Part shown: positions 1 to 64,000 of the stretch, one piece after another | Numbering within the stretch: position 1 is the stretch's first letter | Layout: each line of letters opens with the position of its first letter | Source: Mizuhopecten yessoensis | Lineage: Eukaryota | Assembly (NCBI RefSeq): GCF_002113885.1 | Contig: NW_018479948.1 | Coordinates: 1 to 64,000 of the forward strand | DNA length: 64,000 nucleotides | Direction: 5' to 3' | The notes under the pieces: generated by a model | Told to the model about the DNA's origin: nothing | The model's input: the letters and a program-made list of their open reading frames with translations, nothing else | Database searches by the model: none | Made by a program: the position numbers and the translations under genes

Positions 1-2282
1 TCTTCTCCAATAACTTATTAGTCTTAACTACTCTCATTACTAATTAGTCTTAACTACTCTCATAACGAGTGTCTTATCTACTCCATTAACTAATTGTCTT
101 AACTACTCTCATAACTAATTAGTCTTAACTACTCTCATAACTAGTGACTTATCTTCTGCAATAACTAATTAGTCTTAACTACTCTCATAACTAGTGACTT
201 ATCTTCTCCAATAACTTATTAGTCTTAACTACTCTCATNNNNNNNNNNNNNNNNNNNNNNNNNNNNNNNNNNNNNNNNNNNNNNNNNNNNNNNNNNNNNN
301 NNNNNNNNNNNNNNNNNNNNNNNNNNNNNNNNNNNNNNNNNNNNNNNNNATTAGTCTTAACTACTCACATAACTTGTGACTGATCTTCTCGAATAACTAA
401 TTCGTCTGAACTACTCTCATAACTAGTGACTTATCTACTCCATTAACTAATTAGTCTTAACTAATCTCATAACTAATTGTCTTAACTACTCTCATAACTA
501 ATGACTTATCTACTACCATAATTAATTGTCTTAACTACTCTCATAACTAATTGCTTAACTCTTCTCACAATTAATTAGTCTTAACTACTCTCATAACTAA
601 TTAGTCTTAACTACTCACATAACTTGTGACTGATCTTCTCCAATAACTAATTCGTCTGAACTACTCTCATAACTAGTGACTTATCTACTCCATTAACTAA
701 TTAGTCTTAACTACTCTCATAACTAGTGACTTATCTACTCCCATAACTAATTAGTCTTCACTACTCTCATAACTAACTGTCTTAACTAATCTCATAAAAA
801 GTGACTGAACTACTTCCATAACTAATTCGGTTTCAATACTCTCATAACTAATTAGTCTNTTAATTAGTCTTAACTAATCTCATAACTCATTAGTCTTAAC
901 TACTCTCATAACTAATTGTCTTAACTTCTCCCATAACTAATTAGTTTGAATTACTCTCATAACTAGTGACTTATCTACTCCACTAATTAATTAGTCTTAA
1001 CTAATCTCATACCTCATTAGTCTTAACTACTCTCATAACTAATGGTCTTAACTTCTCTCATAACTTGGACTTATCTACTCCCATAATTAATTAGTCTTCA
1101 CTACTCTAATAACTATTTATTGTCTTAACTACTCTCATAAATAGTGACTTATCTACTCCCATTACTAATTATTCTTAACTACTCTCATAACTAATCGTCT
1201 TGACTAATCTCATAAATAGTGACTTATCTTCTCCCATTACTAATTATTCTTAACTACTCTCATAACTAATTGTCTTAACTTCTCCCATAACTAATTAGTT
1301 TGAATTACTCTCATAACTAGTGACTTATCTACTCCCATAACTAATTAGTCTTAACTCCTCTCATAACTAATTGTCTTAACTACTCTCATAAATAGTGACT
1401 TATCTACTCCCATAACGAGTGACTTATCTTCTCCCAAAACTGATTGTCTAAACTTCTCTCATAACTAGTGTCTTAACTACTCTCATAACTAGTGACCTAT
1501 CTACTCCCATAATTAATTAGTCTTCACTACTCTAATAACTATTTATTGTCTTAACTACTCTCATAAATAGTGACTTATCTACTCTCATAAATAGTGACTT
1601 ATCTACTCTCATAAATAGTGACTTATCTACTCCCATTACTAATTATTCTTAACTACTCTCATAACTAATTGTCTTAGCTACTCTCATAACTAGTGACTTA
1701 TCTACTCCCATAACTAATTAGTCTTAACTCCTCTCATAACTAATTGTCTTAACTACTCTCAGAACTAGTTTATTATCTACTCCCATAATTAATTAGTCTT
1801 CACTACTCTAATAACTATTTATTGTCTTAACTACTCTCATAAATAGTGACTTATCTACTCTCATAAATAGTGCTAATTAGTCTTAACTAATCTCATAACT
1901 CATTAGTCTTAACTACTCTCATAACTAATGGTCTTAACTTCTCTCATAACTTGGACTTATCTACTCCCATAATTAATTAGTCTTCACTACTCTCATAACT
2001 AATTGTCTTAACTTCTCCCATAACTAATTAGTTTGAATTACTCTCATAACTAGTGACTTATCTACTCCCATAATTAATTAGTCTTCACTACTCTCATAAC
2101 TAGATGTCTTAACTAGTCTCATAACTAGTGACTTATCTACTCCCATAACTAATTAGTCTTAACTTCTCTCATAACTAATTGTCTTAACTACTCTCATAAC
2201 TAGTGACTTATCTACTCCATTAACTAATTAGTCTTAACTAATCTCATAACTCATTAGTCTTAATTACTCTCATAACTAGTGA
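1..2282. repeat. AT-rich satellite of 24-26 bp variants (actaattagtcttaactactctcata / actagtgacttatctactcccata), containing assembly gaps
   Basis: The tandem units are directly visible. There is an N-run at 239-349 and a single N at 859. The array runs off the window start. Confidence 0.95.
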
Positions 2283-3008
2283 CAAATAAATGTTTTGACA
2301 TCTTCAGATCAAGTTTTATTCGAAAGTGTTGCAATTAAATATAACACGTAAGATTTAAATTTTCATTCGGTTATTAAACAAATGACTGACGTGTTTATGT
2401 GTTTAAATTGAATGATCCTCATCAGTACTGTAGCTGGGGTTCTAACGTCATTGACTTACAGTCTGTACGATTTCAGTAAGTCCCTGCTATAGAACTACGT
2501 TGTCCTCCACAATAACAGCAAATGTCGCCATGATGACCATGACTATGAGTACCTTCATATGTTATTATTTATAAAGGAGTCAACATGAAAAGGTTGCGCA
2601 CAATGTACCAAATGTTAAAGCTATCATGTCAAAGTTTGTGGTGTCTGTAACCGATTAGCGTTCATACCGGCATGAACATCAAAAAATGCCGTTAAATCCT
2701 TGTAATTACATTCTAAACTTTTACTTACTATTGACCTAAATACAGACATTCTCGATATTGATGCGTTTATGTCGTCAGTGCAAACGAGATTCCTGGAGCA
2801 GCCTAACGTCATAAAAGAGGAAGTTGCAGTGGAAATGTAAATATATTTATCGTAAATGACGGCACGTTAGAGTCACTGTACATCTCTGCTAGTTGACGTC
2901 ACATTTGAGTAACCGTATAAATATTACATGATGTCACATTAAATGTCATCTCCAATTTACATGTACAATGAAGACATGTCGATTTGAATTGCCGAAAATC
3001 TTCAACAC

Positions 3009-5406
3009 TTAATATTTTTGTTTATAATCGTCCTCATCGTCTTCATCGTCTTCATCGTCCTCATCGTCCTCATCGTCCTCATCCTCGTCATATTCGTCTT
3101 CATCCTCGTCGTCTTCCTCCAGGATGTTCGTCTGACGGCTTTCCGCTTTCACACTCCGGCGACTCGGTAGAGTACTTTGACGATTTCCGGACTGGAGCGA
3201 CAATCGACTTCCGGAAGCTTTGGAGGAGCCACTATCGATGTGAGCATGCCATGAGCCAATGTTGGCTCTGAAGGCTGGCGTGATGTCATAGGAAACGACT
3301 TTTTTGGAAGCTACAGAAAAACAAGTCAAGAAAGATAACTCCTGTAATATTACGAAATTAACATTAAGTCTACCAGAGTTCTTTCGCTTGGTATGGGCTT
3401 GTTGAGTTTATTGCGTCAGACTCTGGTAAATTCAGAACTCCGATATACTCAATGCATTAATTTCAAATTTAAGCCTCGATTCCTGTGACTTATATAGATT
3501 GTTGTGATATACATGTTGTAAATACATCACAGACAAACATCTAGGTGTAGCCAGTGCCGTATGCTAGAGATGGCATGTTAGTATAAGGATCGGATGCCGC
3601 TTTAAAGTGCTTACTGAATTACCATGCAAAAGGCATCAAGCACGCATTCACCTCGGTTACATTATCTGAACATCAGGTTTACCATCTGTAACGATTACCT
3701 CACTTGAGCGAGCGTTCATAATCAACGCTAAGACAAAAAGCAAGGTAACGCCACGTTAGGACACGAAAAAGGTCTTTAAAAAGAAGAGCAACATAGATTT
3801 TACAGATGTTGTAATGGGCAAAGCAGATTTATTTTGGTTGCTTTGTTCCCTAAAGTAAACGACAAAAAAAGACTCAAATTATGCAGGAGTCCATTAGTGG
3901 TTGTCTCTTACGAATCGGGCAATGGGTAGCAGCCGGTACATTCTTTCCTATATCTCCGATCTGTAGGGATAATTTACTTTAATGAAGCAATAGTCTTGAC
4001 CGGTTTTAATTATCAATCACAAAATATATTTTTTCAGTGTACGGCTTCAACGACTTTACCAAAAGCTTTGTCTTTTTACGTGAAAGTTATACTTTACAAA
4101 CGAACTTACCCGGGTCGTACATCCGGCCCTGGAAACGTCGTACTGTGTCGATCTTTTTCTTTATCCGGAATCTGTCCTTGCGCGAGTTCCTACTATCCAA
4201 ACGACTTTCGGACCCTGCGTATGACGAGGCGGTCTGGCGACCCTGTGCCGACATGAAGGGGCTCTCAGGCAGAGGGGGCAGGGAATAGGGGACAGAACGT
4301 TGGGACATCGGTGTTGATCTTTCCCTTGAAGGGGGCGGGGAGTATCCTATTTGGGGCAATGGTATAATGGCTCTTATACCACTTGGTTTAGCCATAGCTT
4401 CCTCCAACGCTCTCTGCCGTTCAAGCTCTTCTTCGTCCTCTTCCTCCTCCTCATCGTCATAATCATCATCTTCATCGGATTCTCTTCCCCATCGTCCATC
4501 GAATTGTTCATCACCATGATATGTGTAATCGTCGTCATCCTCGTCCTCTTCTTCTTGTTGAGTGTTATCATCGTCGTCATCGTCGTCGTCATCATCTTCA
4601 TCTGCCTCTTCCTCTTCTTCTACATACTCACCTCCTAGAAATTCCGGATTTGGATATCCCTTTACAAAGTTAGTTTTAGGAGGAGCTTGGCTCCGTTTTC
4701 TGCGTTTAGGTTCCTCCATAAATTCGTTCCAGTTAAAGTCAAATTTGTACACACCGGCATGCGCCTCACCTTGAACTCCGTTATGTTTGCACTCGATTTT
4801 TTCATACACCATAGAAGGAATGTTTTTATTGCTTTTCTTTGGAAAACAATGACACGGTTCAGGGCCGTCCATAAGTTCAACCCGAGGGCCGGAAACCTTT
4901 TTCGCCCCTGGCCTAGTCGCCGGATCATACTCTGGGTAAAAATCCTCAATATAAGCACTTTTTTCGTCTTCGTCGCTGTCTTCCTTCTCCTCTTCTTCGG
5001 TTCCGTATTCCCTTTCGTCGTCTTCCTCTCCTTCCTCGTATTCATCATCATCGTATTGTGACCCATAGCTCTTCGCCTCAGACTCGTCTGCCTGGCTAGG
5101 TGTATGACGGAACACAATTTGGTTTGAAAGTCTACTTTGCACAAGGTGGTTAGTCTTCGTTGTTCCCGCAGTTTGTCTACTCGTCTCTCGTCCTGTCCGT
5201 CTGCTAGCAGCCTGGGACCCTTTCTTACTCATCCGAGTCTGCTGATATCTTGAGTCCTCACCTGGTTGATATCCACTCGTCATTTGTTGACTCCGAGTCT
5301 TCTCTGACCTCTTTGACCCTTGACGCGCCGACAATTTTGTGTCATTTCTCGTTGATCTCGCTGCACCGGTAACACGTGTTGTGGTGCCTTGTTGGCGTGA
5401 CGTCAT
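3009..5406 (-). CDS. Two-exon gene for an uncharacterised ~532-aa protein: Asp/Glu-rich and S/R/Q/T-rich, probably disordered
   Basis: Exon 1 is 5406-4110 (ATG ... MYDP G|GTAAGT, phase 1). Exon 2 is 3310-3009 (pyrimidine tract tttcttgacttgtttttctgtag|CT, phase 1, continuing ASKKVVSYD...DDYKQKY*). Total 1599 nt, in frame. This joins the ORF-track entries 4087..5406 and 3009..3329. Confidence 0.75.
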
Positions 5407-6759
5407 ATTTCTTTTTTATGTTTATCACGTGTTTTGGCACAATGCTTTTGTTACGTCATTTTTAGTGAAATCAATGACTTTTTTTGTGATAACGCTTACA
5501 TCTGAGTTAGGACACAGACTCTCGCAGTTCGACCGTTTTTCCTGTACGATATTCGTGAAGGTTCTTACAAATGTATCCATAACGATAATGGTTTACCGTG
5601 CTTCTAAATTCAAATCGGTTTAGATAATGAAAAATAAGCATTCCTCTTCTAGAACAGCACATAGCTTTGTAATCCAGAATGAAGTCCACATCGTGTAGCG
5701 ATATTCCCGATAAACTTCCCTGTTTCAATAACACGCTATGGCGTCAGATCGTGTAGGCTATACCTTCTATATTAATTAAATAGGTTAACAACACTCGCAG
5801 CATGTGCGAAAACTTCCTTACACTGGGTTTGGCGATTTCGAATCATCAACTCTTGTTGTGTCGTGTAAAGTCACCTCCAATATCCCGACTCATTCAAAAT
5901 TATTCACAATCGCTCGTTTCACTTTTAAATAAGAACATGTTTCCAAATGTCTCTGCTGTATACATTTACAATCAACACTGCACACATATACAACAACACA
6001 GAGTCAGAGATTAAGCGGATTATCAGTAAATCTCAGCGTCGCAATAAACGTGTATGTGACCGTCGGATTAACTACACAGACTGAGCGAATGGTCGCGTAA
6101 CCTCACAAGGTCAATACACGGCTAACCCTTTAATATAAAAATACACAATATCAAGAGAATGTTATTGTCTTAATTAGACAACACGGTCCAAAACATGAGT
6201 AACCGATATATTTGCTAGATTCAGTGATTAGTAACCGAGTCCCTCATGTGTAAAAACAATGCTAGCCTAGTATACGCAATTACTGATGAAAGAATGCGTC
6301 GCCCCTAAATCTGATATTTGCCGAGACCTATAGTCGAGTTGCATATTACGTGAAATAAGAAATGAACGAGATTTATGTTTGAATATAATTATGACAGAAC
6401 ACCAACATCTCAAGGACGTGTTTGGAGTTTCTGGAGTTTGGTGGTCGGTTGGCGCAGGTTAAAGCGCACTTGCCGGTTAGAGTCTAACCGGATATCAGAC
6501 AATGGATTATAATAAAAGTTTAATCAGAATAGAGTAAGGACAAGAATATCCGGAAGTTTATTTTTTTATATCAAAATGTGAATTTATACTTATTTGTTAA
6601 TATATATGTAAGACGAATACTGATACTTGATAGAATATTTTGAACAGTATGTACATTATTTAAAGGCGATTATTGACGCCCATGAACATTGTATGTATAT
6701 TTATATATATGTTTATGTCATACAATTTTGAAAATAAAATAAAAAAAAAACGATAAAAA

Positions 6760-6950
6760 GCGCACTTCCCTCTCACCATGGCGGCCAGGGTTCGATTTCT
6801 GGATCGGACGTGAAAAAGGTATGGGGTCACCTGCCCGGCCACCTGGGTTTTCTCCGGGTAATCCGGTTTCCTCCAACATTAATATCCCCCGCGCGCTATT
6901 ATTAGTGCCAATAACAGTGATAAATATAATCCTAAATAACTTGTTTCATA
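6760..6950 (+). mobile_element. tRNA-derived SINE with V-domain-like core (5'-truncated)
   Basis: A B-box-like ggttcgattt is followed by gggttttctccgggtaatccggtttcctcc, which matches the V-SINE core motif. A related copy lies at 55789-55990. Confidence 0.7.
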
Positions 6951-7424
6951 TATTATATGTATGGAAGTTTCTGTCATTTTTCTAGTATTTCATATCACAA
7001 TTTAACAAAGAACAGACTGGCTTTGTTTTTAGTTACGAACAAGTTATGTTATAGGTATGTTATATTTATGGGACCATGCTGAAACGCCAACTCAGCCGAG
7101 GTATTCTTACACTTAGTTTGATCAAAATCATTTGTACAAAATTTGAACAAACTCTATCAATAAACGACGTCGTTACAGTAGACACTGAGCTAGCAACACC
7201 TAAATACGTCACTTAAGAATGAAGTTACTAGTCCAATGACATTAATTCGGGACGCAAAGTGACAACGAAGTAATCGTTTACACTGTATTCTTCGATAAAA
7301 TTGTTAGGCATAACAACCATACGTGAAGGAACAGAGAAATCAGAACAGAGTGGAAGTGGTCCCGGTGAACGGCAGAGTCAGCAGCGAAATCGGAACCTAT
7401 ATCATAATTAGAGGTGGTGAGCAG

Positions 7425-8258
7425 CAGACACCTCTGATGGGAGGAGTGATAACACACCTCTGATGGGAGGAGTGATCAGACACCTCTGATGGGAGGAGTG
7501 ATAACATACCTCTGATGGAAGGAGTGATAAGACACCTCTGATGGGAGGAGTGATAACACACCTCTGATGGGAGAAGTGATAACACACCTCTGATGGGAGG
7601 AGCGATAAGACACCTCTAATGGGAGGAGTGATAACACACCTCTGATGGGGGGAGTGATAAGACACCTCTGATGGGGGGAGTGATAACATACCTCTGATGG
7701 GAGGAGTGATAAGACACCTCTGATGGGGGGAGTGATAACATACCTCTGATGGGAGGAGTGATAACACACCTCTGATGGGAGGAGTGATAACACACCTCTG
7801 ATGGGAGGAGTGATAACACACCTCTGATGGGAGGAATAATAACACACCTCTGATGGGAGGAGCGATCAGACACCTCTGATGGGAAGAGTGATAACATACC
7901 TCTGATGGAAGGAGTGATAAGACACCTCTGATTGGAGGAGCGATAACACACCTCTGATGGGAAGAGTGATAACACACCTCTGATGGGAGGAGTGATAAGA
8001 CACCTCTGATGGGAAGAGTGATAACACACCTCTGATGGGAGGAGTGATTACACACCTCTGATGGGAGGAGTGATAACACACCTCTGATGGGAGGAGTGAT
8101 AACACACCTCTGATGGGAGGAGCGATCAGACACCTCTGATGGGATGAGTGATAAGACACCTCTGATGGGAGGAGCGATCAGACACCTCTAATGGGAGGAG
8201 CGATCAGACACCTCTGATAGGAGAAGCGATCAGACACCTCTGATGGGAGGAGTGATCA
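7425..8258. repeat. 26-bp minisatellite (acacctctgatgggaggagtgataac), about 32 copies
   Basis: Tandem units are directly visible and explain the repetitive ORFs at 7397-8159. Confidence 0.95.
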
Positions 8259-8845
8259 AGATGATGTTCGGGAGATTAAAAGACATCAAGCAAAAGGTTA
8301 CTGTAAAATTATAAGTATTTTCTGCGGGGTATATTCATAATGTAAGTATTATACATGTAGTCCCAGTTCTTCCTAAGATTAGAATATTATATGTTAAGAT
8401 GCCATTAAACCTCGGCAGGTTCCCAGTGTCTGCGCCTCATAAGAACAGTATTAACTGATAAGAGGCTTGGTCGTTATTTCCCCTCTTCGATAATGTTCCT
8501 GACGGGCCCTTCTCACCACTTCCTTTATCAACCGTATATGGTTACTTATAGAGTAGATATTTTTAGATATGAGACTATTTTCACTATGTATAAATTGAAA
8601 ACAAGCTAAATGTACGCATTAATCTTGTTTTTGACACTCAATCCCACACGGTGAGTGCATGGGTAATAGCGTGTTTGGGTCTTAGATATATTCTCGTTTT
8701 GAAGATTGTTCTGGGATATTCGAAATGCAGTTGCAGTTTTTGACGGGATGTACTAGAGAAAACATGATATACATATGGTAAACAAGTATTCATTTCTCAC
8801 CGGCAGAGTTATTGGTAGCAATATGGATATAGTTGTTTTTTCAAT

Positions 8846-8945
8846 TTTAGACCGGACAATGAGAATTTCTTTATTTTAGACCGGACATTGAGAATTTCTT
8901 TATTTAAGACCGGACATTAATCATTTATTTTTTACCGGACTTTGA
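8846..8945. repeat. Short ~29-bp tandem repeat (agaccggacattgagaatttctttatttt), 3-4 degenerate copies
   Basis: Recurring accggaca motif at about 29-bp spacing. Confidence 0.7.
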
Positions 8946-9607
8946 GAAGATCAACTTTTGTTCATATATGTAAAAACAATTATAAAGACTGGTCGCTAGG
9001 TTTTCTGCCTCCTTGGGCTGCTATATAGATCTCTGTGGAAGTGATGCATTGTCATGAGCATGACCATGGAAATCATTTCTTAAAACTGACATTTGACTTG
9101 TTGTTTGGATATTTATGGTCATTTTTATTTAAGTAAATTTCGAAACCGAACTTGGATATCTCACATGTGGGTAAAACAAACTCATTGCAGGCTTACATGG
9201 AAATAAAGTATAATTTAAATGTGTAAGAAATATAACAAACACAACAAATAACTCTACATCTTATAATTTTGCTTTGGTGACCTCATTAAGAAAACATAAA
9301 CACATTCAGAAAATAACATATTTTTCAATATTGTTCACTCAGCAATTGGAACAACAATAATACTTATTTTAGAAATTCACCAATCATGTTTTGATTTTTG
9401 AAAATCCTGATAAGTCGACTTTCAGCTACTCTGCTTGATCAGCCTATTAAGTCTTACCTTGGAGGAGCCAGTATGTTTTACAAACACACCCCATCAACGC
9501 TCTCTTACACTGGTTCAACAGCATCATTATCTTTAACACTTTTACACTTCTCACATATACAATATATTAACGAGAATAACAAGCATGAAATGATGTGAAA
9601 ATTTCTC

Positions 9608-9788
9608 TTATATAATCTCCCACCTCAACTGGAGGCTCTGATCTTATATAATCCCCCCCTCAGCTGCAGGCTCTGATGTTATATAATCCCCCACCTCAGC
9701 TGGAGGCTCTGATGTTATATAATCCCCCACCTCAGCTGGAGGCTCTGATGTTATATAATCCCCCACCTCAGCTGGAGGCTCTGATGTT
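9608..9788. repeat. ~36-bp tandem repeat (ttatataatcccccacctcagctggaggctctgatg), 5 copies, just downstream of the INO80B stop codon
   Basis: Directly visible. Confidence 0.9.
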
Positions 9789-10066
9789 CAAGTGCTTGTG
9801 ACTATATATTTTTTTATACTATATCTTCTCCGCTGGCGGCCCTCACACAACCATCACAATCACGAGAATTGGTTCATTCTTTTCATCAGGTAACAGAATT
9901 TCCAATTGAGGTCTTGACACTCCGCAGATTTCATTTTTCCATCAAACATGTAATATCCTCTCTGCCAGCAGCCGTCACAAAATAATCTCAGTCAGAGGTT
10001 CTAACGCTGCTGTGAGCAGTCTTGGTACTCTGAACAGTATTCACAGTTCTTCAGTGTATCTTCCTT

Positions 10067-13000
10067 TCAGCTAGCTGCCCGGACACTGGGGAGATTGTGA
10101 AGCAGGCTGTTTTTCTTATAACACCCAAGACTACACAGAGGAACACCAGTCCGAGAACAGGCGTACTTCTTTACATTCTTACACCCTGATATACTGCAGT
10201 ATTCCTTCGCTTTCGGTGGTCTGAAATATTAAAGATTTAATTTTATGAAACAAGATTTCACTTGCTGTCTACTTGTGTCTAAGTGATACCTACAGAAAGC
10301 TGATAGTGGCTAGAGTGATTAACTGAATTTTCCTTGTGGATTCACCGTTAGTCATTGGTAGTCAAAAATATTCTAGGTAACATATTACCGTACTAAAATT
10401 GCATTAATTGAGTTTGAGGAAGAGCAAGAATGATTGAATTCAGATGCCTTCCTAAGTCAGAAATGAGGGAGTAAAATAGGGTGTCTATCACCAAAATATT
10501 TTACCATGTAAAGACTCACTTGATTACAGAAACAATGTCTGGTATTAAATTTGCCACAAGACTGGCAAACAGAATTAAGGCAGGTGATGCAAAGTCAAAT
10601 CAGAGAAAATGAAAGGGTCAAATTCACTTGCAGCAAGAGAGATCAGTGAGCCATGGTCAGTTATCTCCCCTTGTCAGTTAGACAAATTACCTCCCCTGTC
10701 TGTAGGACCTTGTTATACATGGTCAGTTATCTCCCCTTGTCAGTTAGACAAATTACCTCCCCTGTCTGTAGGACCTTGTTAAACATGGTTAGTTATCTCC
10801 CCTTGTCAATTAGACAAATTACCTCCCCTGTCTGTAGGACCGTGTTAAACATGGTTAGTTATCTCCCCTTGTCAGTTAGACAAATTACCTCCCCTGTCTG
10901 TAGGACCTTGTTAAACATGGTAAGGTACATGTGCATGATGTTAGAATTGATAATCATTTTACTTAAATACCTGGTAGTTTGGGCAGTGAAGGGGAGCTGA
11001 AATCCTACTGGCACTGAGATTGTTATCCTGGACTGGTTGTTTGTATACCGGAACCTTGGGATGTTGGCCCTTTTAAATCCTTTCCCCTGTAAACAGGATC
11101 AATCACACTGGTGTTTAGTTACAAGGCAGAAAAAAGCGAAAAGAACAGGTTTAAATTGATGCTGTGATCATATATAATGTAGCATCAACACAAAGGCCTC
11201 GATATGTTTTACTCGTAAAGACAGATGCCATGATTCGGCATGTGTCTGTATTAACACAAATAATTTTTTAATTGATACATTTAAGAATATAGAAGATATT
11301 CAAATATAAAATGTATGTATGCTAACCATATCAAAAGCAGAAATAATTCTTTTGTAGTCAATCATCATCTTCCATATATCATAAACATAAAATAACAAAA
11401 AGACATATGGACACGAACACTAATTCCAAACTACAAACTGCAGTGGAACACAACAAAATATACAGGTTCATTTATTTTGTTTATGAAGTTATAACCTACA
11501 GCCAAAAATTTAAAATACAATGTTGAAATGTCTTACTTTTTTCTTGGAGTCCTGTTTCTTCAGCAGTCGGTCTAGAGTCAGTTTCTGTAAAAGTACGATC
11601 AATGGAAACATTAGAGGTAGACCTGCCAAAGTCATTCATCAAGACCCTGCTGTCAAATTTCACTAACCTTAACATCATATCTATTAAATCAGATATTGAA
11701 AATAGCAATTATTATCGAAAGTCTTATGATGCTTTGAAAACAGTTGCAAAGTAATCAGATTTACATTTAGTATTTAAGATACAATTAACATGTTTTATAT
11801 TACTCCAGATGTTCCTTCTAAGTTAAAAAAAATGGAGGTTCATTCATGTTGTTAGGTTTTTACAATAAAGATAAATTAATCTTTGAAAACCTGAAAAAAT
11901 CTAAATAACATCCTAAGTGATAAAAGATGATAATTTTAAATTATGAAATTTTAACTCCTCTACTACTGTTGGCATGATTCAATTGTTCAGATGAAATATA
12001 ACCATTTTTCACATTAAAACATGTCCAGCCTGAGAGAAAAATCCCGACATCCTTTCAGAGATATGGAAATTTAGACAACTTCCCATATTTACTCTGTCGT
12101 ACCTTGTCCTTCTCCCGTTTTTCGTGAGCCTGTTGACGCCGTTTCTTAGCCCTCTGTACTCGTTTCAGCTGCTGTTCCTCTGTCAGCTCCACCTGTTTGT
12201 AGCCTGGAGAACACAAACATTTATACTCAAATTGCACATTATAATGTAGCCCAGAGAACAATACAACCAAGTTGTACTTAAACCATTGAACAAACAGAAT
12301 CATTGGTGATGTCTTACTTAAAAGTAGGTAAGAGGAGTAACTGTTAATATTTATGTAAGGGAATCCAGAGTAACTGTTAATATTATGTAAGGGGATCCAG
12401 AGTAACTGTTAATATTTATGTAAGGGGATCCAGAGTAACTGTTAATATTTATGTAAGGGGATCCGAGTAACTGAGAGATATAAGTAATGGGGTCATTATT
12501 GATGTTTTCATTTTGAGAAGCAAGCAAGGGGAATAACTGCTGATGGGTGTTTTTTCTGAGAGAAGTAAAATATTTGAAAGGGAAGCCACTGTTGATGTAA
12601 TACTAGTGAGAGATACATCGTAACATGTATTTAATGGGAGTTGGTGTTGATGTAATACTAGTGAGATATACCTCGTAACATGTATTTAATGGGATATGGT
12701 GTTGATGTAATACTAGTGAGATATACCTCGTAACATGTATTTAATGGGGGATGGTGTTGATGTAATTCTAGTGAGAGATACCTCGTAACATGTATGTAAT
12801 GGGAGATGGTGTTGATGTAATACTAGTGAGAGATACCTCGTAACATGTATTTAAGGGGAGATGGTGTTAATGTAATACTAGTGAGAGATACCTCATAACA
12901 TGTATTTAATGGGAGTTGGTGTTGATGTAATACTAGTGAGAGATACATCGTAACATTTATTTAAGGGGAGTTGGTGTTGAAGAGGTATTTCAGAGGAGTC

Positions 13001-16000
13001 ACTTCTGATATTTCGCTAGAGATATAAGTAATTGGGTCATTGTTGATATTTTCTATGAAATTAGTAAGTAAAAAGTATAACTGCTGATGTTTCCCCGAGA
13101 CAAATAGCATGTAAGGGGAGTTACTGCTCATGTTTTACCTGAGGGAAGTTCCAAAAGAGCCTCTTCTTTGTTGCCATGAATAAGAGCTCTCTGAAAGGTA
13201 CAACAGACAAACACTACTATAGAAATAAGACATTATTTTTCAATGCAGTTGTTTGCAGGTCCTGATTGCTACAAAGGAATACTTAAAATCACATTTAACT
13301 TTTCCAGACCCTTAAAGTGTGTACTTAAAAGTTACTTGATACTGTAGTATTACACATTTAACATGAACATTTTAGTCAATAAATATAATACAATGTACAA
13401 CTTTGTGACAAAATTAACTTTAAATACATATTTTTCACATTTAAAATGAATTCAAAAGGGAATTATCCTTTTTTATTTATGAAAGTATATCTACATTGAA
13501 ACTTACTAGCTAGGTAAACTTGTAATTATTTTGTTCTTGCGAATTCAGAGACTGAAATACATTAACCATTCCATAACATATGTTTTGACAAAACATGTCA
13601 ATTCAAACTTCAGTTTATTAAACATCATTAACTGTTTTGCAGTTCATAATTTCCACAACATTTCACAGTAGATATACACAGCAATAGGAACTAATTCGGA
13701 ATTGAAAGTTTCATCACATCAAAATCAGATTTTAAAGATGTGATCAAATTAAATGGTGTTAAACATTTTGTGAGGATGCAATTAACTTTACTGAATCTAA
13801 AATTGGTACATGTACTATTAATTACAGGAAAACATTTATTGTGAAATGATTGTACCTGTCTAGCAGTTAATAACCTTGGGTCTTTGCTTTTCTTCAGCAT
13901 TCCCGAGTCGTCTAAGTCACCTTTCTCTAGAGCGTCCAGCCATTCTTTCTCCTCATCGGAGGTATCTTCCTTCTTTTCCCCCAATGCTGGTGATGCTAGT
14001 GTTGATGGTTGGGCAGAGGGGATGTCGGAGACGGTGGAGGATGTTATCGTGGCTGTTATTGCAGCTGAGGGAGGGGAGCCTTAAAATGAAATTCATTATC
14101 ATTACATCAGCATTCTGTCATAGAAATAAAATAATTCAGAGACTATCCAGGTTATTTATTGTACATGTGTGGATGGTACAATAAGATATCCTCGCCCCCG
14201 CATGGTTCTGAGTTTCATACCTGAAATCAAGTGTATACCACACAAAAAGATATTTCAGTCTTAATCCTGACTCTTGGGACACAGATAATTGAGCCCTGGA
14301 CGCATGATTGTCTTGTGAGACTCCCCAGCATTATGAAGACACTTTATATATACTTTTTGGTACATATATGTAATGGGACCTCATCAATGTTTTATGTTCA
14401 GGACTTGTCTGAAAAATCCTACAGAAATCACTGCCTGGTAATGGTTAGAGGAATGAAAACTGTGGCAAACTTTATCATTTATAGCAAAACAAATTAATTT
14501 TACAAGTAACTATACACTGTGTGAATGTCTGAGTCCTATAATGTAATGGGTTATCCAAGATCTAAATATTCTGCAAAGCTGTATAATCCAGATCAACTTT
14601 GATTCAGTATATAATTTATGTTACAGCTGTTTAATTTCTATTCCAAACAGAAATATTTTTGCTAAAGGTGTTAGAATTAGACAGGTTTAACTGCTGTAGT
14701 TACCCCAGGTGTCATTGAGGACATCTATGATCTGGTCCTGTGAGTCCTCAGAGCTGTCCTTCTGTTTCTGGTCTACAGGTGTGATACTGAAACACAGCCA
14801 AGTAAAGAGAGATTCCCAATGAAGGAATTCTAATCTATTTCAAGTTCTATCATGATAATGTTTGCTCTAGGTCCAATTCTTTTTACCTTTTCTTGTATGT
14901 GGTAACTTAATACCGAAAAATAGAGATTGTAAAATTGTTCACACCATACACCTACATGTAAGAAATATCTCTCAGTAACAAAGCAGTACTGACCTTTTGC
15001 ATCAGTAATACTACGGAACTAGATGTCCGTGGTATTAATATAATGTAGGTGAATTCAAGACTTTTACTTCAAGGAAATAAAACAAAAGCGTCCAACAAGG
15101 AAAACAATGGTGTATATATGGGATTCTGCTTAGCCTCGTTTATAATGGCATAATAAATAAGTTATATTAAATGTCATATTTATATCTTGCTGGCATTAAC
15201 TGAAGCGTTTAACTGATATGCATTGGTATAAATATGCTGTTTATCTATAGCTTATAAAGTTTGCATATTAGTGTGGTGAATGCATAACTAACAATATTCA
15301 GAACAAAATATTTTGAAAATTATCAGTACAAAATAAAGATGAATCTGTATATGCTTGTAACAGATATATGTTCTAAAGGGAAATGCCCTCTAGTGCGAAG
15401 CTATAAGGAGACCATAATCCTATGTACAATTAAAATCTGCCACATATATATGTGATATAGCACTTTGAACCGGCGCGTCTAATTACCCAATACTACCTAA
15501 TACTACCCAATACTACCCCATACGACCCAGTTATGAACCAAATACTTCTTTATTACTGTGAAATATCACCTTTGTAGATGTTATTTACTTCCATCTGTCA
15601 TATTTTATCGGGAAATATGCGATTTGGTGCCGAAAACATCACCGAATTGCCGTGACTATGACCCAATACTACCCCATACCACGGAATTAGATTAGATCTA
15701 AGTCCGTGCCCATACCACCCAATACTACCTCATACGACCCAGTTATGAACCGTATACTTCTTTATCACTGTGAAATGTCACAGTTATTTACCTCTATATG
15801 TCACATTCTATCTGGAAATATGTGATTTGGTGCAGAAAACATCACCGAAATGCCGTGACTAGGGGTTCGACGATTTACAGGAACGGGCAGAAATCTATTA
15901 ATTATTATATAGGCCTATACATTAATGAATATATATATTAGATACATTTAAGTATCATTATCGGGTATAAGATATATTTGATAAAAGGATTGCAATTACA

Positions 16001-18290
16001 TGATACTATATTAATTCTATTCATGTCATAAAATGGTGTTATTAAGATCATATATATAAATTTAGCAGGAAATATTTAGAAAATTTGAAATTACTTTTCA
16101 AAAATGTTAGTTATTCAATTTTGTTAAACATAACAGTATCAATTATCTATGTAAAAATTAAATAGATTAATAAAAGGAATTACGTCACGCTTCTTATACA
16201 TCAATCCAGAGACGTATATATTACATTACGTAATATATACGTCTTTGATCATCCGAAAGCAAAATACTAAATGACATGAAAACTTGATTCGACTCCCAGA
16301 GATACTGTATCCACATATATTTTATTCAACTCGTTGGCCATCTCAAGTAAATGTGATCTCTATAGGTACATGGTAGATAATAATTTTTTTATGCAATGAA
16401 CGTTATAAACGTATTGACGTACATGAACATTCTACTTTTTTTTTTATTTATAACAACTATCGATATAATATGTATAAATATAGATTTGTTCCAATATATA
16501 CTAAAGATACATGGTCGTGAAAAGTAAATCTACTCATACTAAATACTCGTCGAATTTATTTAATCAAATTTAAGTCTTTAAAAACATCAAGTTAGATGAA
16601 TGCATAACCACAGACTTTATCCAATTCCGTGTACAATATCTAATTTTAAACATAAACTTAGTCCCGTGCAATTGAATAGATTCTTGATATATGAAATCCA
16701 TTTAAAATCAGCGAAATCATTTTTATGTAAATTCAGCATAAGCTTGTATATTATTCTGAATTTGAAAAAAAATGAAACTTAAAGCGTTTCACCGTGTTTC
16801 TTTCTTCTTTGCATATACAATTAATATACAGTATTGTTTTTCTATAACAGATAAGGCCTAACAATCCAACATATGGACTTCAATATTTATTTACGTAAAA
16901 CATGTATTTCAATTAACTTATATTTACATATAGAATAATATTTAATTTTCAGATTGATGTCCCTTTTTTTGAGTTGGAAAATTGCGTATTTTCTTTTTTT
17001 TAAGATCGTAGACGTGATGGGATTGTAATCTACACATTAACACCAATTAATTCACTCAAAATATATTCATGCTATTTATTAAGAGTTGAGTATAAGTTAT
17101 GAAGTTATTAACATTTAGTTATCATAATTTCATTTCCAATGTTTCAGGTGTTATGACATCGCAATAACAATGTCATATATATAAATGAGAAAATAACNNN
17201 NNNNNNNNNNNNNNNNNNNNNNNNNNNNNNNNNNNNNNNNNNNNNNNNNNNNNNNNNNNNNNNNNNNNNNNNNNNNNNNNNNNNNNNNNNNNNNNNNNNN
17301 NNNNNNNNNNNNNNNNNNNNNNNNNNNNNNNNNNNNNNNNNNNNNNNNNNNNNNNNNNNNNNNNNNNNNNNNNNNNNNNNNGGGTAGTATTGGGTCATAG
17401 TCACGGCAATTCGGTGATGTTTTCGGCACCAAATCGCATATTTCCCGATAAAATATGACAGATGGAAGTAAATAACGTCTACAAAGGTGATATTTCACAG
17501 TAATAAAGAAGTATTTGGTTCATAACTGGATCGTATGGGGTAGTATTGGGTAGTATTGGGTGGTATTGGATAGTATTGGGTGGTATTGGGTAATTAGACG
17601 CGCCCCTTTGAACAGTCGATAGCCTTAGCACATTATTTTGGATTTCTTACTTCTTTGTTCCCAAGGTTTCCCCACCAATCTTTAGTTTCAGCTTAATGGC
17701 AGGTTTTGCCAATCCCCCTGGAGCTCCCAGAGCAAAGGGATCAAGGTCATGGTCCCTTCTCTTCTTGTGCTTCTTTTTATGTTTCTTATGTTTCTTGTGG
17801 GAACTGCTAGGGGAGTCCACTATAAACAACAACAAAACATAGAGCATACAGCATGCTCCTGAATGTACATACAACCTATAGCTTTGTGTCTACGCATATA
17901 TGATATATAAAACACAGTCAAAATACAAATACAATCTGGAGAATTGTTGCCATATTGATCTATATATGTAAATATATATACCACCCGTGTACTTATATTA
18001 GTTCACCAAATTACACCCTAATCAGACAGAGCAAGACACGAATATGATACAGTTCTTTTTGATATTAGAAATTTAGGCTAAGCTCATGCCTTACTGTGTC
18101 GTGCTACACGGTGCCCTGTGAAGAAACATTAAAAAACGATTAATTCAACCCCCCCCCCCGCCTAATTTGTAACTGCATGAAACTTCTTTAGCGTACACGT
18201 ATTAGCACAGGTAGTTTTGATACCCGGTTAATGAGTGTAATTACCTGAAAGTAACTCTTCCTCTGTTCCAGAACCTTTACGTTTTCCCAT
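10067..18290 (-). CDS. INO80B: INO80 complex subunit B (PAPA-1 / Ies2 homologue), 9 coding exons, ~330 aa, with a C-terminal HIT-type zinc finger
   Basis: Exons: 18290-18245, 17819-17651, 14786-14704, 14079-13856, 13190-13139, 12203-12103, 11584-11537, 11086-10971, 10220-10067. All are GT-AG with consistent phases; total 993 nt. Diagnostic motifs: HKKHKKHKKKHKK; IKLKLKIGGETLGTK; EEKEWLDALEKGDLDDSG..KDPRLLTARQRAL; LTEEQQLKRVQRAKKRRQQAHEKREKDKKLTLDRLL (PAPA-1); CSISGCKNVKKYACSRTGVPLCSLGCYK (zf-HIT). Confidence 0.95.
10651..10921. repeat. 66-bp tandem repeat (~4 copies) in INO80B intron 8
   Basis: The unit catggtcagttatctccccttgtcagttagacaaattacctcccctgtctgtaggaccttgttaaa repeats and produces the spurious ORF 10653..11000. 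Confidence 0.95.
12335..12980. repeat. Two related minisatellites in INO80B intron 5: ~33 bp at 12335-12473 and ~49 bp at 12590-12980
   Basis: Units gagtaactgttaatatttatgtaaggggatcca and ggtgttgatgtaatactagtgagagatacctcgtaacatgtatttaatgggag. Confidence 0.9.
15471..17605. mobile_element. Apparently non-autonomous DNA transposon with long (>=200 bp) terminal inverted repeats and an 8-bp TSD, in INO80B intron 2
   Basis: The left end cggcgcgtctaattacccaatactacc and right end ggtattgggtaattagacgcgccc are inverted matches extending about 200 bp, up to the N gap. The identical 8-mer ctttgaac flanks both ends (15463-15470 and 17606-17613). The interior is AT-rich with a gap at 17198-17381. Confidence 0.9.
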
Positions 18291-18527
18291 TATGTTAACA
18301 ACAGGAAAAACGTGTCTTCATAAAATGTAAACAATCACATTTTCTATAAAGATCTAATTATGTTACTGTTCTAAAGGTGATCCTCGTGCCTTATCCGAAC
18401 CAATAGCTGTAATAGGGAGTTATTTCCCTTCCTCCAGTGTCTCTGACTACGCTCTTATTATACATACCCAACTCCCCATTACCGGTTCAAATTATCACTG
18501 AGTTACACAAACGGCATTATTGTCGAT

Positions 18528-18660
18528 CAGGGGCGTAGCTAGGCCCATTGATATGTGTAAGAATAGGCGAGGGGTCTGGGGGCCGCCCAGACCCCCAGTG
18601 AGTACAGAACGGTGCTCAGGGGGGCGAAGCCGCCCGACGGAAAATTACTTTTAAGATTTG
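18528..18660 (+). mobile_element. Probable end of a non-autonomous DNA transposon (CAGGGGCGTAGC terminus)
   Basis: caggggcgtagctagg...ggggtctgggggccgccc...cagggggcgaagcc is a pattern typical of hAT-like non-autonomous elements. I could not find the partner end. Confidence 0.45.
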
Positions 18661-18959
18661 ACGAAGCATTCAAATTATTATCCGACACAGTTATTTAAAG
18701 ACATATTTCAGTGTCAAATACGCTGAAATGAAGAACATCACATAACTTATAATAATATCTTTTATTTATCCAGGGATACATATTTAAACATGTCTAATTT
18801 ACAATATGGGCCTGCATCAATATATTTACAGATATCACAGAAAAATACACATACACTACATGAAAGACATTTGCAGATTAAAATACATGTATATTAAACA
18901 CAAATACAATACTTATTTAAAAAGTATATCGTTATATCATAAAGTAAGTACCAAACTAA

Positions 18960-19660
18960 CGTTTTGAGGAGAAATCCTGTGGGTATTTGCGTTTAAAAGC
19001 AGCAACATCACACGCATTTCTAATATTTACATTCAATCCATTCAATAAAACAGAACATGTGTACACAAATGAACGTTTGAAATAATTAGTTCTGGCAGTG
19101 GGAATATAAACTTGTTGGAAACTGATGACCTTGTATTTCTAAAACTGATATCATTGACATAGGTAAACATATTACTTAAAACACTTGGAGTATCCCCATG
19201 TAAAATTTTGTAAGCCAGAACTGCTTTCCTAAAAATAAAATAATCTTCTATTGGCAGCCACTTTAACTGTTTAAAAAGCAAAATAGAAGGGTTAAAAACG
19301 TCTCTTATATTTAACAAAACTCTAGCTGCCCTTTTCTGAAGTTTTGAGATTTTATGAATATATGGTTTGTTACTAGCCTCACACTAGACTACAGAACAAT
19401 AGATAAAATGTAGGAAAACTATACTTTGATAAACTTTACTGAGAACATCATTAGACATGAAAGGTCGTTACCTTTTCAGAACACCAATCTTTTTCGAAAT
19501 TTTCTTTGATATGTAATCAATGTGGTCTTTCCAAGACAGACAACAGTCGACAAAAACACCAAGGAGTTTTGCACAGTGAACAGTTTCAATAATTAAGTTA
19601 TCAATAGTAATGTTCAACTCACGACATTTAGATAACATTTGAGACGATCCCCCCCCCCAA
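18960..19660 (-). mobile_element. Decayed 3' part of a CR1/L2-group LINE (C-terminal end of ORF2 reverse transcriptase)
   Basis: Broken ORFs read KLLGVFVDCCLSWKDHIDYISKKISKKIGVLKR and LFKQLKWLPIEDYFIFRKAVLAYKILHGDTPSVLSNMF, typical post-RT sequence. Confidence 0.85.
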
Positions 19661-20405
19661 TCAACATGCACTGAGTTATGTTCGCTATTATGTTTATTTT
19701 ACACTACACGTTGCCCAGCCACCTTTTAATTTACAGCTAGTAATGTCTAGATAAAAGACACTTTCCTTTTGTGTTATGAAAGTCTGTACTACGTTGTCCG
19801 TATTTATAGAAATTTCCCTGTGGACATGTAGCATTGCTAGCGAGGAAAGACGGTCTTGGTTTGTCTTGGTACTATTCAGTAAAAAATATAAAGTGAAACC
19901 GACCTCTGCTAAACTATATAGTCATATATATAGAATCAATTAATTTTCTAATCATGATATTAGACATTGCTTATCAGATTCCTTTTCAGTACGTTAATAA
20001 AAGCAGCTCAGAAAATCAAATGAATTAGCCCCCCATCCCCCAAAAACAGAAGGAAAAAGTACATAGTGATGGTTGGTTATCATGTTTATCTCATTCGAGT
20101 TAGTTAATTTTCAAATTGTTAAAGACCTCGAACAGTAATGTTGGTTAAAGAATGAAAAATGAGTGTGAAAATTAATATTGTAATTATTCTGTTATGCTGA
20201 AAATGTTTCCCAAAAAAATATATAAAAAAAGTGTCGACAAAGATGTAAATTAGAAATCAGTATGGAAAATTCCAATACTATTTCTAATATTTCAGTAGAG
20301 TGATCTATCAACATTTTGATTCCATCTCCGTCAATCACCCCCCACATTCATATACCACTATAAAAAGGTGCTTCCACATGTTTCTACCCCATTTAGTTCA
20401 TCAAC

Positions 20406-22642
20406 ATGGCAGAGAAATACTTTTTTGGACATGGACTATATGCCCAATTATCATCCTACAAGGACGAGACCTACGTCCACATCGATGGCCGTAATGGACG
20501 GAGCGCGAGTGTGACAGGTGCCGAGTTCCTGAGTGTAATATTAATACTGTAATAATATTATTGTAGGATTGTACTGTAAGATGGATGCAACAGTGCCTGC
20601 TATACCAGTGTGAACGCACGGTATGGGTGAATGTAATGCTATGTAGTATACAATCGTAATAGTATTGTAAAATGAATGTAATAATGTATATCACAGTGTA
20701 TGATGAGTGTCATTGTATGCGCAGTGCGTTATATTGTCTATTATAACAAGGTATGATAGTACGTATGAACAGTGTAATAGTGTGCTTATCATTGTATGAG
20801 AAGTGTAATTGTTTCCACTATATTATTGTACGCTAGCATAGTAAGATGAGTGCTTTACGGTCAACCATATCATTGTTATATTGTACTTTATGATGACCTC
20901 TTCTTGCGCACAACAGTGTGCCTGAGTGATAATACAAATCTCTGAAAATCTCTGAACCTGTCACAAAACTATGACCTCCTCATGGAGGGAATTAACCGGC
21001 TGAGGCGGGTAAGTGTGAAAGTTCTAAACATATTTATATTACAACATGTATCAAACTGGTTATACGAGATGAAAAGCGTTTAACACTTCCAAATCCTGCT
21101 GTTTATACTTTATTGTATAATGATCAGTAAATGTTGATATTATATGTGTTATGTTTTAGGAATCGTGCTCGCCAAAAACACCCACAGCAACACCAGGCCT
21201 ACCTCCGATATCAAAAACCCCCACAGCAACACCAGGCCTACCTCCGATAGCAAAAACACCCACAGCAACACCAGGCCTACCTCCTATATCAAAAACACCC
21301 ACAGCAACACCAGGCCTGCCTCCGATATCAAAAACACCCACAGCAACACCAGGCCTGCCTCCGATATCAAAAACACCCACAGCAACTCCAGGCCTACCTC
21401 CGATATCAAAAACACCCACAGCAAAACCAGGCCTACCTCCAATATCAAAAACACCTACAGCAACACCAGGCCTACCTCCAATATCAAAAACACCTACAGC
21501 AACACCAGGCCTACCTCCAATATCAAAAACACCTACAGCAACACCAGGCCTACCTCCAATATCAAAAACACCCACAGCAAAACCAGGCCTACCTCCAATA
21601 TCAAAAACACCCACAGCAACCCCAGGCCTACCTCCCATATCAAAAACACCCACAGCAACACCAGGCCTCCCTCCAATATCAAAAACACCCACACCAACAC
21701 CAGGCCTACCTCCGATATCAAAAACACCCACAGCAAAACCAGGCCTACCTCCAATATCAAAAACACCCACAGCAAAACCAGGCCTACCTCCAATATCAAA
21801 AACACCTACAGCAACACCAGGCCTACCTCCAATATCAAAAACACCCACAGCAACACCAGGCCTACCTCCAATATAAAAAATTATGAGTAATGCTTTGTGT
21901 TGCTTTTCTACTGCAGATACTCTTCATTTCTAACAATTGATATTCAAATGAAAAATGAAAATTATGCTTATTTGACTTTAATACTCTTCATAGACTCCAG
22001 ACATGGTATTACCACCAGTTCCAGTACGTCAAATTCTGGCACCAGCACCGGCTAACGTGGCGAGTACATGCTATTTTCACTGTTTGATTATATAATAGTT
22101 AGCTACAGGTTAAGTACTAAATATCAGATTCCTATACTCCAATGTTCACGTGAGCGTCAAACACTTTTACTAACACATTGTATGGCCGCGCAATCCTATA
22201 AACAAATATTGTTTCACTGTCCTCTGTAAGTATTATTCATATTGACCATATTTCGATTTTATATGTATACACCAAACATGATTGAGAAAATACTAATCAA
22301 GCGCTTAATCATTTCCAGTCTGACGAGCCACAAATGAAAACAGAGGTGACTTCCCCTCAAAATCAAGCAGCTTGGTAAGTTTCAATACACCATGAATACG
22401 TTTTACCTACTATTTCTATAGATTTCGAGGTCTCCAGAAGGTGAGTGTAGTATTTAAGTTCAGCTGTACTCTAATCGTTTTCCCGCACATATTTTAACAA
22501 AATATCAAAAAGCGTTTCATCCGTTACTGAATAATTTTCTCACGAAGAATATTCATTTTTATTTCAGCTGACCGTCGACTTTCAGGATATTGAAGTCAAT
22601 GAGGACGTCATGAAGGTCCTCCTCGCCTCTATTGACTTGTAG
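20406..22642 (+). pseudogene. Disrupted intron-containing gene: PC4-like N-terminal domain, then a Pro/Thr-rich 14-aa repeat, then short downstream exon-like blocks
   Basis: 20406-20531 reads MAEKYFFGHGLYAQLSSYKDETYVHIDGRNGRSASVTGAEFL. After a ~420-bp insertion, 20955-21008 reads NLSQNYDLLMEGINRLRR|GTAAGT. The phase-0 acceptor ttttag|21160 opens ESCSP(KTPTATPGLPPIS)n up to a TAA at 21874. Further AG/GT-bounded blocks lie at ~21993-22109, 22319-22374, 22422-22440 and 22568-22642; their frames are unresolved. Confidence 0.55.
21170..21880 (+). repeat. 42-bp minisatellite, ~17 copies, probably coding
   Basis: Unit aaaacacccacagcaacaccaggcctacctccaatatca. Variation is mostly at third positions of the KTPTATPGLPPIS frame. 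Confidence 0.95.
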
Positions 22643-22699
22643 GTTATAATTATTTGATTTCTTAATTTGAGTTTTATTGGGGAAAAAATAGATGAAAAA

Positions 22700-23450
22700 T
22701 CAATATGTAGTAGTAATATATCCCAGGGTTTTAACATCACACAACTGCCATACTCTTTGTGCATGGCCACAATCCTCTTGTGAAATGTCTTCTTTGGATA
22801 AATCACCATAGAAAGATGATTTTGGGGATAACCGAACGTCAGAAAACTTGGAGTCGTCCGTCAAGTACTGGTAATGATAAATCTCCTTCCTGAGCAAGAT
22901 TTCCCTGTGTTCCGGTCGAGTAAACCCTTCCTAAAATATTTGAAATTGTCGTGTCCTTTTTCTTAGAGATTGGTCACCAATGTATCCAGTGAACTGGGCA
23001 TAAAACGGCACGAGTCCAAAAAGCGTAAATTCCCGAGTGAAAAGGAGATGTAGTTTTTCATGTTTTGTGCTATGCATGTGATATTTTGCTCTTTGTATTT
23101 TCTTATTGCATCCCAGAGTATGTGTCCATCGAACCGCGACATGTTGTGATAAAACACTGGAATGTGTTTTGGGTGTTTAACATTCAAATTACATTTGTTG
23201 CAGGCAGCTCCCCGGAACACCCCCCCCCCCCCCCCCCCCCCCCGTCACGTGGTAATGGTCCTTTAGCTTGTCTTTGTTGTTTTTAAAGTACTTGTTGCAT
23301 AGATAACATTTGTTCGTATTGTCAAAAGTCTCCTGATCTTCTTGGGTCATGGCCATGGGTTCCATGTCACTCAAAGTTTGCTGGATTTCTCTTTCTTCTT
23401 CAATGAGATAATTAATAAACGTTTCTACCACGTTAGGTCCACGTTGACTC
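22700..23450 (-). pseudogene. Polinton/Maverick protein-primed family B DNA polymerase fragment (endonuclease VII-like Zn-binding segment plus exonuclease region), frameshifted
   Basis: Reads CYLCNKYF..KLKDHYHVTG / FRGAACNKCNL..IPVFYHNMSRFDGHIL..YISFSLGNLRFLDSCRFMPSSLDTLVTNL / LRKEIYHYQYLTDDSKFSDVRLSPKSSFYGDLSKEDISQEDCGHAQRVW. These match canonical Polinton PolB motifs. A poly-C run at about 23220-23243 breaks the frame. Confidence 0.9.
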
Positions 23451-23489
23451 ATAGTGGTAGATACATGTGTACGTCTTCACCCTTGAGGA

Positions 23490-23910
23490 TATGACTGGTA
23501 CTTTTTATCTGTGTGTGGACTTTAATCTATCAAGAGATATCCGTATTTTGCTGCAGTGGCCGTTTCGTAAGCTTTTGTGAAATATTGAGCTTTGGTAGGA
23601 AATATCTGTCTCCCTAAGATATAGACTTGCTGCTTATCTCTCTTGATTTTGAAAAAAACCGATATAATGACTATTCAGAGAAATCGTACGCATGCACTTG
23701 CCTTTAGAAAATGCATTTTGTGTCAAAAAGATGACGGTGGTATTGTGATGATGACAGCCGACCGTAAATAAATGTTGTACGTCGACACTATTGCACACCG
23801 TTTCCATCAAATCATCTAAAATTAGTAACAATGGTAACCCGTCCCACCACCATTCTTCTAAATTTTCTTTTGTAGTTATCCCTTCGTGAAAGGTTAAGTT
23901 TTTATGATCC
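23490..23910 (-). pseudogene. Polinton A32/FtsK-like DNA packaging ATPase, C-terminal half
   Basis: Reads LTFHEGITTKENLEEW..LLLILDDLM (Walker B)..LFTVGCHHHNTTVIFLTQNAFSKGKCMRTISLNSHYIGFF. After a frameshift it continues RDKQQVYILGRQIFPTKAQYFTKAYETATAAKYGYLLID*SPHT. Walker A is missing. Confidence 0.9.
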
Positions 23911-23999
23911 GTGTGGTAAAGGATATTGTATTAAATAGGTACAGAGTGTCGAATTAAACTGTATGGGTGGTGATGTTTCGATCTTTACACAGTCTGATG

Positions 24000-24506
24000 T
24001 CACGTAATGATGTTTACTCGTAGATATATACATAGGCTGGTAACGGTGATAGATAGCAACACAATAACTCCTGTTAGCTTTAGTATCGTAAAATGGATCT
24101 TGTATTTGTCAGATATACTGTCGTAACTGCTGGATAAACATGTAGTGAGCATGATGCTTTCTGTTTCACAATCCTTCTGATCCATGTTTTCGGTAACAGT
24201 GACATTCGAAGACTGAATCAGTTACTAGTATTCATCGCCATATGAAGCCGACAGTATAACGACCTGTTCCAATAGTACTAATCTGTTACAAAATTATTTA
24301 AATGCTTTTGGCCCCCTACGCGGTAAAATGTCTAATAATTTTCTTGCTCTGTCGAATCGGTTGTTTTCTACGATGATACCTTACACCATGTACTTGGGTA
24401 GAATATTGGATTTGAATAAATGATCTGTAACATATAATGTCGGTAGACGTTCTACGAGCAACACTCGGTTCTTTCTTAAAACGGATTTGTGCACACTGTC
24501 CATCAT
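24000..24506 (-). pseudogene. CARD-domain gene (RAIDD/caspase-2-like CARD) with an in-frame C-terminal hydrophobic segment and four in-frame stops
   Basis: From the ATG at 24506: MMDSVHKSVLRKNRVLLVERLPTLYVTDHLFKSNILPKYMV*GIIVENNRFDRARKLLDILPRRGPKAFK*FCNRLVLLEQ. The same frame continues after TAG TAA (24227-24222) into ORF 24000..24185, which ends ILKLTGVIVLLSITVTSLCIYLRVNIIT. Confidence 0.75.
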
Positions 24507-24870
24507 AAATCGATGTTCTCCTGTCTGTAATTTTCAAACTAACCCATGTGTCGATATGAACAAAAAGTTCTAACAGTTTTGATTTAAGACGGGTGAATTC
24601 AAACGTTGGAAATAAACTGGACATTTAATAATTCTCTTATCTCTGACAAGGGTCTTCAAATAGTTCGGGAAATGTTTAGCACGCTTTTTTTTTGCCAGGG
24701 AGAGCACCCGGTGACCTCACGGGTTTCAGAGAAATAAACCGGGCATTTAATAATCCTCTTACCCACACATTTAAATCGACACCTGAAACGTTGTCATACG
24801 TTTTGGGTTTTGATCTAATGGTACGGTAATTTGATAATTTTTATTGTATTTGATGGTCAGTGTGTTTGTG

Positions 24871-25700
24871 ATTCAGATCCGGTACATATTTGTTGTGTAG
24901 TTTTCGACATCATAATACGAGCCAGGGAAAATATTCTACAAAAGTTTATATATATACCTTTTCCATATTAACACAGAAATATTAGCCATTGTTTTTTCTT
25001 ATAACTTTTTTCATATTTGGTTTATTTTCACAAACATTAACGACACAATACCAGCACAAACACACACGTACCTACATACAAATGTACCTACCTGTGCATC
25101 TAATAAAGGGATGTATACCACGATACTTTTGATAACATTTACTAAGAAATGTTTTTAGACACTTATTCATCTCATTTATTTTCACAGACACAAACATAGA
25201 AACATAAAAACATATGAATGCATACATCTATTAAAGTGATATATAGAAGAATACTTTTACAGCATTTAAATAAGTTTCGAACATTTTATGTATATACCAG
25301 TTTCATATTTACTAATTTTTTCTTCTTCATTTTCATAGACATACACAGCACAATGCTAACATACCGACCCATTAAACATAGTTAAACTACCACACACGTA
25401 CCTATAACATACGTCTAATAAAGTGAGGTATACCACAATACTTTGATAACATTGAAATTAGTTTTGTCATTTCTAACAGAGATAAAATATTCTACAACAG
25501 TTTTTATATGTACCTGTTCAATCTTTACAAAGAAATTTTAGACATCGATATACAAACACACACGTACCTACATACAAATGTACATACATGTTAATTTTAG
25601 AAAGTGATAAAAAGGACAATATGTTAATAGCATTGAAATAAGTTTTATCATTTTTAACAGAGATGAAAATATTCTACAACAGTTTATATATATACCTGTT
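24871..25700. repeat. Left arm of a long inverted repeat, internally made of degenerate tandem units; partner at 28761-29216
   Basis: attcagatccggt..ttgttgtgtagttttcgacatcataata..cacaaacacacacgtacctacatacaaatgtac is the reverse complement of sequence in 28920-29216. Confidence 0.85.
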
Positions 25701-25809
25701 CATTATCTACTATTGGTGGAGGACACAAGGAGGCGGAAAATCCGCCGGGATTGTCGAACGGTGTTTATGAAGCGAATACCGTTGAAGTAGATATTCTAGA
25801 GCTCGGTTC

Positions 25810-26290
25810 ACACACGTGATAGACGTTAACTTTTGATCGTGAAGCGTGTGATGAACGTCGACATTTTTTCACTGGATGCACGTGATTGACGTCAAGGTTT
25901 TTTACTCGATGCACGTCACTGACCTTATTTTTTTCTCGATGCACTTGACTGACAATTATCTTTTTACTCGATGCACGTGGTGGACGTTGATTATTTTACT
26001 CGATGCACGTGACTGACGTAAACTATTTTTACTCGATGCACGTGGTTGACGTTAATTCTTTTTCTAGATGCACGGGGTTGACGTAAAAATTTTGACTGAA
26101 TTCACGTTATTGACGTTAAATTTTAAGTTGTAAGTGCGATCTCTCCGTACATAGAAAAAAAGTATTGGAATCTATGTAAAGGTCTGAGATCTGAAGTCAA
26201 CGTAGTTGCATGACGTTAAATATTTTGAATTGATTCACTTGATTGACGCCAAGTTTTTGATTCGATGCACTTGATTGGCGTTTAATTTTC
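25810..26290. repeat. Degenerate ~33-bp tandem array rich in CACGTG and TGACGT motifs
   Basis: Recurring unit tttttactcgatgcacgtgactgacgt, about 12 copies. Confidence 0.8.
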
Positions 26291-28440
26291 ATCATTACAT
26301 GTATGTGGTACCGTTCGTGATGCCAGGTTTTCGGTCAGATGTTAAACGCTGGGTGTAGTTATTTTGTATTAGATGTACGAAAACGATGTCAAATTTGATC
26401 TCGTTGAACGTGTTTGATGTATCGCCGGTGTAAATAAAACCAAAATGAATCGCAACTCCTCTCGTCTCTTTCAATCAATCAGACCTCGCTTCTTAACCGA
26501 GCGTATGATTTATAGCACTACTTGGCAAACTAACTAATGTTGTATAAACGAAAACTGGTGCCCACCCATCCCCTGCACGTGGTCCTAACATGGGAACGCT
26601 TCAGACTTCCACTCCATAACCATGTATGCAATTGGTGAGTATGAAGAGATGAATATACAAAGCTAGCAGGATTTGCCCTAAGGGCCTGACACATTCTTGA
26701 TAACTTTATCCCTCGGTCGTCACATTGAAACTGTCGAAATCGACACCCTTTAACCATATACACATTTAAAGATTTGGAACCGAGGATCGTCCCGATTTCA
26801 GATGACTAAATGCCACGATCATAACTATAACAAGGTCGAGATCCCTACCCGAAAACGATATAAACAATTGTTGAATGTTGTACGCTAGACACGAAGAGTT
26901 GAACACAATGATATCACAAAGGAATGAAGTACAGGGGTCCGGTTTAGTTTAAATCAATTTTATTGCAACAAAAGACAAATGTATTGGACAAAAGTTATTG
27001 CAACTTACTTACGTCCTTTCCGTAACAGAAAATATATATACAAAATTAATGTGTCACGCAATAATCTAATACAGATTTATATATGTATATATATATAAGA
27101 TGTTAAAGATGGGTTACAACAAAAGAGGTAATGATAGGATTAGGGACACCAACGTATAGTGTTTAAATATGTATTCGGAGAGTTTACTTGAGATCGCGTA
27201 TGTGATTTTCCCAATCGAGTCGGCGTAAGTAGTATAACTAATCTATACACACATATCCTTCTGCTTTTCTAAAGTTCAATCACATTCCGTGCCGCATTTG
27301 CTTTTCTCCTGTGTCACTCCAAGTCTTTCTGTTAATTCTTGTCTTACATACTTAGCCGACTAGATTAGGAAAACCGGACACGCACTCTTTGTCATATGGA
27401 AACGGTTATGATATTGATGGACGCTAAGATTAAAGTTAGTACACAGAGATCGTTGGTGTTGGAAAAAGGGAGAGGGGCTGGAATGAGAGAGGAGGGGGAG
27501 GGGAGAGACAGATGGGAATAGTCGAAGTAGGTATCCTGGTTATTCAATAAGACTGTTGGTTATTACATGTTAAACCGTTTGGAGCTAAAAATGAACAGTT
27601 GTACAGACCTACAAATTTGAACGTTTAGATTGTAGTCAAGGTTTGCATCTCCGAAGAGAAGGTGGTCCTATCCTTGGGAACGGATCCGCAGCGTCATAAC
27701 ATGGAGGTGATTGAGATCCCAAACATATCACATGGATATACATATATGTATACGATTCTCTATCGAATTCGATATGATGCCTTCATTAGAAATGGGATTA
27801 TATTGCAGTACAAAGGAAGAGTAAAAACTCCCCTGGTACATTGTAGCCAACGTTCAAGAGAGTAGTGCAGTTCATACACTCTCCTGATCGTAAAATAAAT
27901 CCAAGTCCGTTTACGTTATTACGGGATTTTTCGCGTTATTACGACTTTTATTTTCGCGTTATTACGTATTCACTTCACGTTATTACGTGATTTTATTTCA
28001 AAGTCTAGACATTGTTTTTCACAAAACAGTCATTATTTTCCTAGCGTTGATCAATTTGTAGTGAGAATGAACCAATTCACGTAATTCACGCTCATTGCAT
28101 AACAACGAAATGGCACGACAAACATTTAACGTCGATCTTACACACCGAACCAAATATTTACACTTAAAACGCGACATCGATAGGAAATTTTCACAAGACC
28201 GACAATTTGGCGTCGCGCAGTCGCATCGACCTCGAAATTTACAGTTCACCTCGTAATTTACATACGACATAAAGGCATAAAAGGTCTTCTGATAGGAACG
28301 AAAATTACTTGTCGCTCACACACATCCGGTCGAAAACTCACACTTCATAAGCGACTTCGAAAGAAAACCTCTACTCGTAACACATCGACACGACCGAAAA
28401 GTTGACGTCGTGCAGTCGCATCGACCTCGGAATTTACACC

Positions 28441-28761
28441 TCGGACAAGTTATACAGAGCGTGCTTAAGGAAGGAAAATATGTGCTGGGGAAGGCAAAGA
28501 TTAGAAAATGGTTGGAGAAGCAAGAGGACCACGGGGTGCACGCTAAAGTGACCAGGTAGTTTCGGAGGAGAAAAAGTCATCTCTCCTTTCATAGACTATC
28601 AGTGGGACGCCGACACGGCCGTCTTGGCGTCTCGCGCAACGGAGAACGACGGGTACGGTTACTTTCTGCTGGCGATCGACGTGTTTTCTCGCTACGTGTG
28701 GACGGTTACACTGCGCATGCTGCGGGGATCGGAGATGGTAAAGGCTTTGCGCTCGATGTTA
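28441..28761 (+). pseudogene. Polinton retroviral-like (rve) integrase, N-terminal/core fragment
   Basis: With frameshifts it reads DKLYR/VLKEGKYVLGKAKIRKWLEKQEDHGVHAKVTR*FRRRK/VISPFIDYQWDADTAVLASRATENDGYGYFLLAIDVFSRYVWTVTLRMLRGSEMVKALRSML, a typical Polinton integrase motif set. The ORF track does not show this frame. Confidence 0.85.
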
Positions 28762-29216
28762 CACATGTATATGTAGGTACGTGTGTGTTTGTGCTCATAT
28801 TGTGTCGTTATTGTTTGTGTAAATCAAAACATGAAAAAGCAATTAGAAAAAATAAACCTATGGCTAACATTTCTTTGTAAATATGGAACAGGTACATATA
28901 AAAACTATTGTAGAATATTTTATCTCTGTTAGAAATGATAAAACTAATTTCAATGTTATCAAAGTATTGTGGTATATATCAATTTATTAGATGTACAGGT
29001 ATGTACATTTGTATGTAGGTACGTGTGTGTTTGTGCTGATAATGTGTCGTTAATGTTTGTGAAAATATGAAAACAGTGATAAGAAAAAACAAACAAATGG
29101 CTAATACTTCTGTGTTAATATATATGGAACAGGTATATATATAAACTGTTGTAGAATATTTTCCCCTCATATTATGATGTCGAAAACTACACAACAAATG
29201 TTAACCGGATCTGAAT
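28761..29216. repeat. Right arm of the long inverted repeat (partner 24871-25700)
   Basis: Reverse-complement match described for the left arm. Confidence 0.85.
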
Positions 29217-29799
29217 GTGTCACTATTATGTTAGCTGAACCTTTTCATTCGTAAAATATGGATCGATATTTACTTGAAAGTACACTTTAAAAAAAACATT
29301 TGTAAAACACTTTCGAGAGAAACATGGTTAATGGTACATTTGTATGATCAAATATGTTAATCGTTAAGTAAAGATCTTTATAAGTATCTATATGAACGTA
29401 TAAATATGTTATAAACAGAGCTCTTCTATCTGAACCGATTTTGGAAGTTTGATTGCGTTCGTGTTTTTTCCTGCCCTGTAAATGTGTATATGGTTAAAGG
29501 AGGGGGATCTCAACCGGTATAAAGTTATGACCAAGAAACTAAATCTCTCAAGAACGAAGCCATACCCTGTGGTCAACCCTGCTAGGTTTTTTTTAATATT
29601 AATCCCATCCTAATTCGCAATTTCATATATGGTTATAGAAAAAAACAACCATAGCAAAGAGTCAACTAAAGCTTAAAATCGATAAAACTAGAGCCAAAGA
29701 GGATTAAACGCAGGGCGTTAATTAACGCAGAATTAGCGGTTAACGAATCGTTAAATTTAACGACATCACCGGGCCCTGGTGTTATTATTTCTGTAATTG

Positions 29800-30100
29800 T
29801 AATGTGAAGGTTATATATGGTGAAGTGGTCATACTTAGCGATGCGATGGTTATATTTGGTGTAATGGTCACACCTTACATTATGTGGTAGTTTTATTTGA
29901 TGTAATGGTCAAACTTTCCATTTTGATAGTTATATTTGGTGTAGTGGGCAAACTTTCCAATTTGACTTTTATATTTGATGTAGTGGTCAAACTTTCCAAT
30001 GTGATGGTTAAATGTTGGTGTAGTGGTCACACGTTTTAATTTGATGGTTTCGTTTGGTCAAATGTTGACGCTTTCCAACATGAGTGTTTCATTTGGTGAT
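29800..30100. repeat. Degenerate ~39-40 bp tandem repeat (gatggttatatttggtgtagtggtcaaactttccaat)
   Basis: About 7 diverged copies are visible. Confidence 0.7.
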
Positions 30101-33100
30101 GTGTTAGCCCAGAATAATAGAGTTGTATGTACTTTTACATATAATTATATTCATCAATTCGCGATTTGTACTGTTCTGAAGACGATACCATGTTATTGAA
30201 TGTTACGAATTGTAAAACTTACTAGGAGGTTGAAATGGTCGGAAGGTAATGGTTTGGTGCCGCAGATGGTCATTTTGAGACCTGGACATTATCTTCATTC
30301 AAAATTTGTATTTCTATCTTACGTATGTAAATGAGCATTTCTGTTATATTATTTAAGGGTGCCTATTTTCAAATCCAAACTCGTGCATATTTGTTTAAAT
30401 GAAAATGTATTGATTTCAATCAATGCCTCTAATGAATGTGTCATTGAATTGAGTAGACTTGTTCCACATGATTACCCTTGATTGACATGACAAACGAAAG
30501 CAATAAAATTGGCATAGAATTGTTCTAGATTTCGCCGTCATATCCTGTGGTATTATTACGCTGAAATATATTATTTATATAAATCTGGTGGTTACACAAT
30601 CATACGTGATGTTGAAATGCAATATCGTTAATTGAGTAACCATGAAATGCTTAATTATATTTCAATAATACATTTGGATACACGATAACTTGTGTATATT
30701 ACAGGTATGTTGATCGAGTTGTCATAGCAATATCACTCTTTTCATCAATTTCTAAAATAAAATCTGCAGTCGAATGGAATTATGTATTACACTTTGTATG
30801 GGTGTGATACAATCATATGTGAATAAAGACACCTTCAATTCAATGACTGGTATTTTTATATTCCTCGGTATAAACATACCAGGCTCTTCTGAAAATGGTT
30901 TTCATATGTTAGAGTTGTCCTAACCCCAGAACCTGTTCTAGGAATTTCTCGATAGCAACTGCAAAGCTTTTTATCTGAGAGGGTTCAGCTTAAATAATGT
31001 AACGGATGTCCTGATGACTTTCTTGTTTGATATTTTTACTATCTTTTCTGATTGAAGCATTTTCACTTTGCTTGACATCGTTACTGCCTACCCACATGAC
31101 AGGATTAACCGAGGTACACTGGTTTTGTTTAGGTTCACAAGAAAATATCATTTCTCTGGATGTCACTATAGTTCATGTTGCAGTCTGTTAGTATTGGCTT
31201 CGAGTTTATATTTTGTCATAGAAGAACGGCGTTTCGGATGGTTTTCGAAGACCAAATTGACATACCATCCTGTCTTTGTCCATCGATAAACCAATGACGT
31301 AACAATCAATTTATCCTCTCAAGAGAAGATAACTCTGCAATATGCAAAGACGGAATACTACTATTGTCTGATGTTTTTCATCCGGGGTGTTTGATCTTTT
31401 CGAATAAATTTTATTTTACAACAATAACAAAACTGTTTCTTTACATTTTAAAATCATCTTTTCTCTGTTAAGAAACTGCAATCCATACATCAGTTAATCT
31501 GTAAAAAATGTTTGCTATAGGAATTACAATAGCATCAATAGTGAAGCGATAACTCCTTACTGATTACACACGCATTCAGTGAGGAACAAAAAAGCGCGAT
31601 GAATTTTCACTTTGCCTCGGATAAACAACGGATAAACGCTTAGTTCTGGTACATATGTATTATGTATATTACTACGAATCCGAAATAAGCCTTGAACATT
31701 TTCTTATCAAAGTGGAATGAGGAATATTAGCTAATGTTTAGATGGAAATACCGAATTGATAACAACACGAAGTCAATTTTATCTAAAGTGTTTTGTAAAT
31801 AAAGGTACCGTTAGATATAAAACGTATCCCCAAAATAAAGACTTTCTTCCTTTCATTCGACAGCTTAGATATGTTGCTTATTTCAATCCCTTGTTTTTCT
31901 GACGTCATCTCTCATTTTTGGAATAGAGCGAGCTTCTTTAAACTTGTCTAAGTGTACATGTAATAGATTAGCTTACATGATATCAAATGAAGAGATGTTC
32001 GAAGTACAGCATAACTTATATTGATTGATTGATTGATTGATTCACTTTTGAAATATGCATCAGAAGTTTACAAATATCTTCACATATTCAATTAGACTAT
32101 GAAATAAATATTGTTGCTGGATTACGTGGTATGTAAGAATTAATAATACGTCTGTCCAACTTGTTCATACACACCTGGAACGCATACGCGTGCAGCATAC
32201 AGGCACAAACTCACGCGCGCAAATACAATGCACGTGTGCGCGTCTTCTTAAACACATTAAAACGCAATATAATTTACCTAAATTGTGAGAGAATTAACAC
32301 TTCTTAAATAACAATACCTGTTATTTATTTATTATTTATTTATTTTCGAATCAGAAGAACTGATTTTGTTTGAATTCTACTGGAGATATTCGAAACATAG
32401 AAAAAAACAATTTACGCGCGATAAAACGTATATATATATATATACAATGTAAGTCATAGTGAACAATAATGGCAAGATTCCAATGACAAATGTAACAAAG
32501 AACACGAGCTTTTTACACAACATGTGCTTACAAAAGCAAAAGTGAAATAAGTTGCTCTGGAAGGGTACATACATTTTTTTTTATCTTAAATTATACCAAT
32601 ATCTAGTTGTAACAGGGACCGTTACTTAAGGCGTCCATACTAACACTGTAGTCACAAATGATGCTTCATAAATTATCACAATGCCATAACACATCTGCAT
32701 ACAGAATCTGAACAAAATCGGTCAATATCTAATTGTCAATCAATCAGGACCCGACCTAACAAGGACATATTATGAAAAGAAAAGAAAAAATCAACGAAAG
32801 CCACTGAAGTTTTTTCAAGTGTCATTGCTGATTTTAATACAACATTTAAGGGATATAGGACACTGCATAATTGAGACTTTTCCAAAGCTAGGCTGCAACA
32901 GCTATTTTGCGGTAGATGTTGACTTTGTGTTTCCCATCTTCAAGAACACCATCAAAATATTAATTTTACCAACCTATATTACAGTTCATAAAACAGAACA
33001 GATTTCAATTTTCTTTTGATGAGATGTAGACCTAAACCTTATCACAACAAAAACACCCATTAAAATTCGAATGAGCATTTTGTTCGTTTTTCGTAGGAGC

Positions 33101-33707
33101 ATAAAACTGAAATTCTTAAAAAGTCAGATTTTTCCTAAAAGAATGTTGTCTAACTAATAACACATTGAAGGATCATTTTTGATTTAACCAAAACTAAGGA
33201 TCATATACTACAGTATACATGTAAAAATATCTTGCTATGGTCAGTTATCAGATATTAACAGACAAATCAACAGACGGAAGCCATCTCAAGTAATGATATT
33301 TTCTAGACAAATATGTGTTCATCTTAGAATAAAAGTATCTTATAACTTTTGAATACAATATCTTTTCAAGATGGCCCCCAAAATATTCATTCTACTGCTT
33401 AATCAGTTGTCAGATTCCCAGACAATTTTCTTGCAATATAAATGGAATTCAGAGATGTTGTGTTTGTTTGATACTTTGTTTTCATATATTTATTAAAGTT
33501 TTATGCCGTATTAACGGCTGATGACATTTACAGATAATGTTTTGCAAGACGCAAGAGTATGATATGTGTTCGATGGCAGAAGGAAGGAAGAAAAACAAAG
33601 ATGCTTTTGAGTTTGTATTCAAACTAGTGATTCTAGATTCACAAGAAAACAACTTATTTCAAGATTTGTCGGAACATCTTAGCCCTTTGGTGCAACTGTT
33701 TTGGATT

Positions 33708-33965
33708 TTAAATAATTCTAAAATGGCCAAGATAATAATGTATAGTTGATGTATGAGCACACATTCCCATAGTTCTTTGACCAACTGGGCATTGGCAGTA
33801 GTAATCTATTACTGGATTATTATCATTTGGTGTCGTGCTGTGCTGAATCCAGACATTATATTGAGTCTGGCTTTTGTGTCTGGAACAAATCTGGCAACAG
33901 ATGAGGTCGTGATAGTGCTGATTCACCCATATTACATAATCTTTACGAATTCTGACTCTGCTCAT
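33708..33965 (-). mobile_element. SWIM-type zinc-finger fragment resembling the C-terminus of DDE transposases
   Basis: ICSRHKSQTQYNVWIQ...IDYYCQCPVGQRTMGMCAHTSTIHYYLG has the CxCx(n)CxH pattern. No intact DDE core is visible. Confidence 0.55.
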
Positions 33966-35469
33966 TTGGAGAGATTTGGCTGTTTACCCTCTGAGCAAAA
34001 CAGTTTGTTTCTGTGAGATGAATCTTCAGTTAATGTGCCTGTTCTCTGTCTTTTCTGTCAGTGTCCGGTGATCTTTGATAAATTGGTCCCCGTATCCAAT
34101 TGAGACATGCAGTCACAATCTTTAGCACTCCCATAAGTATATCAATAGTTCTCTACTCAAATGGTCAGGACGAAGGAACACTGGAACACTGGAACTATAG
34201 ATTTAGTCAATGCTTGTACTATAGACTGAAAGGTTTTTGGAATACTAGGCAGAGAAATGCCAAGAGCGAAAAACTTAATTACAGAGATATCAGTTTTTAT
34301 CTTAACCCAAAACAGTTAAAGAGCATTTTGTGCAGTTTTGTTATATACTGAAGAAGAAAGAAATGTGAACAGGATCCGTAAAACAGGTCCTTGATTGTTA
34401 AGAAAACAAAACCACGAGTGGTTTCATCTTCAAAACTTTCTGTTTCAATTTCTCTTTAGTCTCTTTAAGTCAGTTTATCCAAGTCATTATATTTTTTTCT
34501 TTTTTTTACATTTCATGTACCTTTACATTTATGAGATTTCGCGAAGATAGGATGGCGACCTTCACCAATACATTTACTCTTCATTTTGAGATGAATATCA
34601 ACAACTGAGTATGAAATATCCCCTAAAAGCAATGTAAAAACGAAAGTCTGATGTTAAAATGTATAAAAAATTATAAATGTGTAAGAACAAATTCTAAAAA
34701 GTGACAAGAAAATTACATTTGATCTCGAAATTGATTGTTAATAAAATATTTATCAATCACGCCAAGTGATGAAATAAATTGGAATTTGAAATTGTTTGTG
34801 ACTTAACATGCACTGAAAGATTTATTGTAGGCTTGCAACGAATTCGTAACCAATGACCTGTAATCAGGTGCATTGCTTTTAAGTGGACGCCAGGAAGATG
34901 TCTTAGGCCCTCACCTTATTGGGCACACTGGATACTTTGTTGTGCGAAATGAATACTTTCCACCACATTTTTGTTATGAATTTGTGCAAACATATTTGAA
35001 GTAACACCACTTCTTCATACTATGATAATTTTTGGTATAAAAAAATAATAAGAATGAAAAATCCTATATTTTACATTAAAATTTTCACAAAATGTTCAAT
35101 TTAACTCATATTCTGGATGATAAATATATTATTACAGCACTACAAGAGAGTAAACGTCCTTTCCCAAGTAATACGATGCAAAAAATACGATTATTTTTCA
35201 GAAAAATACTTTCAGAATGATATAGCATTATTCGTTCCCCATGCTGTAGTAAGGTTAATTAATCATCTAAATATTTAGAAGAGTGATTCAAAGTAATAAC
35301 ATCGGATGTATAAGGGATTGAAAAAAGTTAAAACAACAGCATAAATCTCGTAGCACTTCTGAAACAAAATTTATGAAGGGGCAGGCTCCTATGTAATTCA
35401 ACATAGCTGGAAATAGTCCCTTTATAAAAAAGCCTAAATATACCACAATCGCCAAATAGCATGATCCCC

Positions 35470-35625
35470 GGGTGAGAAATCGTGTCGGGGTGAGAAATCG
35501 TGTCGGGGGGAGAAATCGTGTCCGTGTCGGGGGGAGAAATCGTGTCGGGGGGAGAAATCGCGTTGCGAATTTTAGCACGATTTCTCGAGCATATGAGAAA
35601 TCGTTTCGGGGTGAGAAATCACGCC
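35470..35625. repeat. Short 18-bp GC-rich tandem repeat (gagaaatcgtgtcgggg), probably a transposon subterminal repeat
   Basis: Directly visible; produces the RFLPPT / RNRVGG shadow ORFs. Confidence 0.75.
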
Positions 35626-36342
35626 GTAACAGCCCTTCCTTAAGGTATACCTGATATGACTGAAATTTTGTCTGATTGTTTTTCTTCTAGTACTACTGTT
35701 TGGGTGCGATGTGATAAGAAATCTGTGATCCATGTGAGTGTGTTCCCTCCCTGTTATTCCATAGTATACGTGGGATTTTGTCCAATGCTTTGGCAAAGTC
35801 CATTATGATGATCTCTGTGTGTTGGTGTTACTATTTTGTGCAAGGTCGCGAAAGAATGAGGTGAGTTGTGTTTCACAAGATCTGGAGGATCAAAAGCCGT
35901 GTTGGAGGTTGCCAGAATACATAGAGGATATTTAATGGCGCACTGGTGAAAAATATCAAAATGTTAGTCACACTCGTGAAATATATTTGGTATTACTGAA
36001 GACACCATTAAATTTTCTATTTATTGCATTTTTAAAGCATAAAACATTAAAAATGTAATGCATAAAAACAGGGCGGAAATCAGAAGCGTAATAATTAGCA
36101 CCATATTATAATGACGTCACGCTTGACAACAAGGCTGCGCGCTATTTTGGTTAGGATACTCAACGCAATTCCGACGTTTCTGCTATTTTCTGGTATGATT
36201 GCTTATACAAATGTTAATGATTGTTGAATGCACAATAATGATGTGGGAGTGATAATGAGTGTTGATTGCACAATACATATGCGTAATTTGTAATTTATTG
36301 TAAAGTATAGTTATCCAATAAGTTGTCAAATAAAAGTTGAAT

Positions 36343-36343
36343 T

Positions 36344-36390
<47 letters not shown>

Positions 36391-36396
36391 TGTGTA
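36343..36396. repeat. (GT)n microsatellite
   Basis: Directly visible. Confidence 0.95.
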
Positions 36397-36894
36397 TCAT
36401 ATTGTATGTTGTCTCTGTATTGTTTTGTATATATGTTATGACTGATAAGTCAACCGACTTAAAGTAATAAAGAACTTGAACTTGAAATGTTATTAATTGT
36501 ATATTTATGTAAATACTTAAGTTTGTGTACCAAACATTTACCATAACAACCACTTATTCTACCGTCGCTTCATTTGAATCTGAACAAAAAAATCGTTGCC
36601 TTTGAATGCAGCGAATAGAAGATACCGTTATGATTGGTCAATACCAAGAAGTGATATTTTCAAAGTGTGAAAATATCACTTTTGATATTTGTCACAGTGT
36701 GAAAAAATCACTTTTGATATTTGTCCCAGTGTGAAAGATATCAGTTTTATCAAGTTGATAGAATCCGATATTTCACTGGCAAAAATGTAATAAAACATTT
36801 TATTGTTTACATTCGCATGTTTCAAGTCATTGGGTAATGTGCCTGTGTTGAGTGATGTGCTAAAAATCCTTGTATGTATGGGTGCTGTGATGTC

Positions 36895-37165
36895 TTTTAA
36901 TTCTTTTAGTATTTTGCCGTAGATCTGATTAGGTCCTATTGCTTAATGATGGTTAATGTTATGTAATAACTTTCCTATACCATTGTTGGTGATGTGTATT
37001 TCAGGCATGATTGGGTGTGATGATGGTCCTTTGTCAGGCATATCATGGTTCTTTTCTGTTGTGAAGGCACCTTGAAATGGTTGGTTTAGGATATTTGCTT
37101 TTGTTGTTGTGTCTGTTGTGAGTTGTCCATCTTTGCGGAGTGCAGGAATGTCAGTGATTTCATTT
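36895..37165 (-). mobile_element. CR1-type LINE ORF2 fragment (linker just before the RT domain)
   Basis: The minus strand reads IPALRKDGQLTTDTTTKANILNQPFQGAFTTE..MPEIHITNNGIGKLLHNINHH*AIGPNQIYGKILKELK. Confidence 0.8.
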
Positions 37166-38314
37166 TTTGATTGTGCTGATGTTTTTTTCCTTTTTGTTTC
37201 AATTTTTGCACACTGTCGCCATTTTCTATATGGAATCCAAATGTCCCCTAAAAGCCTGTGTGGTACTGTGCTGAAACCCCTGAATAGTTCCTCTTTGGTT
37301 CAGAATTTCCTTTCAATCTTGAATTTCTTTTCAATAGTTGTAGTATAATGGATGAGTGCCTTTCATGAATCTAAACGGTTCCTCGCTTAGCAGTTCATTA
37401 TATTCAATGTGATTTGTGATTAATATATTTTCATTACTTTTCCATAGTTTTCCAAAACATGTTGGTAAACGTGACTGGTCCATTATTTTACAAGTTCTTT
37501 TCGTCTCCTTTTTGAGTTTTTCTGTGATCTCTCCTCAGTCTCAAGGATGCCTTGAATAGTTGATACAAGTGTTGGCTGGTCGTGTTTTCTATTTCTCATA
37601 GTAGTTTAGGAAGTAGATCATGCGTGTCACGTGATTAAAAGGTATGTAGTTAATTAACTATTTTCTTTATTTTTTGTTACATTTCGGAATGCGTGTTGTG
37701 TGCTTAGTTTCAGACGTTGAGATATCCCCTAGATTGGTTCTGTTACAAAACACTACAAAGGGAATCAGCCAATACGTTTACTTTATACTTTTTGCTAGTC
37801 GCCAATCTTGTTTGTTTTCCGTCATGTACATAACATGAATTAAGGTCTTACAGTATATCCGACATTTTTAGCTTTCGTCACTCCAGAATTTATTTTCTTC
37901 GAGATTTTCTAAACACCCTTTGCAATATCGCTTATTAATTATTTGACTTTGTTTCTTCTATATACGTTTTAGTGATTTCAACACCTCTGCCAGGTTCGGC
38001 TTGTCTGTTTATATAATTAATTACTCTCACCGTCTTGTCATCTAGTGTATTTATTTTCTGACCTGATTCAGTTCTCCTTTTGGGTAAATGATGGTCATAT
38101 CAGTTTGTATTGGAGCGGGAGTGCTTATGAATACAGCTGATTTTTTTGTGACTTTGAGCGATAATTTTGTTTTATATTTATCGGCACAATCGAATTTCAT
38201 TATAAGCGACATAGACCTAGAGCCAAATTGAATATGTAAAGTCCGGGTATGAAAGTATCAATTAGAAGGTTCACGAGACAACTGAAAAAACGCTGCTTAT
38301 CACAAAAATCCCTT

Positions 38315-38575
38315 GGCCTGTATTCATTAAACCATTCTCATGCTTAAGCATGGATTTTTTGCTCAAGCCTTATTTCTAGTTTCGGTTATAGATTAATAAT
38401 ACAATCTTATTTTGTCAAAGATTTGGATAAATATTGAAGAGACTTATAGCCGATTACTGTTTTCAGTTTTTACATTTTACGTTTTGATCGATTGACATGA
38501 TTAAGCGAGTAACAAGAAAGTAGGTTTTGAGCACATAATCCATGCTTGAGCATCAGAACGGTTTCATGAATGCAT
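38315..38575. mobile_element. MITE with ~55-bp imperfect TIRs
   Basis: tgtattcattaaaccattctcatgcttaagcatggatt..tgctcaa pairs with ttgagcacataatccatgcttgagcatcagaacggtttcatgaatgca. Confidence 0.7.
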
Positions 38576-41052
38576 AGTATTGTTGGCTGTTAAAAGTGTA
38601 CGGCGGAACGGTTTACATTTGTAGTTTCTGATTGAAAGAAGGTCGATTGGAATGGTAAATAAAAGCTATATTGACTATAAATGAAAATCAAGCTTTCGAT
38701 CCGAATTTTTACAACAACGACAAAACGATGATTTAAGGTACCCGCAATTCCTACCGACACAAGGCCGCGTTCGTTATAGATACATTTCGGAGGCTCAATC
38801 TTTTTTTCTCAAAATATGAACGGATGGAGGGAGAGTTAAGTAATTATACATAAAAAAAATTGACGTCTGTCGAAACGTTTTGTTGAAAATATTTTTGATT
38901 TGTCTGAAATGTGACATTTGATCTCAAGAGTTTTGTGTATGCTAAATTGCCACATACATATATGTACCTTTGATCGTGACATATCCGTGTAGTTAATGTT
39001 ATTGAGAAAACTATAAGTACAAGCTCCAAATACCACGTAATTAAAGTGAGGTATACCCATGTGTATATGACACGTATACGAAGCCAACACGACTAATTGA
39101 AGGTAAAAACACGCAACGTTGATATATCGTCATGTTCTAACTTCTTTAAGGATGTACACCTCTGAGGGTTCAAACATTTCCTTATTAAATGTTTCTCTGA
39201 TATGCATTTGTGGAAAAAGGAGTTAATGGCATTCTAGTAGTAGAAATTGCAAAAAGAAATTGTCCGTGTGTTCATTTTTGTGCAATAATCGGTCAAAGAC
39301 AACAACTTAAGATAATATGTGATTTTAGGTGATTTTTTTAGTTTTGACCATTTGCAGAACATATTCGTACGATATCTTGCAGGTGTGTTATCATATATGT
39401 ATGCATGATTGTAGATTTTATCAAAATAATCTTTTCTTTTAAATTACCAAAGTAAAATTTCTTAATCTTATTTATTTATCTCAGAAAAGACATTTAACGC
39501 TTGATACAGCAAGTTCTGCTATTAATAGAAAATATTTCCTCTTTCTAAAACAGCCCAAAAATGGTGGGTCCTTGTGCTTCCTTTTTGGCCCATTATTATG
39601 TGTTATTTTTCACCCTTTTCGAGGTCAAAAATTGAAGTGCTTTAGTTATTGAATATAACAAGTTTGACAGCAAAATTGAACTTGCTACAGTCTACAATTG
39701 CGACACAATGACGATTGTTTTTTACTGCTTCTTAATGGAAAATGATCTATTATCCGCGCCTTTGCGATACCATTTAAATGAGCTGTAGCGTGTATCATGT
39801 TTCCCCGGAATACAGTGATAACTTATTTGATTATATTTGAAGGCACTCTTTCCGTTTCAAAATCAGCTTTTTATATTTAATGGTAAATTACAGAATGCCA
39901 TGTAGCATCTGGTTTGAGTATTGTGGAGATTTTTTATATGGGTCTAACAGCTAATGCGCAGAGAAAACGAATTAATGTGCATCAACAACAGACCCGTACA
40001 GAGAGTTTAATATTTTTAATGCATAAAATATATATACAATAGTTCTGAAGTCCTTGTTTTACCTTTGTATCAACTCCATAATCATAATCAGCAAAAATAT
40101 GTATTTTCTGTAACAGTCACGGCTGCTGCTTACCTTGGGTTAACGATATTTGTTTGTTACAGTAAATGTTCTGTTTTTTTTTATATCTTTATATATCTAC
40201 AACTGCATAGCCTTACCACTATATTGGTTCATCGGTTCATCGTAGTTGACACCGCCTTAAGCTTCTTAAGGTGCTTCTTTATGTAATCCGCTCCACTTCC
40301 GGCCGCGTCTGGAGGCATAATACCCTAATACATTCGAATGGGATACATATCACACATGAATGTCATTGCTCGAGTAGCATTCTGGTCATGACGTCATAAT
40401 GATGAAGTAACAGAAAAGGAAATATGTTTCGGCCTACCAGGATTCAAATTCAGGACTTACGAAGGATAGACGGACGCCCTAACCAATTGAGCTACCGCGT
40501 CGACTGCGATCGACCCAGCCCATTGCTCCCTCAGTCGGTCCTGAAGACACACGAGTCTATAACATCTTCTGTGGGTATATCTAGTTTGACGCCAAATATG
40601 ACAAGAAAAAAACCCTAATGAAGCGACCAGACCGGAACTCGAACACGGAGCCACCCATCTATATATTTTTAAATATTAAAATCAAAATTCTGCAAGGGGT
40701 TGATCCCGAACTCTAGGCGTAAGCGTAGCTGGTCAATTGAGCTATCTCGTCGCCAGCGATCGCCCCAGTCAAGTAACGCTAACTAATTCTGAATACTGAT
40801 AATCCTTCTGAAATATGGCAGTCCAATTCATTAAACAAACATACCCTAACTAAGTTTTGAAAACTTAGTCTGTATTCATGTGAGATATGAATATTCTAAA
40901 AAGGATAGTTATCAGTATTGATCTACTTCAGCTCGGCATTAATAGGCAGTATGAATGACAACTAGACAAAGGCTAATTCGACATGAAGTGCTAACGGCTT
41001 AGCGTCCTAATACACTACCCACATAGTATATCACAGGCTGGATCGAGTCCGT

Positions 41053-44000
41053 TTATTTAAATGCAACATGTCTGTCGATATCTATTGGTTTGACTTTTAC
41101 GCTGCAGCAGATATTTGGTTTGGAACACAGTCCCGTTCGCTTTTCTGATAAAAGTAAATGTCGGTGTCGATATTTGTTGAATTTATAAAAGTCGTGAAAG
41201 TTTGACGATGTAATAGCAACTGGAAGTGCAATTAATAAAATCCCAACCAATGTACACAAAGTTCCGACGACATATCCGGTGTCAGTAGAGGGAACATGGT
41301 CACCATACCCCACTGTCGTCATGGTGATAACTGACCACCACATGGAAACAAACAGGTCGGAAAATGTATTCGCTTGTAATTCGGCAACGTATATAAATCC
41401 TGCGAATATGATTACAAAACATCCAAAAGCGCAAGCAAGCAGACAAAGTTCCCTTGAGCTAGATTTTATACTCAGATAGAGAATCTGCATTCCACAGTTA
41501 TGACGGACCAATCGCAGGACGCGTAAGATCCGGAACGAGTATAGAAAACCGAACACGCACGAGATGATCCACAATGGGCCGAACTGTAAAGAGTCATGGA
41601 CTCGCTCAAATGACAGGTTCAACCATATACCTACACAGGACAACAGGTCTATGATGTTCAGCAGACTTCTCCAAAATGTCTTCAAGCTAGGACACGTGCA
41701 GATGCGCAGTGCGAATTCTAGTGTCAAAATTCCGTTGGAAATGACATCCAACGCGACCAGTGATGGATGTGGCGATGTGTTCCAAATAAGACGAATTTTT
41801 GCGGAACTTGTGTTACTGTCCAGCTTGTTATCGTCATGTCTGTCAACTCGGAACTGCTTGAGCGTTTGGAGGGAGTATGTCAGTATGGATATACTCATCA
41901 CGAGTGCCAACAGGAAGTGCAAAACCTGCAAGGCAAACACTGCCATTATAGTAGCGACACGGAAACGTTATTATGCAACAAAAACACATCTGTTCCTATG
42001 CTCTAAACTGGGTTTTATTTCTGCTAATATTTCGCCCTTTGGCTTTTTTGACAGTTTTTAAAAAAGGTTTTAGTTTAAACGTATGTATTTTGCCAAAAAC
42101 AATGACATTTTAACATTATCAACGCTTTCTTCTACTTAGCTTGGTTGTTTTGTTATGAGAATTCCATTGGATAATTCTCATTCAGTAAGGCTTGAATTGA
42201 TATTATTATTCATCTATCTTGAACAATAACTGCAGTTTGTTTCCCTTTCTCCGTCCTGAAGTTTTCCTGATGGCTACCTCCATTGTAAGCACAGTAGTTA
42301 TGTCTATTTGTATAATGTACCTTTGCTGTATGTATTTTACTACAATGTGTGAATAGTGAAAGTACGTACCTATGTAATAATTTAACACTAGGCATATATA
42401 TGTGGAAACCCAATTATATTCCATTTCAGCATTAGCCCTTTTTACTAATGAAATTAAACACTGTTCACACCTAGCTATTGCCACATGACTATTGTCAGTA
42501 AGAAGGTTAACACATGGACTAATGACAACTGGACTAATGACATGCACACTGTTCATACCTAGCTATTGACACATAACTATTGTCAGTAAGAACGTTAACA
42601 CATGGACTAATGACAACTGGACTAATGTCATGTACACTGTTCACACCTAGCTATTGCCACATGACTATTGTCAGTAAAAACGTTAACACCTGGACTAATG
42701 ACATGTACACTGTTCACACCTAGCTATTGCCACATGACTATTGTCAGTAAGAACGTTAACACATGGACTAATGACACCAGGACTAATGACATGTACACTG
42801 TTCACATCTAGCTATTGCCACATGACTATTGTCAGTAAAAACGTTAACACATGGACTAATGACACCTGGACTAATGACATGTACACTGTTCATACCTAGC
42901 TATTGCCACATGACTATTGTCAGTAAAAACGTTAACACATGGACTAATGACACCTGGACTAATGACATGTACACTGTTCATACCTAGCTATTGCCACATG
43001 ACTATTGTCAGTAAAAACGTTAACACATGGACTAATGACACCTGGACTAATGACATGTACACTGTTCATACCTAGCTATTGCCACATGACTATTGTCAGT
43101 AAAAACGTTAACACATGGACTAATGACACCTGGACTAATGACATGTACACTGTTCATACCTAGCTATTGCCACATGACTATTGTCAGTAAAAACGTTAAC
43201 ACATGGACTAATGACACCTGGACTAATGACATGTACACTGTTCATACCTAGCTATTGCCACATGACTATTGTCAGTAAAAACGTTAACACATGGACTAAT
43301 GACACCTGGACTAATGACATGTACACTGTTCATACCTAGCTATTGCCACATGACTATTGTCAGTAAAAACGTTAACACATGGACTAATGACACCTGGACT
43401 AATGACATGTACACTGTTCATACCTAGCTATTGCCACATGACTATTGTCAGTAAAAACGTTAACACATGGACTAATGACACCTGGACTAATGACATGTAC
43501 ACTGTTCATACCTAGCTATTGCCACATGACTATTGTCAGTAAAAACGTTAACACATGGACTAATGACACCTGGACTAATGACATGTACACTGTTCATACC
43601 TAGCTATTGCCACATGACTATTGTCAGTAAAAACGTTAACACATGGACTAATGACACCTGGACTAATGACATGTACACTGTTCATACCTAGCTATTGCCA
43701 CATGACTATTGTCAGTAAAAACGTTAACACATGGACTAATGACACCTGGACTAATGACATGTACACTGTTCATACCTAGCTATTGCCACATGACTATTGT
43801 CAGTAAAAACGTTAACACATGGACTAATGACACCTGGACTAATGACATGTACACTGTTCATACCTAGCTATTGCCACATGACTATTGTCAGTAAAAACGT
43901 TAACACATGGACTAATGACACCTGGACTAATGACATGTACACTGTTCATACCTAGCTATTGCCACATGACTATTGTCAGTAAAAACGTTAACACATGGAC

Positions 44001-47000
44001 TAATGACACCTGGACTAATGACATGTACACTGTTCATACCTAGCTATTGCCACATGACTATTGTCAGTAAAAACGTTAACACATGGACTAATGACACCTG
44101 GACTAATGACATGTACACTGTTCATACCTAGCTATTGCCACATGACTATTGTCAGTAAAAACGTTAACACATGGACTAATGACACCTGGACTAATGACAT
44201 GTACACTGTTCATACCTAGCTATTGCCACATGACTATTGTCAGTAAAAACGTTAACACATGGACTAATGACACCTGGACTAATGACATGTACACTGTTCA
44301 TACCTAGCTATTGCCACATGACTATTGTCAGTAAAAACGTTAACACATGGACTAATGACACCTGGACTAATGACATGTACACTGTTCATACCTAGCTATT
44401 GCCACATGACTATTGTCAGTAAAAACGTTAACACATGGACTAATGACACCTGGACTAATGACATGTACACTGTTCATACCTAGCTATTGCCACATGACTA
44501 TTGTCAGTAAAAACGTTAACACATGGACTAATGACACCTGGACTAATGACATGTACACTGTTCATACCTAGCTATTGCCACATGACTATTGTCAGTAAAA
44601 ACGTTAACACATGGACTAATGACACCTGGACTAATGACATGTACACTGTTCATACCTAGCTATTGCCACATGACTATTGTCAGTAAAAACGTTAACACAT
44701 GGACTAATGACACCTGGACTAATGACATGTACACTGTTCATACCTAGCTATTGCCACATGACTATTGTCAGTAAAAACGTTAACACATGGACTAATGACA
44801 CCTGGACTAATGACATGTACACTGTTCATACCTAGCTATTGCCACATGACTATTGTCAGTAAAAACGTTAACACATGGACTAATGACACCTGGACTAATG
44901 ACATGTACACTGTTCATACCTAGCTATTGCCACATGACTATTGTCAGTAAAAACGTTAACACATGGACTAATGACACCTGGACTAATGACATGTACACTG
45001 TTCATACCTAGCTATTGCCACATGACTATTGTCAGTAAAAACGTTAACACATGGACTAATGACACCTGGACTAATGACATGTACACTGTTCATACCTAGC
45101 TATTGCCACATGACTATTGTCAGTAAAAACGTTAACACATGGACTAATGACACCTGGACTAATGACATGTACACTGTTCATACCTAGCTATTGCCACATG
45201 ACTATTGTCAGTAAAAACGTTAACACATGGACTAATGACACCTGGACTAATGACATGTACACTGTTCATACCTAGCTATTGCCACATGACTATTGTCAGT
45301 AAAAACGTTAACACATGGACTAATGACACCTGGACTAATGACATGTACACTGTTCATACCTAGCTATTGCCACATGACTATTGTCAGTAAAAACGTTAAC
45401 ACATGGACTAATGACACCTGGACTAATGACATGTACACTGTTCATACCTAGCTATTGCCACATGACTATTGTCAGTAAAAACGTTAACACATGGACTAAT
45501 GACACCTGGACTAATGACATGTACACTGTTCATACCTAGCTATTGCCACATGACTATTGTCAGTAAAAACGTTAACACATGGACTAATGACACCTGGACT
45601 AATGACATGTACACTGTTCATACCTAGCTATTGCCACATGACTATTGTCAGTAAAAACGTTAACACATGGACTAATGACACCTGGACTAATGACATGTAC
45701 ACTGTTCATACCTAGCTATTGCCACATGACTATTGTCAGTAAAAACGTTAACACATGGACTAATGACACCTGGACTAATGACATGTACACTGTTCATACC
45801 TAGCTATTGCCACATGACTATTGTCAGTAAAAACGTTAACACATGGACTAATGACACCTGGACTAATGACATGTACACTGTTCATACCTAGCTATTGCCA
45901 CATGACTATTGTCAGTAAAAACGTTAACACATGGACTAATGACACCTGGACTAATGACATGTACACTGTTCATACCTAGCTATTGCCACATGACTATTGT
46001 CAGTAAAAACGTTAACACATGGACTAATGACACCTGGACTAATGACATGTACACTGTTCATACCTAGCTATTGCCACATGACTATTGTCAGTAAAAACGT
46101 TAACACATGGACTAATGACACCTGGACTAATGACATGTACACTGTTCATACCTAGCTATTGCCACATGACTATTGTCAGTAAAAACGTTAACACATGGAC
46201 TAATGACACCTGGACTAATGACATGTACACTGTTCATACCTAGCTATTGCCACATGACTATTGTCAGTAAAAACGTTAACACATGGACTAATGACACCTG
46301 GACTAATGACATGTACACTGTTCACACCTAGCTATTGCCACATGACTATTGTCAGTAAGAATGTTAACATATGGACTAATGACACCTGGACTAATGACAT
46401 GTACACTGTTCACACCTAGCTATTGCCACATGACTATTGTCAGTAAGAATGTTAACATCTGGACTAATGACACCTGGACTAATGACATGTACACTGTTCA
46501 CACCTAGCTATTGCCACATGACTATTGTCAGTAAGAACGTTAACACATGGAGTAATGACGCTTGGACTAATGACATGTACACTGTTCACACCTAGCTATT
46601 GCCACATGACTATTGTCAGTAAGATAGTTAACACATGGACTAATGACATTTACACGTTGAACACCTGACTATTTGCAGTTCACCTAACTGTTAACTTCTG
46701 ACCATTGCTGTGTTAGATTCCCATATATATACTAAGGAGGCACGGTAGTCTAGTGGTATGACGCCGGTCGCGTGACCGAAGGGTTGCGGGTTCGAGTCAC
46801 GGCACGGCACTGTACGTGTTGTATTTTTGAGCAGGATATTTTACTCTGCTTGTTCCAGTCTACTCAGCTGTAAATGAGTACGTGGTTGGGCAGTGCTAGA
46901 ATTATTGAATGCTATCTGTTAGCGCCGAAATTGCAGCTCCGGCTGTATGCTCCCCGGGAGTTGAGAAAGATATTGTCTGGTTGCAAAGGCCCTATAACTA

Positions 47001-47075
47001 CGGATAATAATTTGTGAACCGCTTTGAGACGACCTACGAACTAGGTTGTGATAAAGCGGTATCTAAGAACCCCGA

Positions 47076-47113
<38 letters not shown>

Positions 47114-49258
47114 TACTTTACCAAAATAAATTTTATCAAAATAAGAAGATGTCTTATTAACTACTGTAATGCCGTGAAACATCGTAGACGTGGTTGAACG
47201 GTGAGCCGGCTTGGTTACTGAGACCCTCTTTATGTAAACAAATTGTCAATATGTCTTTTTAACGTTGACCGAGATACTTATGTAAACAAATTGTCAATAT
47301 GTCTTCTTAACATTGACTGAGATATTTATGTAAACAAATTGTCAATATGTCTTCTTAACGTGGACTGAGACATTTATGTAAACAAATTGTCAATATGTCT
47401 TCTTAACGTTGACTGAGATAACCGAAGGAAAGGTCAGAACAGTAATTGGTTATTTTATTCATTTATATTGCTGTCTAATTTCAACGTGAACCTGTCGAAC
47501 ACATATATCTATAAGCTATAAGCTCTATTCCGTCTTTTCGTATTGCAGAGTTATCTGCTCTTGTGAACAGGTATTGATTGTTACGTCATTTGTTTGTGAG
47601 AGTAACGTCATCATTTTTTGAGAAAACGACGTAATTTTCTCACACAAACCAAGGACGTAACAATCAATACCTGCTCCAAAGAGAAGGTAATTCTGCAATA
47701 CGCAAAGACGGAATAGGTTTACGGCAATATACTAGGGTCATACTGCAATTTAGCATGGCTTAAGTTATGGTGACTACGTCGTTTAATTGGAATAATCAAA
47801 TTATTATGACAGCTTCTACTGTCCTGCTTTCTGTACACATTATGACATCTCGTTTTGACTCGTTCCAGCTTTTGTTATATGGTAATGTATTTGTGGCAGA
47901 TGGAGACGCACACAGTATATCATTTACGTTAACCTACCGATAATGTAAACAAAACAATATAAAGAAATAGATTGTTATTAGTTTTGTTAAGTACCCTGAT
48001 TTAAAATTTAGGTGTACCTAGCTTTGAACAATCACTGTGAATATAGCCTTTATTAATCAATGTATACAAAAATAATGGTATGGTTCAGTGACTTTTATTA
48101 TAATATTTAACCATCCCACAGAAATCACGCCAATCTATGTTGGCGTTCCATTACCGTATTTGCTATTTCGAAATTGCGTCTAATTTCAACCCCCAGTGTA
48201 AAGTTATGGCTGATAAACGAGGCTCAGTGATGTTGATACCTCACTCCTGACATCCTATCATTTACATTTAAACTTTTAACTATTGACATTTAACTATTTT
48301 TTTGTAACTATTATCCTAACTTGTGACATCTAACTATTGATATCTAACCAATGTTATTGATATCTCTTACTTTTTAGCTCCCAATGTTATACAAGCCTTG
48401 AGTAAAATTAAAATGGTCTCTGTCAGTTTGACAAGAGAAAACTAAAATAAGCAGCCTAAAAAGGCGTGAAGAGTACTTGTCACTAAACATTTGTATAGTA
48501 ACAGGCTTAGGGTCGTGAACACATAGACGTCACTCCAAAATATAATTGTATACTTCCCTTTACTTGATTGTTCCCAACTCTCTTCTGAACATTACTTCAC
48601 ATATACCAGTACTAACGATATGCACTGCTGTTCGCATTATTCAGTTTCCCAGTTAATTTAATCTTTATTATTGTAAATCGATCGCACTTATGAATGAATT
48701 AACAAAAACTGTGTTAAAAGTAATTATCCTAAGTTTGGCATAAACTACCAAATTTGAAGTCCTGTCGGTCGGAAGGTTGGCTATTCGACTTACCTTTGCC
48801 ATTTTTGATGACTGGAAGTCTGTAAGCAGCCTCCAGATTCTAACTCGGAGTCGATGGAGCTGAGTTGTACTACTACTGTTATCGGGGTGAGACTCTTCAC
48901 GACCGCATCGGAGTCGAACCAAGATCTTCTCAAGGACGTCCATATCCTCGTCGAGCTGGTAGAGCGTCTTCCAACAACATTTATTAACAGACTTCAGAGG
49001 GATCCCCCAAAAGGCCAGCTCCTCTCTAAAGCTTTCAGCACAGGTCGTATAAGACATGTGTAATTTTCCGGTCGAATAGAAATCAAGGACATTGTGAAAA
49101 CCAGAAGGGTTTCTGTCGAAAAAATACTCGTCCTTTTCCGTGTTGTAATTTTCGGAAAGATGGGTTAAGGATGCTAACGTTGTATCTGGATAACTTTGTA
49201 GTTTCTTGTGTGATGTTATGAACACTGTCCCTCGTAGATTAATTTTCATAACCTCCAT
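41053..49258 (-). CDS. Shaw/Kv3-like voltage-gated potassium channel subunit, 2 coding exons, ~445 aa
   Basis: Exon 1 is 49258-48794 (ATG MEVMKINLRG; T1 domain EYFFDRNP..GKLHMSYTTC..EELAFWGI..CCW with an intact HX5CX20CC Zn motif; donor AAG|GTAAGT). Exon 2 is 41925-41053 (acceptor ttgcag|, phase 0; S4 RILRVLRLVRH; pore WWSVITMTTVGYGD; S6 IALPVAITSSNF). An additional upstream exon cannot be excluded. Confidence 0.9.
42455..46660. repeat. 88-bp satellite array (~47 copies) in the Kv channel intron
   Basis: Unit catacctagctattgccacatgactattgtcagtaaaaacgttaacacatggactaatgacacctggactaatgacatgtacactgtt. The phase recurs every 1320 bp, i.e. 15 x 88. Confidence 0.97.
46736..47107 (+). mobile_element. 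Apparently full-length tRNA-derived CORE-type SINE with LINE-like 3' end and (ATT)n tail
   Basis: A-box-like gtagtctagtggt, B-box ggttcgagtc, CORE-like ttgagcaggatattttactctg..actcagctgtaaatgagtac, and a tail gtgaaccgctttgag..taaagcggtatctaagaac(att)n. Confidence 0.8.
47229..47420. repeat. 48-bp tandem repeat, 4 copies
   Basis: Unit ttatgtaaacaaattgtcaatatgtcttcttaacgttgactgagata. Confidence 0.9.
47525..47716. mobile_element. Palindromic MITE (~190 bp); a half-copy lies at ~31288-31357
   Basis: ctattccgtcttttcgtattgcagagtta pairs with taattctgcaatacgcaaagacggaatag. Confidence 0.8.
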
Positions 49259-52200
49259 AATGGAGAATGTTGCTTGTTTCACGACGGTTTTAGAGGTATG
49301 AAAATGTACGCGTAACCATTCCACTCAGAATACAAGTTACAACGTCGATCATTACACAATATCACCTAATGAATAATTGAAGTCGGTCATTTACCAAACG
49401 CTATACCCGGCGTTTCAGATATATTCATTAATATGCACAATATTGATCCAACAGAACTCCTATATGACAACCGGATACATGATGTGCACTAACCATAGCA
49501 ACCCGTCCACCACGTTGACATCTCTAGATCTAAATTATTACCACATGGTCGTACTTCAAATGTTTTGTCGCCAAATCTCACATTGAATTATATAAAGTAA
49601 CTCTTAAATTCCATATTCCTGACGATCTGCCATGATTCATTAATTACATTTGTTTCGTTAAATTACAAAATTCATTTGAAGATAATTTTCAATATTACTC
49701 CCCGGAAGCCTGCCCGTCAGATGTTTGATAATCTGGAAAATCTTATAGGAGAGAAGCGGTCTGTTAAATCATAATGACTAAGGATAAAACACACACACGT
49801 TCAATAACCTAGAACTATAGTGACTTTGTATGTCATTATAATAAGTATGCAAAGTACTGTCATAATGAATCCGACAATCAATACTGAAAATGATCCCACA
49901 ATGGTCAGGTGAGAACGTATAACATTTTCATATCGAAAAATGGCGATGCCTTTTAAATTTCTCTGCCATATTTCCATCGGGAACTGCTCTGGGTGCTCAC
50001 TGATCATCCACAGGTAATGGCGATCGATCCCCGCCCCAGTGTACTAACGTGATGAAATGTATTCTATTCCATATTGACAGTCAATAGAGAGGCTTGCGAG
50101 GTGGCTGCGGCTTATGTAGTGGTTAGGTTTATCAGCCATTTGGGAGTCGCTCATAAAACGATGTTTGACTTGTTGTTTTAATAGTCACTGTACTGAGGAT
50201 ATTATGAACTATGTTTATATGAATTAGAAGCCATATATCAATATGAACATTTTTATAATGTATTCATGTATTGAATACTAAGTAGCACATCCATAATACA
50301 ATCTTACCCGTAACCAGTGAATATTCTGCCATAAATGCTCTCTTCAATAACAACTTATTTAAAGGAAATAAAGAAAAACAATAAAATGAAGCGGGTGGGT
50401 TAAAATGTTCCTTTACATTTTGAATTTGCGGTCTTCTTCCTACTGATAGCAAAAGAATTCGAAACAACTTTAGCAGTGTCGCACCCGCTTTGGAATATAA
50501 AAAAAATATGAAAGTAAATAAATATTATCGTGACAAGTTTCAAAGGAGGCATATTATCAAGATTGTGTCATGTAGCTCATCTTAAATGGAAATCTCGCTT
50601 GGGATATATTATGGAGATGATATGTACAGAAGCGTGACAATTCTGACATTCCAACCGTCCCCTACCCTACGGTGTTAACATGCCGTAGTTGATTTGGCAT
50701 CCAAGAACTTCCTCCGAATGTCATGATTTCCGTGATAGGTGTCCACTGCGGATGGTCAAACTAATAACACAGGATTTTCGAAGATGCCGGTTAATGAAGG
50801 CCATGGACAAGTGGTCTCCGTCATTATCTCATCGGAAATCATGTTGTCCTTTGTGTAGTTATGACGGTCTTTCTCCTTGATTGTGTTTATTAGTGTGCTT
50901 TTTTATTTCGTGGTCATTGACCTAAATTTACACGACAGGTGTTGTCAATGGAGCAGAAGATAACATTCCGAAGCACGCGGTACAGTTCTTCATTCATTTG
51001 TTCATGTTCTGCCGTAGTTTAATAATCGATTTTGAGTTTGATTTTTTGTTTGAATTAGGGTGTTTTATTGACACGAAGGTAATCTCTTCTTCGTTTTTTC
51101 TCTAATAAAATAAATTATGTAGAGTCATTTGTTTAAAGACGAACATTAACAGTATTACAGTTGTGGTCAAACGGACGCTGACAATTTCGAGAGTTTTTTC
51201 AACAGATTTGATTGACTTTGGATATGTGAATTAGATCAGGCTATGCCTATATATGAACACCCTTTCCAAAACTATGTTTAGCAAAATTTTGGATGAGATA
51301 TATAATAATGCTAACGCCGGAGGTTTATTGGGTCGATGTAGCGTGGACGCGCGATGTTTTTTTTTAAATAGTACAAAGTCCCAAAAATATCATTGTACTG
51401 GTTCTACATATCATCAATGATGCTGCTTCACAAACCTTGTTAGAACCCACATGTTATTGTAGTAGAGCGATACAAAACCATAACAAGTAGTAGCCTTCTC
51501 ACGTCCACGGTTTATTTCAGGGTGGTTAGGCTAACAATTTAAATACATGTAGGTCTAACGAGGTTTGGTTATTTTTGTTTAGCGTCCTACGAGGTAGGTG
51601 AAGCATGTACAATGATCATTTTCAAAACCTATTGAAGATTTTAATGATATTTGAAGGAATACGGATTCATCGCATCCAAAAGAGAATGAATGCCATGTAT
51701 TATACCCTGCAACTACCAGGTCTAATATATATGACTAGTTCATTAAATCTGTTAATCAACTTTAATAGATTTCAAATCAAACTGCACATGGACACTGCAT
51801 TCCTTCTTTCCTAGTACTCCCCTAGTGTTTTAAAAACTTTGGTTGTTTAAAGAATGCAAGTTTTACAACAAGTTGACCTTAAGCAAAGGTTTAATCAGTT
51901 GAATTTGTTGTAACTAAAATAATGAAAGTTTTTTTTTTCAATTTCCAAAACGATTAAGAAAGTCAGCTTATCATACACGATTATCTACATAAAAAACGGT
52001 TCTAGATACTGCAACAATGGTTCTAGATACTGAACTTTCCATCTAGTGTCATCATTAAGTGCTACGCACTTTTTGAGTAAGTCAATATCAACCTGGTTAA
52101 TGTAAACAATATCTGTTTCATAAGGGTTGATACCAGGTAATCATAGTTACATACGCTACACAGATATACTGGCAACCGAGACAGGGCGAGTCAGGACAAT

Positions 52201-52477
52201 CACTACTGTCACACACCAGTGACAAATGGTCCGTTACAGAATCAACAAATCATCACTGCATAATGTCAATTATGTTTGGATTGTCAAAGCTGATGCAAAA
52301 GTTCAATCCTGTTTATACCATCATATAATGAATAAAAAGAATGGTCATACTATGTCCCAGATGAAAACAAAACAAATGTGACGAGCAAGTCGACACTGAG
52401 ATTGTAATGTAATAACCTCGCCATTAAGAAGGATTGCAGTTTTTATAATGGCCAGTCAGGTGTGTGCTTCCTTGATG

Positions 52478-55400
52478 TCACATGGCAACATCATTGGCGT
52501 CATATGGGCGTGGCTGCCTCTCTCTGACAGGCTTGTAGACAGCAACAGCGACCACGACGTATAGCACAAACAGACAGAGCGACACGCCAACAGTCAGGCC
52601 TGCAGGATAGAGCACAGCGCATGTTAAATAAGAAGCATATAGGTTGGTTTTCTGCGACAATGTCGCGGAGTGTAAATCAATACAAAGAGTATACATAAAT
52701 AAATAGTTAGATACATATTTAGTTCAATGAATAAATGAACAATCCACTGTCATATTATGTTTTGAAATAAAAAGGTGAAAAACCCCTAAAAAATATAAAA
52801 CATGGAATTGACGTTTTCGACTTTAGTTTTGTCTGAACATATATAATGCCACTATAACGTTATATACAGTCCTTTCTGTATTTAATGTACATGGTTTGGA
52901 CACTATTCAGAGATCTACTGGCTGTAGCAGTCTTCAATATATATTAGATCCACTGTCTTGTGTTAATATAGGTTACATACGCCAAACCTTCCTTTCATTC
53001 TTAGGTGGGACGTCCAAGAGTCTTTAAACGGTACTTGTATTTGGACGTCAGATATTTGCCCTACCTCCACAGAAAATTGCAATGTGTAAGCGTACGCTGG
53101 AGGTTTTGTATGTGTTAAGTTATTGGTCCATAATTCAAACGGCTCGTTGACTCTGAATACTATAAATACTATCACACGTCTGTAATACCCAAGCATGACT
53201 ATTACATGTGTGACATTAGTACACCACTATAGCAAGTGGAGTGAGCAACACCACTATAGCAAGTGGAGTGAGCAACAAGGTTAGATGTCGTGTTCATTGA
53301 CAAAACCACATCCCGTGGTCTGCGGAATTCGAACCTAGCACCTCGTGGTTAACAGATTGATGCTCTACCAACAACTCTATACGACTCATATGTGTACACC
53401 ATAAATCGTGTTAATGATTAGCATGCAATGCTTTGAATGGTACGAAGGGGCACAAAACTCAAATCTACTGTATTTCTAGCTTAAATATGACTAAAATGCC
53501 TGAAAATCGAGCAATAAAAATGGCCGCAACAACCGAACTTATGTATGCTTGCATATATATTTTGACTTAAAAAGGTAAAGTTAGATTGTATTGTGTATTT
53601 GCATGTTTTTGTACATTTGTATATGTGTGGGAAACCCAATGCTAACTGAAGTTTGGAAATAAAAGATGTCGAAAATCTTTGATATCGTTATCTACAGTCA
53701 ATCGTCATAAGGACAGAGTGCACATATGAATTATATTCAAGTCATCTCGCCTTAATGCACTTCATACTTACTTTCCTGTAACTGCAGGGTTGGTTGGGTA
53801 ACCCTTCGTACAACTATGAGTTGATCTCACGAGAAGCTTTCGGTAACAAAGAGAGTGACCGCGGCACCAACTTAACAACCAATTGTATCCATCCTCTTCC
53901 GGTCAATGGAACAAAATCAGGATATAGTACATAGAAATTGCGTTTAGTTTCGGACACTAACTTTGATAGTTTTAACGACTTATTTGAATTGTACTGCGTT
54001 TGATGCTGGTAGAAACGTTCTTTGTGCAACACATTAACACCCTACAGGAAACCTTGGCACCTTCATTGACACATGCATCTGCCAGATATGTTTCTCTTAT
54101 TTTTCGCTCCAGTGAGAGGACCCTTGCCGATGCCAATAAGGAAAGTGTATTGTTGCTTGAGCGCCACTGCTAGGTTGTTTTATTTGTTTGATTGCTGAAC
54201 TGTGACGCACTATTGCAGCCAGTGACGTTTACTTGATAAAGCAAATTTCATGCATTTGGAAATTTTGCACTGCATCGACGCTTATATGGAAACAAGAGTT
54301 GTGTCGTGCCGCTGTGTAATACGGACATGAGTCTTCTACTTCGCATTATTTGGCACAAAATGGCATGAACCCATCTCTTCACAAATGCTTGGACGTCGAG
54401 GACTCAAAAGAACTTCCAAGTACATAGAATTAACAATACTTTCCTTTCTTACCGTCACTGGCTGCAATAGCGCGTCTCAGTTCAGTGACCAAAGTGATAA
54501 AACAGCTTGACAGGTGTTTGTCAACATAACACTGATCTTCATTGACATGTCAATGGCTTCTCTATATATCGACAGAGAAACACACCTGTTAGAGGTATGG
54601 CATACTGAAATATGATACAAACAGTGTATATTTTACAATAGAAAATAGACTTTGTCACCGATTTCAGATGTAGCAAAGTGTATAAATCATGCGTCCATAT
54701 ACTTTCAAGTAATGGTAAGAAACCACGCACACTTACCACATCCTGATCTTCCTCCAGTGACCGAAATGGGATATAGATCCATGTTCACTAAGTGTCACGG
54801 ATACTTTTATTTTGTCATCTATATCGGTAACTTACGAGGATATCATATGGATATACGATAGGGTACCTTAACCAACACTGCACCAGTAGAGTCATGTACC
54901 TGCAGGAATCATACCAACAACTGCCGGAACTCTGCTGTTGACTTTACTTATGCCAATGTATGCAAATCTAGTCTACCTTTTCACAACGAAGAAGGACTGA
55001 ATATGCGATTTGAATGCAAATCGGTTAGTTAAAATGTATCTAAATACACAACAACTTTTGCAACACATATATATATATATAAGTCTGAAGTAAACTCATC
55101 AACTATTATTTCAAAACTGAAGAATCTTGTTATAGTAATACAAGCAATTTTCAGACCATGACATACAGCGTTCTGTATTGCACATGTGCAATACGGAATG
55201 TTGTATTTACCTACTAGCCGGAACTTTTATGAGAATCCCCTTGTCATGGTGAACTGAGAAGTTCCCGGTATTTGCAAAAAAAATATCAAAGTTTATGAAA
55301 TCTTTGTATCGATCTCTACCTCATGTATGAGGAATATAAATCCAAGACCACGCACTTGTGTGTTTTTCTAACGAATCAGAAAGCACTCATTTATTCGTCC

Positions 55401-57349
55401 GCGCAATAAATGAGTGCTTTCTGATTCGTTAGAAAAACACAAGTGTGTGGTCTTGCATTTATATTCCTCATACATGAAACCCTACAAAAGCCCACTTTAT
55501 TCAATTTTCTACCTTGTTTTGTTAAAAGGATATTCAAAAATACATATACATATCAACCCGATGGTGGTGGCAGCCATCTTGTATTTCAGACATTTTCGGG
55601 CATTATCGTCCATTTCTGATCTAGCTATACAGCAGTGTTAGGCACTCCTCCATATCCCTAACAATTTAATGAACACGTGATTTCCTGGTCACATATCGCA
55701 GCTGTTAGGGCCAATGACCATCAGAACACATGCAGCCTCGAGCTCCAGCCCATATTCACACAAAAGTGGAGGTAGACCCTTGGTACGTGGTCAGGTGGCG
55801 CAGTGGATAGCGCACTCGCCTTTTACCAAGTCGGCTGGTGTTCGATTCCCCAATCGGAGGTTACCTGTCCGACTACGGGGGTTAACTCCGGGTACTCCGG
55901 TTTCTTCCCACATTTAGACCCCTGCGCGCTAACTTACGGGCCAACAAAAGTGACTAATATAAGTTGGAAAATGTTTTTTTTTATATAATTGTTGTAAAAT
56001 AAATAAAGTATATCTTATTCAGTATATGAACCCTGTCTGAGAAAAAAGATGTATTTAATCAAATAAAAGCACTGGACAGCGGTTCCTAAATATAAATAAT
56101 AACAATACAGCCAGTATTCCAATAAATCCTTACTGAGTACACAAGATATGACCGCAGATATACTATAAAGTATTTATTTTGATACTTTGTTACTATTTTT
56201 TTGCAATATATGTTTTGAGATTCAAAGCACATTTCATATATGTTTCTACCAAGCTTGTTAAGCCAAAATTACATATTAATTTGTTACTATTTTGCAATAT
56301 ATGATATGAGGATCAAATCACATTTCATGTATGTTTCTACCAAGCTTGTTAAGCCAAAATTACATTTCAGTCCGGTGGTGACAGCCATTTTAGATTTTAT
56401 ATCAGAGCTTATATTAACTTAATTAATACCTCGACTAAGTTATGCACATTTTAGACATTTTGAAAATACTTGGTTAAAACTCATACAAATAATAACTTTT
56501 TTGGTCAAAATCGTGGACTGACATTTTTCGGTCAGTAATGACTTGAGTAGAGGTTTTCATCAGCAGTACTAATTTTTGACAGTTTTCAATACATATCATA
56601 ACCAAAGTGGCATTGTTAGTTTGTGGTGCTCAACCACACAAAAGGGAATGCTATCAGCTTTTAAGTTTCGTTTAGATTATTTTAAATGTGAGAAATAGTA
56701 ATATTGTTCTTTTTCTCTCTCTTGAAATAGCTTCAAATCAGACCTGCTGGCCTACTATGAAAACAACGTATTTGTCATTTTTGTAATTTCACTACTCATA
56801 TGCACTTACTATACAATTGTGTTTCAATGAATTAAACACAAACAAATTAGCTATTGAGGGTAATAAAAACTTCTCTTTTAAAACTCAACAATTTTAATTA
56901 AAGCCAATACAATTTCTTCAACTAATGCTTTTGAGCAAAAGTGCTTTCGTGTCATACTGAAAGTTGACAGTTTTCACTGCATTGACTGCGGTGCAACATG
57001 ATATATATTTATTACACTCAAAACTTTGCCAAATATTTAGCATTCATTATAACTGGCTAGCTAGTTTGATAGCCAAATATATGTGATTTTTTTTTATATC
57101 GTAGCAGTGTAACAAAAATATTACCACACCACATACTGCAGTCAAACTAACAGGGCAATATTGTAGTTAGATATGAAACTATTATTGTACTACGTACGTG
57201 CGTACGGGCTTTGATAGATATACTATCGTATGGCAGTTCAAAAATATGTAAACGACACTGTTAACGTTAATAGTAAACACGTCAGGAACATTTGTAACTT
57301 TACCAATTTTCTGATTCTTCAGAACGGCATAAGGATCCCCAAGTTCCAT
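52478..57349 (-). CDS. Candidate 55-aa single-pass membrane microprotein with two possible first coding exons
   Basis: The terminal exon is 52599-52478 (tcctgcag|GC, phase 1; LTVGVSLCLFVLYVVVAVAVYKPVRERQPRPYDANDVAM*). Two 46-nt phase-1 exons could precede it: 57349-57304 (MELGDPYAVLKNQKI G|gtaaag) and 54782-54737 (MDLYPISVTGGRSGC G|gtaagt). Confidence 0.5.
53235..53375 (-). mobile_element. Degenerate tRNA-derived CORE-like SINE fragment
   Basis: The reverse strand shows ggtagagcatc..ggttcgaattcc (A/B-box-like), then ttgctcactccac. Confidence 0.5.
54170..54510. mobile_element. MITE-like element with imperfect inverted ends
   Basis: gctgaactgtgacgcactattgcagccagtgacg (54194) pairs with cgtcactggctgcaatagcgcgtctcagttcag (54453). 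Confidence 0.65.
55321..55477. repeat. Near-perfect ~157-bp palindrome (hairpin)
   Basis: ~75-bp arms tcatgtatgaggaatataaat..aagcactcatttatt and aataaatgagtgctt..atttatattcctcatacatga around a short loop. Confidence 0.9.
55789..55990 (+). mobile_element. tRNA-derived V-domain-like SINE
   Basis: A-box ggtggcgcagtgg, B-box-like gttcgattccc, core ctccgggtactccggtttcttcccac. Same family as 6760-6950. Confidence 0.75.
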
Positions 57350-57465
57350 TCCATGTGATCCCGATTTCACATTCAGATTCGTACCGCCACGCCCACCTTT
57401 CCAAATTTAATATCAACCAATCAGATTTCAGATTGATATTTTCTGCAAATCTGAAACATGGCGGA
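57350..57465. promoter_or_regulatory. Compact putative (bidirectional) promoter upstream of NSRP1
   Basis: GC-box/KLF-like ccacgccc near 57387, CCAAT near 57417, and a YY1-like aacatggcgg overlapping the NSRP1 ATG. Confidence 0.45.
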
Positions 57466-60400
57466 CACAAACAAAAAGTAAGCACCTGTATTATACCATA
57501 TTTGTTGTGGTACAGTTTATGGTGTTCTTTGTCACAGGAGTATATTTATCCGAAAGTTTACAATGTTTTGTTTATTTCTTTATGGAAAAATACAATGATC
57601 ATCATATTGTTGGGTTCTAAATCACACTGATCCACATAGTATTTTCTTGATTTCGTCCGCTGTTCGTTTTGGTGTCGGGTGTTGCGTGGCTTGTTGTTGA
57701 ACTGCACTGTAATTTACTGGTGTCTCCTCTGCCTACACCACTGCATCTAAGACACATTGTACTCAGGTTTAACATTTGAAGAACTGTACATGATTGCTTC
57801 GTCTCATACAAATTGATGATAGTGTTTATATTTTTGTTTAGTATTATCAGGTTATACATGTACAGCTGTTACAGAAAGATCAGATGTTACTGAATCCTTT
57901 GATTTCAAAGGTTTTTATTCATTTCAGGTATGGTTTGTTCCTCCCGAAGAACAAGAAATCAGCTGTGAAGACTACAAACGTTTTTGATGATGACAGTGAT
58001 GATGTGAGCTTTGTTTAATACCAAGTGTAATAGGGTTGAGATCGTACCAGTCAGTTATTGCCCATTTTGATCATGATAAACCAAGCCAGCTTGTTTCTTG
58101 GTTTACAAAACAAGCAATGTTATAGCTGCACCATATATAGACGCCATCTTCCTGATATATATGGGAATATGTTTAACATTTAATATCCAATGTATTATAT
58201 AATACCTGTCTTACTTTCAATATCTGAATTCTCCTTTAACATGCATCATGTTCATACAGATATTTTTTATGACGTTCATTTTCCACTTACACGAGTTACA
58301 TATCTGTGTTTATACTGACTGGTGACTTTATTTCAGGACTTGCCAGGTATGGCTAGGGTCAATGCCACAATCAACAAAGAGGCACAGAAGTCAAAGGTTA
58401 AGAGACAGGTATGATAAACAGTTAAACACATATTCAATTCCATTTTACTTAAGAATTGTGTAAATCACGTATATTTTGCAAAAAATGTTACTGTATCGTG
58501 CTTCAGACATTTCATCAGTGAGAATTGGAATTTTAATTAAGATATCAGTGTATACATATTATTATCCTTTATTAAGTTAGCAGGATGCGCTTGGATAAGT
58601 AATTAGCCTAAAAATCTCATTAAAATGGTTCAGAGTGCAGTTATATTAAGCATTAGATATCATAGTTGTATAATTGTTGTACACATTCTATCAAATGATC
58701 CAGCTGTGTTGGTGAAGGCGATTTGAATTGTGATGACAATGTCACTTCAGAGTTCAATCATTTTTCTATATTGTTATATTTTTTAATAAAAGATATACAT
58801 ATACTCAGCAGAAGCTGACTAGACATGGTATTATATACATGTAAAGCATTGGTCAATAACATCAATTATTATATGACTGGTGCTAATTCCCAGCCCTGAT
58901 TGGAGGAGTGACGTCACATGACGAGTCTGTAAATATGTTACATACCTCGTTCTATAAATAGAAAAGTGTTACAGACCTGGACCTAGAAATAGAAAAGTGT
59001 TACAGACTGCTGCTAAAAATAGGCCGAGGTAATTTCCCAGCCAGTCTGTAAATCTGTTACCATTCACAATACTGAATTCAAATACAAATGCATTATCTCA
59101 TCAACTTCTGAACTGTTAATATTGATGATGTCAATTGTTCAAATAATATTTACTTGAAATTAAATATCACATGCATTGAATCTGAAATTCAGTTTTTGTG
59201 TATGTTATTTTGTATTTGAAGTCCTATACTCTGTGATTCCAAAATGGTCCATGCCATCCATGTACTTATGCCATGAACAATTATTAATCTTATCGTAAAA
59301 TGTCATATAATAAAACAATTGTGGACTTCAGTTTCGGTCTATCCCTGATTTACGGACCTGGTCTGAACAATATTCACCTCGGCCTTCGGCCTCTGTGAAT
59401 ATTGTTCAGACCAGGTGGTAAATCAGGGATAGACCTCACCTGAAGTCCATAATTGTATACCATTACATTTTGATAGGACACAATAAACATATAATGTTAT
59501 TAAATGATATTTCCAGACCCAGTTAGCCATAGATCAGGCTATGGAGCAAGACCCTAACGTCTACGAGTACGACAAGATCTATGATTCCATGCAGAACACA
59601 AAAGCAGCAACTGAAGAGGCTGCCAAGGCCAAAAAGGATAACAAGGTCAGGGGTCAACCAGAGAACAGAATATATATTTAGGGTCTCTTCATATTACCCT
59701 CTGTTGGTCCTAGGTGGTAAACAGAGCAATGTTAAATATGACAGTATTATAGTCTATTGACATTGTGATCAGTGAATGTTTTCACTATACACTTTCATAA
59801 CACAGAAATATGAAGTTTAATACTGTAGTCTACACATGTATTGCTGAAGTATATAAATTACTTATTACTATACATATTTCCTTTAAAATGACACAAATCT
59901 GATGATGATCGGTGTGTTTTCTTTATTTGATATTCAAATGTTATTTGAAATTATTGAAATACTTATATTGTGAAATATTTGTCAGTTTCATATTTAAATC
60001 AATAAAGTGTGCATAATATGTCGGTGTATATATTAGCAGGTTTTATGATCTTGTATACATTTCACATTGTTAAATGCATGTATTTGTAAATTTGTTTTAA
60101 AAATCATTTTAGCCGAAGTATATCACTAACTTAATGAAGGCTGCAGAGAAACGCAAGCTTGAGCAGGAAAAGGTTCAGGAGAAAAAGATACAGAAGGAGA
60201 GAGAGACAGAAGGAGGGGAGTTTGACGACAAGGAAGTATTTGTCACGGGCAAGTACAAAGAGAAGCTGCAAGAAATGGAGAAAGAAGCAGAAAGGGAAAG
60301 GAGAGAAGCGGCCATGGAAGGTTAGTATAATGTACAGGCATGACATATACTCAAACTTAGCAGTAGCATCATCATCTCCAAGTTTGGTGGGGCTATGACA

Positions 60401-62830
60401 GCTGGTTTGAGAGGATAGAGTGTTTTACTTTTACTATTAAGACTCCCTGGGCAAATCTTCTTTAAGTTGTCATTGAGTTAAAGAATTAGTCTGTTAGCAA
60501 CTGATATTAGAAAAGTTAAGTATATCAATTATATCCTAGGAAAAAACTTAATAAGTATTAGATTCAAAAGTTGCCCTTCCCTTAACAATAAACATGCATG
60601 TACAATTATAATTTCAAAATCTAAATCTATGTTGTACAGTCTCATTCTTAAAATATTTAACATTACATTTTACAAATACAAAAATGTCAGTTTTCATGCA
60701 ATAATCATACAACATGTAGCAATGTAAATGAATTGTTTTCTTTTAAAGGGAAGTAACTCATTGCAAAGTAATTTTAACGCCGTCCTAACTCATTGCAAAG
60801 TAATTTTAACGCCGTCCTAACTGTCACTGTGTAACAGCTATATTTTTGGGGGGTTTGTTTTCACTATGATTTTAAACATTAATTGTAAACTCCTGCAAGT
60901 GTTTTGCCAGTATGAACACAATAATAAAATCAAGAGAATTAAGTGATGTAGCCCAAGATAAGTAAAAACTACCTCACTGCACCTTGTGTTTGATCTACGT
61001 TCAACATTGCTGAAGTTTTTCACTGCGATGTTAAAGAGCTCTACATTAACCAGTTTTTATCCTCCCACAGAACTGCTGGATGTGAAGAAACAGAAGGATA
61101 TGAGCGGGTTTTACCGTTATTTACTGAATGAGAAAACAGGAGAAAGCATCCACAATGGGACAGAGTACGTACACTAAAGTTGACTGATGACGGTAGTGCA
61201 ATTGTGGAGCAATTAACTAATCGGCTTCTGCTATTGTCATTATAGTTGTCAGGAAGAAGTTAAGTTATAGTTCACAATTATAAATATCTTTAAATCACAA
61301 ATCATTTTTAGCTCACCTGGCCCCTTCGGGCCAGGTGAGCTTATCCCATGGTGCAGCGTCCGGCGTCCGTCAACTTTTTCCATTAAAATGCTACTTGTCC
61401 TGAATGGCTCAGAGGATTTTGACCAAATTTGGTCAGGAGCATCATTGGCCAAAGGGTTCTCAGTTTTGTATAAACGGAGGGTATAACCCCCCTGGGGGCA
61501 GAGGGGCGGGGCCAAATAGGGGGAAAATAGGTAAATCTTTAAAAATCTTCTTCTTCTCAACCAATAGAAGGATTTTGACCAAATTTGTCCTAGAGCATCT
61601 TTGGACAAAGGAGACTCAAGTTTGTATAAACGGAGGGTGTGGCCCCTCTGGGGGCGGAGGGGCGGGGCCCAATAGGGGAAATAGAGGATTTTTTTTCTCC
61701 TGCTATACAAGTGAAGGGATTTTAACCAAATGCAGTCTGAAGCATGATTAGGGACAAAAGAATCAATTTTGTATAAACTGAGGTGTGTGGGCCTCCTTCT
61801 AAGGGCAGATGGGTGGGGCCCATTAGGGGAAATAGAGGAAAACATCAAATATCCTTCTCCTTTTGTACCGATGAAGGGATTTTGACCAAATTTGGTCTGG
61901 AGCATCATTGGCCAAAGGGTTCTCAGTTTTGTATGAACGGAGGGTATGGTCCCCCTGGGGGCAGAGGGACGGGGCCAAATAGGGGAAAATAGGTAAATCT
62001 TTAAAAATCTTCTCCTCAACCAATTGAAGGATTTTGACCAAATTTGTCCTAGAGCATCTTTGGACAAAGGAGACTCAAGTTTGTATAAACGGAGGGTGTG
62101 GGCCTTCTGGCGGCATAGGAGCGGGGCCCAATAGGGGAAATAGAGGATTTTTTTTCTCCTACTATACAAGTGAAGGGATTTAAACCAAATGCAGTCTGAA
62201 GCATGCTTAGGGAGAAAAGAATCAATTTTGTTTAAACTGAGGTGTGTGGATTCCCCTTCTTTGGGGCAGATTAGTGGGGCCCATTAGGGGAAATAGAGGA
62301 AAACATTAAAGATCCTTCTCCTTCTGTACCGTTGAAGGGATTTTAACCTAACCAAACTTGTTTTAGAGAATCTTTGGGCAAAGGGAATTGAATATTTATA
62401 AATGGAAGATGCAACTTTGTTACTTGTACTCCTTTGATAAACCTGAATGGTACTCAGCAGGTTTTAAATTGAAAAATAAAATACTAGGTGAGCTATTAAG
62501 GCCCCTGGGCCTCTTGTTAAATGATTACTGTGCCAATTGAAAGTATAGATCTATGAAGTGCAATAGATCTCAAAACTTTACCATTAGAAATTTCAATAGA
62601 TCTCAAAAAATGTCATGCTGTGTAGGGTGTGATAATTGTGAATTATAAACAAATACTAGATCATTTAAATTAGTTACCTGGCATATGAATAACCACTGTA
62701 TTATTTGTAATTATATATATTTATTTATTCCATAATGTTACTGTTATGATCTTTTCAGTGTGAAAACAGAACCTGAAACTGAAGTAGACACTAGTCGCGT
62801 GAAAACAGAACCGGAATCACCTGAAAAAAG
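57458..62830 (+). CDS. NSRP1: Nuclear speckle splicing regulatory protein 1 (CCDC55; DUF2040 domain), first 7 coding exons, 3'-incomplete
   Basis: Exons: 57458-57477, 57928-58003, 58337-58408, 59517-59645, 60113-60320, 61071-61164, 62759-62830, with consistent phases. Motifs: KYGLFLP..VFDDDSDD; AMEQDPNVYEYDKIYDSM; KPKYITNLMKAAEKRKLEQE..EREtEGGEFDDKEVFVTGKYKEKL; DVKKQKDMSGFYRYLLN. Confidence 0.93.
59315..59456. repeat. ~140-bp palindrome, probably a transposon terminal hairpin, in NSRP1 intron 3
   Basis: ggtctatccctgattta..gaacaatattcac pairs with gtgaatattgttc..taaatcagggatagacc around ggccttcggcc. Confidence 0.85.
61305..62518 (+). mobile_element. Helentron-associated non-autonomous element (HINE / pearl / DINE-1-like) with internal tandem repeats, in NSRP1 intron 6
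   Basis: The 5' end is tttttagctcacctgg..ccaggtgagc followed by a (cgtc)-type microsatellite. The core is ~160-bp subunits arranged as ~480-bp higher-order units. The 3' end is aggtgagc plus the hairpin aggcccctgggcct followed by cttgtt. Confidence 0.85.
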
Positions 62831-63234
62831 GTAATGCTGTATAGTGTTTGATAATTGTGTTATTACTGTAATGACCTAGACACTGTACCCTGACTGTGAA
62901 CTACTATTTTGTAAACCAGTAAAAAAAAAAAAAAGCCTCCAAGTTTTGACTCAAAGTGATTCAAGTAGGGGGCTTGAGTGGTCTCCCCTTATTGAACTTC
63001 ATGTAGATTTGTAACATGACATAGCAGAGTAAGAGTGCTCTCCCTTACATTCTTACCAACAGTGGTAGTAATGTATGTTGTATGACGTCACAGAGTAACA
63101 GTTATCTCCCCTACATTTTGAGACAAATAAACCACTAATATTTGGATTAGTTCCAGGTTCTGGCCCCACATTTTGGGACTTATTCCCCAAATCATATAAT
63201 GGAAACTGTCAAGATCCTTACTCCATAAAGATAT

Positions 63235-63415
63235 ATAGAGGTTACACAACGAGTGGTTGTTGAATATGGTATTTATTTCACTCGAGTTAGTTAATTTTCA
63301 AAAGTTACAAAAAACACCAGCTTTAGCGAGTATCTTTCTGTAACTTTTGAAAATTAACTAACGAGATTGAAATAAATACCATACTCCACAACCACGAGTC
63401 GTGTGATCTGTTTCT
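63235..63415. mobile_element. Palindromic head of an interspersed repeat; related sequence near 20085-20120
   Basis: tatggtatttatttcactcgagttagttaattttcaaaagttac pairs with gtaacttttgaaaattaactaacgagattgaaataaataccata. Confidence 0.7.
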
Positions 63416-64000
63416 ACCATAATCTCATGATCAGTCGGAAATAACATACGCACATGTGTTTGTTGACAAGGCTGGCGTAGTGATATGACCCATATGTAAA
63501 AAGTCACTCATTAATATTCAAAAATGTCTTTTTGTTTTTACAAATCTAATAATTGTCAAAATTAATGCTTCGGCAACGACTTCATGAAAAAATATAATAG
63601 ATGAACGACTTTAAATATTGGTAATAGCAGTATTGCATTAATTTATATAAATTAACCACAGACTATTTGCGCGTAAGCATATCGTACGAAGTCTGCCTCC
63701 CGCCAAGTGACGAAGACGAACTTGTCGCTGTTAATGTCCAAAACCATAGGCCTACGTTTCTTCGTGACGGTGCTATGGTTGACGTTTATAGTGACAGTTC
63801 AGCCATAGTCAGACCGTCCAAATAGCGATAACGGGACATTGGGAGAACGAAATATTTTCCGACACTGTGACAGATCTTGTTTTGGTTTCACGACCTGGAC
63901 ACGCGACGGTGTGACGTCGAAACGATATTGAGCGTCTGCAGCTGTTTTGCCTGAAACTAGCGATCAAATCTTTAAGTATCATCTTCTTTTAATATTGCCT

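Follow-up and report, generated by a model that had tools for sequence, protein, structure and literature searches.

Polintons replicate by means of a protein-primed DNA polymerase B (pPolB), insert through an integrase and are packaged by an ATPase, and their ends follow an AG...CT rule, with terminal inverted repeats (TIRs) of 100-1500 bp and a 5-8 bp duplication of the target site. Degraded adintoviruses are frequent in animal germlines. Accessory genes of adintoviruses have been labelled MOSUB, SSDBP, IAP (on the Mytilus and Pinctada maps) and Bcl2, as given in the main text and the part of the supplement considered here (Starrett et al. 2021, PMC8502044); MOSUB is, going by PDB titles, the name of a fungal PC4/Sub1 homologue. 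In the part of supplementary file 2 of Buck et al. 2024 (PMC11071296) covered here, the packaging NTPase directly adjoins 10 of the 15 PC4 records examined (of at least 35), adjacency being taken from list order, and 8 of these 10, judged by eye, open with a hydrophobic stretch; the PC4 records amount to about five distinct sequence types. Among the records listed, three contigs hold two PC4 genes each and two, uAdinto10048 and uAdinto10088, show the row Bcl-2, PC4, NTPase. The same portion holds a death-domain gene in uAdinto21178 and a 'Card' gene in the Tegillarca clam adomavirus 5526, a virus with virion genes of adintovirus-like kind, and none of the 13 'card' places listed is a CARD-only gene in an adintovirus proper. 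Nematode Mavericks are likewise Polintons with non-core genes, and horizontal transfer of cargo has been shown there, according to the part of that study used (Widen et al., 10.1101/2022.07.12.499685). Outside this family, the ranavirus vCARD of grouper iridovirus (GIV-CARD) inhibits apoptosis and lowers caspase-8 and -9 activity, as stated in the sections of PMC4457926 drawn upon.

The locus described here lies in Mizuhopecten yessoensis, within a window of 64 kb (the whole stretch of DNA analysed; features in Table 1). As far as the consulted parts of PMC8502044 go, it has in common with adintoviruses a pPolB, which may be of the pfam03175 type, an rve integrase and an FtsK/A32 ATPase; unlike them, it is without capsid, protease and ITR and has a CARD-only gene. 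The region is probably a dead, internally deleted remnant of a Polinton or adintovirus, with the CARD gene, two PC4-type genes and the repeat arrays likely being its own and not unrelated insertions.

Table 1. Features of the region, with window positions, strand and basis or remarks
Feature	Position	Strand	Basis or remarks
Putative multi-exon gene, broken: predicted PC4-fold N-terminal domain, Pro/Thr repeat exon, short 3' exons	20406..22642	+	
385-bp insertion breaking the PC4-fold domain	20536..20920		8-bp direct repeat on either side (20528, 20921)
39-bp tandem array, 18.2 copies, 95% match	21173..21880	+	13-residue Pro/Thr repeat
Protein-primed PolB fragment	22703..23445	-	His-Me/EndoVII-like finger and exonuclease part; Pfam and L021 comparison
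A32-like packaging ATPase, C-terminal 60%, two frameshifts	23449..23900	-	Match to L003 frame
Hydrophobic-segment and PC4 gene	23905..24221	-	Between CARD gene and ATPase; match to P0002
CARD-only ORF, 93 codons, two internal stops	24225..24506	-	Pfam CARD
Two copies of 122-bp-spaced repeat upstream of CARD	24609..24761		Repeat search and contigs
Left inverted arm, AT-rich 170-240 bp subrepeats	24871..25712		Internal
32-33 bp tandem array, 11 copies, E-box and CRE half-site motifs	25832..26292		Repeat search
723-bp nested high-copy insertion	26940..27662		Joint 26939 to 27663 in 3 of 4 runs
CpG-rich stretch, short repeats, 51-bp direct repeat pair (source of Cys-rich frame)	27925..28440		Repeat search
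rve integrase fragment, N-terminal piece	28441..28762	+	Pfam and L006 match; cut at right arm
Right inverted arm	28763..29216		Match to left arm
Second inverted match to 26613-26771, 70% over 165 nt	29476..29639		Repeat comparison

The PolB piece scores in Pfam as DNA_pol_B_2 (E 0.006) and Endonuclease_7 (E 0.022), both under the cut-off, and matches the Polinton PolB on locus L021 at 27-33% identity (E 1e-7) and, more weakly and over the exonuclease part, that of locus L006 (E 2e-5), these two loci being presumably of the Alpha/Beta adintovirus classes. It consists of the exonuclease and His-Me-finger part, without the N-terminus and the polymerase domain, and is broken at three points: by two frameshifts, one of them within a run of 23 C, and by an in-frame stop. 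The ATPase piece corresponds to residues 102-253 of the frame on locus L003 (metagenome contig SPKZ01017263.1). The match is spread over three reading frames, with identities of 69, 71 and 60% (E 1e-50; 72% DNA identity over 460 nt), and the piece is without Walker A. A homologue search returned 99 candidates, 53 of them homologous, and in the phylogeny the piece is sister to P0007, the ATPase encoded on L003 (support 99/92). The integrase has a Pfam rve score of E 0.017, shares 33% of its residues with the L006 integrase, which has a chromodomain (E 6e-9), is frameshifted near 28560-28575 and ends soon past what we take to be the region of the first catalytic Asp. All three core fragments claimed by the earlier note are real and all are broken, leaving no intact core protein in the window copy; the reading as a decayed Polinton is supported. 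The stretches that would hold the OTU-like domain at the N-terminus of adintovirus PolB and the chromodomain at the integrase C-terminus are deleted here. Viral-contig scans with PolB, P0002, the integrase, the ATPase and the family of the gene at 20406 returned no related locus, only two spurious phage loci.

L003 offers the closest comparison for gene order. On a single strand it carries the ATPase, ORFs of capsid type (449 aa) and of protease type, one that is PW-like, and the PolB N-terminus, the capsid and PW labels being our assumption from motifs. In both L003 and the window the stop of the ATPase gene and the start of the following one overlap in identical fashion, with PolB downstream on the same strand; in the window the sequence then jumps into PolB. 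Unlike the window, L003 has intact ORFs, a protease rather than PC4 precedes its ATPase, and there is no CARD in its 5.6 kb. As in the earlier note, no capsid or protease was recognised: 230 ORFs of 24 related loci, capsid-type and protease ORFs included, found no match in the 64-kb window at E<=0.01; this loss is read as a deletion, which makes the region a remnant and not a complete element.

CARD, PC4 gene, ATPase and PolB lie head-to-tail on the same strand. The PC4 gene in this row, a second one absent from the earlier note, matches P0002 in two stretches, one of 65 aa at 74% and one of 54 aa at 59%; P0002 in turn matches Pfam PC4 (E 2e-5, 24.5 bits against a cut-off of 25) and has a best 19-residue hydropathy of 2.0. 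The gene is frameshifted past its hydrophobic segment, and the window copy stops where the PC4 domain starts; it belongs very probably to the element. The adintovirus contigs of PMC11071296, in the portion covered, resemble the window in that a hydrophobic-segment and PC4 gene adjoins the packaging NTPase and that PC4 genes come in pairs on some contigs, the window's gene having the longer linker. Since this arrangement has already been deposited, PC4 cargo is ordinary, and with IAP and Bcl-2 genes also in print, most of the cargo described as unusual is not. Among the 24 ATPase-bearing metagenome loci, a Pfam PC4 gene occurs in one, L017 (E 1e-13). In L010 and L013-L015, the small ORFs lying upstream of the ATPase were not accepted as PC4 (E 0.5-3.7, hhalign probability 4%).

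The CARD gene was confirmed (Pfam CARD, PF00619; 53.1 bits against a gathering score of 23.9, E 3e-14, internal stops read as X). Its ORF ends in a double stop, 3 bp from the PC4 gene; a read-through frame uniting CARD and membrane anchor in one MAVS-like protein was rejected, the hydrophobic part being the start of the separate PC4 gene. The gene occupies the position held by Bcl-2 in other adintoviruses, adjoining the PC4 gene as does the anti-apoptotic Bcl-2 gene of uAdinto10048 and uAdinto10088 (PMC11071296, in the part covered). In size the predicted product of 93 codons (the gene being broken) resembles the CARD-only GIV-CARD of about 91 residues, whose source is, in the sections of PMC4457926 used, a large non-integrating iridovirus of a different virus family. 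The earlier note had seen in the PC4 and CARD genes modulators of host transcription and innate immunity. PC4-fold proteins of DNA viruses would more simply be single-stranded-DNA binders, and 'cell-death blocker' fits the CARD better, because it is of the apoptotic RAIDD/cIAP/caspase-9 class.

That the CARD is a piece of a host death-fold gene or a pseudogene, captured or inserted at this site alone, is rather unlikely. CARD families are large in many invertebrates, the nearest solved relatives of this one are cellular (RAIDD, 2e-5; cIAP1; caspase-9), its ATG is closely preceded by a splice-acceptor-like site, and none of the 24 ATPase-bearing loci, most of them short, has a CARD. Against a host origin, the gene is a stand-alone ORF whose double stop immediately precedes a gene typical of adintoviruses, it is covered by 5-7 divergent contigs, of which one continues into the PC4 gene, and the death-domain and 'Card' genes of PMC11071296 show that such genes have been deposited for an adintovirus and a clam adomavirus. 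No CARD gene of Polintons was found in the literature searched, supplements being covered in part: relevant matches numbered zero in the main text and searched part of the supplement of PMC8502044, and neither PC4 nor CARD is named in the part of PMC11131425, on a coral polintovirus, that was covered. The CARD probably belongs to the element and is likely a small gene carried on it as a predicted cell-death blocker, its sole and modest novelty.

The gene at 20406 stands tail-to-tail with the PolB piece, 60 bp apart. Two unnamed proteins resemble it, at 61% (E 2e-8) and 52% (E 1e-6) identity; it has no Pfam, PDB-sequence or Atlas match, and a word-index search with its exon found none of six candidates. 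Exon borders were delimited by sequence, and splicing is suggested by four GTRAGT donors on the plus strand and none on the minus strand in 2.3 kb, about 0.7 being expected per strand; run X16 (guessed to be RNA) had no intron-skipping joint among the 15 joints listed and is uninformative on expression. Read in the frame fixed by the preceding exon, the 39-bp array gives the Pro/Thr repeat. The PC4-like character claimed for this gene has weak backing from modelling and fold search, and family matching gave nothing: a model of residues 1-64 of its nearest relative, P0003 (pLDDT 74), has four strands and a kinked helix, and 12 of its top 13 VIA rows are PC4/Sub1/Pur-alpha, with Z of 4.2-4.9 only (human PC4: Z 4.9, rmsd 2.6, 48 aligned; Foldseek E 0.44, prob 0.94), while the untrimmed model had no PC4 row in the top 50 of a wide fold search. 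The 8-bp repeat around the 385-bp insertion is likely the target-site duplication of a nested element. No spliced PC4-fold gene with Pro/Thr repeats was seen in the searched part of PMC11071296, and membership of this gene in the element is slightly favoured.

Long inverted repeats are present, as had been claimed, matching at 86% over 278 nt and 93% over 136 nt, but they are internal, flanking only 25.7-28.8 kb, and do not form the element's ends; lying inside the region, they were rejected as the Polinton's TIRs. The array with E-box and CRE motifs is likewise real, with five CACGTG in 530 bp against nine in the rest of the window, an excess due to tandem amplification. Arms and array are somewhat more probably part of the element than foreign to it. 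The 122-bp-spaced repeat forms longer arrays elsewhere (back-joint 24645 to 24609; 10-18 contigs at 24633). The arms might instead be terminal inverted repeats of a mobile, non-autonomous derivative of 4.35 kb (24871-29216) carrying the array and an integrase scrap, since they face each other with matching ends and the right arm cuts the integrase exactly. This too is unlikely: the ends are not AG...CT and share a 3-base flank only, not one of 5-8; the right arm runs on to 29402 at a joint found in 3 of 4 runs, so that 29216 is no end there; and the inverted match of 26613-26771 to 29476-29639 does not keep the order of TIRs, as would fit an inverted duplication within the region. The Cys-rich frame that had been counted among the cargo is improbable as a gene. 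It has no family match and no usable Atlas match, SAND alone appearing at E 0.019; it holds a stop, its first third is antisense to the integrase, and the 51-bp repeat supplies part of the Cys. Shuffles gave a stop-free frame of at least 98 codons in 181 of 1000 cases, and at least nine Cys in such a frame in five of 1000, which favours the earlier reading.

Reads and contigs were compared over 21900-32400 in three DNA-type runs and X16. The region is present in all four runs, from four studies, one with a 2-3% divergent version, and since contigs bridge the gene junctions in all three DNA-type runs, these are not assembly artefacts. Other copies link neighbouring parts: X6 record 26 joins the hydrophobic-PC4 gene to CARD (25 substitutions and 35 gaps over 24028-24397), X1 records 6 and 7 join the CpG-rich stretch to the integrase with 9-11% substitutions, and a joint at 25150 to 26219 in 3 of 4 runs connects the left arm to the array end; such links in divergent contigs may stem from different copies, with gaps. 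The claim that all cargo forms one element is partly supported by these links; among the 32 matches listed (13,784 more exist) no contig outside the window locus connects either CARD or a PC4 gene with any of the core genes (PolB, ATPase, integrase). Depth in the three DNA-type runs, which is not a true copy number, was 6-17 for PolB-ATPase, like the locus's own contigs, 34-76 for the spliced gene, 77-137 for CARD and 57-124 for the integrase; other copies within 18% divergence thus seem to be without the PolB-ATPase piece. The 723-bp insertion reached 1000-3900 and is missing from other copies of the surrounding sequence.

This contrast in depth (6-17 against 34-137) fits a pile-up at one site of a unique PolB-ATPase-PC4 scrap of one Polinton family, a multi-copy CARD/arm/array/integrase unit of another family and a third unit with the spliced gene. 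The site attracts inserts, as is seen from its two proven nested insertions, and no TIR or target-site duplication bounding the whole region was found: checks proposed by the earlier note gave no inverted match above 12 nt between 18301-20450 and 28701-33700, and only 39 chance AG..CT pairs with a 6-bp repeat, the best 8/15 complementary. Against the pile-up, CARD, PC4, ATPase and PolB sit close together in one orientation, their order matching deposited adintoviruses, a divergent contig covers both PC4 gene and CARD, and arm-level and contig-level divergence are alike at 7-14%; we regard it as quite unlikely.

The region lies upstream of INO80B, which is on the opposite strand, its exon at 13694-14080 matching human INO80B (E 1e-9). 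From frame and splice donor, the likely start codon is at 18290, 2.1 kb from 20406, in agreement with the location of about 2 kb given earlier. A crowd of other repeats surrounds the region. Co-option by the host, for instance of the E-box/CRE array as an INO80B enhancer or of the spliced gene as a host gene, might be read from the presence of the region in all runs, one 2-3% divergent, and from splice donors that appear intact; it is very improbable, as all ORFs are broken, the spliced gene included (insertion and stops), and the array is 7.5 kb from the INO80B start.

Under the preferred reading of a Polinton remnant, an element with a putative Alpha-type PolB would have integrated upstream of INO80B and then lost its capsid/protease module and most of PolB. 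Two clean joints would record this, one at about 23900, where the start of PC4 meets the middle of the ATPase, and one at about 23445, where the end of the ATPase runs into the middle of PolB. Two or more smaller insertions would later have entered the remnant. In the parent, judging by fold and position, PC4-fold proteins, one membrane-tethered, may have bound single-stranded DNA in replication or packaging. The 93-residue CARD-only protein would be a putative decoy in the Bcl-2 slot, its size, class and position suggesting that it blocked caspase-2/9-type activation.

Because Polinton remnants are abundant in invertebrate genomes, according to the part of 10.1101/2025.04.19.649669 considered, a single decayed copy matters little. 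The membrane-anchored PC4 gene beside the ATPase has been deposited and goes unmentioned in the main texts searched, and may have a role in packaging. Should the CARD turn out to be a regular component of the family, these elements would have a third type of anti-apoptotic gene besides IAP and Bcl-2, one that parallels ranavirus vCARD, and the view of Polintons as true viruses under host cell-death pressure would gain support. The chances are evenly balanced that this genome harbours a Polinton family with a CARD-only decoy in the Bcl-2 slot, in the order CARD, membrane-anchored PC4, packaging ATPase, and with a second PC4-fold gene that contains introns and a long Pro/Thr repeat, the family persisting mainly as core-deleted derivatives in which the accessory genes are retained; were this true, caspase-recruitment decoys would join the Polinton toolkit, which would argue for a lytic stage that suppresses apoptosis.

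The region at 20406..29630 is a decayed Polinton remnant. Six-frame translation and Pfam searches recovered pieces of PolB, ATPase and integrase where the earlier note had placed them, each match being weak alone, and their identity was settled via related loci. Of 99 candidates from a search for relatives of the ATPase piece, 53 proved to be homologues, the best (P0007) being 69% identical, and a metagenome scan returned 24 related loci, including L003 (SPKZ01017263.1), which encodes this best homologue and carries intact Polinton-type ORFs on one strand: capsid-type, protease-type, ATPase, PW-like and the PolB N-terminus. The 449-aa ORF of L003 shares 33% identity with a capsid-type ORF of the metagenome locus L006, and its protease-type ORF 29% with an L006 ORF matching Peptidase_C5; the capsid and PW labels are presumed. 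The window ATPase piece covers residues 102-253, spread over three frames, and is sister to P0007 with support of 99/92 in a 54-row tree in which it fills 39% of the columns. The PolB piece matches the PolB of L021 (E 1e-7) and the integrase piece that of L006 (E 6e-9). With 230 ORFs of the 24 loci as queries, no capsid, protease or other core gene was matched in the 64-kb window, and the absence of the first two is as previously reported. INO80B, also recognised earlier as a neighbour, lies upstream of the remnant on the opposite strand.

Both joints flanking the ATPase are internal deletions. At 23900 the ATPase starts in the middle of its gene, right next to a truncated gene whose end is at 23905; at its other end, the window shares with L003 a stop/start overlap into the next gene, and a few bases further on is already in the middle of PolB. 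Contigs identical to the window or 2-3% divergent from it bridge both deletion joints, and likewise the joint between PolB and the spliced gene at 20406, in three DNA-type sequencing runs from three studies (X1, X6, X13), one of which may be the source of the window; these joints are therefore real. As for outer limits, comparing 18301-20450 with 28701-33700 gave neither an inverted match longer than 12 nt nor a convincing AG..CT/target-duplication pair, the sizes of terminal inverted repeats and target duplications being taken from Jeong et al. (10.1101/2023.08.22.554363).

Upstream of the ATPase, a frame scores 53 bits against Pfam CARD (with X placed at stops), its best solved relatives being RAIDD, cIAP1 and caspase-9; the ORF has 93 codons, two internal stops and a double stop at its end. 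Over 65 residues, the frame after it shares 74% identity with the beginning of P0002, a protein in which a linker connects a hydrophobic segment to a PC4 domain, and the next frame is 59% identical over 54 residues to the middle of P0002. Judged from these matches, the CARD gene is followed by a predicted hydrophobic-PC4 gene missed in the earlier note, which gives the order CARD, hydrophobic-PC4, ATPase, PolB on one strand.

This order resembles that of some deposited adintoviruses, in which PC4 stands beside the packaging NTPase, in a few with Bcl-2 on its other side. In Starrett et al. 2021 (PMC8502044), Bcl-2 and IAP homologues are reported from adintoviruses, and MOSUB and SSDBP genes are labelled on their maps. 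The searched part of the protein file of Buck et al. 2024 (PMC11071296) holds at least 35 PC4 and at least 12 MOSUB labels; among the matches listed, the NTPase is the neighbouring entry in 10 of 15 PC4 places, which represent about five distinct types, and eight of these ten PC4 proteins start hydrophobic. The order Bcl-2, PC4, NTPase occurs there on at least two contigs, and two PC4 genes on at least three. The file also includes an adintovirus that has a death-domain gene, and a clam adomavirus, its virion genes resembling those of adintoviruses, that has a gene labelled 'Card'; none of the 13 'card' places listed is a CARD-only adintovirus gene. Outside this group, grouper iridovirus has a CARD-only protein of 91 residues that is described as inhibiting apoptosis (PMC4457926). 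The cargo is less unusual than first thought; the CARD in the anti-apoptotic slot alone is without record in the portions of the literature and adintovirus protein set searched. Among the 24 loci, one independent contig (L017) carries both PC4 and an ATPase whose frame continues, as a fusion, into additional sequence that contains a C2H2 finger. Small ORFs also lie just upstream of other Polinton ATPases (Table); four faintly match the PC4 profile (E 0.5-3.7 for three) and may be remote PC4-fold genes.

Coordinates of features in the window and on related metagenome loci
Sequence	Position (strand)	Feature
Window	1-2281	Degenerate 25/26-bp satellite, about 2.3 kb, strong C skew
Window	3012-5415 (-)	Acidic low-complexity ORFs, 442 aa and 132 aa; Pfam matches compositional only
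Window	15484-17572	Pair of 191-nt inverted arms with 97% complementarity, separated by 1.7 kb, in INO80B intron beside run of N; likely young non-autonomous DNA transposon
Window	19045-19383, 36946-37299, 33711-33983 (-)	Two presumed LINE-like fragments and a presumed SWIM-finger transposase-like fragment; no Pfam match
Window	20406..22642 (+)	Predicted spliced gene, last exon-like piece to 22642
Window	23905-24221 (-)	Predicted hydrophobic-PC4 gene
Window	from 24506	CARD frame
Window	24871-25712 / 28763-29216	Inverted arms of 170-240 bp subrepeats
Window	26613-26771 / 29476-29639	Further inverted match, 70%
Window	30100-31800	Few contigs, depth about 100-350; suggests young, near-identical multi-copy element just right of remnant
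Window	31288-31357	70-bp very high-copy repeat, summed depth 64,000-90,000 in three DNA-type runs
Window	47526-47715	Same 70-bp piece as palindrome
Window	41056-41967 (-)	Kv channel pore exon
Window	42686-46648	88-bp tandem array between the two Kv exons, 45 copies, 99% match
Window	48671-49324 (-)	Kv channel T1/BTB exon
L006	10283-10783	HARP-domain gene (Pfam E 3e-12) adjoining PolB, nearly complete Polinton contig
L017	3595-4113	Tandem two-domain PC4 gene, 4.5-kb contig
L010; L013; L014	35-328; 551-856; 385-660	Small ORFs just upstream of ATPase
L015; L009; L016	583-864; 2-361; 100-651	Small ORFs just upstream of ATPase

The long inverted repeats seen earlier are present, but they bracket just the array, a CpG-rich stretch and the integrase instead of bounding the whole element. 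The E-box/CRE array is likewise real, with 11 copies of a 32-33 bp unit, its motifs being mere repetition of that unit; that the array acts as an enhancer is no more than speculation. The Cys-rich frame is probably not a gene: it contains an internal stop, its first third is antisense to the integrase, it matches no family, and its length is ordinary (reached in 181 of 1000 shuffles), although its Cys count is unusual (5 of 1000).

For the first 44 residues of the gene at 20406, a search of 1.84 billion representatives gave four matches at E<=0.001, of which two are true relatives and two are repeat-protein artefacts. The model of the closer relative comprises four strands and a kinked helix, and PC4/Sub1/Pur-alpha fill 12 of the 13 top rows of its VIA fold search, but with Z<=4.9 and Foldseek E of 0.2-1; a wide fold search with the untrimmed model listed none of these folds among its matches. 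The proposed PC4-like character is, from this modelling, plausible and not proven. A 385-bp insert, flanked by a repeat of 8 bp, splits the predicted domain, and further exon-like pieces with canonical donors follow. The window copy is likely dead, since its frame has stops.

Whether the parts travel together was judged from one alignment of run contigs to 21900-32400. A divergent contig (X6 record 26) covers the PC4 gene and CARD, and two others (X1 records 6 and 7) the CpG stretch and integrase; in three of four runs, joints link the left arm to the array, skip a 723-bp nested insert and extend the right arm onward. The claim that the cargo belongs to one element is partly supported, by these links between neighbouring parts; among the 32 contig rows listed, no other copy shows CARD or PC4 connected with a core gene. 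PolB-ATPase is found at single-locus depth (6-17) versus 34-137 for the spliced gene, CARD and integrase, depth not being copy number, which counts towards a mosaic of parts; the linked neighbours speak against this. A family of core-deleted derivatives is the simplest reading, a mosaic being less likely.

The roles of pPolB, integrase and ATPase in Polintons are established. The PC4-fold proteins would bind single-stranded DNA for replication or packaging; the fold-search matches include a phage T5 PC4 homologue whose title names a role in recombination-dependent replication. The spliced gene and arrays would be members of the element, and CARD could act as a caspase decoy. On balance, CARD is somewhat more likely than not a standing gene of this Polinton family.

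Follow-up and report, generated by a model that had tools for sequence, protein, structure and literature searches.

A stretch of 64,000 nt of Mizuhopecten yessoensis DNA (contig NW_018479948.1, positions 1 to 64,000), here called the window, was described in a preliminary way as containing at 20406 to 22642 a spliced gene that converges on the DNA polymerase (PolB) of a Polinton and encodes a PC4-like protein, either a binder of single-stranded DNA (ssDNA) or a coactivator. This raises the question whether a Polinton carries a gene with spliceosomal introns, what the product of such a gene would do and whether the copy in the window is still able to make it. Intact vertebrate Mavericks were reported as intronless in the main text of PMC8097293, cargo genes with introns occur close to the left repeat of nematode Mavericks (10.1101/2022.07.12.499685), and adintoviruses carry IAP and Bcl2 homologues, with no PC4 in the main text of the report (PMC8502044). 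A bivalve expansion of PC4 to up to 18 genes was described in an account whose accessible text does not mention transposons (PMC9223095). The accessible text of PMC11296320, PMC11662393, 10.1101/2024.01.15.575659, 10.64898/2026.10.13.758929 and 10.1101/2023.08.22.554363 adds nothing on this gene. No account of PC4-like or spliced PC4-like Polinton genes was found in the openly available literature, subscription papers and supplements being outside its scope, and the gene maps of PMC8502044 or Repbase may label such genes; no single-strand-binding protein was named for Polintons in the papers searched.

Taken as a whole, the reading favoured here with moderate confidence is that the locus is a dead copy of a seven-exon Polinton gene, the intact form of which was likely nuclear, with a PC4-like head that would dimerise, bind ssDNA and aid replication or transcription of the element.

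Layout of the locus

DNA and protein searches of the 988-Mb assembly revealed two further copies of the gene, on C107 and on C2412, as well as four short pieces that derive from its 3' part. The exons, the insert and the neighbouring Polinton pieces of the window are as follows.

20406..20531, plus strand: exon 1, 5' piece, with the four predicted strands of the PC4-like head
20532..20954, plus strand: insert, the 3' end of a 5'-truncated LINE with a tandem AATCTCTGA tail and without target duplication
20955..21008, plus strand: exon 1, 3' piece, with the head helix followed by the conserved phase-0 donor
21009..21159, plus strand: intron 1, GT-AG, 27% GC, at the codon position of the sister family's intron
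21160..21882, plus strand: exon 2, Pro/Thr linker, 39-nt unit expanded 18-fold, in-frame stop at 21874-21876, non-GT donor
21994..22059, plus strand: exon 3, Pro-rich linker, GC donor in the window copy versus GT in both paralogues
22220..22225, plus strand: remnant of micro-exon 4 (24 nt, basic), 24-nt gap versus C107 and C2412, acceptor and most of the exon gone
22319..22374, plus strand: exon 5, with a predicted nuclear localisation signal in the second basic cluster; not in frame in the window copy
22422..22440, plus strand: micro-exon 6, 19 nt in the window copy and 18 nt in C107
22568..22642, plus strand: terminal exon 7, acidic-hydrophobic frame open in three of three copies, its use hinging on the phase of exon 6
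22721..23443, minus strand: protein-primed PolB piece, truncated and frameshifted, with a long PolB frame of the same genome as tblastn match (E 2.5e-55)
23495..23909, minus strand: packaging ATPase piece, tblastn E 1.7e-23, Pox_A32 E 0.05
23903..24122, minus strand: 5' part of a separate canonical PC4 gene of the element, cut by a deletion, 85-87% DNA identity to L089/L090
24252..24490, minus strand: broken CARD-domain gene, tblastn E 6.6e-13 to an ORF assigned to CARD by Pfam
24555..24870, unstranded: inner part of a family of Polinton terminal inverted repeats, 78-92% alike with L131 and L132 in each of their two arms
28296..28773, plus strand: broken retroviral-type integrase, rve E 0.017 (below cut-off), tblastn E 4e-10

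The rearranged Polinton remnant spans about 20.2 to 29.4 kb of the window and contains the core trio of protein-primed PolB, packaging ATPase and retroviral-type integrase as broken pieces; the PolB piece reached 15.6 bits with DNA_pol_B_2, below the cut-off. Major and minor capsid genes and the protease gene had no window match among the ORFs of the compared loci, in a heavily deleted element. Because the window keeps just the inner part of the terminal repeat, the ends of its own Polinton are undefined. Within the remnant, a 32-bp unit built around CACGTG is repeated eight times at positions 25863-26125, possibly as a regulatory array.

Elsewhere in the window, a potassium-channel gene was located on the minus strand at 41056-49324 (BTB_2 exon 48671-49324, Ion_trans exon 41056-41967), with a 45-copy array of an 88-bp tandem unit (99% matches) in the intron between the two exons. 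An ORF of 439 aa that contains long acidic stretches and fits no Pfam family convincingly lies at 4087-5406 (minus strand), and exon(s) of the host gene NSRP1 lie at 59533-60322 (plus strand; 80.7 bits). Exons of a further host gene at 11499-17889 (minus strand) had no Pfam match and contain the motif HKKHKK...LKLKI, from which we take the gene to be INO80B-like.

Exon-intron structure

The preliminary description joined an ATG-opened frame, MAEK...GAEFL (ATG at 20406, end at 20531), to the frame NLSQNY...RLRR at 20955-21008 by removal of an insertion, and this join stands with an insert of 423 nt. The lack of any paralogue in which positions 20531 and 20955 are contiguous had been named beforehand as refuting; C2412 is uninterrupted there, so that this test is passed, and the same empty site was present in run X9. 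Three forms were detected in DNA-type runs, one with the insert, one with the empty site and one with the deletion of C107; since the latter two match paralogues, they are not necessarily alleles. The insert represents a 5'-truncated non-LTR retrotransposon, namely the 3' end of a high-copy LINE. It was assigned on the basis of its copy number (39 other scored places in the genome at 92-95%, with 40 of 139 candidates scored), its AATCTCTGA tail, its 5' end, which is cut short relative to all 11 copies examined, and the reverse transcriptase upstream in longer copies (RVT_1 32.1 bits versus a cut-off of 29.6). Stops are present in frame within the insert.

Downstream of the join, the GTAAGT donor at 21009 and the phase-0 acceptor at 21159 into the Pro/Thr repeat were confirmed, as was the long Pro/Thr linker itself, which amounts to 18.2 x 39 nt in the window copy and to an exon 2 of 60 nt in C107. 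The blocks with short introns that follow are exon-like, with a GC content of 0.47-0.52 versus 0.27-0.31 in the introns. The motif GT[AG]AG occurs six times in sense and not once in antisense per 840-880 bp in each of the two paralogues, with about 1.2 expected per strand, and five of the six motifs per paralogue coincide with predicted exon ends. GT-AG introns were found at conserved, phase-compatible places, and the spliceosomal introns of the preliminary description were upheld by the donors at exon ends and by an intron codon common to the sister family. The seven-exon (six-intron) structure behind the copies is real.

The closest protein, here called P0002, is an uncharacterized RefSeq protein of the scallop Argopecten irradians (XP_069103944.1, 132 aa, gene model on a 39-Mb contig). 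The exon-by-exon alignment to P0002 is collinear, with exon 1 on residues 1-60, exon 3 on 77-89 and exon 5 on 100-117. The 5' piece of exon 1 showed 61% identity over 44 aa; for the 3' piece (residues 43-58) and for exon 5 of C2412 (residues 100-117) none of 500 shuffles reached the same score, exon 3 was equalled by 8-63 of 500 shuffles, and the scores of exons 2, 4, 6 and 7 against P0002 were not significant. The gene copies and P0002 have a common design of a head, a Pro/Thr linker and two basic clusters.

Of the acidic tail previously proposed, the frame itself (LTVDFQ...SIDL, to the stop) does exist, open in three of three copies and with exon-like GC. It joins in frame only after an exon 6 of 18 nt, found in one of four copies (19 nt in the other three), or with exon 6 skipped, and it is absent from the scallop model, so that its place in the protein is uncertain. 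An additional exon beyond the C107 tail was considered and rejected, the acceptor-like stretch being the antisense of the purine-rich end of the BIR gene.

Homologues and the sister family

A HMMER scan of 1.84 billion proteins returned two matches, P0002 and an unrelated 815-aa repeat protein, which leaves P0002 as the sole true protein homologue in that scan. P0002 resembles the gene in 49-64% head identity and in the collinear Pro-rich linker and two basic clusters; it differs by its open frame of 132 aa, by the lack of a tandem expansion and, as annotated, by the lack of an acidic tail. Word-indexed protein searches yielded none of 7 candidates for P0001 (longer search), only the query itself among 18 for P0002 (near search) and none of 3217 for the alignment (longer search). 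No related loci were found in viral and metagenome contigs, a PDB sequence search with P0001 gave chance rows only, the viral fold library gave no E under 0.001, and a 44-aa piece of C2412 had one uninformative match (0.76) in the Atlas.

In the better-preserved Polintons of the genome, a profile of the head weakly picked out frames lying upstream of the ATPase. With one of these sister genes as query, 27 of 33 candidates matched, and many of the matches neighbour Polinton core genes; 22 sister loci were examined, and three duplicate partial matches and two others were left out. The link between the gene and the sister family is supported by pairwise and profile tests versus shuffles, in which the P0002 head scored 16.7 bits and the best of 1000 shuffles 7.1, and by hhalign, which gave a probability of 85% (E 5.8e-6). 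Moreover, the 5' piece of exon 1 outscored 1000 of 1000 shuffles against profiles of the sister family and of the PC4 genes of the same genome.

Counted from the Glu at the helix start, intron 1 of the gene begins at +63 in phase 0. The donor GT of the sister family lies at +63 in 14 of 19 scorable loci, at +66 in four and at +62 in one (three of the 22 loci were unscored), and the five non-identical donors are all within one codon. At 12 of 20 sister loci, an AT-rich intron of 83-226 nt leads in phase 0 into a Pro/Gln/Thr-rich second exon of 41-96 aa; some second exons finish in acidic-aromatic tips and others do not. One intron at the same codon in subfamilies less than 50% alike points to a long dependence on host splicing. 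The sister subfamily L198-L209 seemingly has an extra intron just before the VEVTK strand, which splits the head.

In the whole genome 45 PF02229 matches were counted; of 34 distinct sites, nine have a scored PolB match no more than 25 kb away. Many element-like genes (at L058, L064, L067, L069 and L075) have two tandem PC4 repeats followed by an HxN..C..C motif.

Fold and proposed function of the head domain

AlphaFold2 was applied to P0002 alone and predicted strands at residues 3-5, 12-18, 21-27 and 33-37 and a helix at 38-62, with disorder beyond (pLDDT 75-84 over residues 11-60); the model has the four antiparallel strands and the helix of type II PC4-like domains. In a comparison of this model with 48,161 chains, ranks 1-6 and 8 were PUR(-alpha), human PC4 and fungal Sub1, with Z of 5.4-6.4 and an rmsd of 2.3-3.4 A over 56-61 residues (6.7 A for rank 5), and rank 7 was a COMMD domain with Z 5.4; all Z were below the safe level of 8, and such values may reflect a mere common arrangement. 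Foldseek likewise ranked PUR and PC4 first (human PC4 probability 0.99, E 0.14-0.36), and in the Atlas the top three feature matches (0.83-0.87) and the top structure match (TM 0.61, residues 1-58) were PC4 clusters. The structure, Foldseek and Atlas scores are each under the safe level of the tool and all rest on predicted models of one protein.

Pfam PC4 (PF02229, cut-off 25 bits) had no match up to E 1 for the exon 1 piece of the window, P0001 or P0002, and the best sister gene reached 13.3 bits against the same cut-off. The head matched PC4 weakly over strands 1-3, still above shuffles, and a sister gene did so weakly at the helix start. The sister-family profile found no PC4 among PDB sequences, with weak LAGLIDADG rows (best E 0.002). 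A model of the broken C2412 head had two clear strands only, a best Z of 3.5 and no clear match.

The head is thus like the PC4/Sub1 C-terminal domain of type II (PF02229; 1pcf, 6ycs, 4bhm; PUR repeat III 5fgo, 8chw; PMC7549692) in its predicted single repeat of about 60 residues with four strands and a helix, and in a pattern that agrees over strands 1-3 and the helix start. It is unlike this domain in scoring below the Pfam cut-off, in a very short loop between strands 3 and 4 and in lacking the KGI..W motif; furthermore, it stands at the N-terminus ahead of a long Pro/Thr linker, whereas the human PC4 domain is at the C-terminus. The models make a PC4-like fold of the head probable. The fold put forward in the preliminary description gains moderate support from the scallop homologue model, in which PUR, PC4 and Sub1 come first, and no match from Pfam; with sub-threshold scores throughout, the head probably works like a PC4-type domain and is not filed as a member of PF02229.

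Type II PC4-like domains form helix-swapped dimers and bind single strands on the sheet (PMC7549692), and on that ground the intact product would dimerise in the nucleus and bear two flexible arms of considerable length. By analogy with PC4-like domains in general, from which dimerisation would also follow, ssDNA binding by the intact head is somewhat favoured. The two basic clusters may direct nuclear import, and the Pro/Thr linker and its end may recruit partners. Protein-primed replication requires a single-strand-binding protein. The likeliest use of the product would be to hold the single strands displaced during such replication, or else promoter DNA that has been melted, with the arms recruiting partners.

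The main rival is an adaptor-only reading, given the absent basic loop and the canonical PC4 that the same elements already carry. Here origin and fold would be the same and DNA binding lost; like PUR repeat III, the head would serve dimerisation and display the linker and tail, or it would act as a regulator by pairing with the canonical or host PC4. This is rather unlikely. The two top structural rows are indeed PUR repeat III, a dimerisation repeat (PMC7549692), but the Z differences between PUR and PC4 are below 1 and the two are therefore tied; likewise, the head has neither the long basic loop nor the KGI..W motif of the canonical PC4 frames of the same genome, but the aromatic and His residues on its strands (Y5, F6, YVHI) are retained and would suit base stacking. 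A head that would bind ssDNA is kept as the preferred reading.

That the head is instead an unrelated small domain of strands and a helix is improbable. The missing PF02229 match, the poor C2412 model, the sister profile without PC4 in the PDB and the fact that every Z is below 8 would suit such a domain; on the other side, three methods, which are not independent as they use predicted models of one protein, rank PC4 or PUR first for P0002, and the weak match to PC4 strands 1-3, joined by the helix start in a sister gene, beats shuffles.

Carriage by Polinton elements

The gene is very probably borne by the element, as previously proposed: the paralogues lie in Polinton terminal repeats and the sister genes near core genes. 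The C107 copy is located 1.4-2.6 kb inside an AGTAG terminus, behind the canonical PC4 and BIR genes, and the C2412 copy begins about 50 bp inside the inner end of the terminal repeat; both are broken, and element context was found for three of three copies. The terminal features of Polintons, namely inverted repeats, an AG-rich end and a 6-bp target duplication, were recovered from the AGTAG end of C107 and from the repeat-family member L131, which has both arms and the duplication GACATA on each side. Eleven of 22 sister loci lie within 20 kb of a scored PolB match, and six more have an ATPase, integrase or BIR gene inside 1.5 kb.

The convergence of the gene on PolB, pointed out in the preliminary description, is not supported as meaningful and results from a rearrangement. 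The window is homologous to C107 as far as 22717, and PolB is cut four bases away, for which reason the orientation is attributed to rearrangement of the window copy. The C107 copy faces the BIR gene instead, tail to tail, and both strands of the short intergenic gap carry an AATAAA.

A terminal cassette was observed in this Polinton family (L004:5844-6940 on C107, L090:204-509, window 23903-24490), comprising CARD, canonical PC4 and a CxxC..HPSQ..H plus BIR gene (BIR 53.3 bits, CARD 53.2 bits); it is likely a cell-death-control module. The canonical PC4 frame of L089/L090 scored 26.3 bits with PF02229 versus the cut-off of 25. Two elements of 7.7-8.1 kb (L131:1291-8993 and L132:1005-9141) have long inverted arms of Polinton type and internal tandem modules without a long core ORF, and are probably non-autonomous Polinton derivatives.

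It is unlikely that the gene is a host gene, or captured host cargo, that lies in Polinton remnants by chance. Such an origin would explain a multi-intron structure resembling that of host genes, for which intron-bearing, host-derived Maverick cargo in nematodes offers a precedent (10.1101/2022.07.12.499685), as well as the RefSeq host gene model of P0002 on its 39-Mb contig and the 11 of 22 sister loci without a scored PolB match within 20 kb. However, no intact host copy was present among the three same-genome candidates, element sequence touches all three copies, sister genes stand directly upstream of the ATPase in several elements, and the intron was kept in divergent subfamilies.

As an element gene, it resembles the accessory genes of Polintons/Mavericks (PMC8097293; PMC8502044) in lying in an accessory zone near the terminal repeat, beside the apoptosis-related BIR and CARD genes, and its element has the protein-primed PolB, ATPase, integrase, AG-rich termini and 6-bp duplication of that group. 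It differs in its six introns, one of them conserved across subfamilies, whereas the main text of the same reports gives intact genes as intronless and does not include PC4. The nematode Maverick cargo genes wasp and krma (10.1101/2022.07.12.499685) are likewise spliced and placed between the terminal repeat and core genes; in the accessible text they are regarded as host-derived proteases and kinases, whereas the gene described here, which is related to another of the element's own genes, probably specifies a nucleic-acid-binding helper.

State of the window copy

The window copy is a dead pseudogene, a conclusion held with near certainty and contrary to the encoded protein of the preliminary description. 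In addition to the insert, a stop interrupts the end of exon 2, whose donor is not GT, the donor of exon 3 reads GC, a deletion has taken micro-exon 4 together with its acceptor, and exon 5 is frameshifted. The second half of exon 1 is missing from C107; C2412 has a 1-kb insertion after the start and one stop, and lacks exon 2. Divergence among the copies is similar in exons (19/206, 39/208 and 29/209) and introns (46/410, 47/402 and 48/407), as expected for copies that decayed after integration.

For RNA evidence, 18-24% of each raw run was searched, with the tandem-repeat exon left out of read mapping. Runs X18 and X19 gave zero reads on exon 1 or intron 1 and 21 and 109 reads on repeat parts of the stretch, and the spliced junction 21008-21160, proposed earlier as a check, was not found in any read of these two runs. 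One X18 read pair, below the junction-calling threshold, mapped to the exon 5 and exon 7 bins alone; being less than 95% alike, it comes from another copy, and it is compatible with a spliced transcript. Runs X15 and X20 had 0 reads on 21885-24100 and no comparison stretch, hence are no test, and the contigs of run X1 contain introns and look like DNA.

An expressed and functional window copy from which the insert is removed as an intron is virtually untenable and already contradicted: a GT near the insert start and the intact ATG of exon 1 would allow it, but the insert has LINE copies elsewhere and an empty-site paralogue, no canonical excision keeps the helix (the sole in-frame acceptor sits within it and has no pyrimidine tract), four more breaks lie downstream, and exon 1 had no reads in X18 and X19.

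For the window pseudogene, the history would comprise integration, neutral decay, arrival of the LINE 3' end in exon 1, expansion of the 39-nt unit and a rearrangement that put the PolB piece at the 3' end.

Implications

The window locus is a fossil, and the interest lies in the family behind it: a spliced PC4-like gene family of Polintons that is real and apparently undescribed. Polinton genes have been described as intronless apart from cargo, whereas here a gene of the element keeps one intron across subfamilies. As a tentative wider reading, to which we give somewhat less than even weight, mollusc Polintons may possess, beside the canonical PC4, an old family of PC4-fold genes of their own that is dedicated, spliced and divergent. 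An intron at one codon, inherited through the diversification of the elements, would separate the DNA-binding head from freely evolving linker and tail exons, and an early helper of replication or transcription would need the host spliceosome, on which the element would therefore depend; such a family would also explain much of the bivalve PC4 expansion. The present data suggest that part of the reported expansion is element-borne. The PC4-fold genes are a testable candidate for the single-strand-binding protein of Polintons.

What the first reader, a model, noticed from the sequence alone, without database searches (positions are those of the whole stretch)
24000..24506. Hidden CARD (+ tail-anchor TM) gene carried inside a Polinton/adintovirus-like element
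Seen: a minus-strand frame absent from the ORF track reads MMDSVHKSVLRKNRVLLVERL..HLFKSNIL..I..ENNRFDRARKLLDILPRRGPKAFK*FCNRL. It is intronless, lies immediately upstream of and co-oriented with the packaging ATPase, and continues in the same frame (across TAG TAA) into a hydrophobic C-terminal helix. Established: LLDILPxRGPKAF is the hallmark of RAIDD/caspase-2-type CARDs, and an N-terminal CARD with a C-terminal TM anchor is the MAVS architecture. Inference: the ancestral element encoded a captured death-fold decoy that could interfere with RLR-MAVS or caspase/PIDDosome signalling. That would be an immune-evasion module in a Polinton-like virus. This copy is dead (four stops).
Basis: partly seen in the sequence, partly recalled or inferred. 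Interest (0 to 1): 0.85.

Follow-up and report, generated by a model that had tools for sequence, protein, structure and literature searches.

The report
Dead CARD gene beside Polinton remnant
A decayed small gene for a caspase-recruitment domain (CARD) really lies next to the wreck of a Polinton-type virus-like element in an animal genome, but nothing shows that it belonged to that element or had a membrane anchor.

Summary
The frame reads as quoted, with four in-frame stops and no frameshift. The CARD is real. Two stop-free pieces searched apart each hit Pfam CARD (E 2.8e-4 and 1.9e-4) at collinear profile positions. A 72%-identical relative, P0001, passes the CARD cut-off at 42.3 bits.

The co-oriented neighbours are Polinton-type. 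One is an A32/IVa2-like packaging ATPase. The other is the N-terminal part of a family B polymerase.

Three parts of the interpretation fail or stay open:
- **Linkage:** the ATPase lacks its P-loop N-terminus exactly at the junction with the CARD region, so linkage to the element is unproven.
- **Membrane anchor:** the hydrophobic tail has no relatives and is no more hydrophobic than 9% of open pieces in the window. It follows a tandem stop at the expected end of the CARD.
- **MAVS likeness:** none was found, and no RAIDD/caspase-2 subtype can be assigned.

The best reading is a CARD-only decoy gene, like iridovirus vCARD, probably once cargo of the element. Only two relatives exist, both incomplete.

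The parts
24000..24506 (-). The frame as the finding describes it: 168 codons plus terminal stop, broken by four in-frame stops, no frameshift
24222..24506 (-). CARD gene as I read it: start codon to a tandem stop, about 93 codons, broken by two in-frame stops
   Evidence: Pfam CARD on two pieces searched apart. Relatives P0001 and P0002 begin at the same methionine and P0001 reads open across the first two pieces. P0001 scores 42.3 bits on CARD.
24000..24185 (-). Unbroken 61-codon ORF with its own ATG and a hydrophobic stretch six residues from its end; in the same frame as the CARD gene; origin unknown
   Evidence: No homologue and no Pfam family. It occupies the space where the missing ATPase N-terminus would be expected.
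23495..23930 (-). Remnant of an A32/IVa2-like (FtsK-HerA type) packaging ATPase: N-terminal P-loop part missing, one frameshift, one in-frame stop
   Evidence: 30 relatives at 39-58% identity. 10 of the 31 aligned members (the window piece among them) hit Pox_A32 (best 5e-7) and 2 hit Adeno_IVa2. Window piece alone: Pox_A32 E 0.051. Outer bounds and counts; truncation.
22585..23476 (-). Remnant of the N-terminal part of a family B DNA polymerase (DNA_pol_B_2 type); supported for 22966-23476, unverified below that; at least one frameshift in the supported part; most of the gene is missing
   Evidence: Pfam DNA_pol_B_2 E 0.0077, profile 8-73 of 468. PHROG 1907 'DNA polymerase' E 2.8e-4. Endonuclease VII-like zinc motif upstream, E 0.007 and 0.036.
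24871..29216 (.). Neighbour: block bounded by inverted arrays of about 240-nt units, 364 bases upstream of the CARD start
   Evidence: I1-I11, D3-D8; sequence ends read; no clear target-site duplication.
28296..28773 (+). Integrase-like (rve) pieces inside that block, on the opposite strand; could belong to the same element or to another transposon
   Evidence: Pfam rve E 0.017; pieces listed.
21056..22018 (.). Neighbour: 39-nt tandem repeat array that lies just beyond the polymerase remnant
   Evidence: D1; spurious long ORFs.

Best explanation
Window 24222-24506 (minus strand) is the wreck of a small intronless gene of about 93 codons that encodes little more than a caspase-recruitment domain (CARD). 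It sits head-to-tail with a 2-kb remnant of a Polinton/Maverick-type virus-like element: a 5'-truncated packaging ATPase followed at once by the start of a family B polymerase. The most likely history is that the CARD was a host-derived accessory (cargo) gene of that element lineage. While alive it would have worked as the CARD-only proteins of iridoviruses and of vertebrate cells do. Its CARD would bind the CARD of a host adaptor or initiator caspase and so block the assembly that starts apoptosis or inflammatory signalling. Shown: the CARD, the identity of the neighbours, and the decay of all three genes. Inferred: cargo status, CARD-only architecture and decoy function. The hydrophobic ORF downstream is probably not part of the protein.
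For: CARD: two collinear Pfam hits on pieces searched apart. Relative P0001 is 72% identical, scores 42.3 bits on CARD and reads open where the window has its first stop. Solved CARDs of caspase-9, BCL10, NOD1, cIAP1 and RAIDD are its only meaningful matches. CARD-only: Pfam places the end of the second piece at profile position 65 of 85. The 22 codons that follow would complete the domain just before the tandem stop. Grouper iridovirus CARD is 91 residues (PMC4457926) and the frog virus 3 CARD-only chains are 93-94 residues (not a significant match). Element: ATPase relatives with Pox_A32 and Adeno_IVa2 hits; polymerase hits; the polymerase starts within about 40 bases of the ATPase end, a compact virus-like layout. 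Cargo: same strand and close spacing. The only relatives among 1.84 billion representatives are two unnamed ORFs from raw assemblies, with no named entry from an annotated proteome. The ATPase relatives come from the same kinds of source. Adintoviruses are reported to carry Bcl2, IAP and gasdermin-domain homologues (PMC8502044).
Against: The ATPase lacks about 55 N-terminal residues, including the P-loop, exactly at the junction with the CARD region. A breakpoint therefore lies between the two, and the adjacency could be secondary. No terminal inverted repeats, capsid or protease genes were found; the only integrase-like piece is 4 kb away on the other strand. The region is a patchwork of repeats and LINE fragments. 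There is no second copy in the window. CARD relatives are far rarer than ATPase relatives (2 against 30), and both are incomplete. The third CARD piece has no hit of its own. The function is inferred only by analogy.
Confidence: 0.45

Rival explanations
1. A host CARD pseudogene or gene fragment that lies next to a truncated Polinton remnant only by accident, in a repeat-rich stretch. It was never part of the element.
For: The ATPase is cut off at the junction. No element ends or capsid genes were found. The surroundings are a mosaic of unrelated repeats next to host channel exons. CARD relatives are much rarer than ATPase relatives.
Against: The coding part is intronless with a conserved start. 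No named entry from an annotated proteome appeared among the hits, which came only from raw assemblies. The gene has the same strand and tight spacing as the element genes. No poly-A tail marks a retrocopy. No caspase or P-loop motif occurs in any frame of the window that could be a further exon.
Confidence: 0.3
2. One reading: one 168-codon protein with an N-terminal CARD and a C-terminal tail anchor, a MAVS-like or CARD19-like membrane-bound decoy carried by the element.
For: CARD and hydrophobic part share one frame with no frameshift. The whole frame has fewer stops than shuffles. The hydrophobic stretch lies six residues from the end, as in tail-anchored proteins. Small CARD-plus-transmembrane proteins exist: CARD19 is a 183-residue protein of the outer mitochondrial membrane (PMC8997538).
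Against: A tandem stop falls at the expected end of the CARD, and the next ORF has its own ATG. The hydrophobic part has no homologue and no family. Equal hydrophobicity occurs in 9% of open pieces here. That part lies where the ATPase N-terminus was lost, so it may be junction sequence. The CARD_2 score is below cut-off and no MAVS or BinCARD chain is matched. The linker contains no proline.
Confidence: 0.12
3. No gene at all: a chance open frame with a chance likeness to CARD.
For: Each window piece alone scores just under the Pfam cut-off (21.3 and 21.8 against 23.9 bits).
Against: The two hits are independent and collinear in one frame. Relatives at 62-72% identity in other datasets pass the CARD cut-off.
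Confidence: 0.02

Closest known systems
Iridovirus CARD-only proteins (vCARD: grouper iridovirus CARD, frog virus 3 CARD-only protein)
   Same: A virus-borne ORF of about 90 residues made of a CARD alone. GIV-CARD is 91 residues and inhibits apoptosis and caspase-8/-9 activity (PMC4457926). The frog virus 3 chains are 93-94 residues and were the top, though non-significant, fold match at 30% identity over 57 columns.
   Different: No significant sequence match: the frog virus 3 chain does not appear at E<=1. The carrier here would be a Polinton-type element, not an iridovirus. This copy is dead and its link to the element is unproven.
Cellular CARD-only proteins (ICEBERG, COP/Pseudo-ICE, INCA)
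   Same: Small CARD-only regulators that act by homotypic CARD binding (PMC3775265, listed; details from my own knowledge).
   Different: Those are recent duplicates of the caspase-1 CARD in primates. This CARD matches caspase-9, BCL10, cIAP1 and RAIDD best; caspase-1 appears only as a non-significant fold match.
Adintovirus/Polinton accessory genes for cell-death control (Bcl2, IAP, gasdermin C-terminal domain homologues)
   Same: Host-derived cell-death regulators carried by Polinton-class viruses of animals (PMC8502044).
   Different: A CARD is not among those reported. Searches for polinton with 'caspase recruitment domain' or 'CARD domain' found no paper.
MAVS and CARD19 (BinCARD-2)
   Same: An N-terminal CARD plus a transmembrane segment towards the C-terminus (PMC8997538 for CARD19; MAVS from my own knowledge).
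   Different: Here the two parts are separated by a tandem stop. The hydrophobic part has no relatives. The CARD is not of the CARD_2 type. No MAVS or BinCARD chain is matched. No proline-rich region is present.

Membership tests
CARD (Pfam PF00619, death-fold superfamily) | Profile match at or above the curated cut-off (23.9 bits) | tested here: met
   The window pieces alone score 21.3 and 21.8 bits, just under the cut-off, but they are collinear. The 72%-identical relative P0001 scores 42.3 bits, E 7.6e-11, and P0002 scores 24.7 bits.
CARD (Pfam PF00619, death-fold superfamily) | Six-helix bundle fold | tested here: inconclusive
   The model of the 63-residue relative is all-helical but of low confidence (pLDDT 67.5) and covers only part of the domain. 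Fold matches are not significant.
MAVS-like architecture | CARD of the RIG-I/MDA5/MAVS type (Pfam CARD_2) | tested here: not met
   CARD_2 scores 15.9 bits against a cut-off of 28.2, while CARD scores 42.3. No MAVS chain appears at E<=1.
MAVS-like architecture | Transmembrane anchor in the same polypeptide as the CARD | tested here: inconclusive
   The two share a frame but are separated by a tandem stop at the expected domain end, and the second part has its own ATG. No relatives cover this part. Its hydrophobicity is within the window's background.
MAVS-like architecture | Proline-rich region with TRAF-binding motifs between CARD and anchor | tested here: not met
   The stretch between the CARD and the hydrophobic segment contains no proline. 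The motif definition is from my own knowledge.
RAIDD/caspase-2-type CARD | Closest similarity to RAIDD or caspase-2 CARDs | tested here: inconclusive
   The 28-residue piece has RAIDD as best match, E 0.025. P0001 matches caspase-9 at 1.2e-3, BCL10 at 1.3e-3 and RAIDD at 0.71. The first piece matches cIAP1 at 0.14.
RAIDD/caspase-2-type CARD | CARD followed by a death domain (RAIDD) or a caspase domain (caspase-2) | tested here: not met
   The downstream part has no Pfam family. No QACxG motif occurs in any frame of the window.
Polinton/Maverick/adintovirus-type element | Protein-primed-type family B DNA polymerase | tested here: met
   The match is weak and N-terminal only: DNA_pol_B_2 E 0.0077 and PHROG DNA polymerase E 2.8e-4.
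Polinton/Maverick/adintovirus-type element | A32/FtsK-HerA-type packaging ATPase | tested here: met
   30 relatives were found. 10 of the 31 aligned members (the window piece among them) hit Pox_A32 and 2 hit Adeno_IVa2. The copy here lacks the P-loop part.
Polinton/Maverick/adintovirus-type element | Retrovirus-like (rve) integrase | tested here: inconclusive
   An rve-like piece, E 0.017, lies 4 kb away on the opposite strand inside an inverted-repeat block. It could belong to another transposon.
Polinton/Maverick/adintovirus-type element | Major and minor jelly-roll capsid genes and adenain-type protease | tested here: not met
   I recognised none among the open pieces from 14 to 40 kb by eye, and none among the few pieces that I scanned against Pfam. 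Pfam covers these capsid families poorly, so decayed remains could be missed.
Polinton/Maverick/adintovirus-type element | Terminal inverted repeats with target-site duplication enclosing the genes | tested here: not met
   The only inverted repeats (24871-29216) do not enclose the CARD, ATPase or polymerase. No clear duplication is seen at their ends.
Viral CARD-only protein (vCARD type) | ORF of about 90 residues consisting of the CARD alone | tested here: inconclusive
   The length to the tandem stop fits, but no intact relative shows the true end. P0001 and P0002 are incomplete.
Viral CARD-only protein (vCARD type) | Encoded within a virus or virus-like element | not tested
   This needs the genomic context of other copies.

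The most novel reading that the evidence does not exclude
A lineage of Polinton-type viruses of invertebrates carried a membrane-anchored CARD protein (CARD plus tail anchor in one polypeptide). It would mimic mitochondrial CARD adaptors and intercept antiviral or apoptotic CARD signalling at the membrane. That would be the first death-fold decoy described in this virus class.
Probability: 0.1. Interest if true: 0.7.

Novelty: new member of a known kind. Interest (0 to 1): 0.35.

Why it matters
Viral CARD-only decoys are known from iridoviruses, and Polinton-class viruses of animals are known to carry Bcl2, IAP and gasdermin-domain homologues. A CARD gene as Polinton cargo would add the death-fold to that list. 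It would also suggest that these elements, which can move genes between species, spread immune-signalling modules in invertebrates. As it stands the copy is dead, the family is very rare in public data, and the link to the element is only adjacency across a breakpoint. The finding is therefore a lead, not a demonstration.

Tried and rejected
- **Second copy in the window:** no second copy of any piece was found.
- **Hydrophobic part:** the homologue search found nothing.
- **Solved structures:** searches with the ATPase piece, the polymerase piece, the ATPase family profile and the third CARD piece gave nothing meaningful. The first CARD piece gave artefactual hits to designed repeat proteins ahead of cIAP1.
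- **ATPase fold:** the model of the ATPase piece had pLDDT 72, and its search of viral structures gave no significant match.
- **CARD fold:** the model of the CARD relative had pLDDT 67.5. Its searches of viral and solved structures were not significant; the top solved hit was the frog virus 3 CARD-only protein at E 1.6.
- **Host organism:** an exact look-up of a host channel ORF, aimed at naming the organism, was not on record.
- **Missing ATPase N-terminus:** I searched for it in all frames of 23850-24650 and for a P-loop motif anywhere in the window. Neither was found.
- **Retrocopy idea:** rejected for lack of a poly-A tail.
- **Inverted-repeat block as element ends:** rejected because it does not enclose the genes.
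- **Not done:** a read-through of the whole frame with X at the stops in Pfam or structure prediction. The tools take no read-through by reference, and I did not type the letters.

Full report
**Observation.** The minus strand of window 24000-24506 translates as the finding quotes: 168 codons and a terminal stop, with four in-frame stops and no frameshift. The other two minus frames carry 10 and 6 stops. Shuffles of the same bases average 11.8 stops, and only 0.45% of them have four or fewer. So the frame is real and more open than chance. I count breaks here but do not place them.

**Is it a CARD?** The tools take no read-through by reference, so I searched the stop-free pieces apart.
- The first piece hits Pfam CARD (PF00619) at E 2.8e-4 on profile positions 2-32 of 85.
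- The second hits the same family at E 1.9e-4 on positions 43-65.
- The third piece and the hydrophobic part hit nothing.

These are two independent hits, collinear and in one frame. A full scan of 1.84 billion representative proteins with the first piece found two relatives. P0001 is 63 residues and 72% identical; P0002 is 69 residues and 62% identical. Both begin at the same methionine. P0001 reads open across the first two window pieces and is 95% identical to the second. P0001 scores 42.3 bits on CARD, well above the 23.9-bit cut-off, and P0002 scores 24.7 bits. The CARD is established.

**Which CARD?**
- Among solved structures P0001 matches caspase-9 (E 1.2e-3), BCL10 (1.3e-3), NOD1 (0.11), cIAP1 (0.16) and RAIDD (0.71). 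No MAVS chain appears.
- The first window piece matches cIAP1 at 0.14, behind artefactual hits to designed repeat proteins.
- Pfam CARD_2, which I recall as the RIG-I/MAVS type, scores 15.9 bits against a cut-off of 28.2.

The subtype cannot be assigned, and there is no specific likeness to MAVS.

**The hydrophobic tail.** The last 73 open codons hold a stretch with a Kyte-Doolittle mean of 2.22 over 19 residues, six residues from the end. Several things argue against it being part of the CARD protein:
- 17 of 184 open pieces of at least 60 codons in this AT-rich window do as well, and 9% of all codon positions lie in open pieces that long.
- The part has no homologue and no family.
- It has its own ATG and is listed as an unbroken 61-codon ORF.
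- Pfam puts the end of the second CARD piece at profile position 65 of 85. The next 22 codons would complete the domain, and a tandem stop follows at once.

An ORF of about 93 codons is the size of known CARD-only proteins. Grouper iridovirus CARD is 91 residues (PMC4457926), and the frog virus 3 CARD-only chains are 93-94 residues. I therefore read two of the four stops as breaks and the tandem stop as the likely natural end. The one-polypeptide model is not excluded: CARD19 is a 183-residue CARD-plus-transmembrane protein (PMC8997538).

**The neighbours.**
- *ATPase.* About 70 bases downstream on the same strand lies a remnant of a packaging ATPase. The piece itself hits Pox_A32 only at E 0.051. 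It has 30 relatives at 39-58% identity. Of the 31 aligned members, 10 hit Pox_A32 (best 5e-7) and 2 hit Adeno_IVa2.
- *Polymerase.* Within about 40 bases of the ATPase end starts a family B polymerase remnant. It hits DNA_pol_B_2 at E 0.0077 on profile 8-73 of 468 and PHROG 'DNA polymerase' at E 2.8e-4. An endonuclease VII-like zinc motif lies just upstream.

This pair in an animal genome is what Polinton/Maverick-class elements carry (PMC8502044). That the window is animal follows from voltage-gated potassium channel exons at 41-49 kb.

**State of decay.**
- The ATPase has lost its N-terminal part and has one frameshift and one in-frame stop.
- The polymerase has at least one frameshift in the supported part, and most of the gene is missing. 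A 39-nt tandem repeat array lies just beyond it.
- No capsid or protease genes and no enclosing terminal repeats were found.

**The junction.** Relatives of the ATPase that start with a methionine carry a Walker A motif at residues 14-20 and have 49-57 residues before the point where similarity to the window begins.
- Similarity in the window spans 23495-23909 only.
- No P-loop motif exists in any frame of the whole window.
- The N-terminal 60 residues of eight relatives find nothing in 23850-24650.

The space where that N-terminus should lie is taken by the hydrophobic ORF. So a breakpoint separates the CARD region from the ATPase. It is either a deletion inside one element, which would remove the intergenic part and the ATPase start, or the edge of a truncated element that abuts unrelated DNA. 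This point weakens 'carried inside' most. It also makes the hydrophobic tail suspect as junction sequence.

**Cargo or neighbour?**
- *For cargo.* The gene has the same strand, tight spacing and an intronless coding part with a conserved start. Its only relatives are unnamed ORFs from raw assemblies: one Logan contig of 1519 bases and one ENA contig of 681 bases. None is a named entry from an annotated proteome. The ATPase relatives come from the same kinds of source. Cell-death regulators are known as adintovirus accessory genes.
- *Against.* There is the breakpoint and the repeat-rich mosaic around it: LINE fragments, and an inverted-repeat block at 24871-29216 that holds an rve-like piece. 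CARD relatives are rare, 2 against 30 for the ATPase. Both relatives are themselves incomplete CARDs.

I put cargo status near one half.

**How it would have worked.** This is inference by analogy. A CARD-only protein binds the CARD of an adaptor or initiator caspase and blocks assembly of the signalling complex. Iridovirus CARD inhibits apoptosis and caspase-8/-9 activity in this way (PMC4457926). The copy in the window is dead.

**Novelty.** I found no paper linking Polintons or adintoviruses with a CARD. If cargo status holds, this is a new member of a known kind, namely virus-borne CARD-only decoys and cell-death accessory genes of Polinton-class viruses.

- I could not tell, so I left it out. 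This was the decisive context test.
- I left the N stretches alone (runs at 239-349, 859 and 17198-17381).

- To search the pieces apart I had to compute their bounds. These appear in my tool calls, in script outputs and in one note, and they imply where stops lie.

Noticed in passing
window 21056-22018: An array of about 25 copies of a 39-nt tandem repeat lies just beyond the polymerase remnant. It produces spurious ORFs of 230-248 codons on both strands.
   Followed up: partly
window 24871-29216: A block bounded by inverted arrays of about 240-nt units (arms 24871-25712 and 28763-29216, 85-95% complementary), with no clear target-site duplication. It holds rve-like integrase pieces at 28296-28773 on the plus strand, cut off by the right arm.
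   Followed up: partly
window 41053-41946 and 48668-49324, minus strand: Host exons of a voltage-gated potassium channel: Ion_trans E 1.8e-32 and BTB_2 tetramerisation domain E 4.7e-22. They show the window is animal chromosomal DNA. An exact look-up of the first ORF was not on record.
   Followed up: partly
window 19045-19700 and 36679-37534, minus strand: Open pieces that look to me like reverse-transcriptase parts of non-LTR (LINE) elements. This is by eye only and was not scanned.
   Followed up: no
window 4087-5406, minus strand: An unbroken 439-codon ORF with long acidic runs. It gives only low-complexity Pfam matches (CDC45, BUD22, Nop14, all below cut-off). A further acidic ORF lies at 3009-3329.
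   Followed up: no
window 7408-8133 and 10653-11000: Two more tandem-repeat arrays that give long repetitive ORFs. Their Pfam matches (PAZ, RING, PHD) are repeat artefacts with no single passing stretch.
   Followed up: no
window 33711-33983, minus strand: A 91-codon open piece with a Cys/His pattern that reminds me of a SWIM-type zinc finger of DNA transposases. It has no Pfam hit at E<=0.1.
   Followed up: no
P0001 and P0002 (relatives, not in the window): Both known relatives of the CARD are incomplete. The Pfam match ends at profile position 59 (P0001) and 38 (P0002) of 85, and P0002 continues with unrelated residues. No intact full-length copy of this family is known in the searched collections.
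   Followed up: partly
window 23230-23250, minus strand: A run of glycine codons (a G-rich simple repeat) lies inside the polymerase remnant, where two of its reading frames overlap.
   Followed up: no
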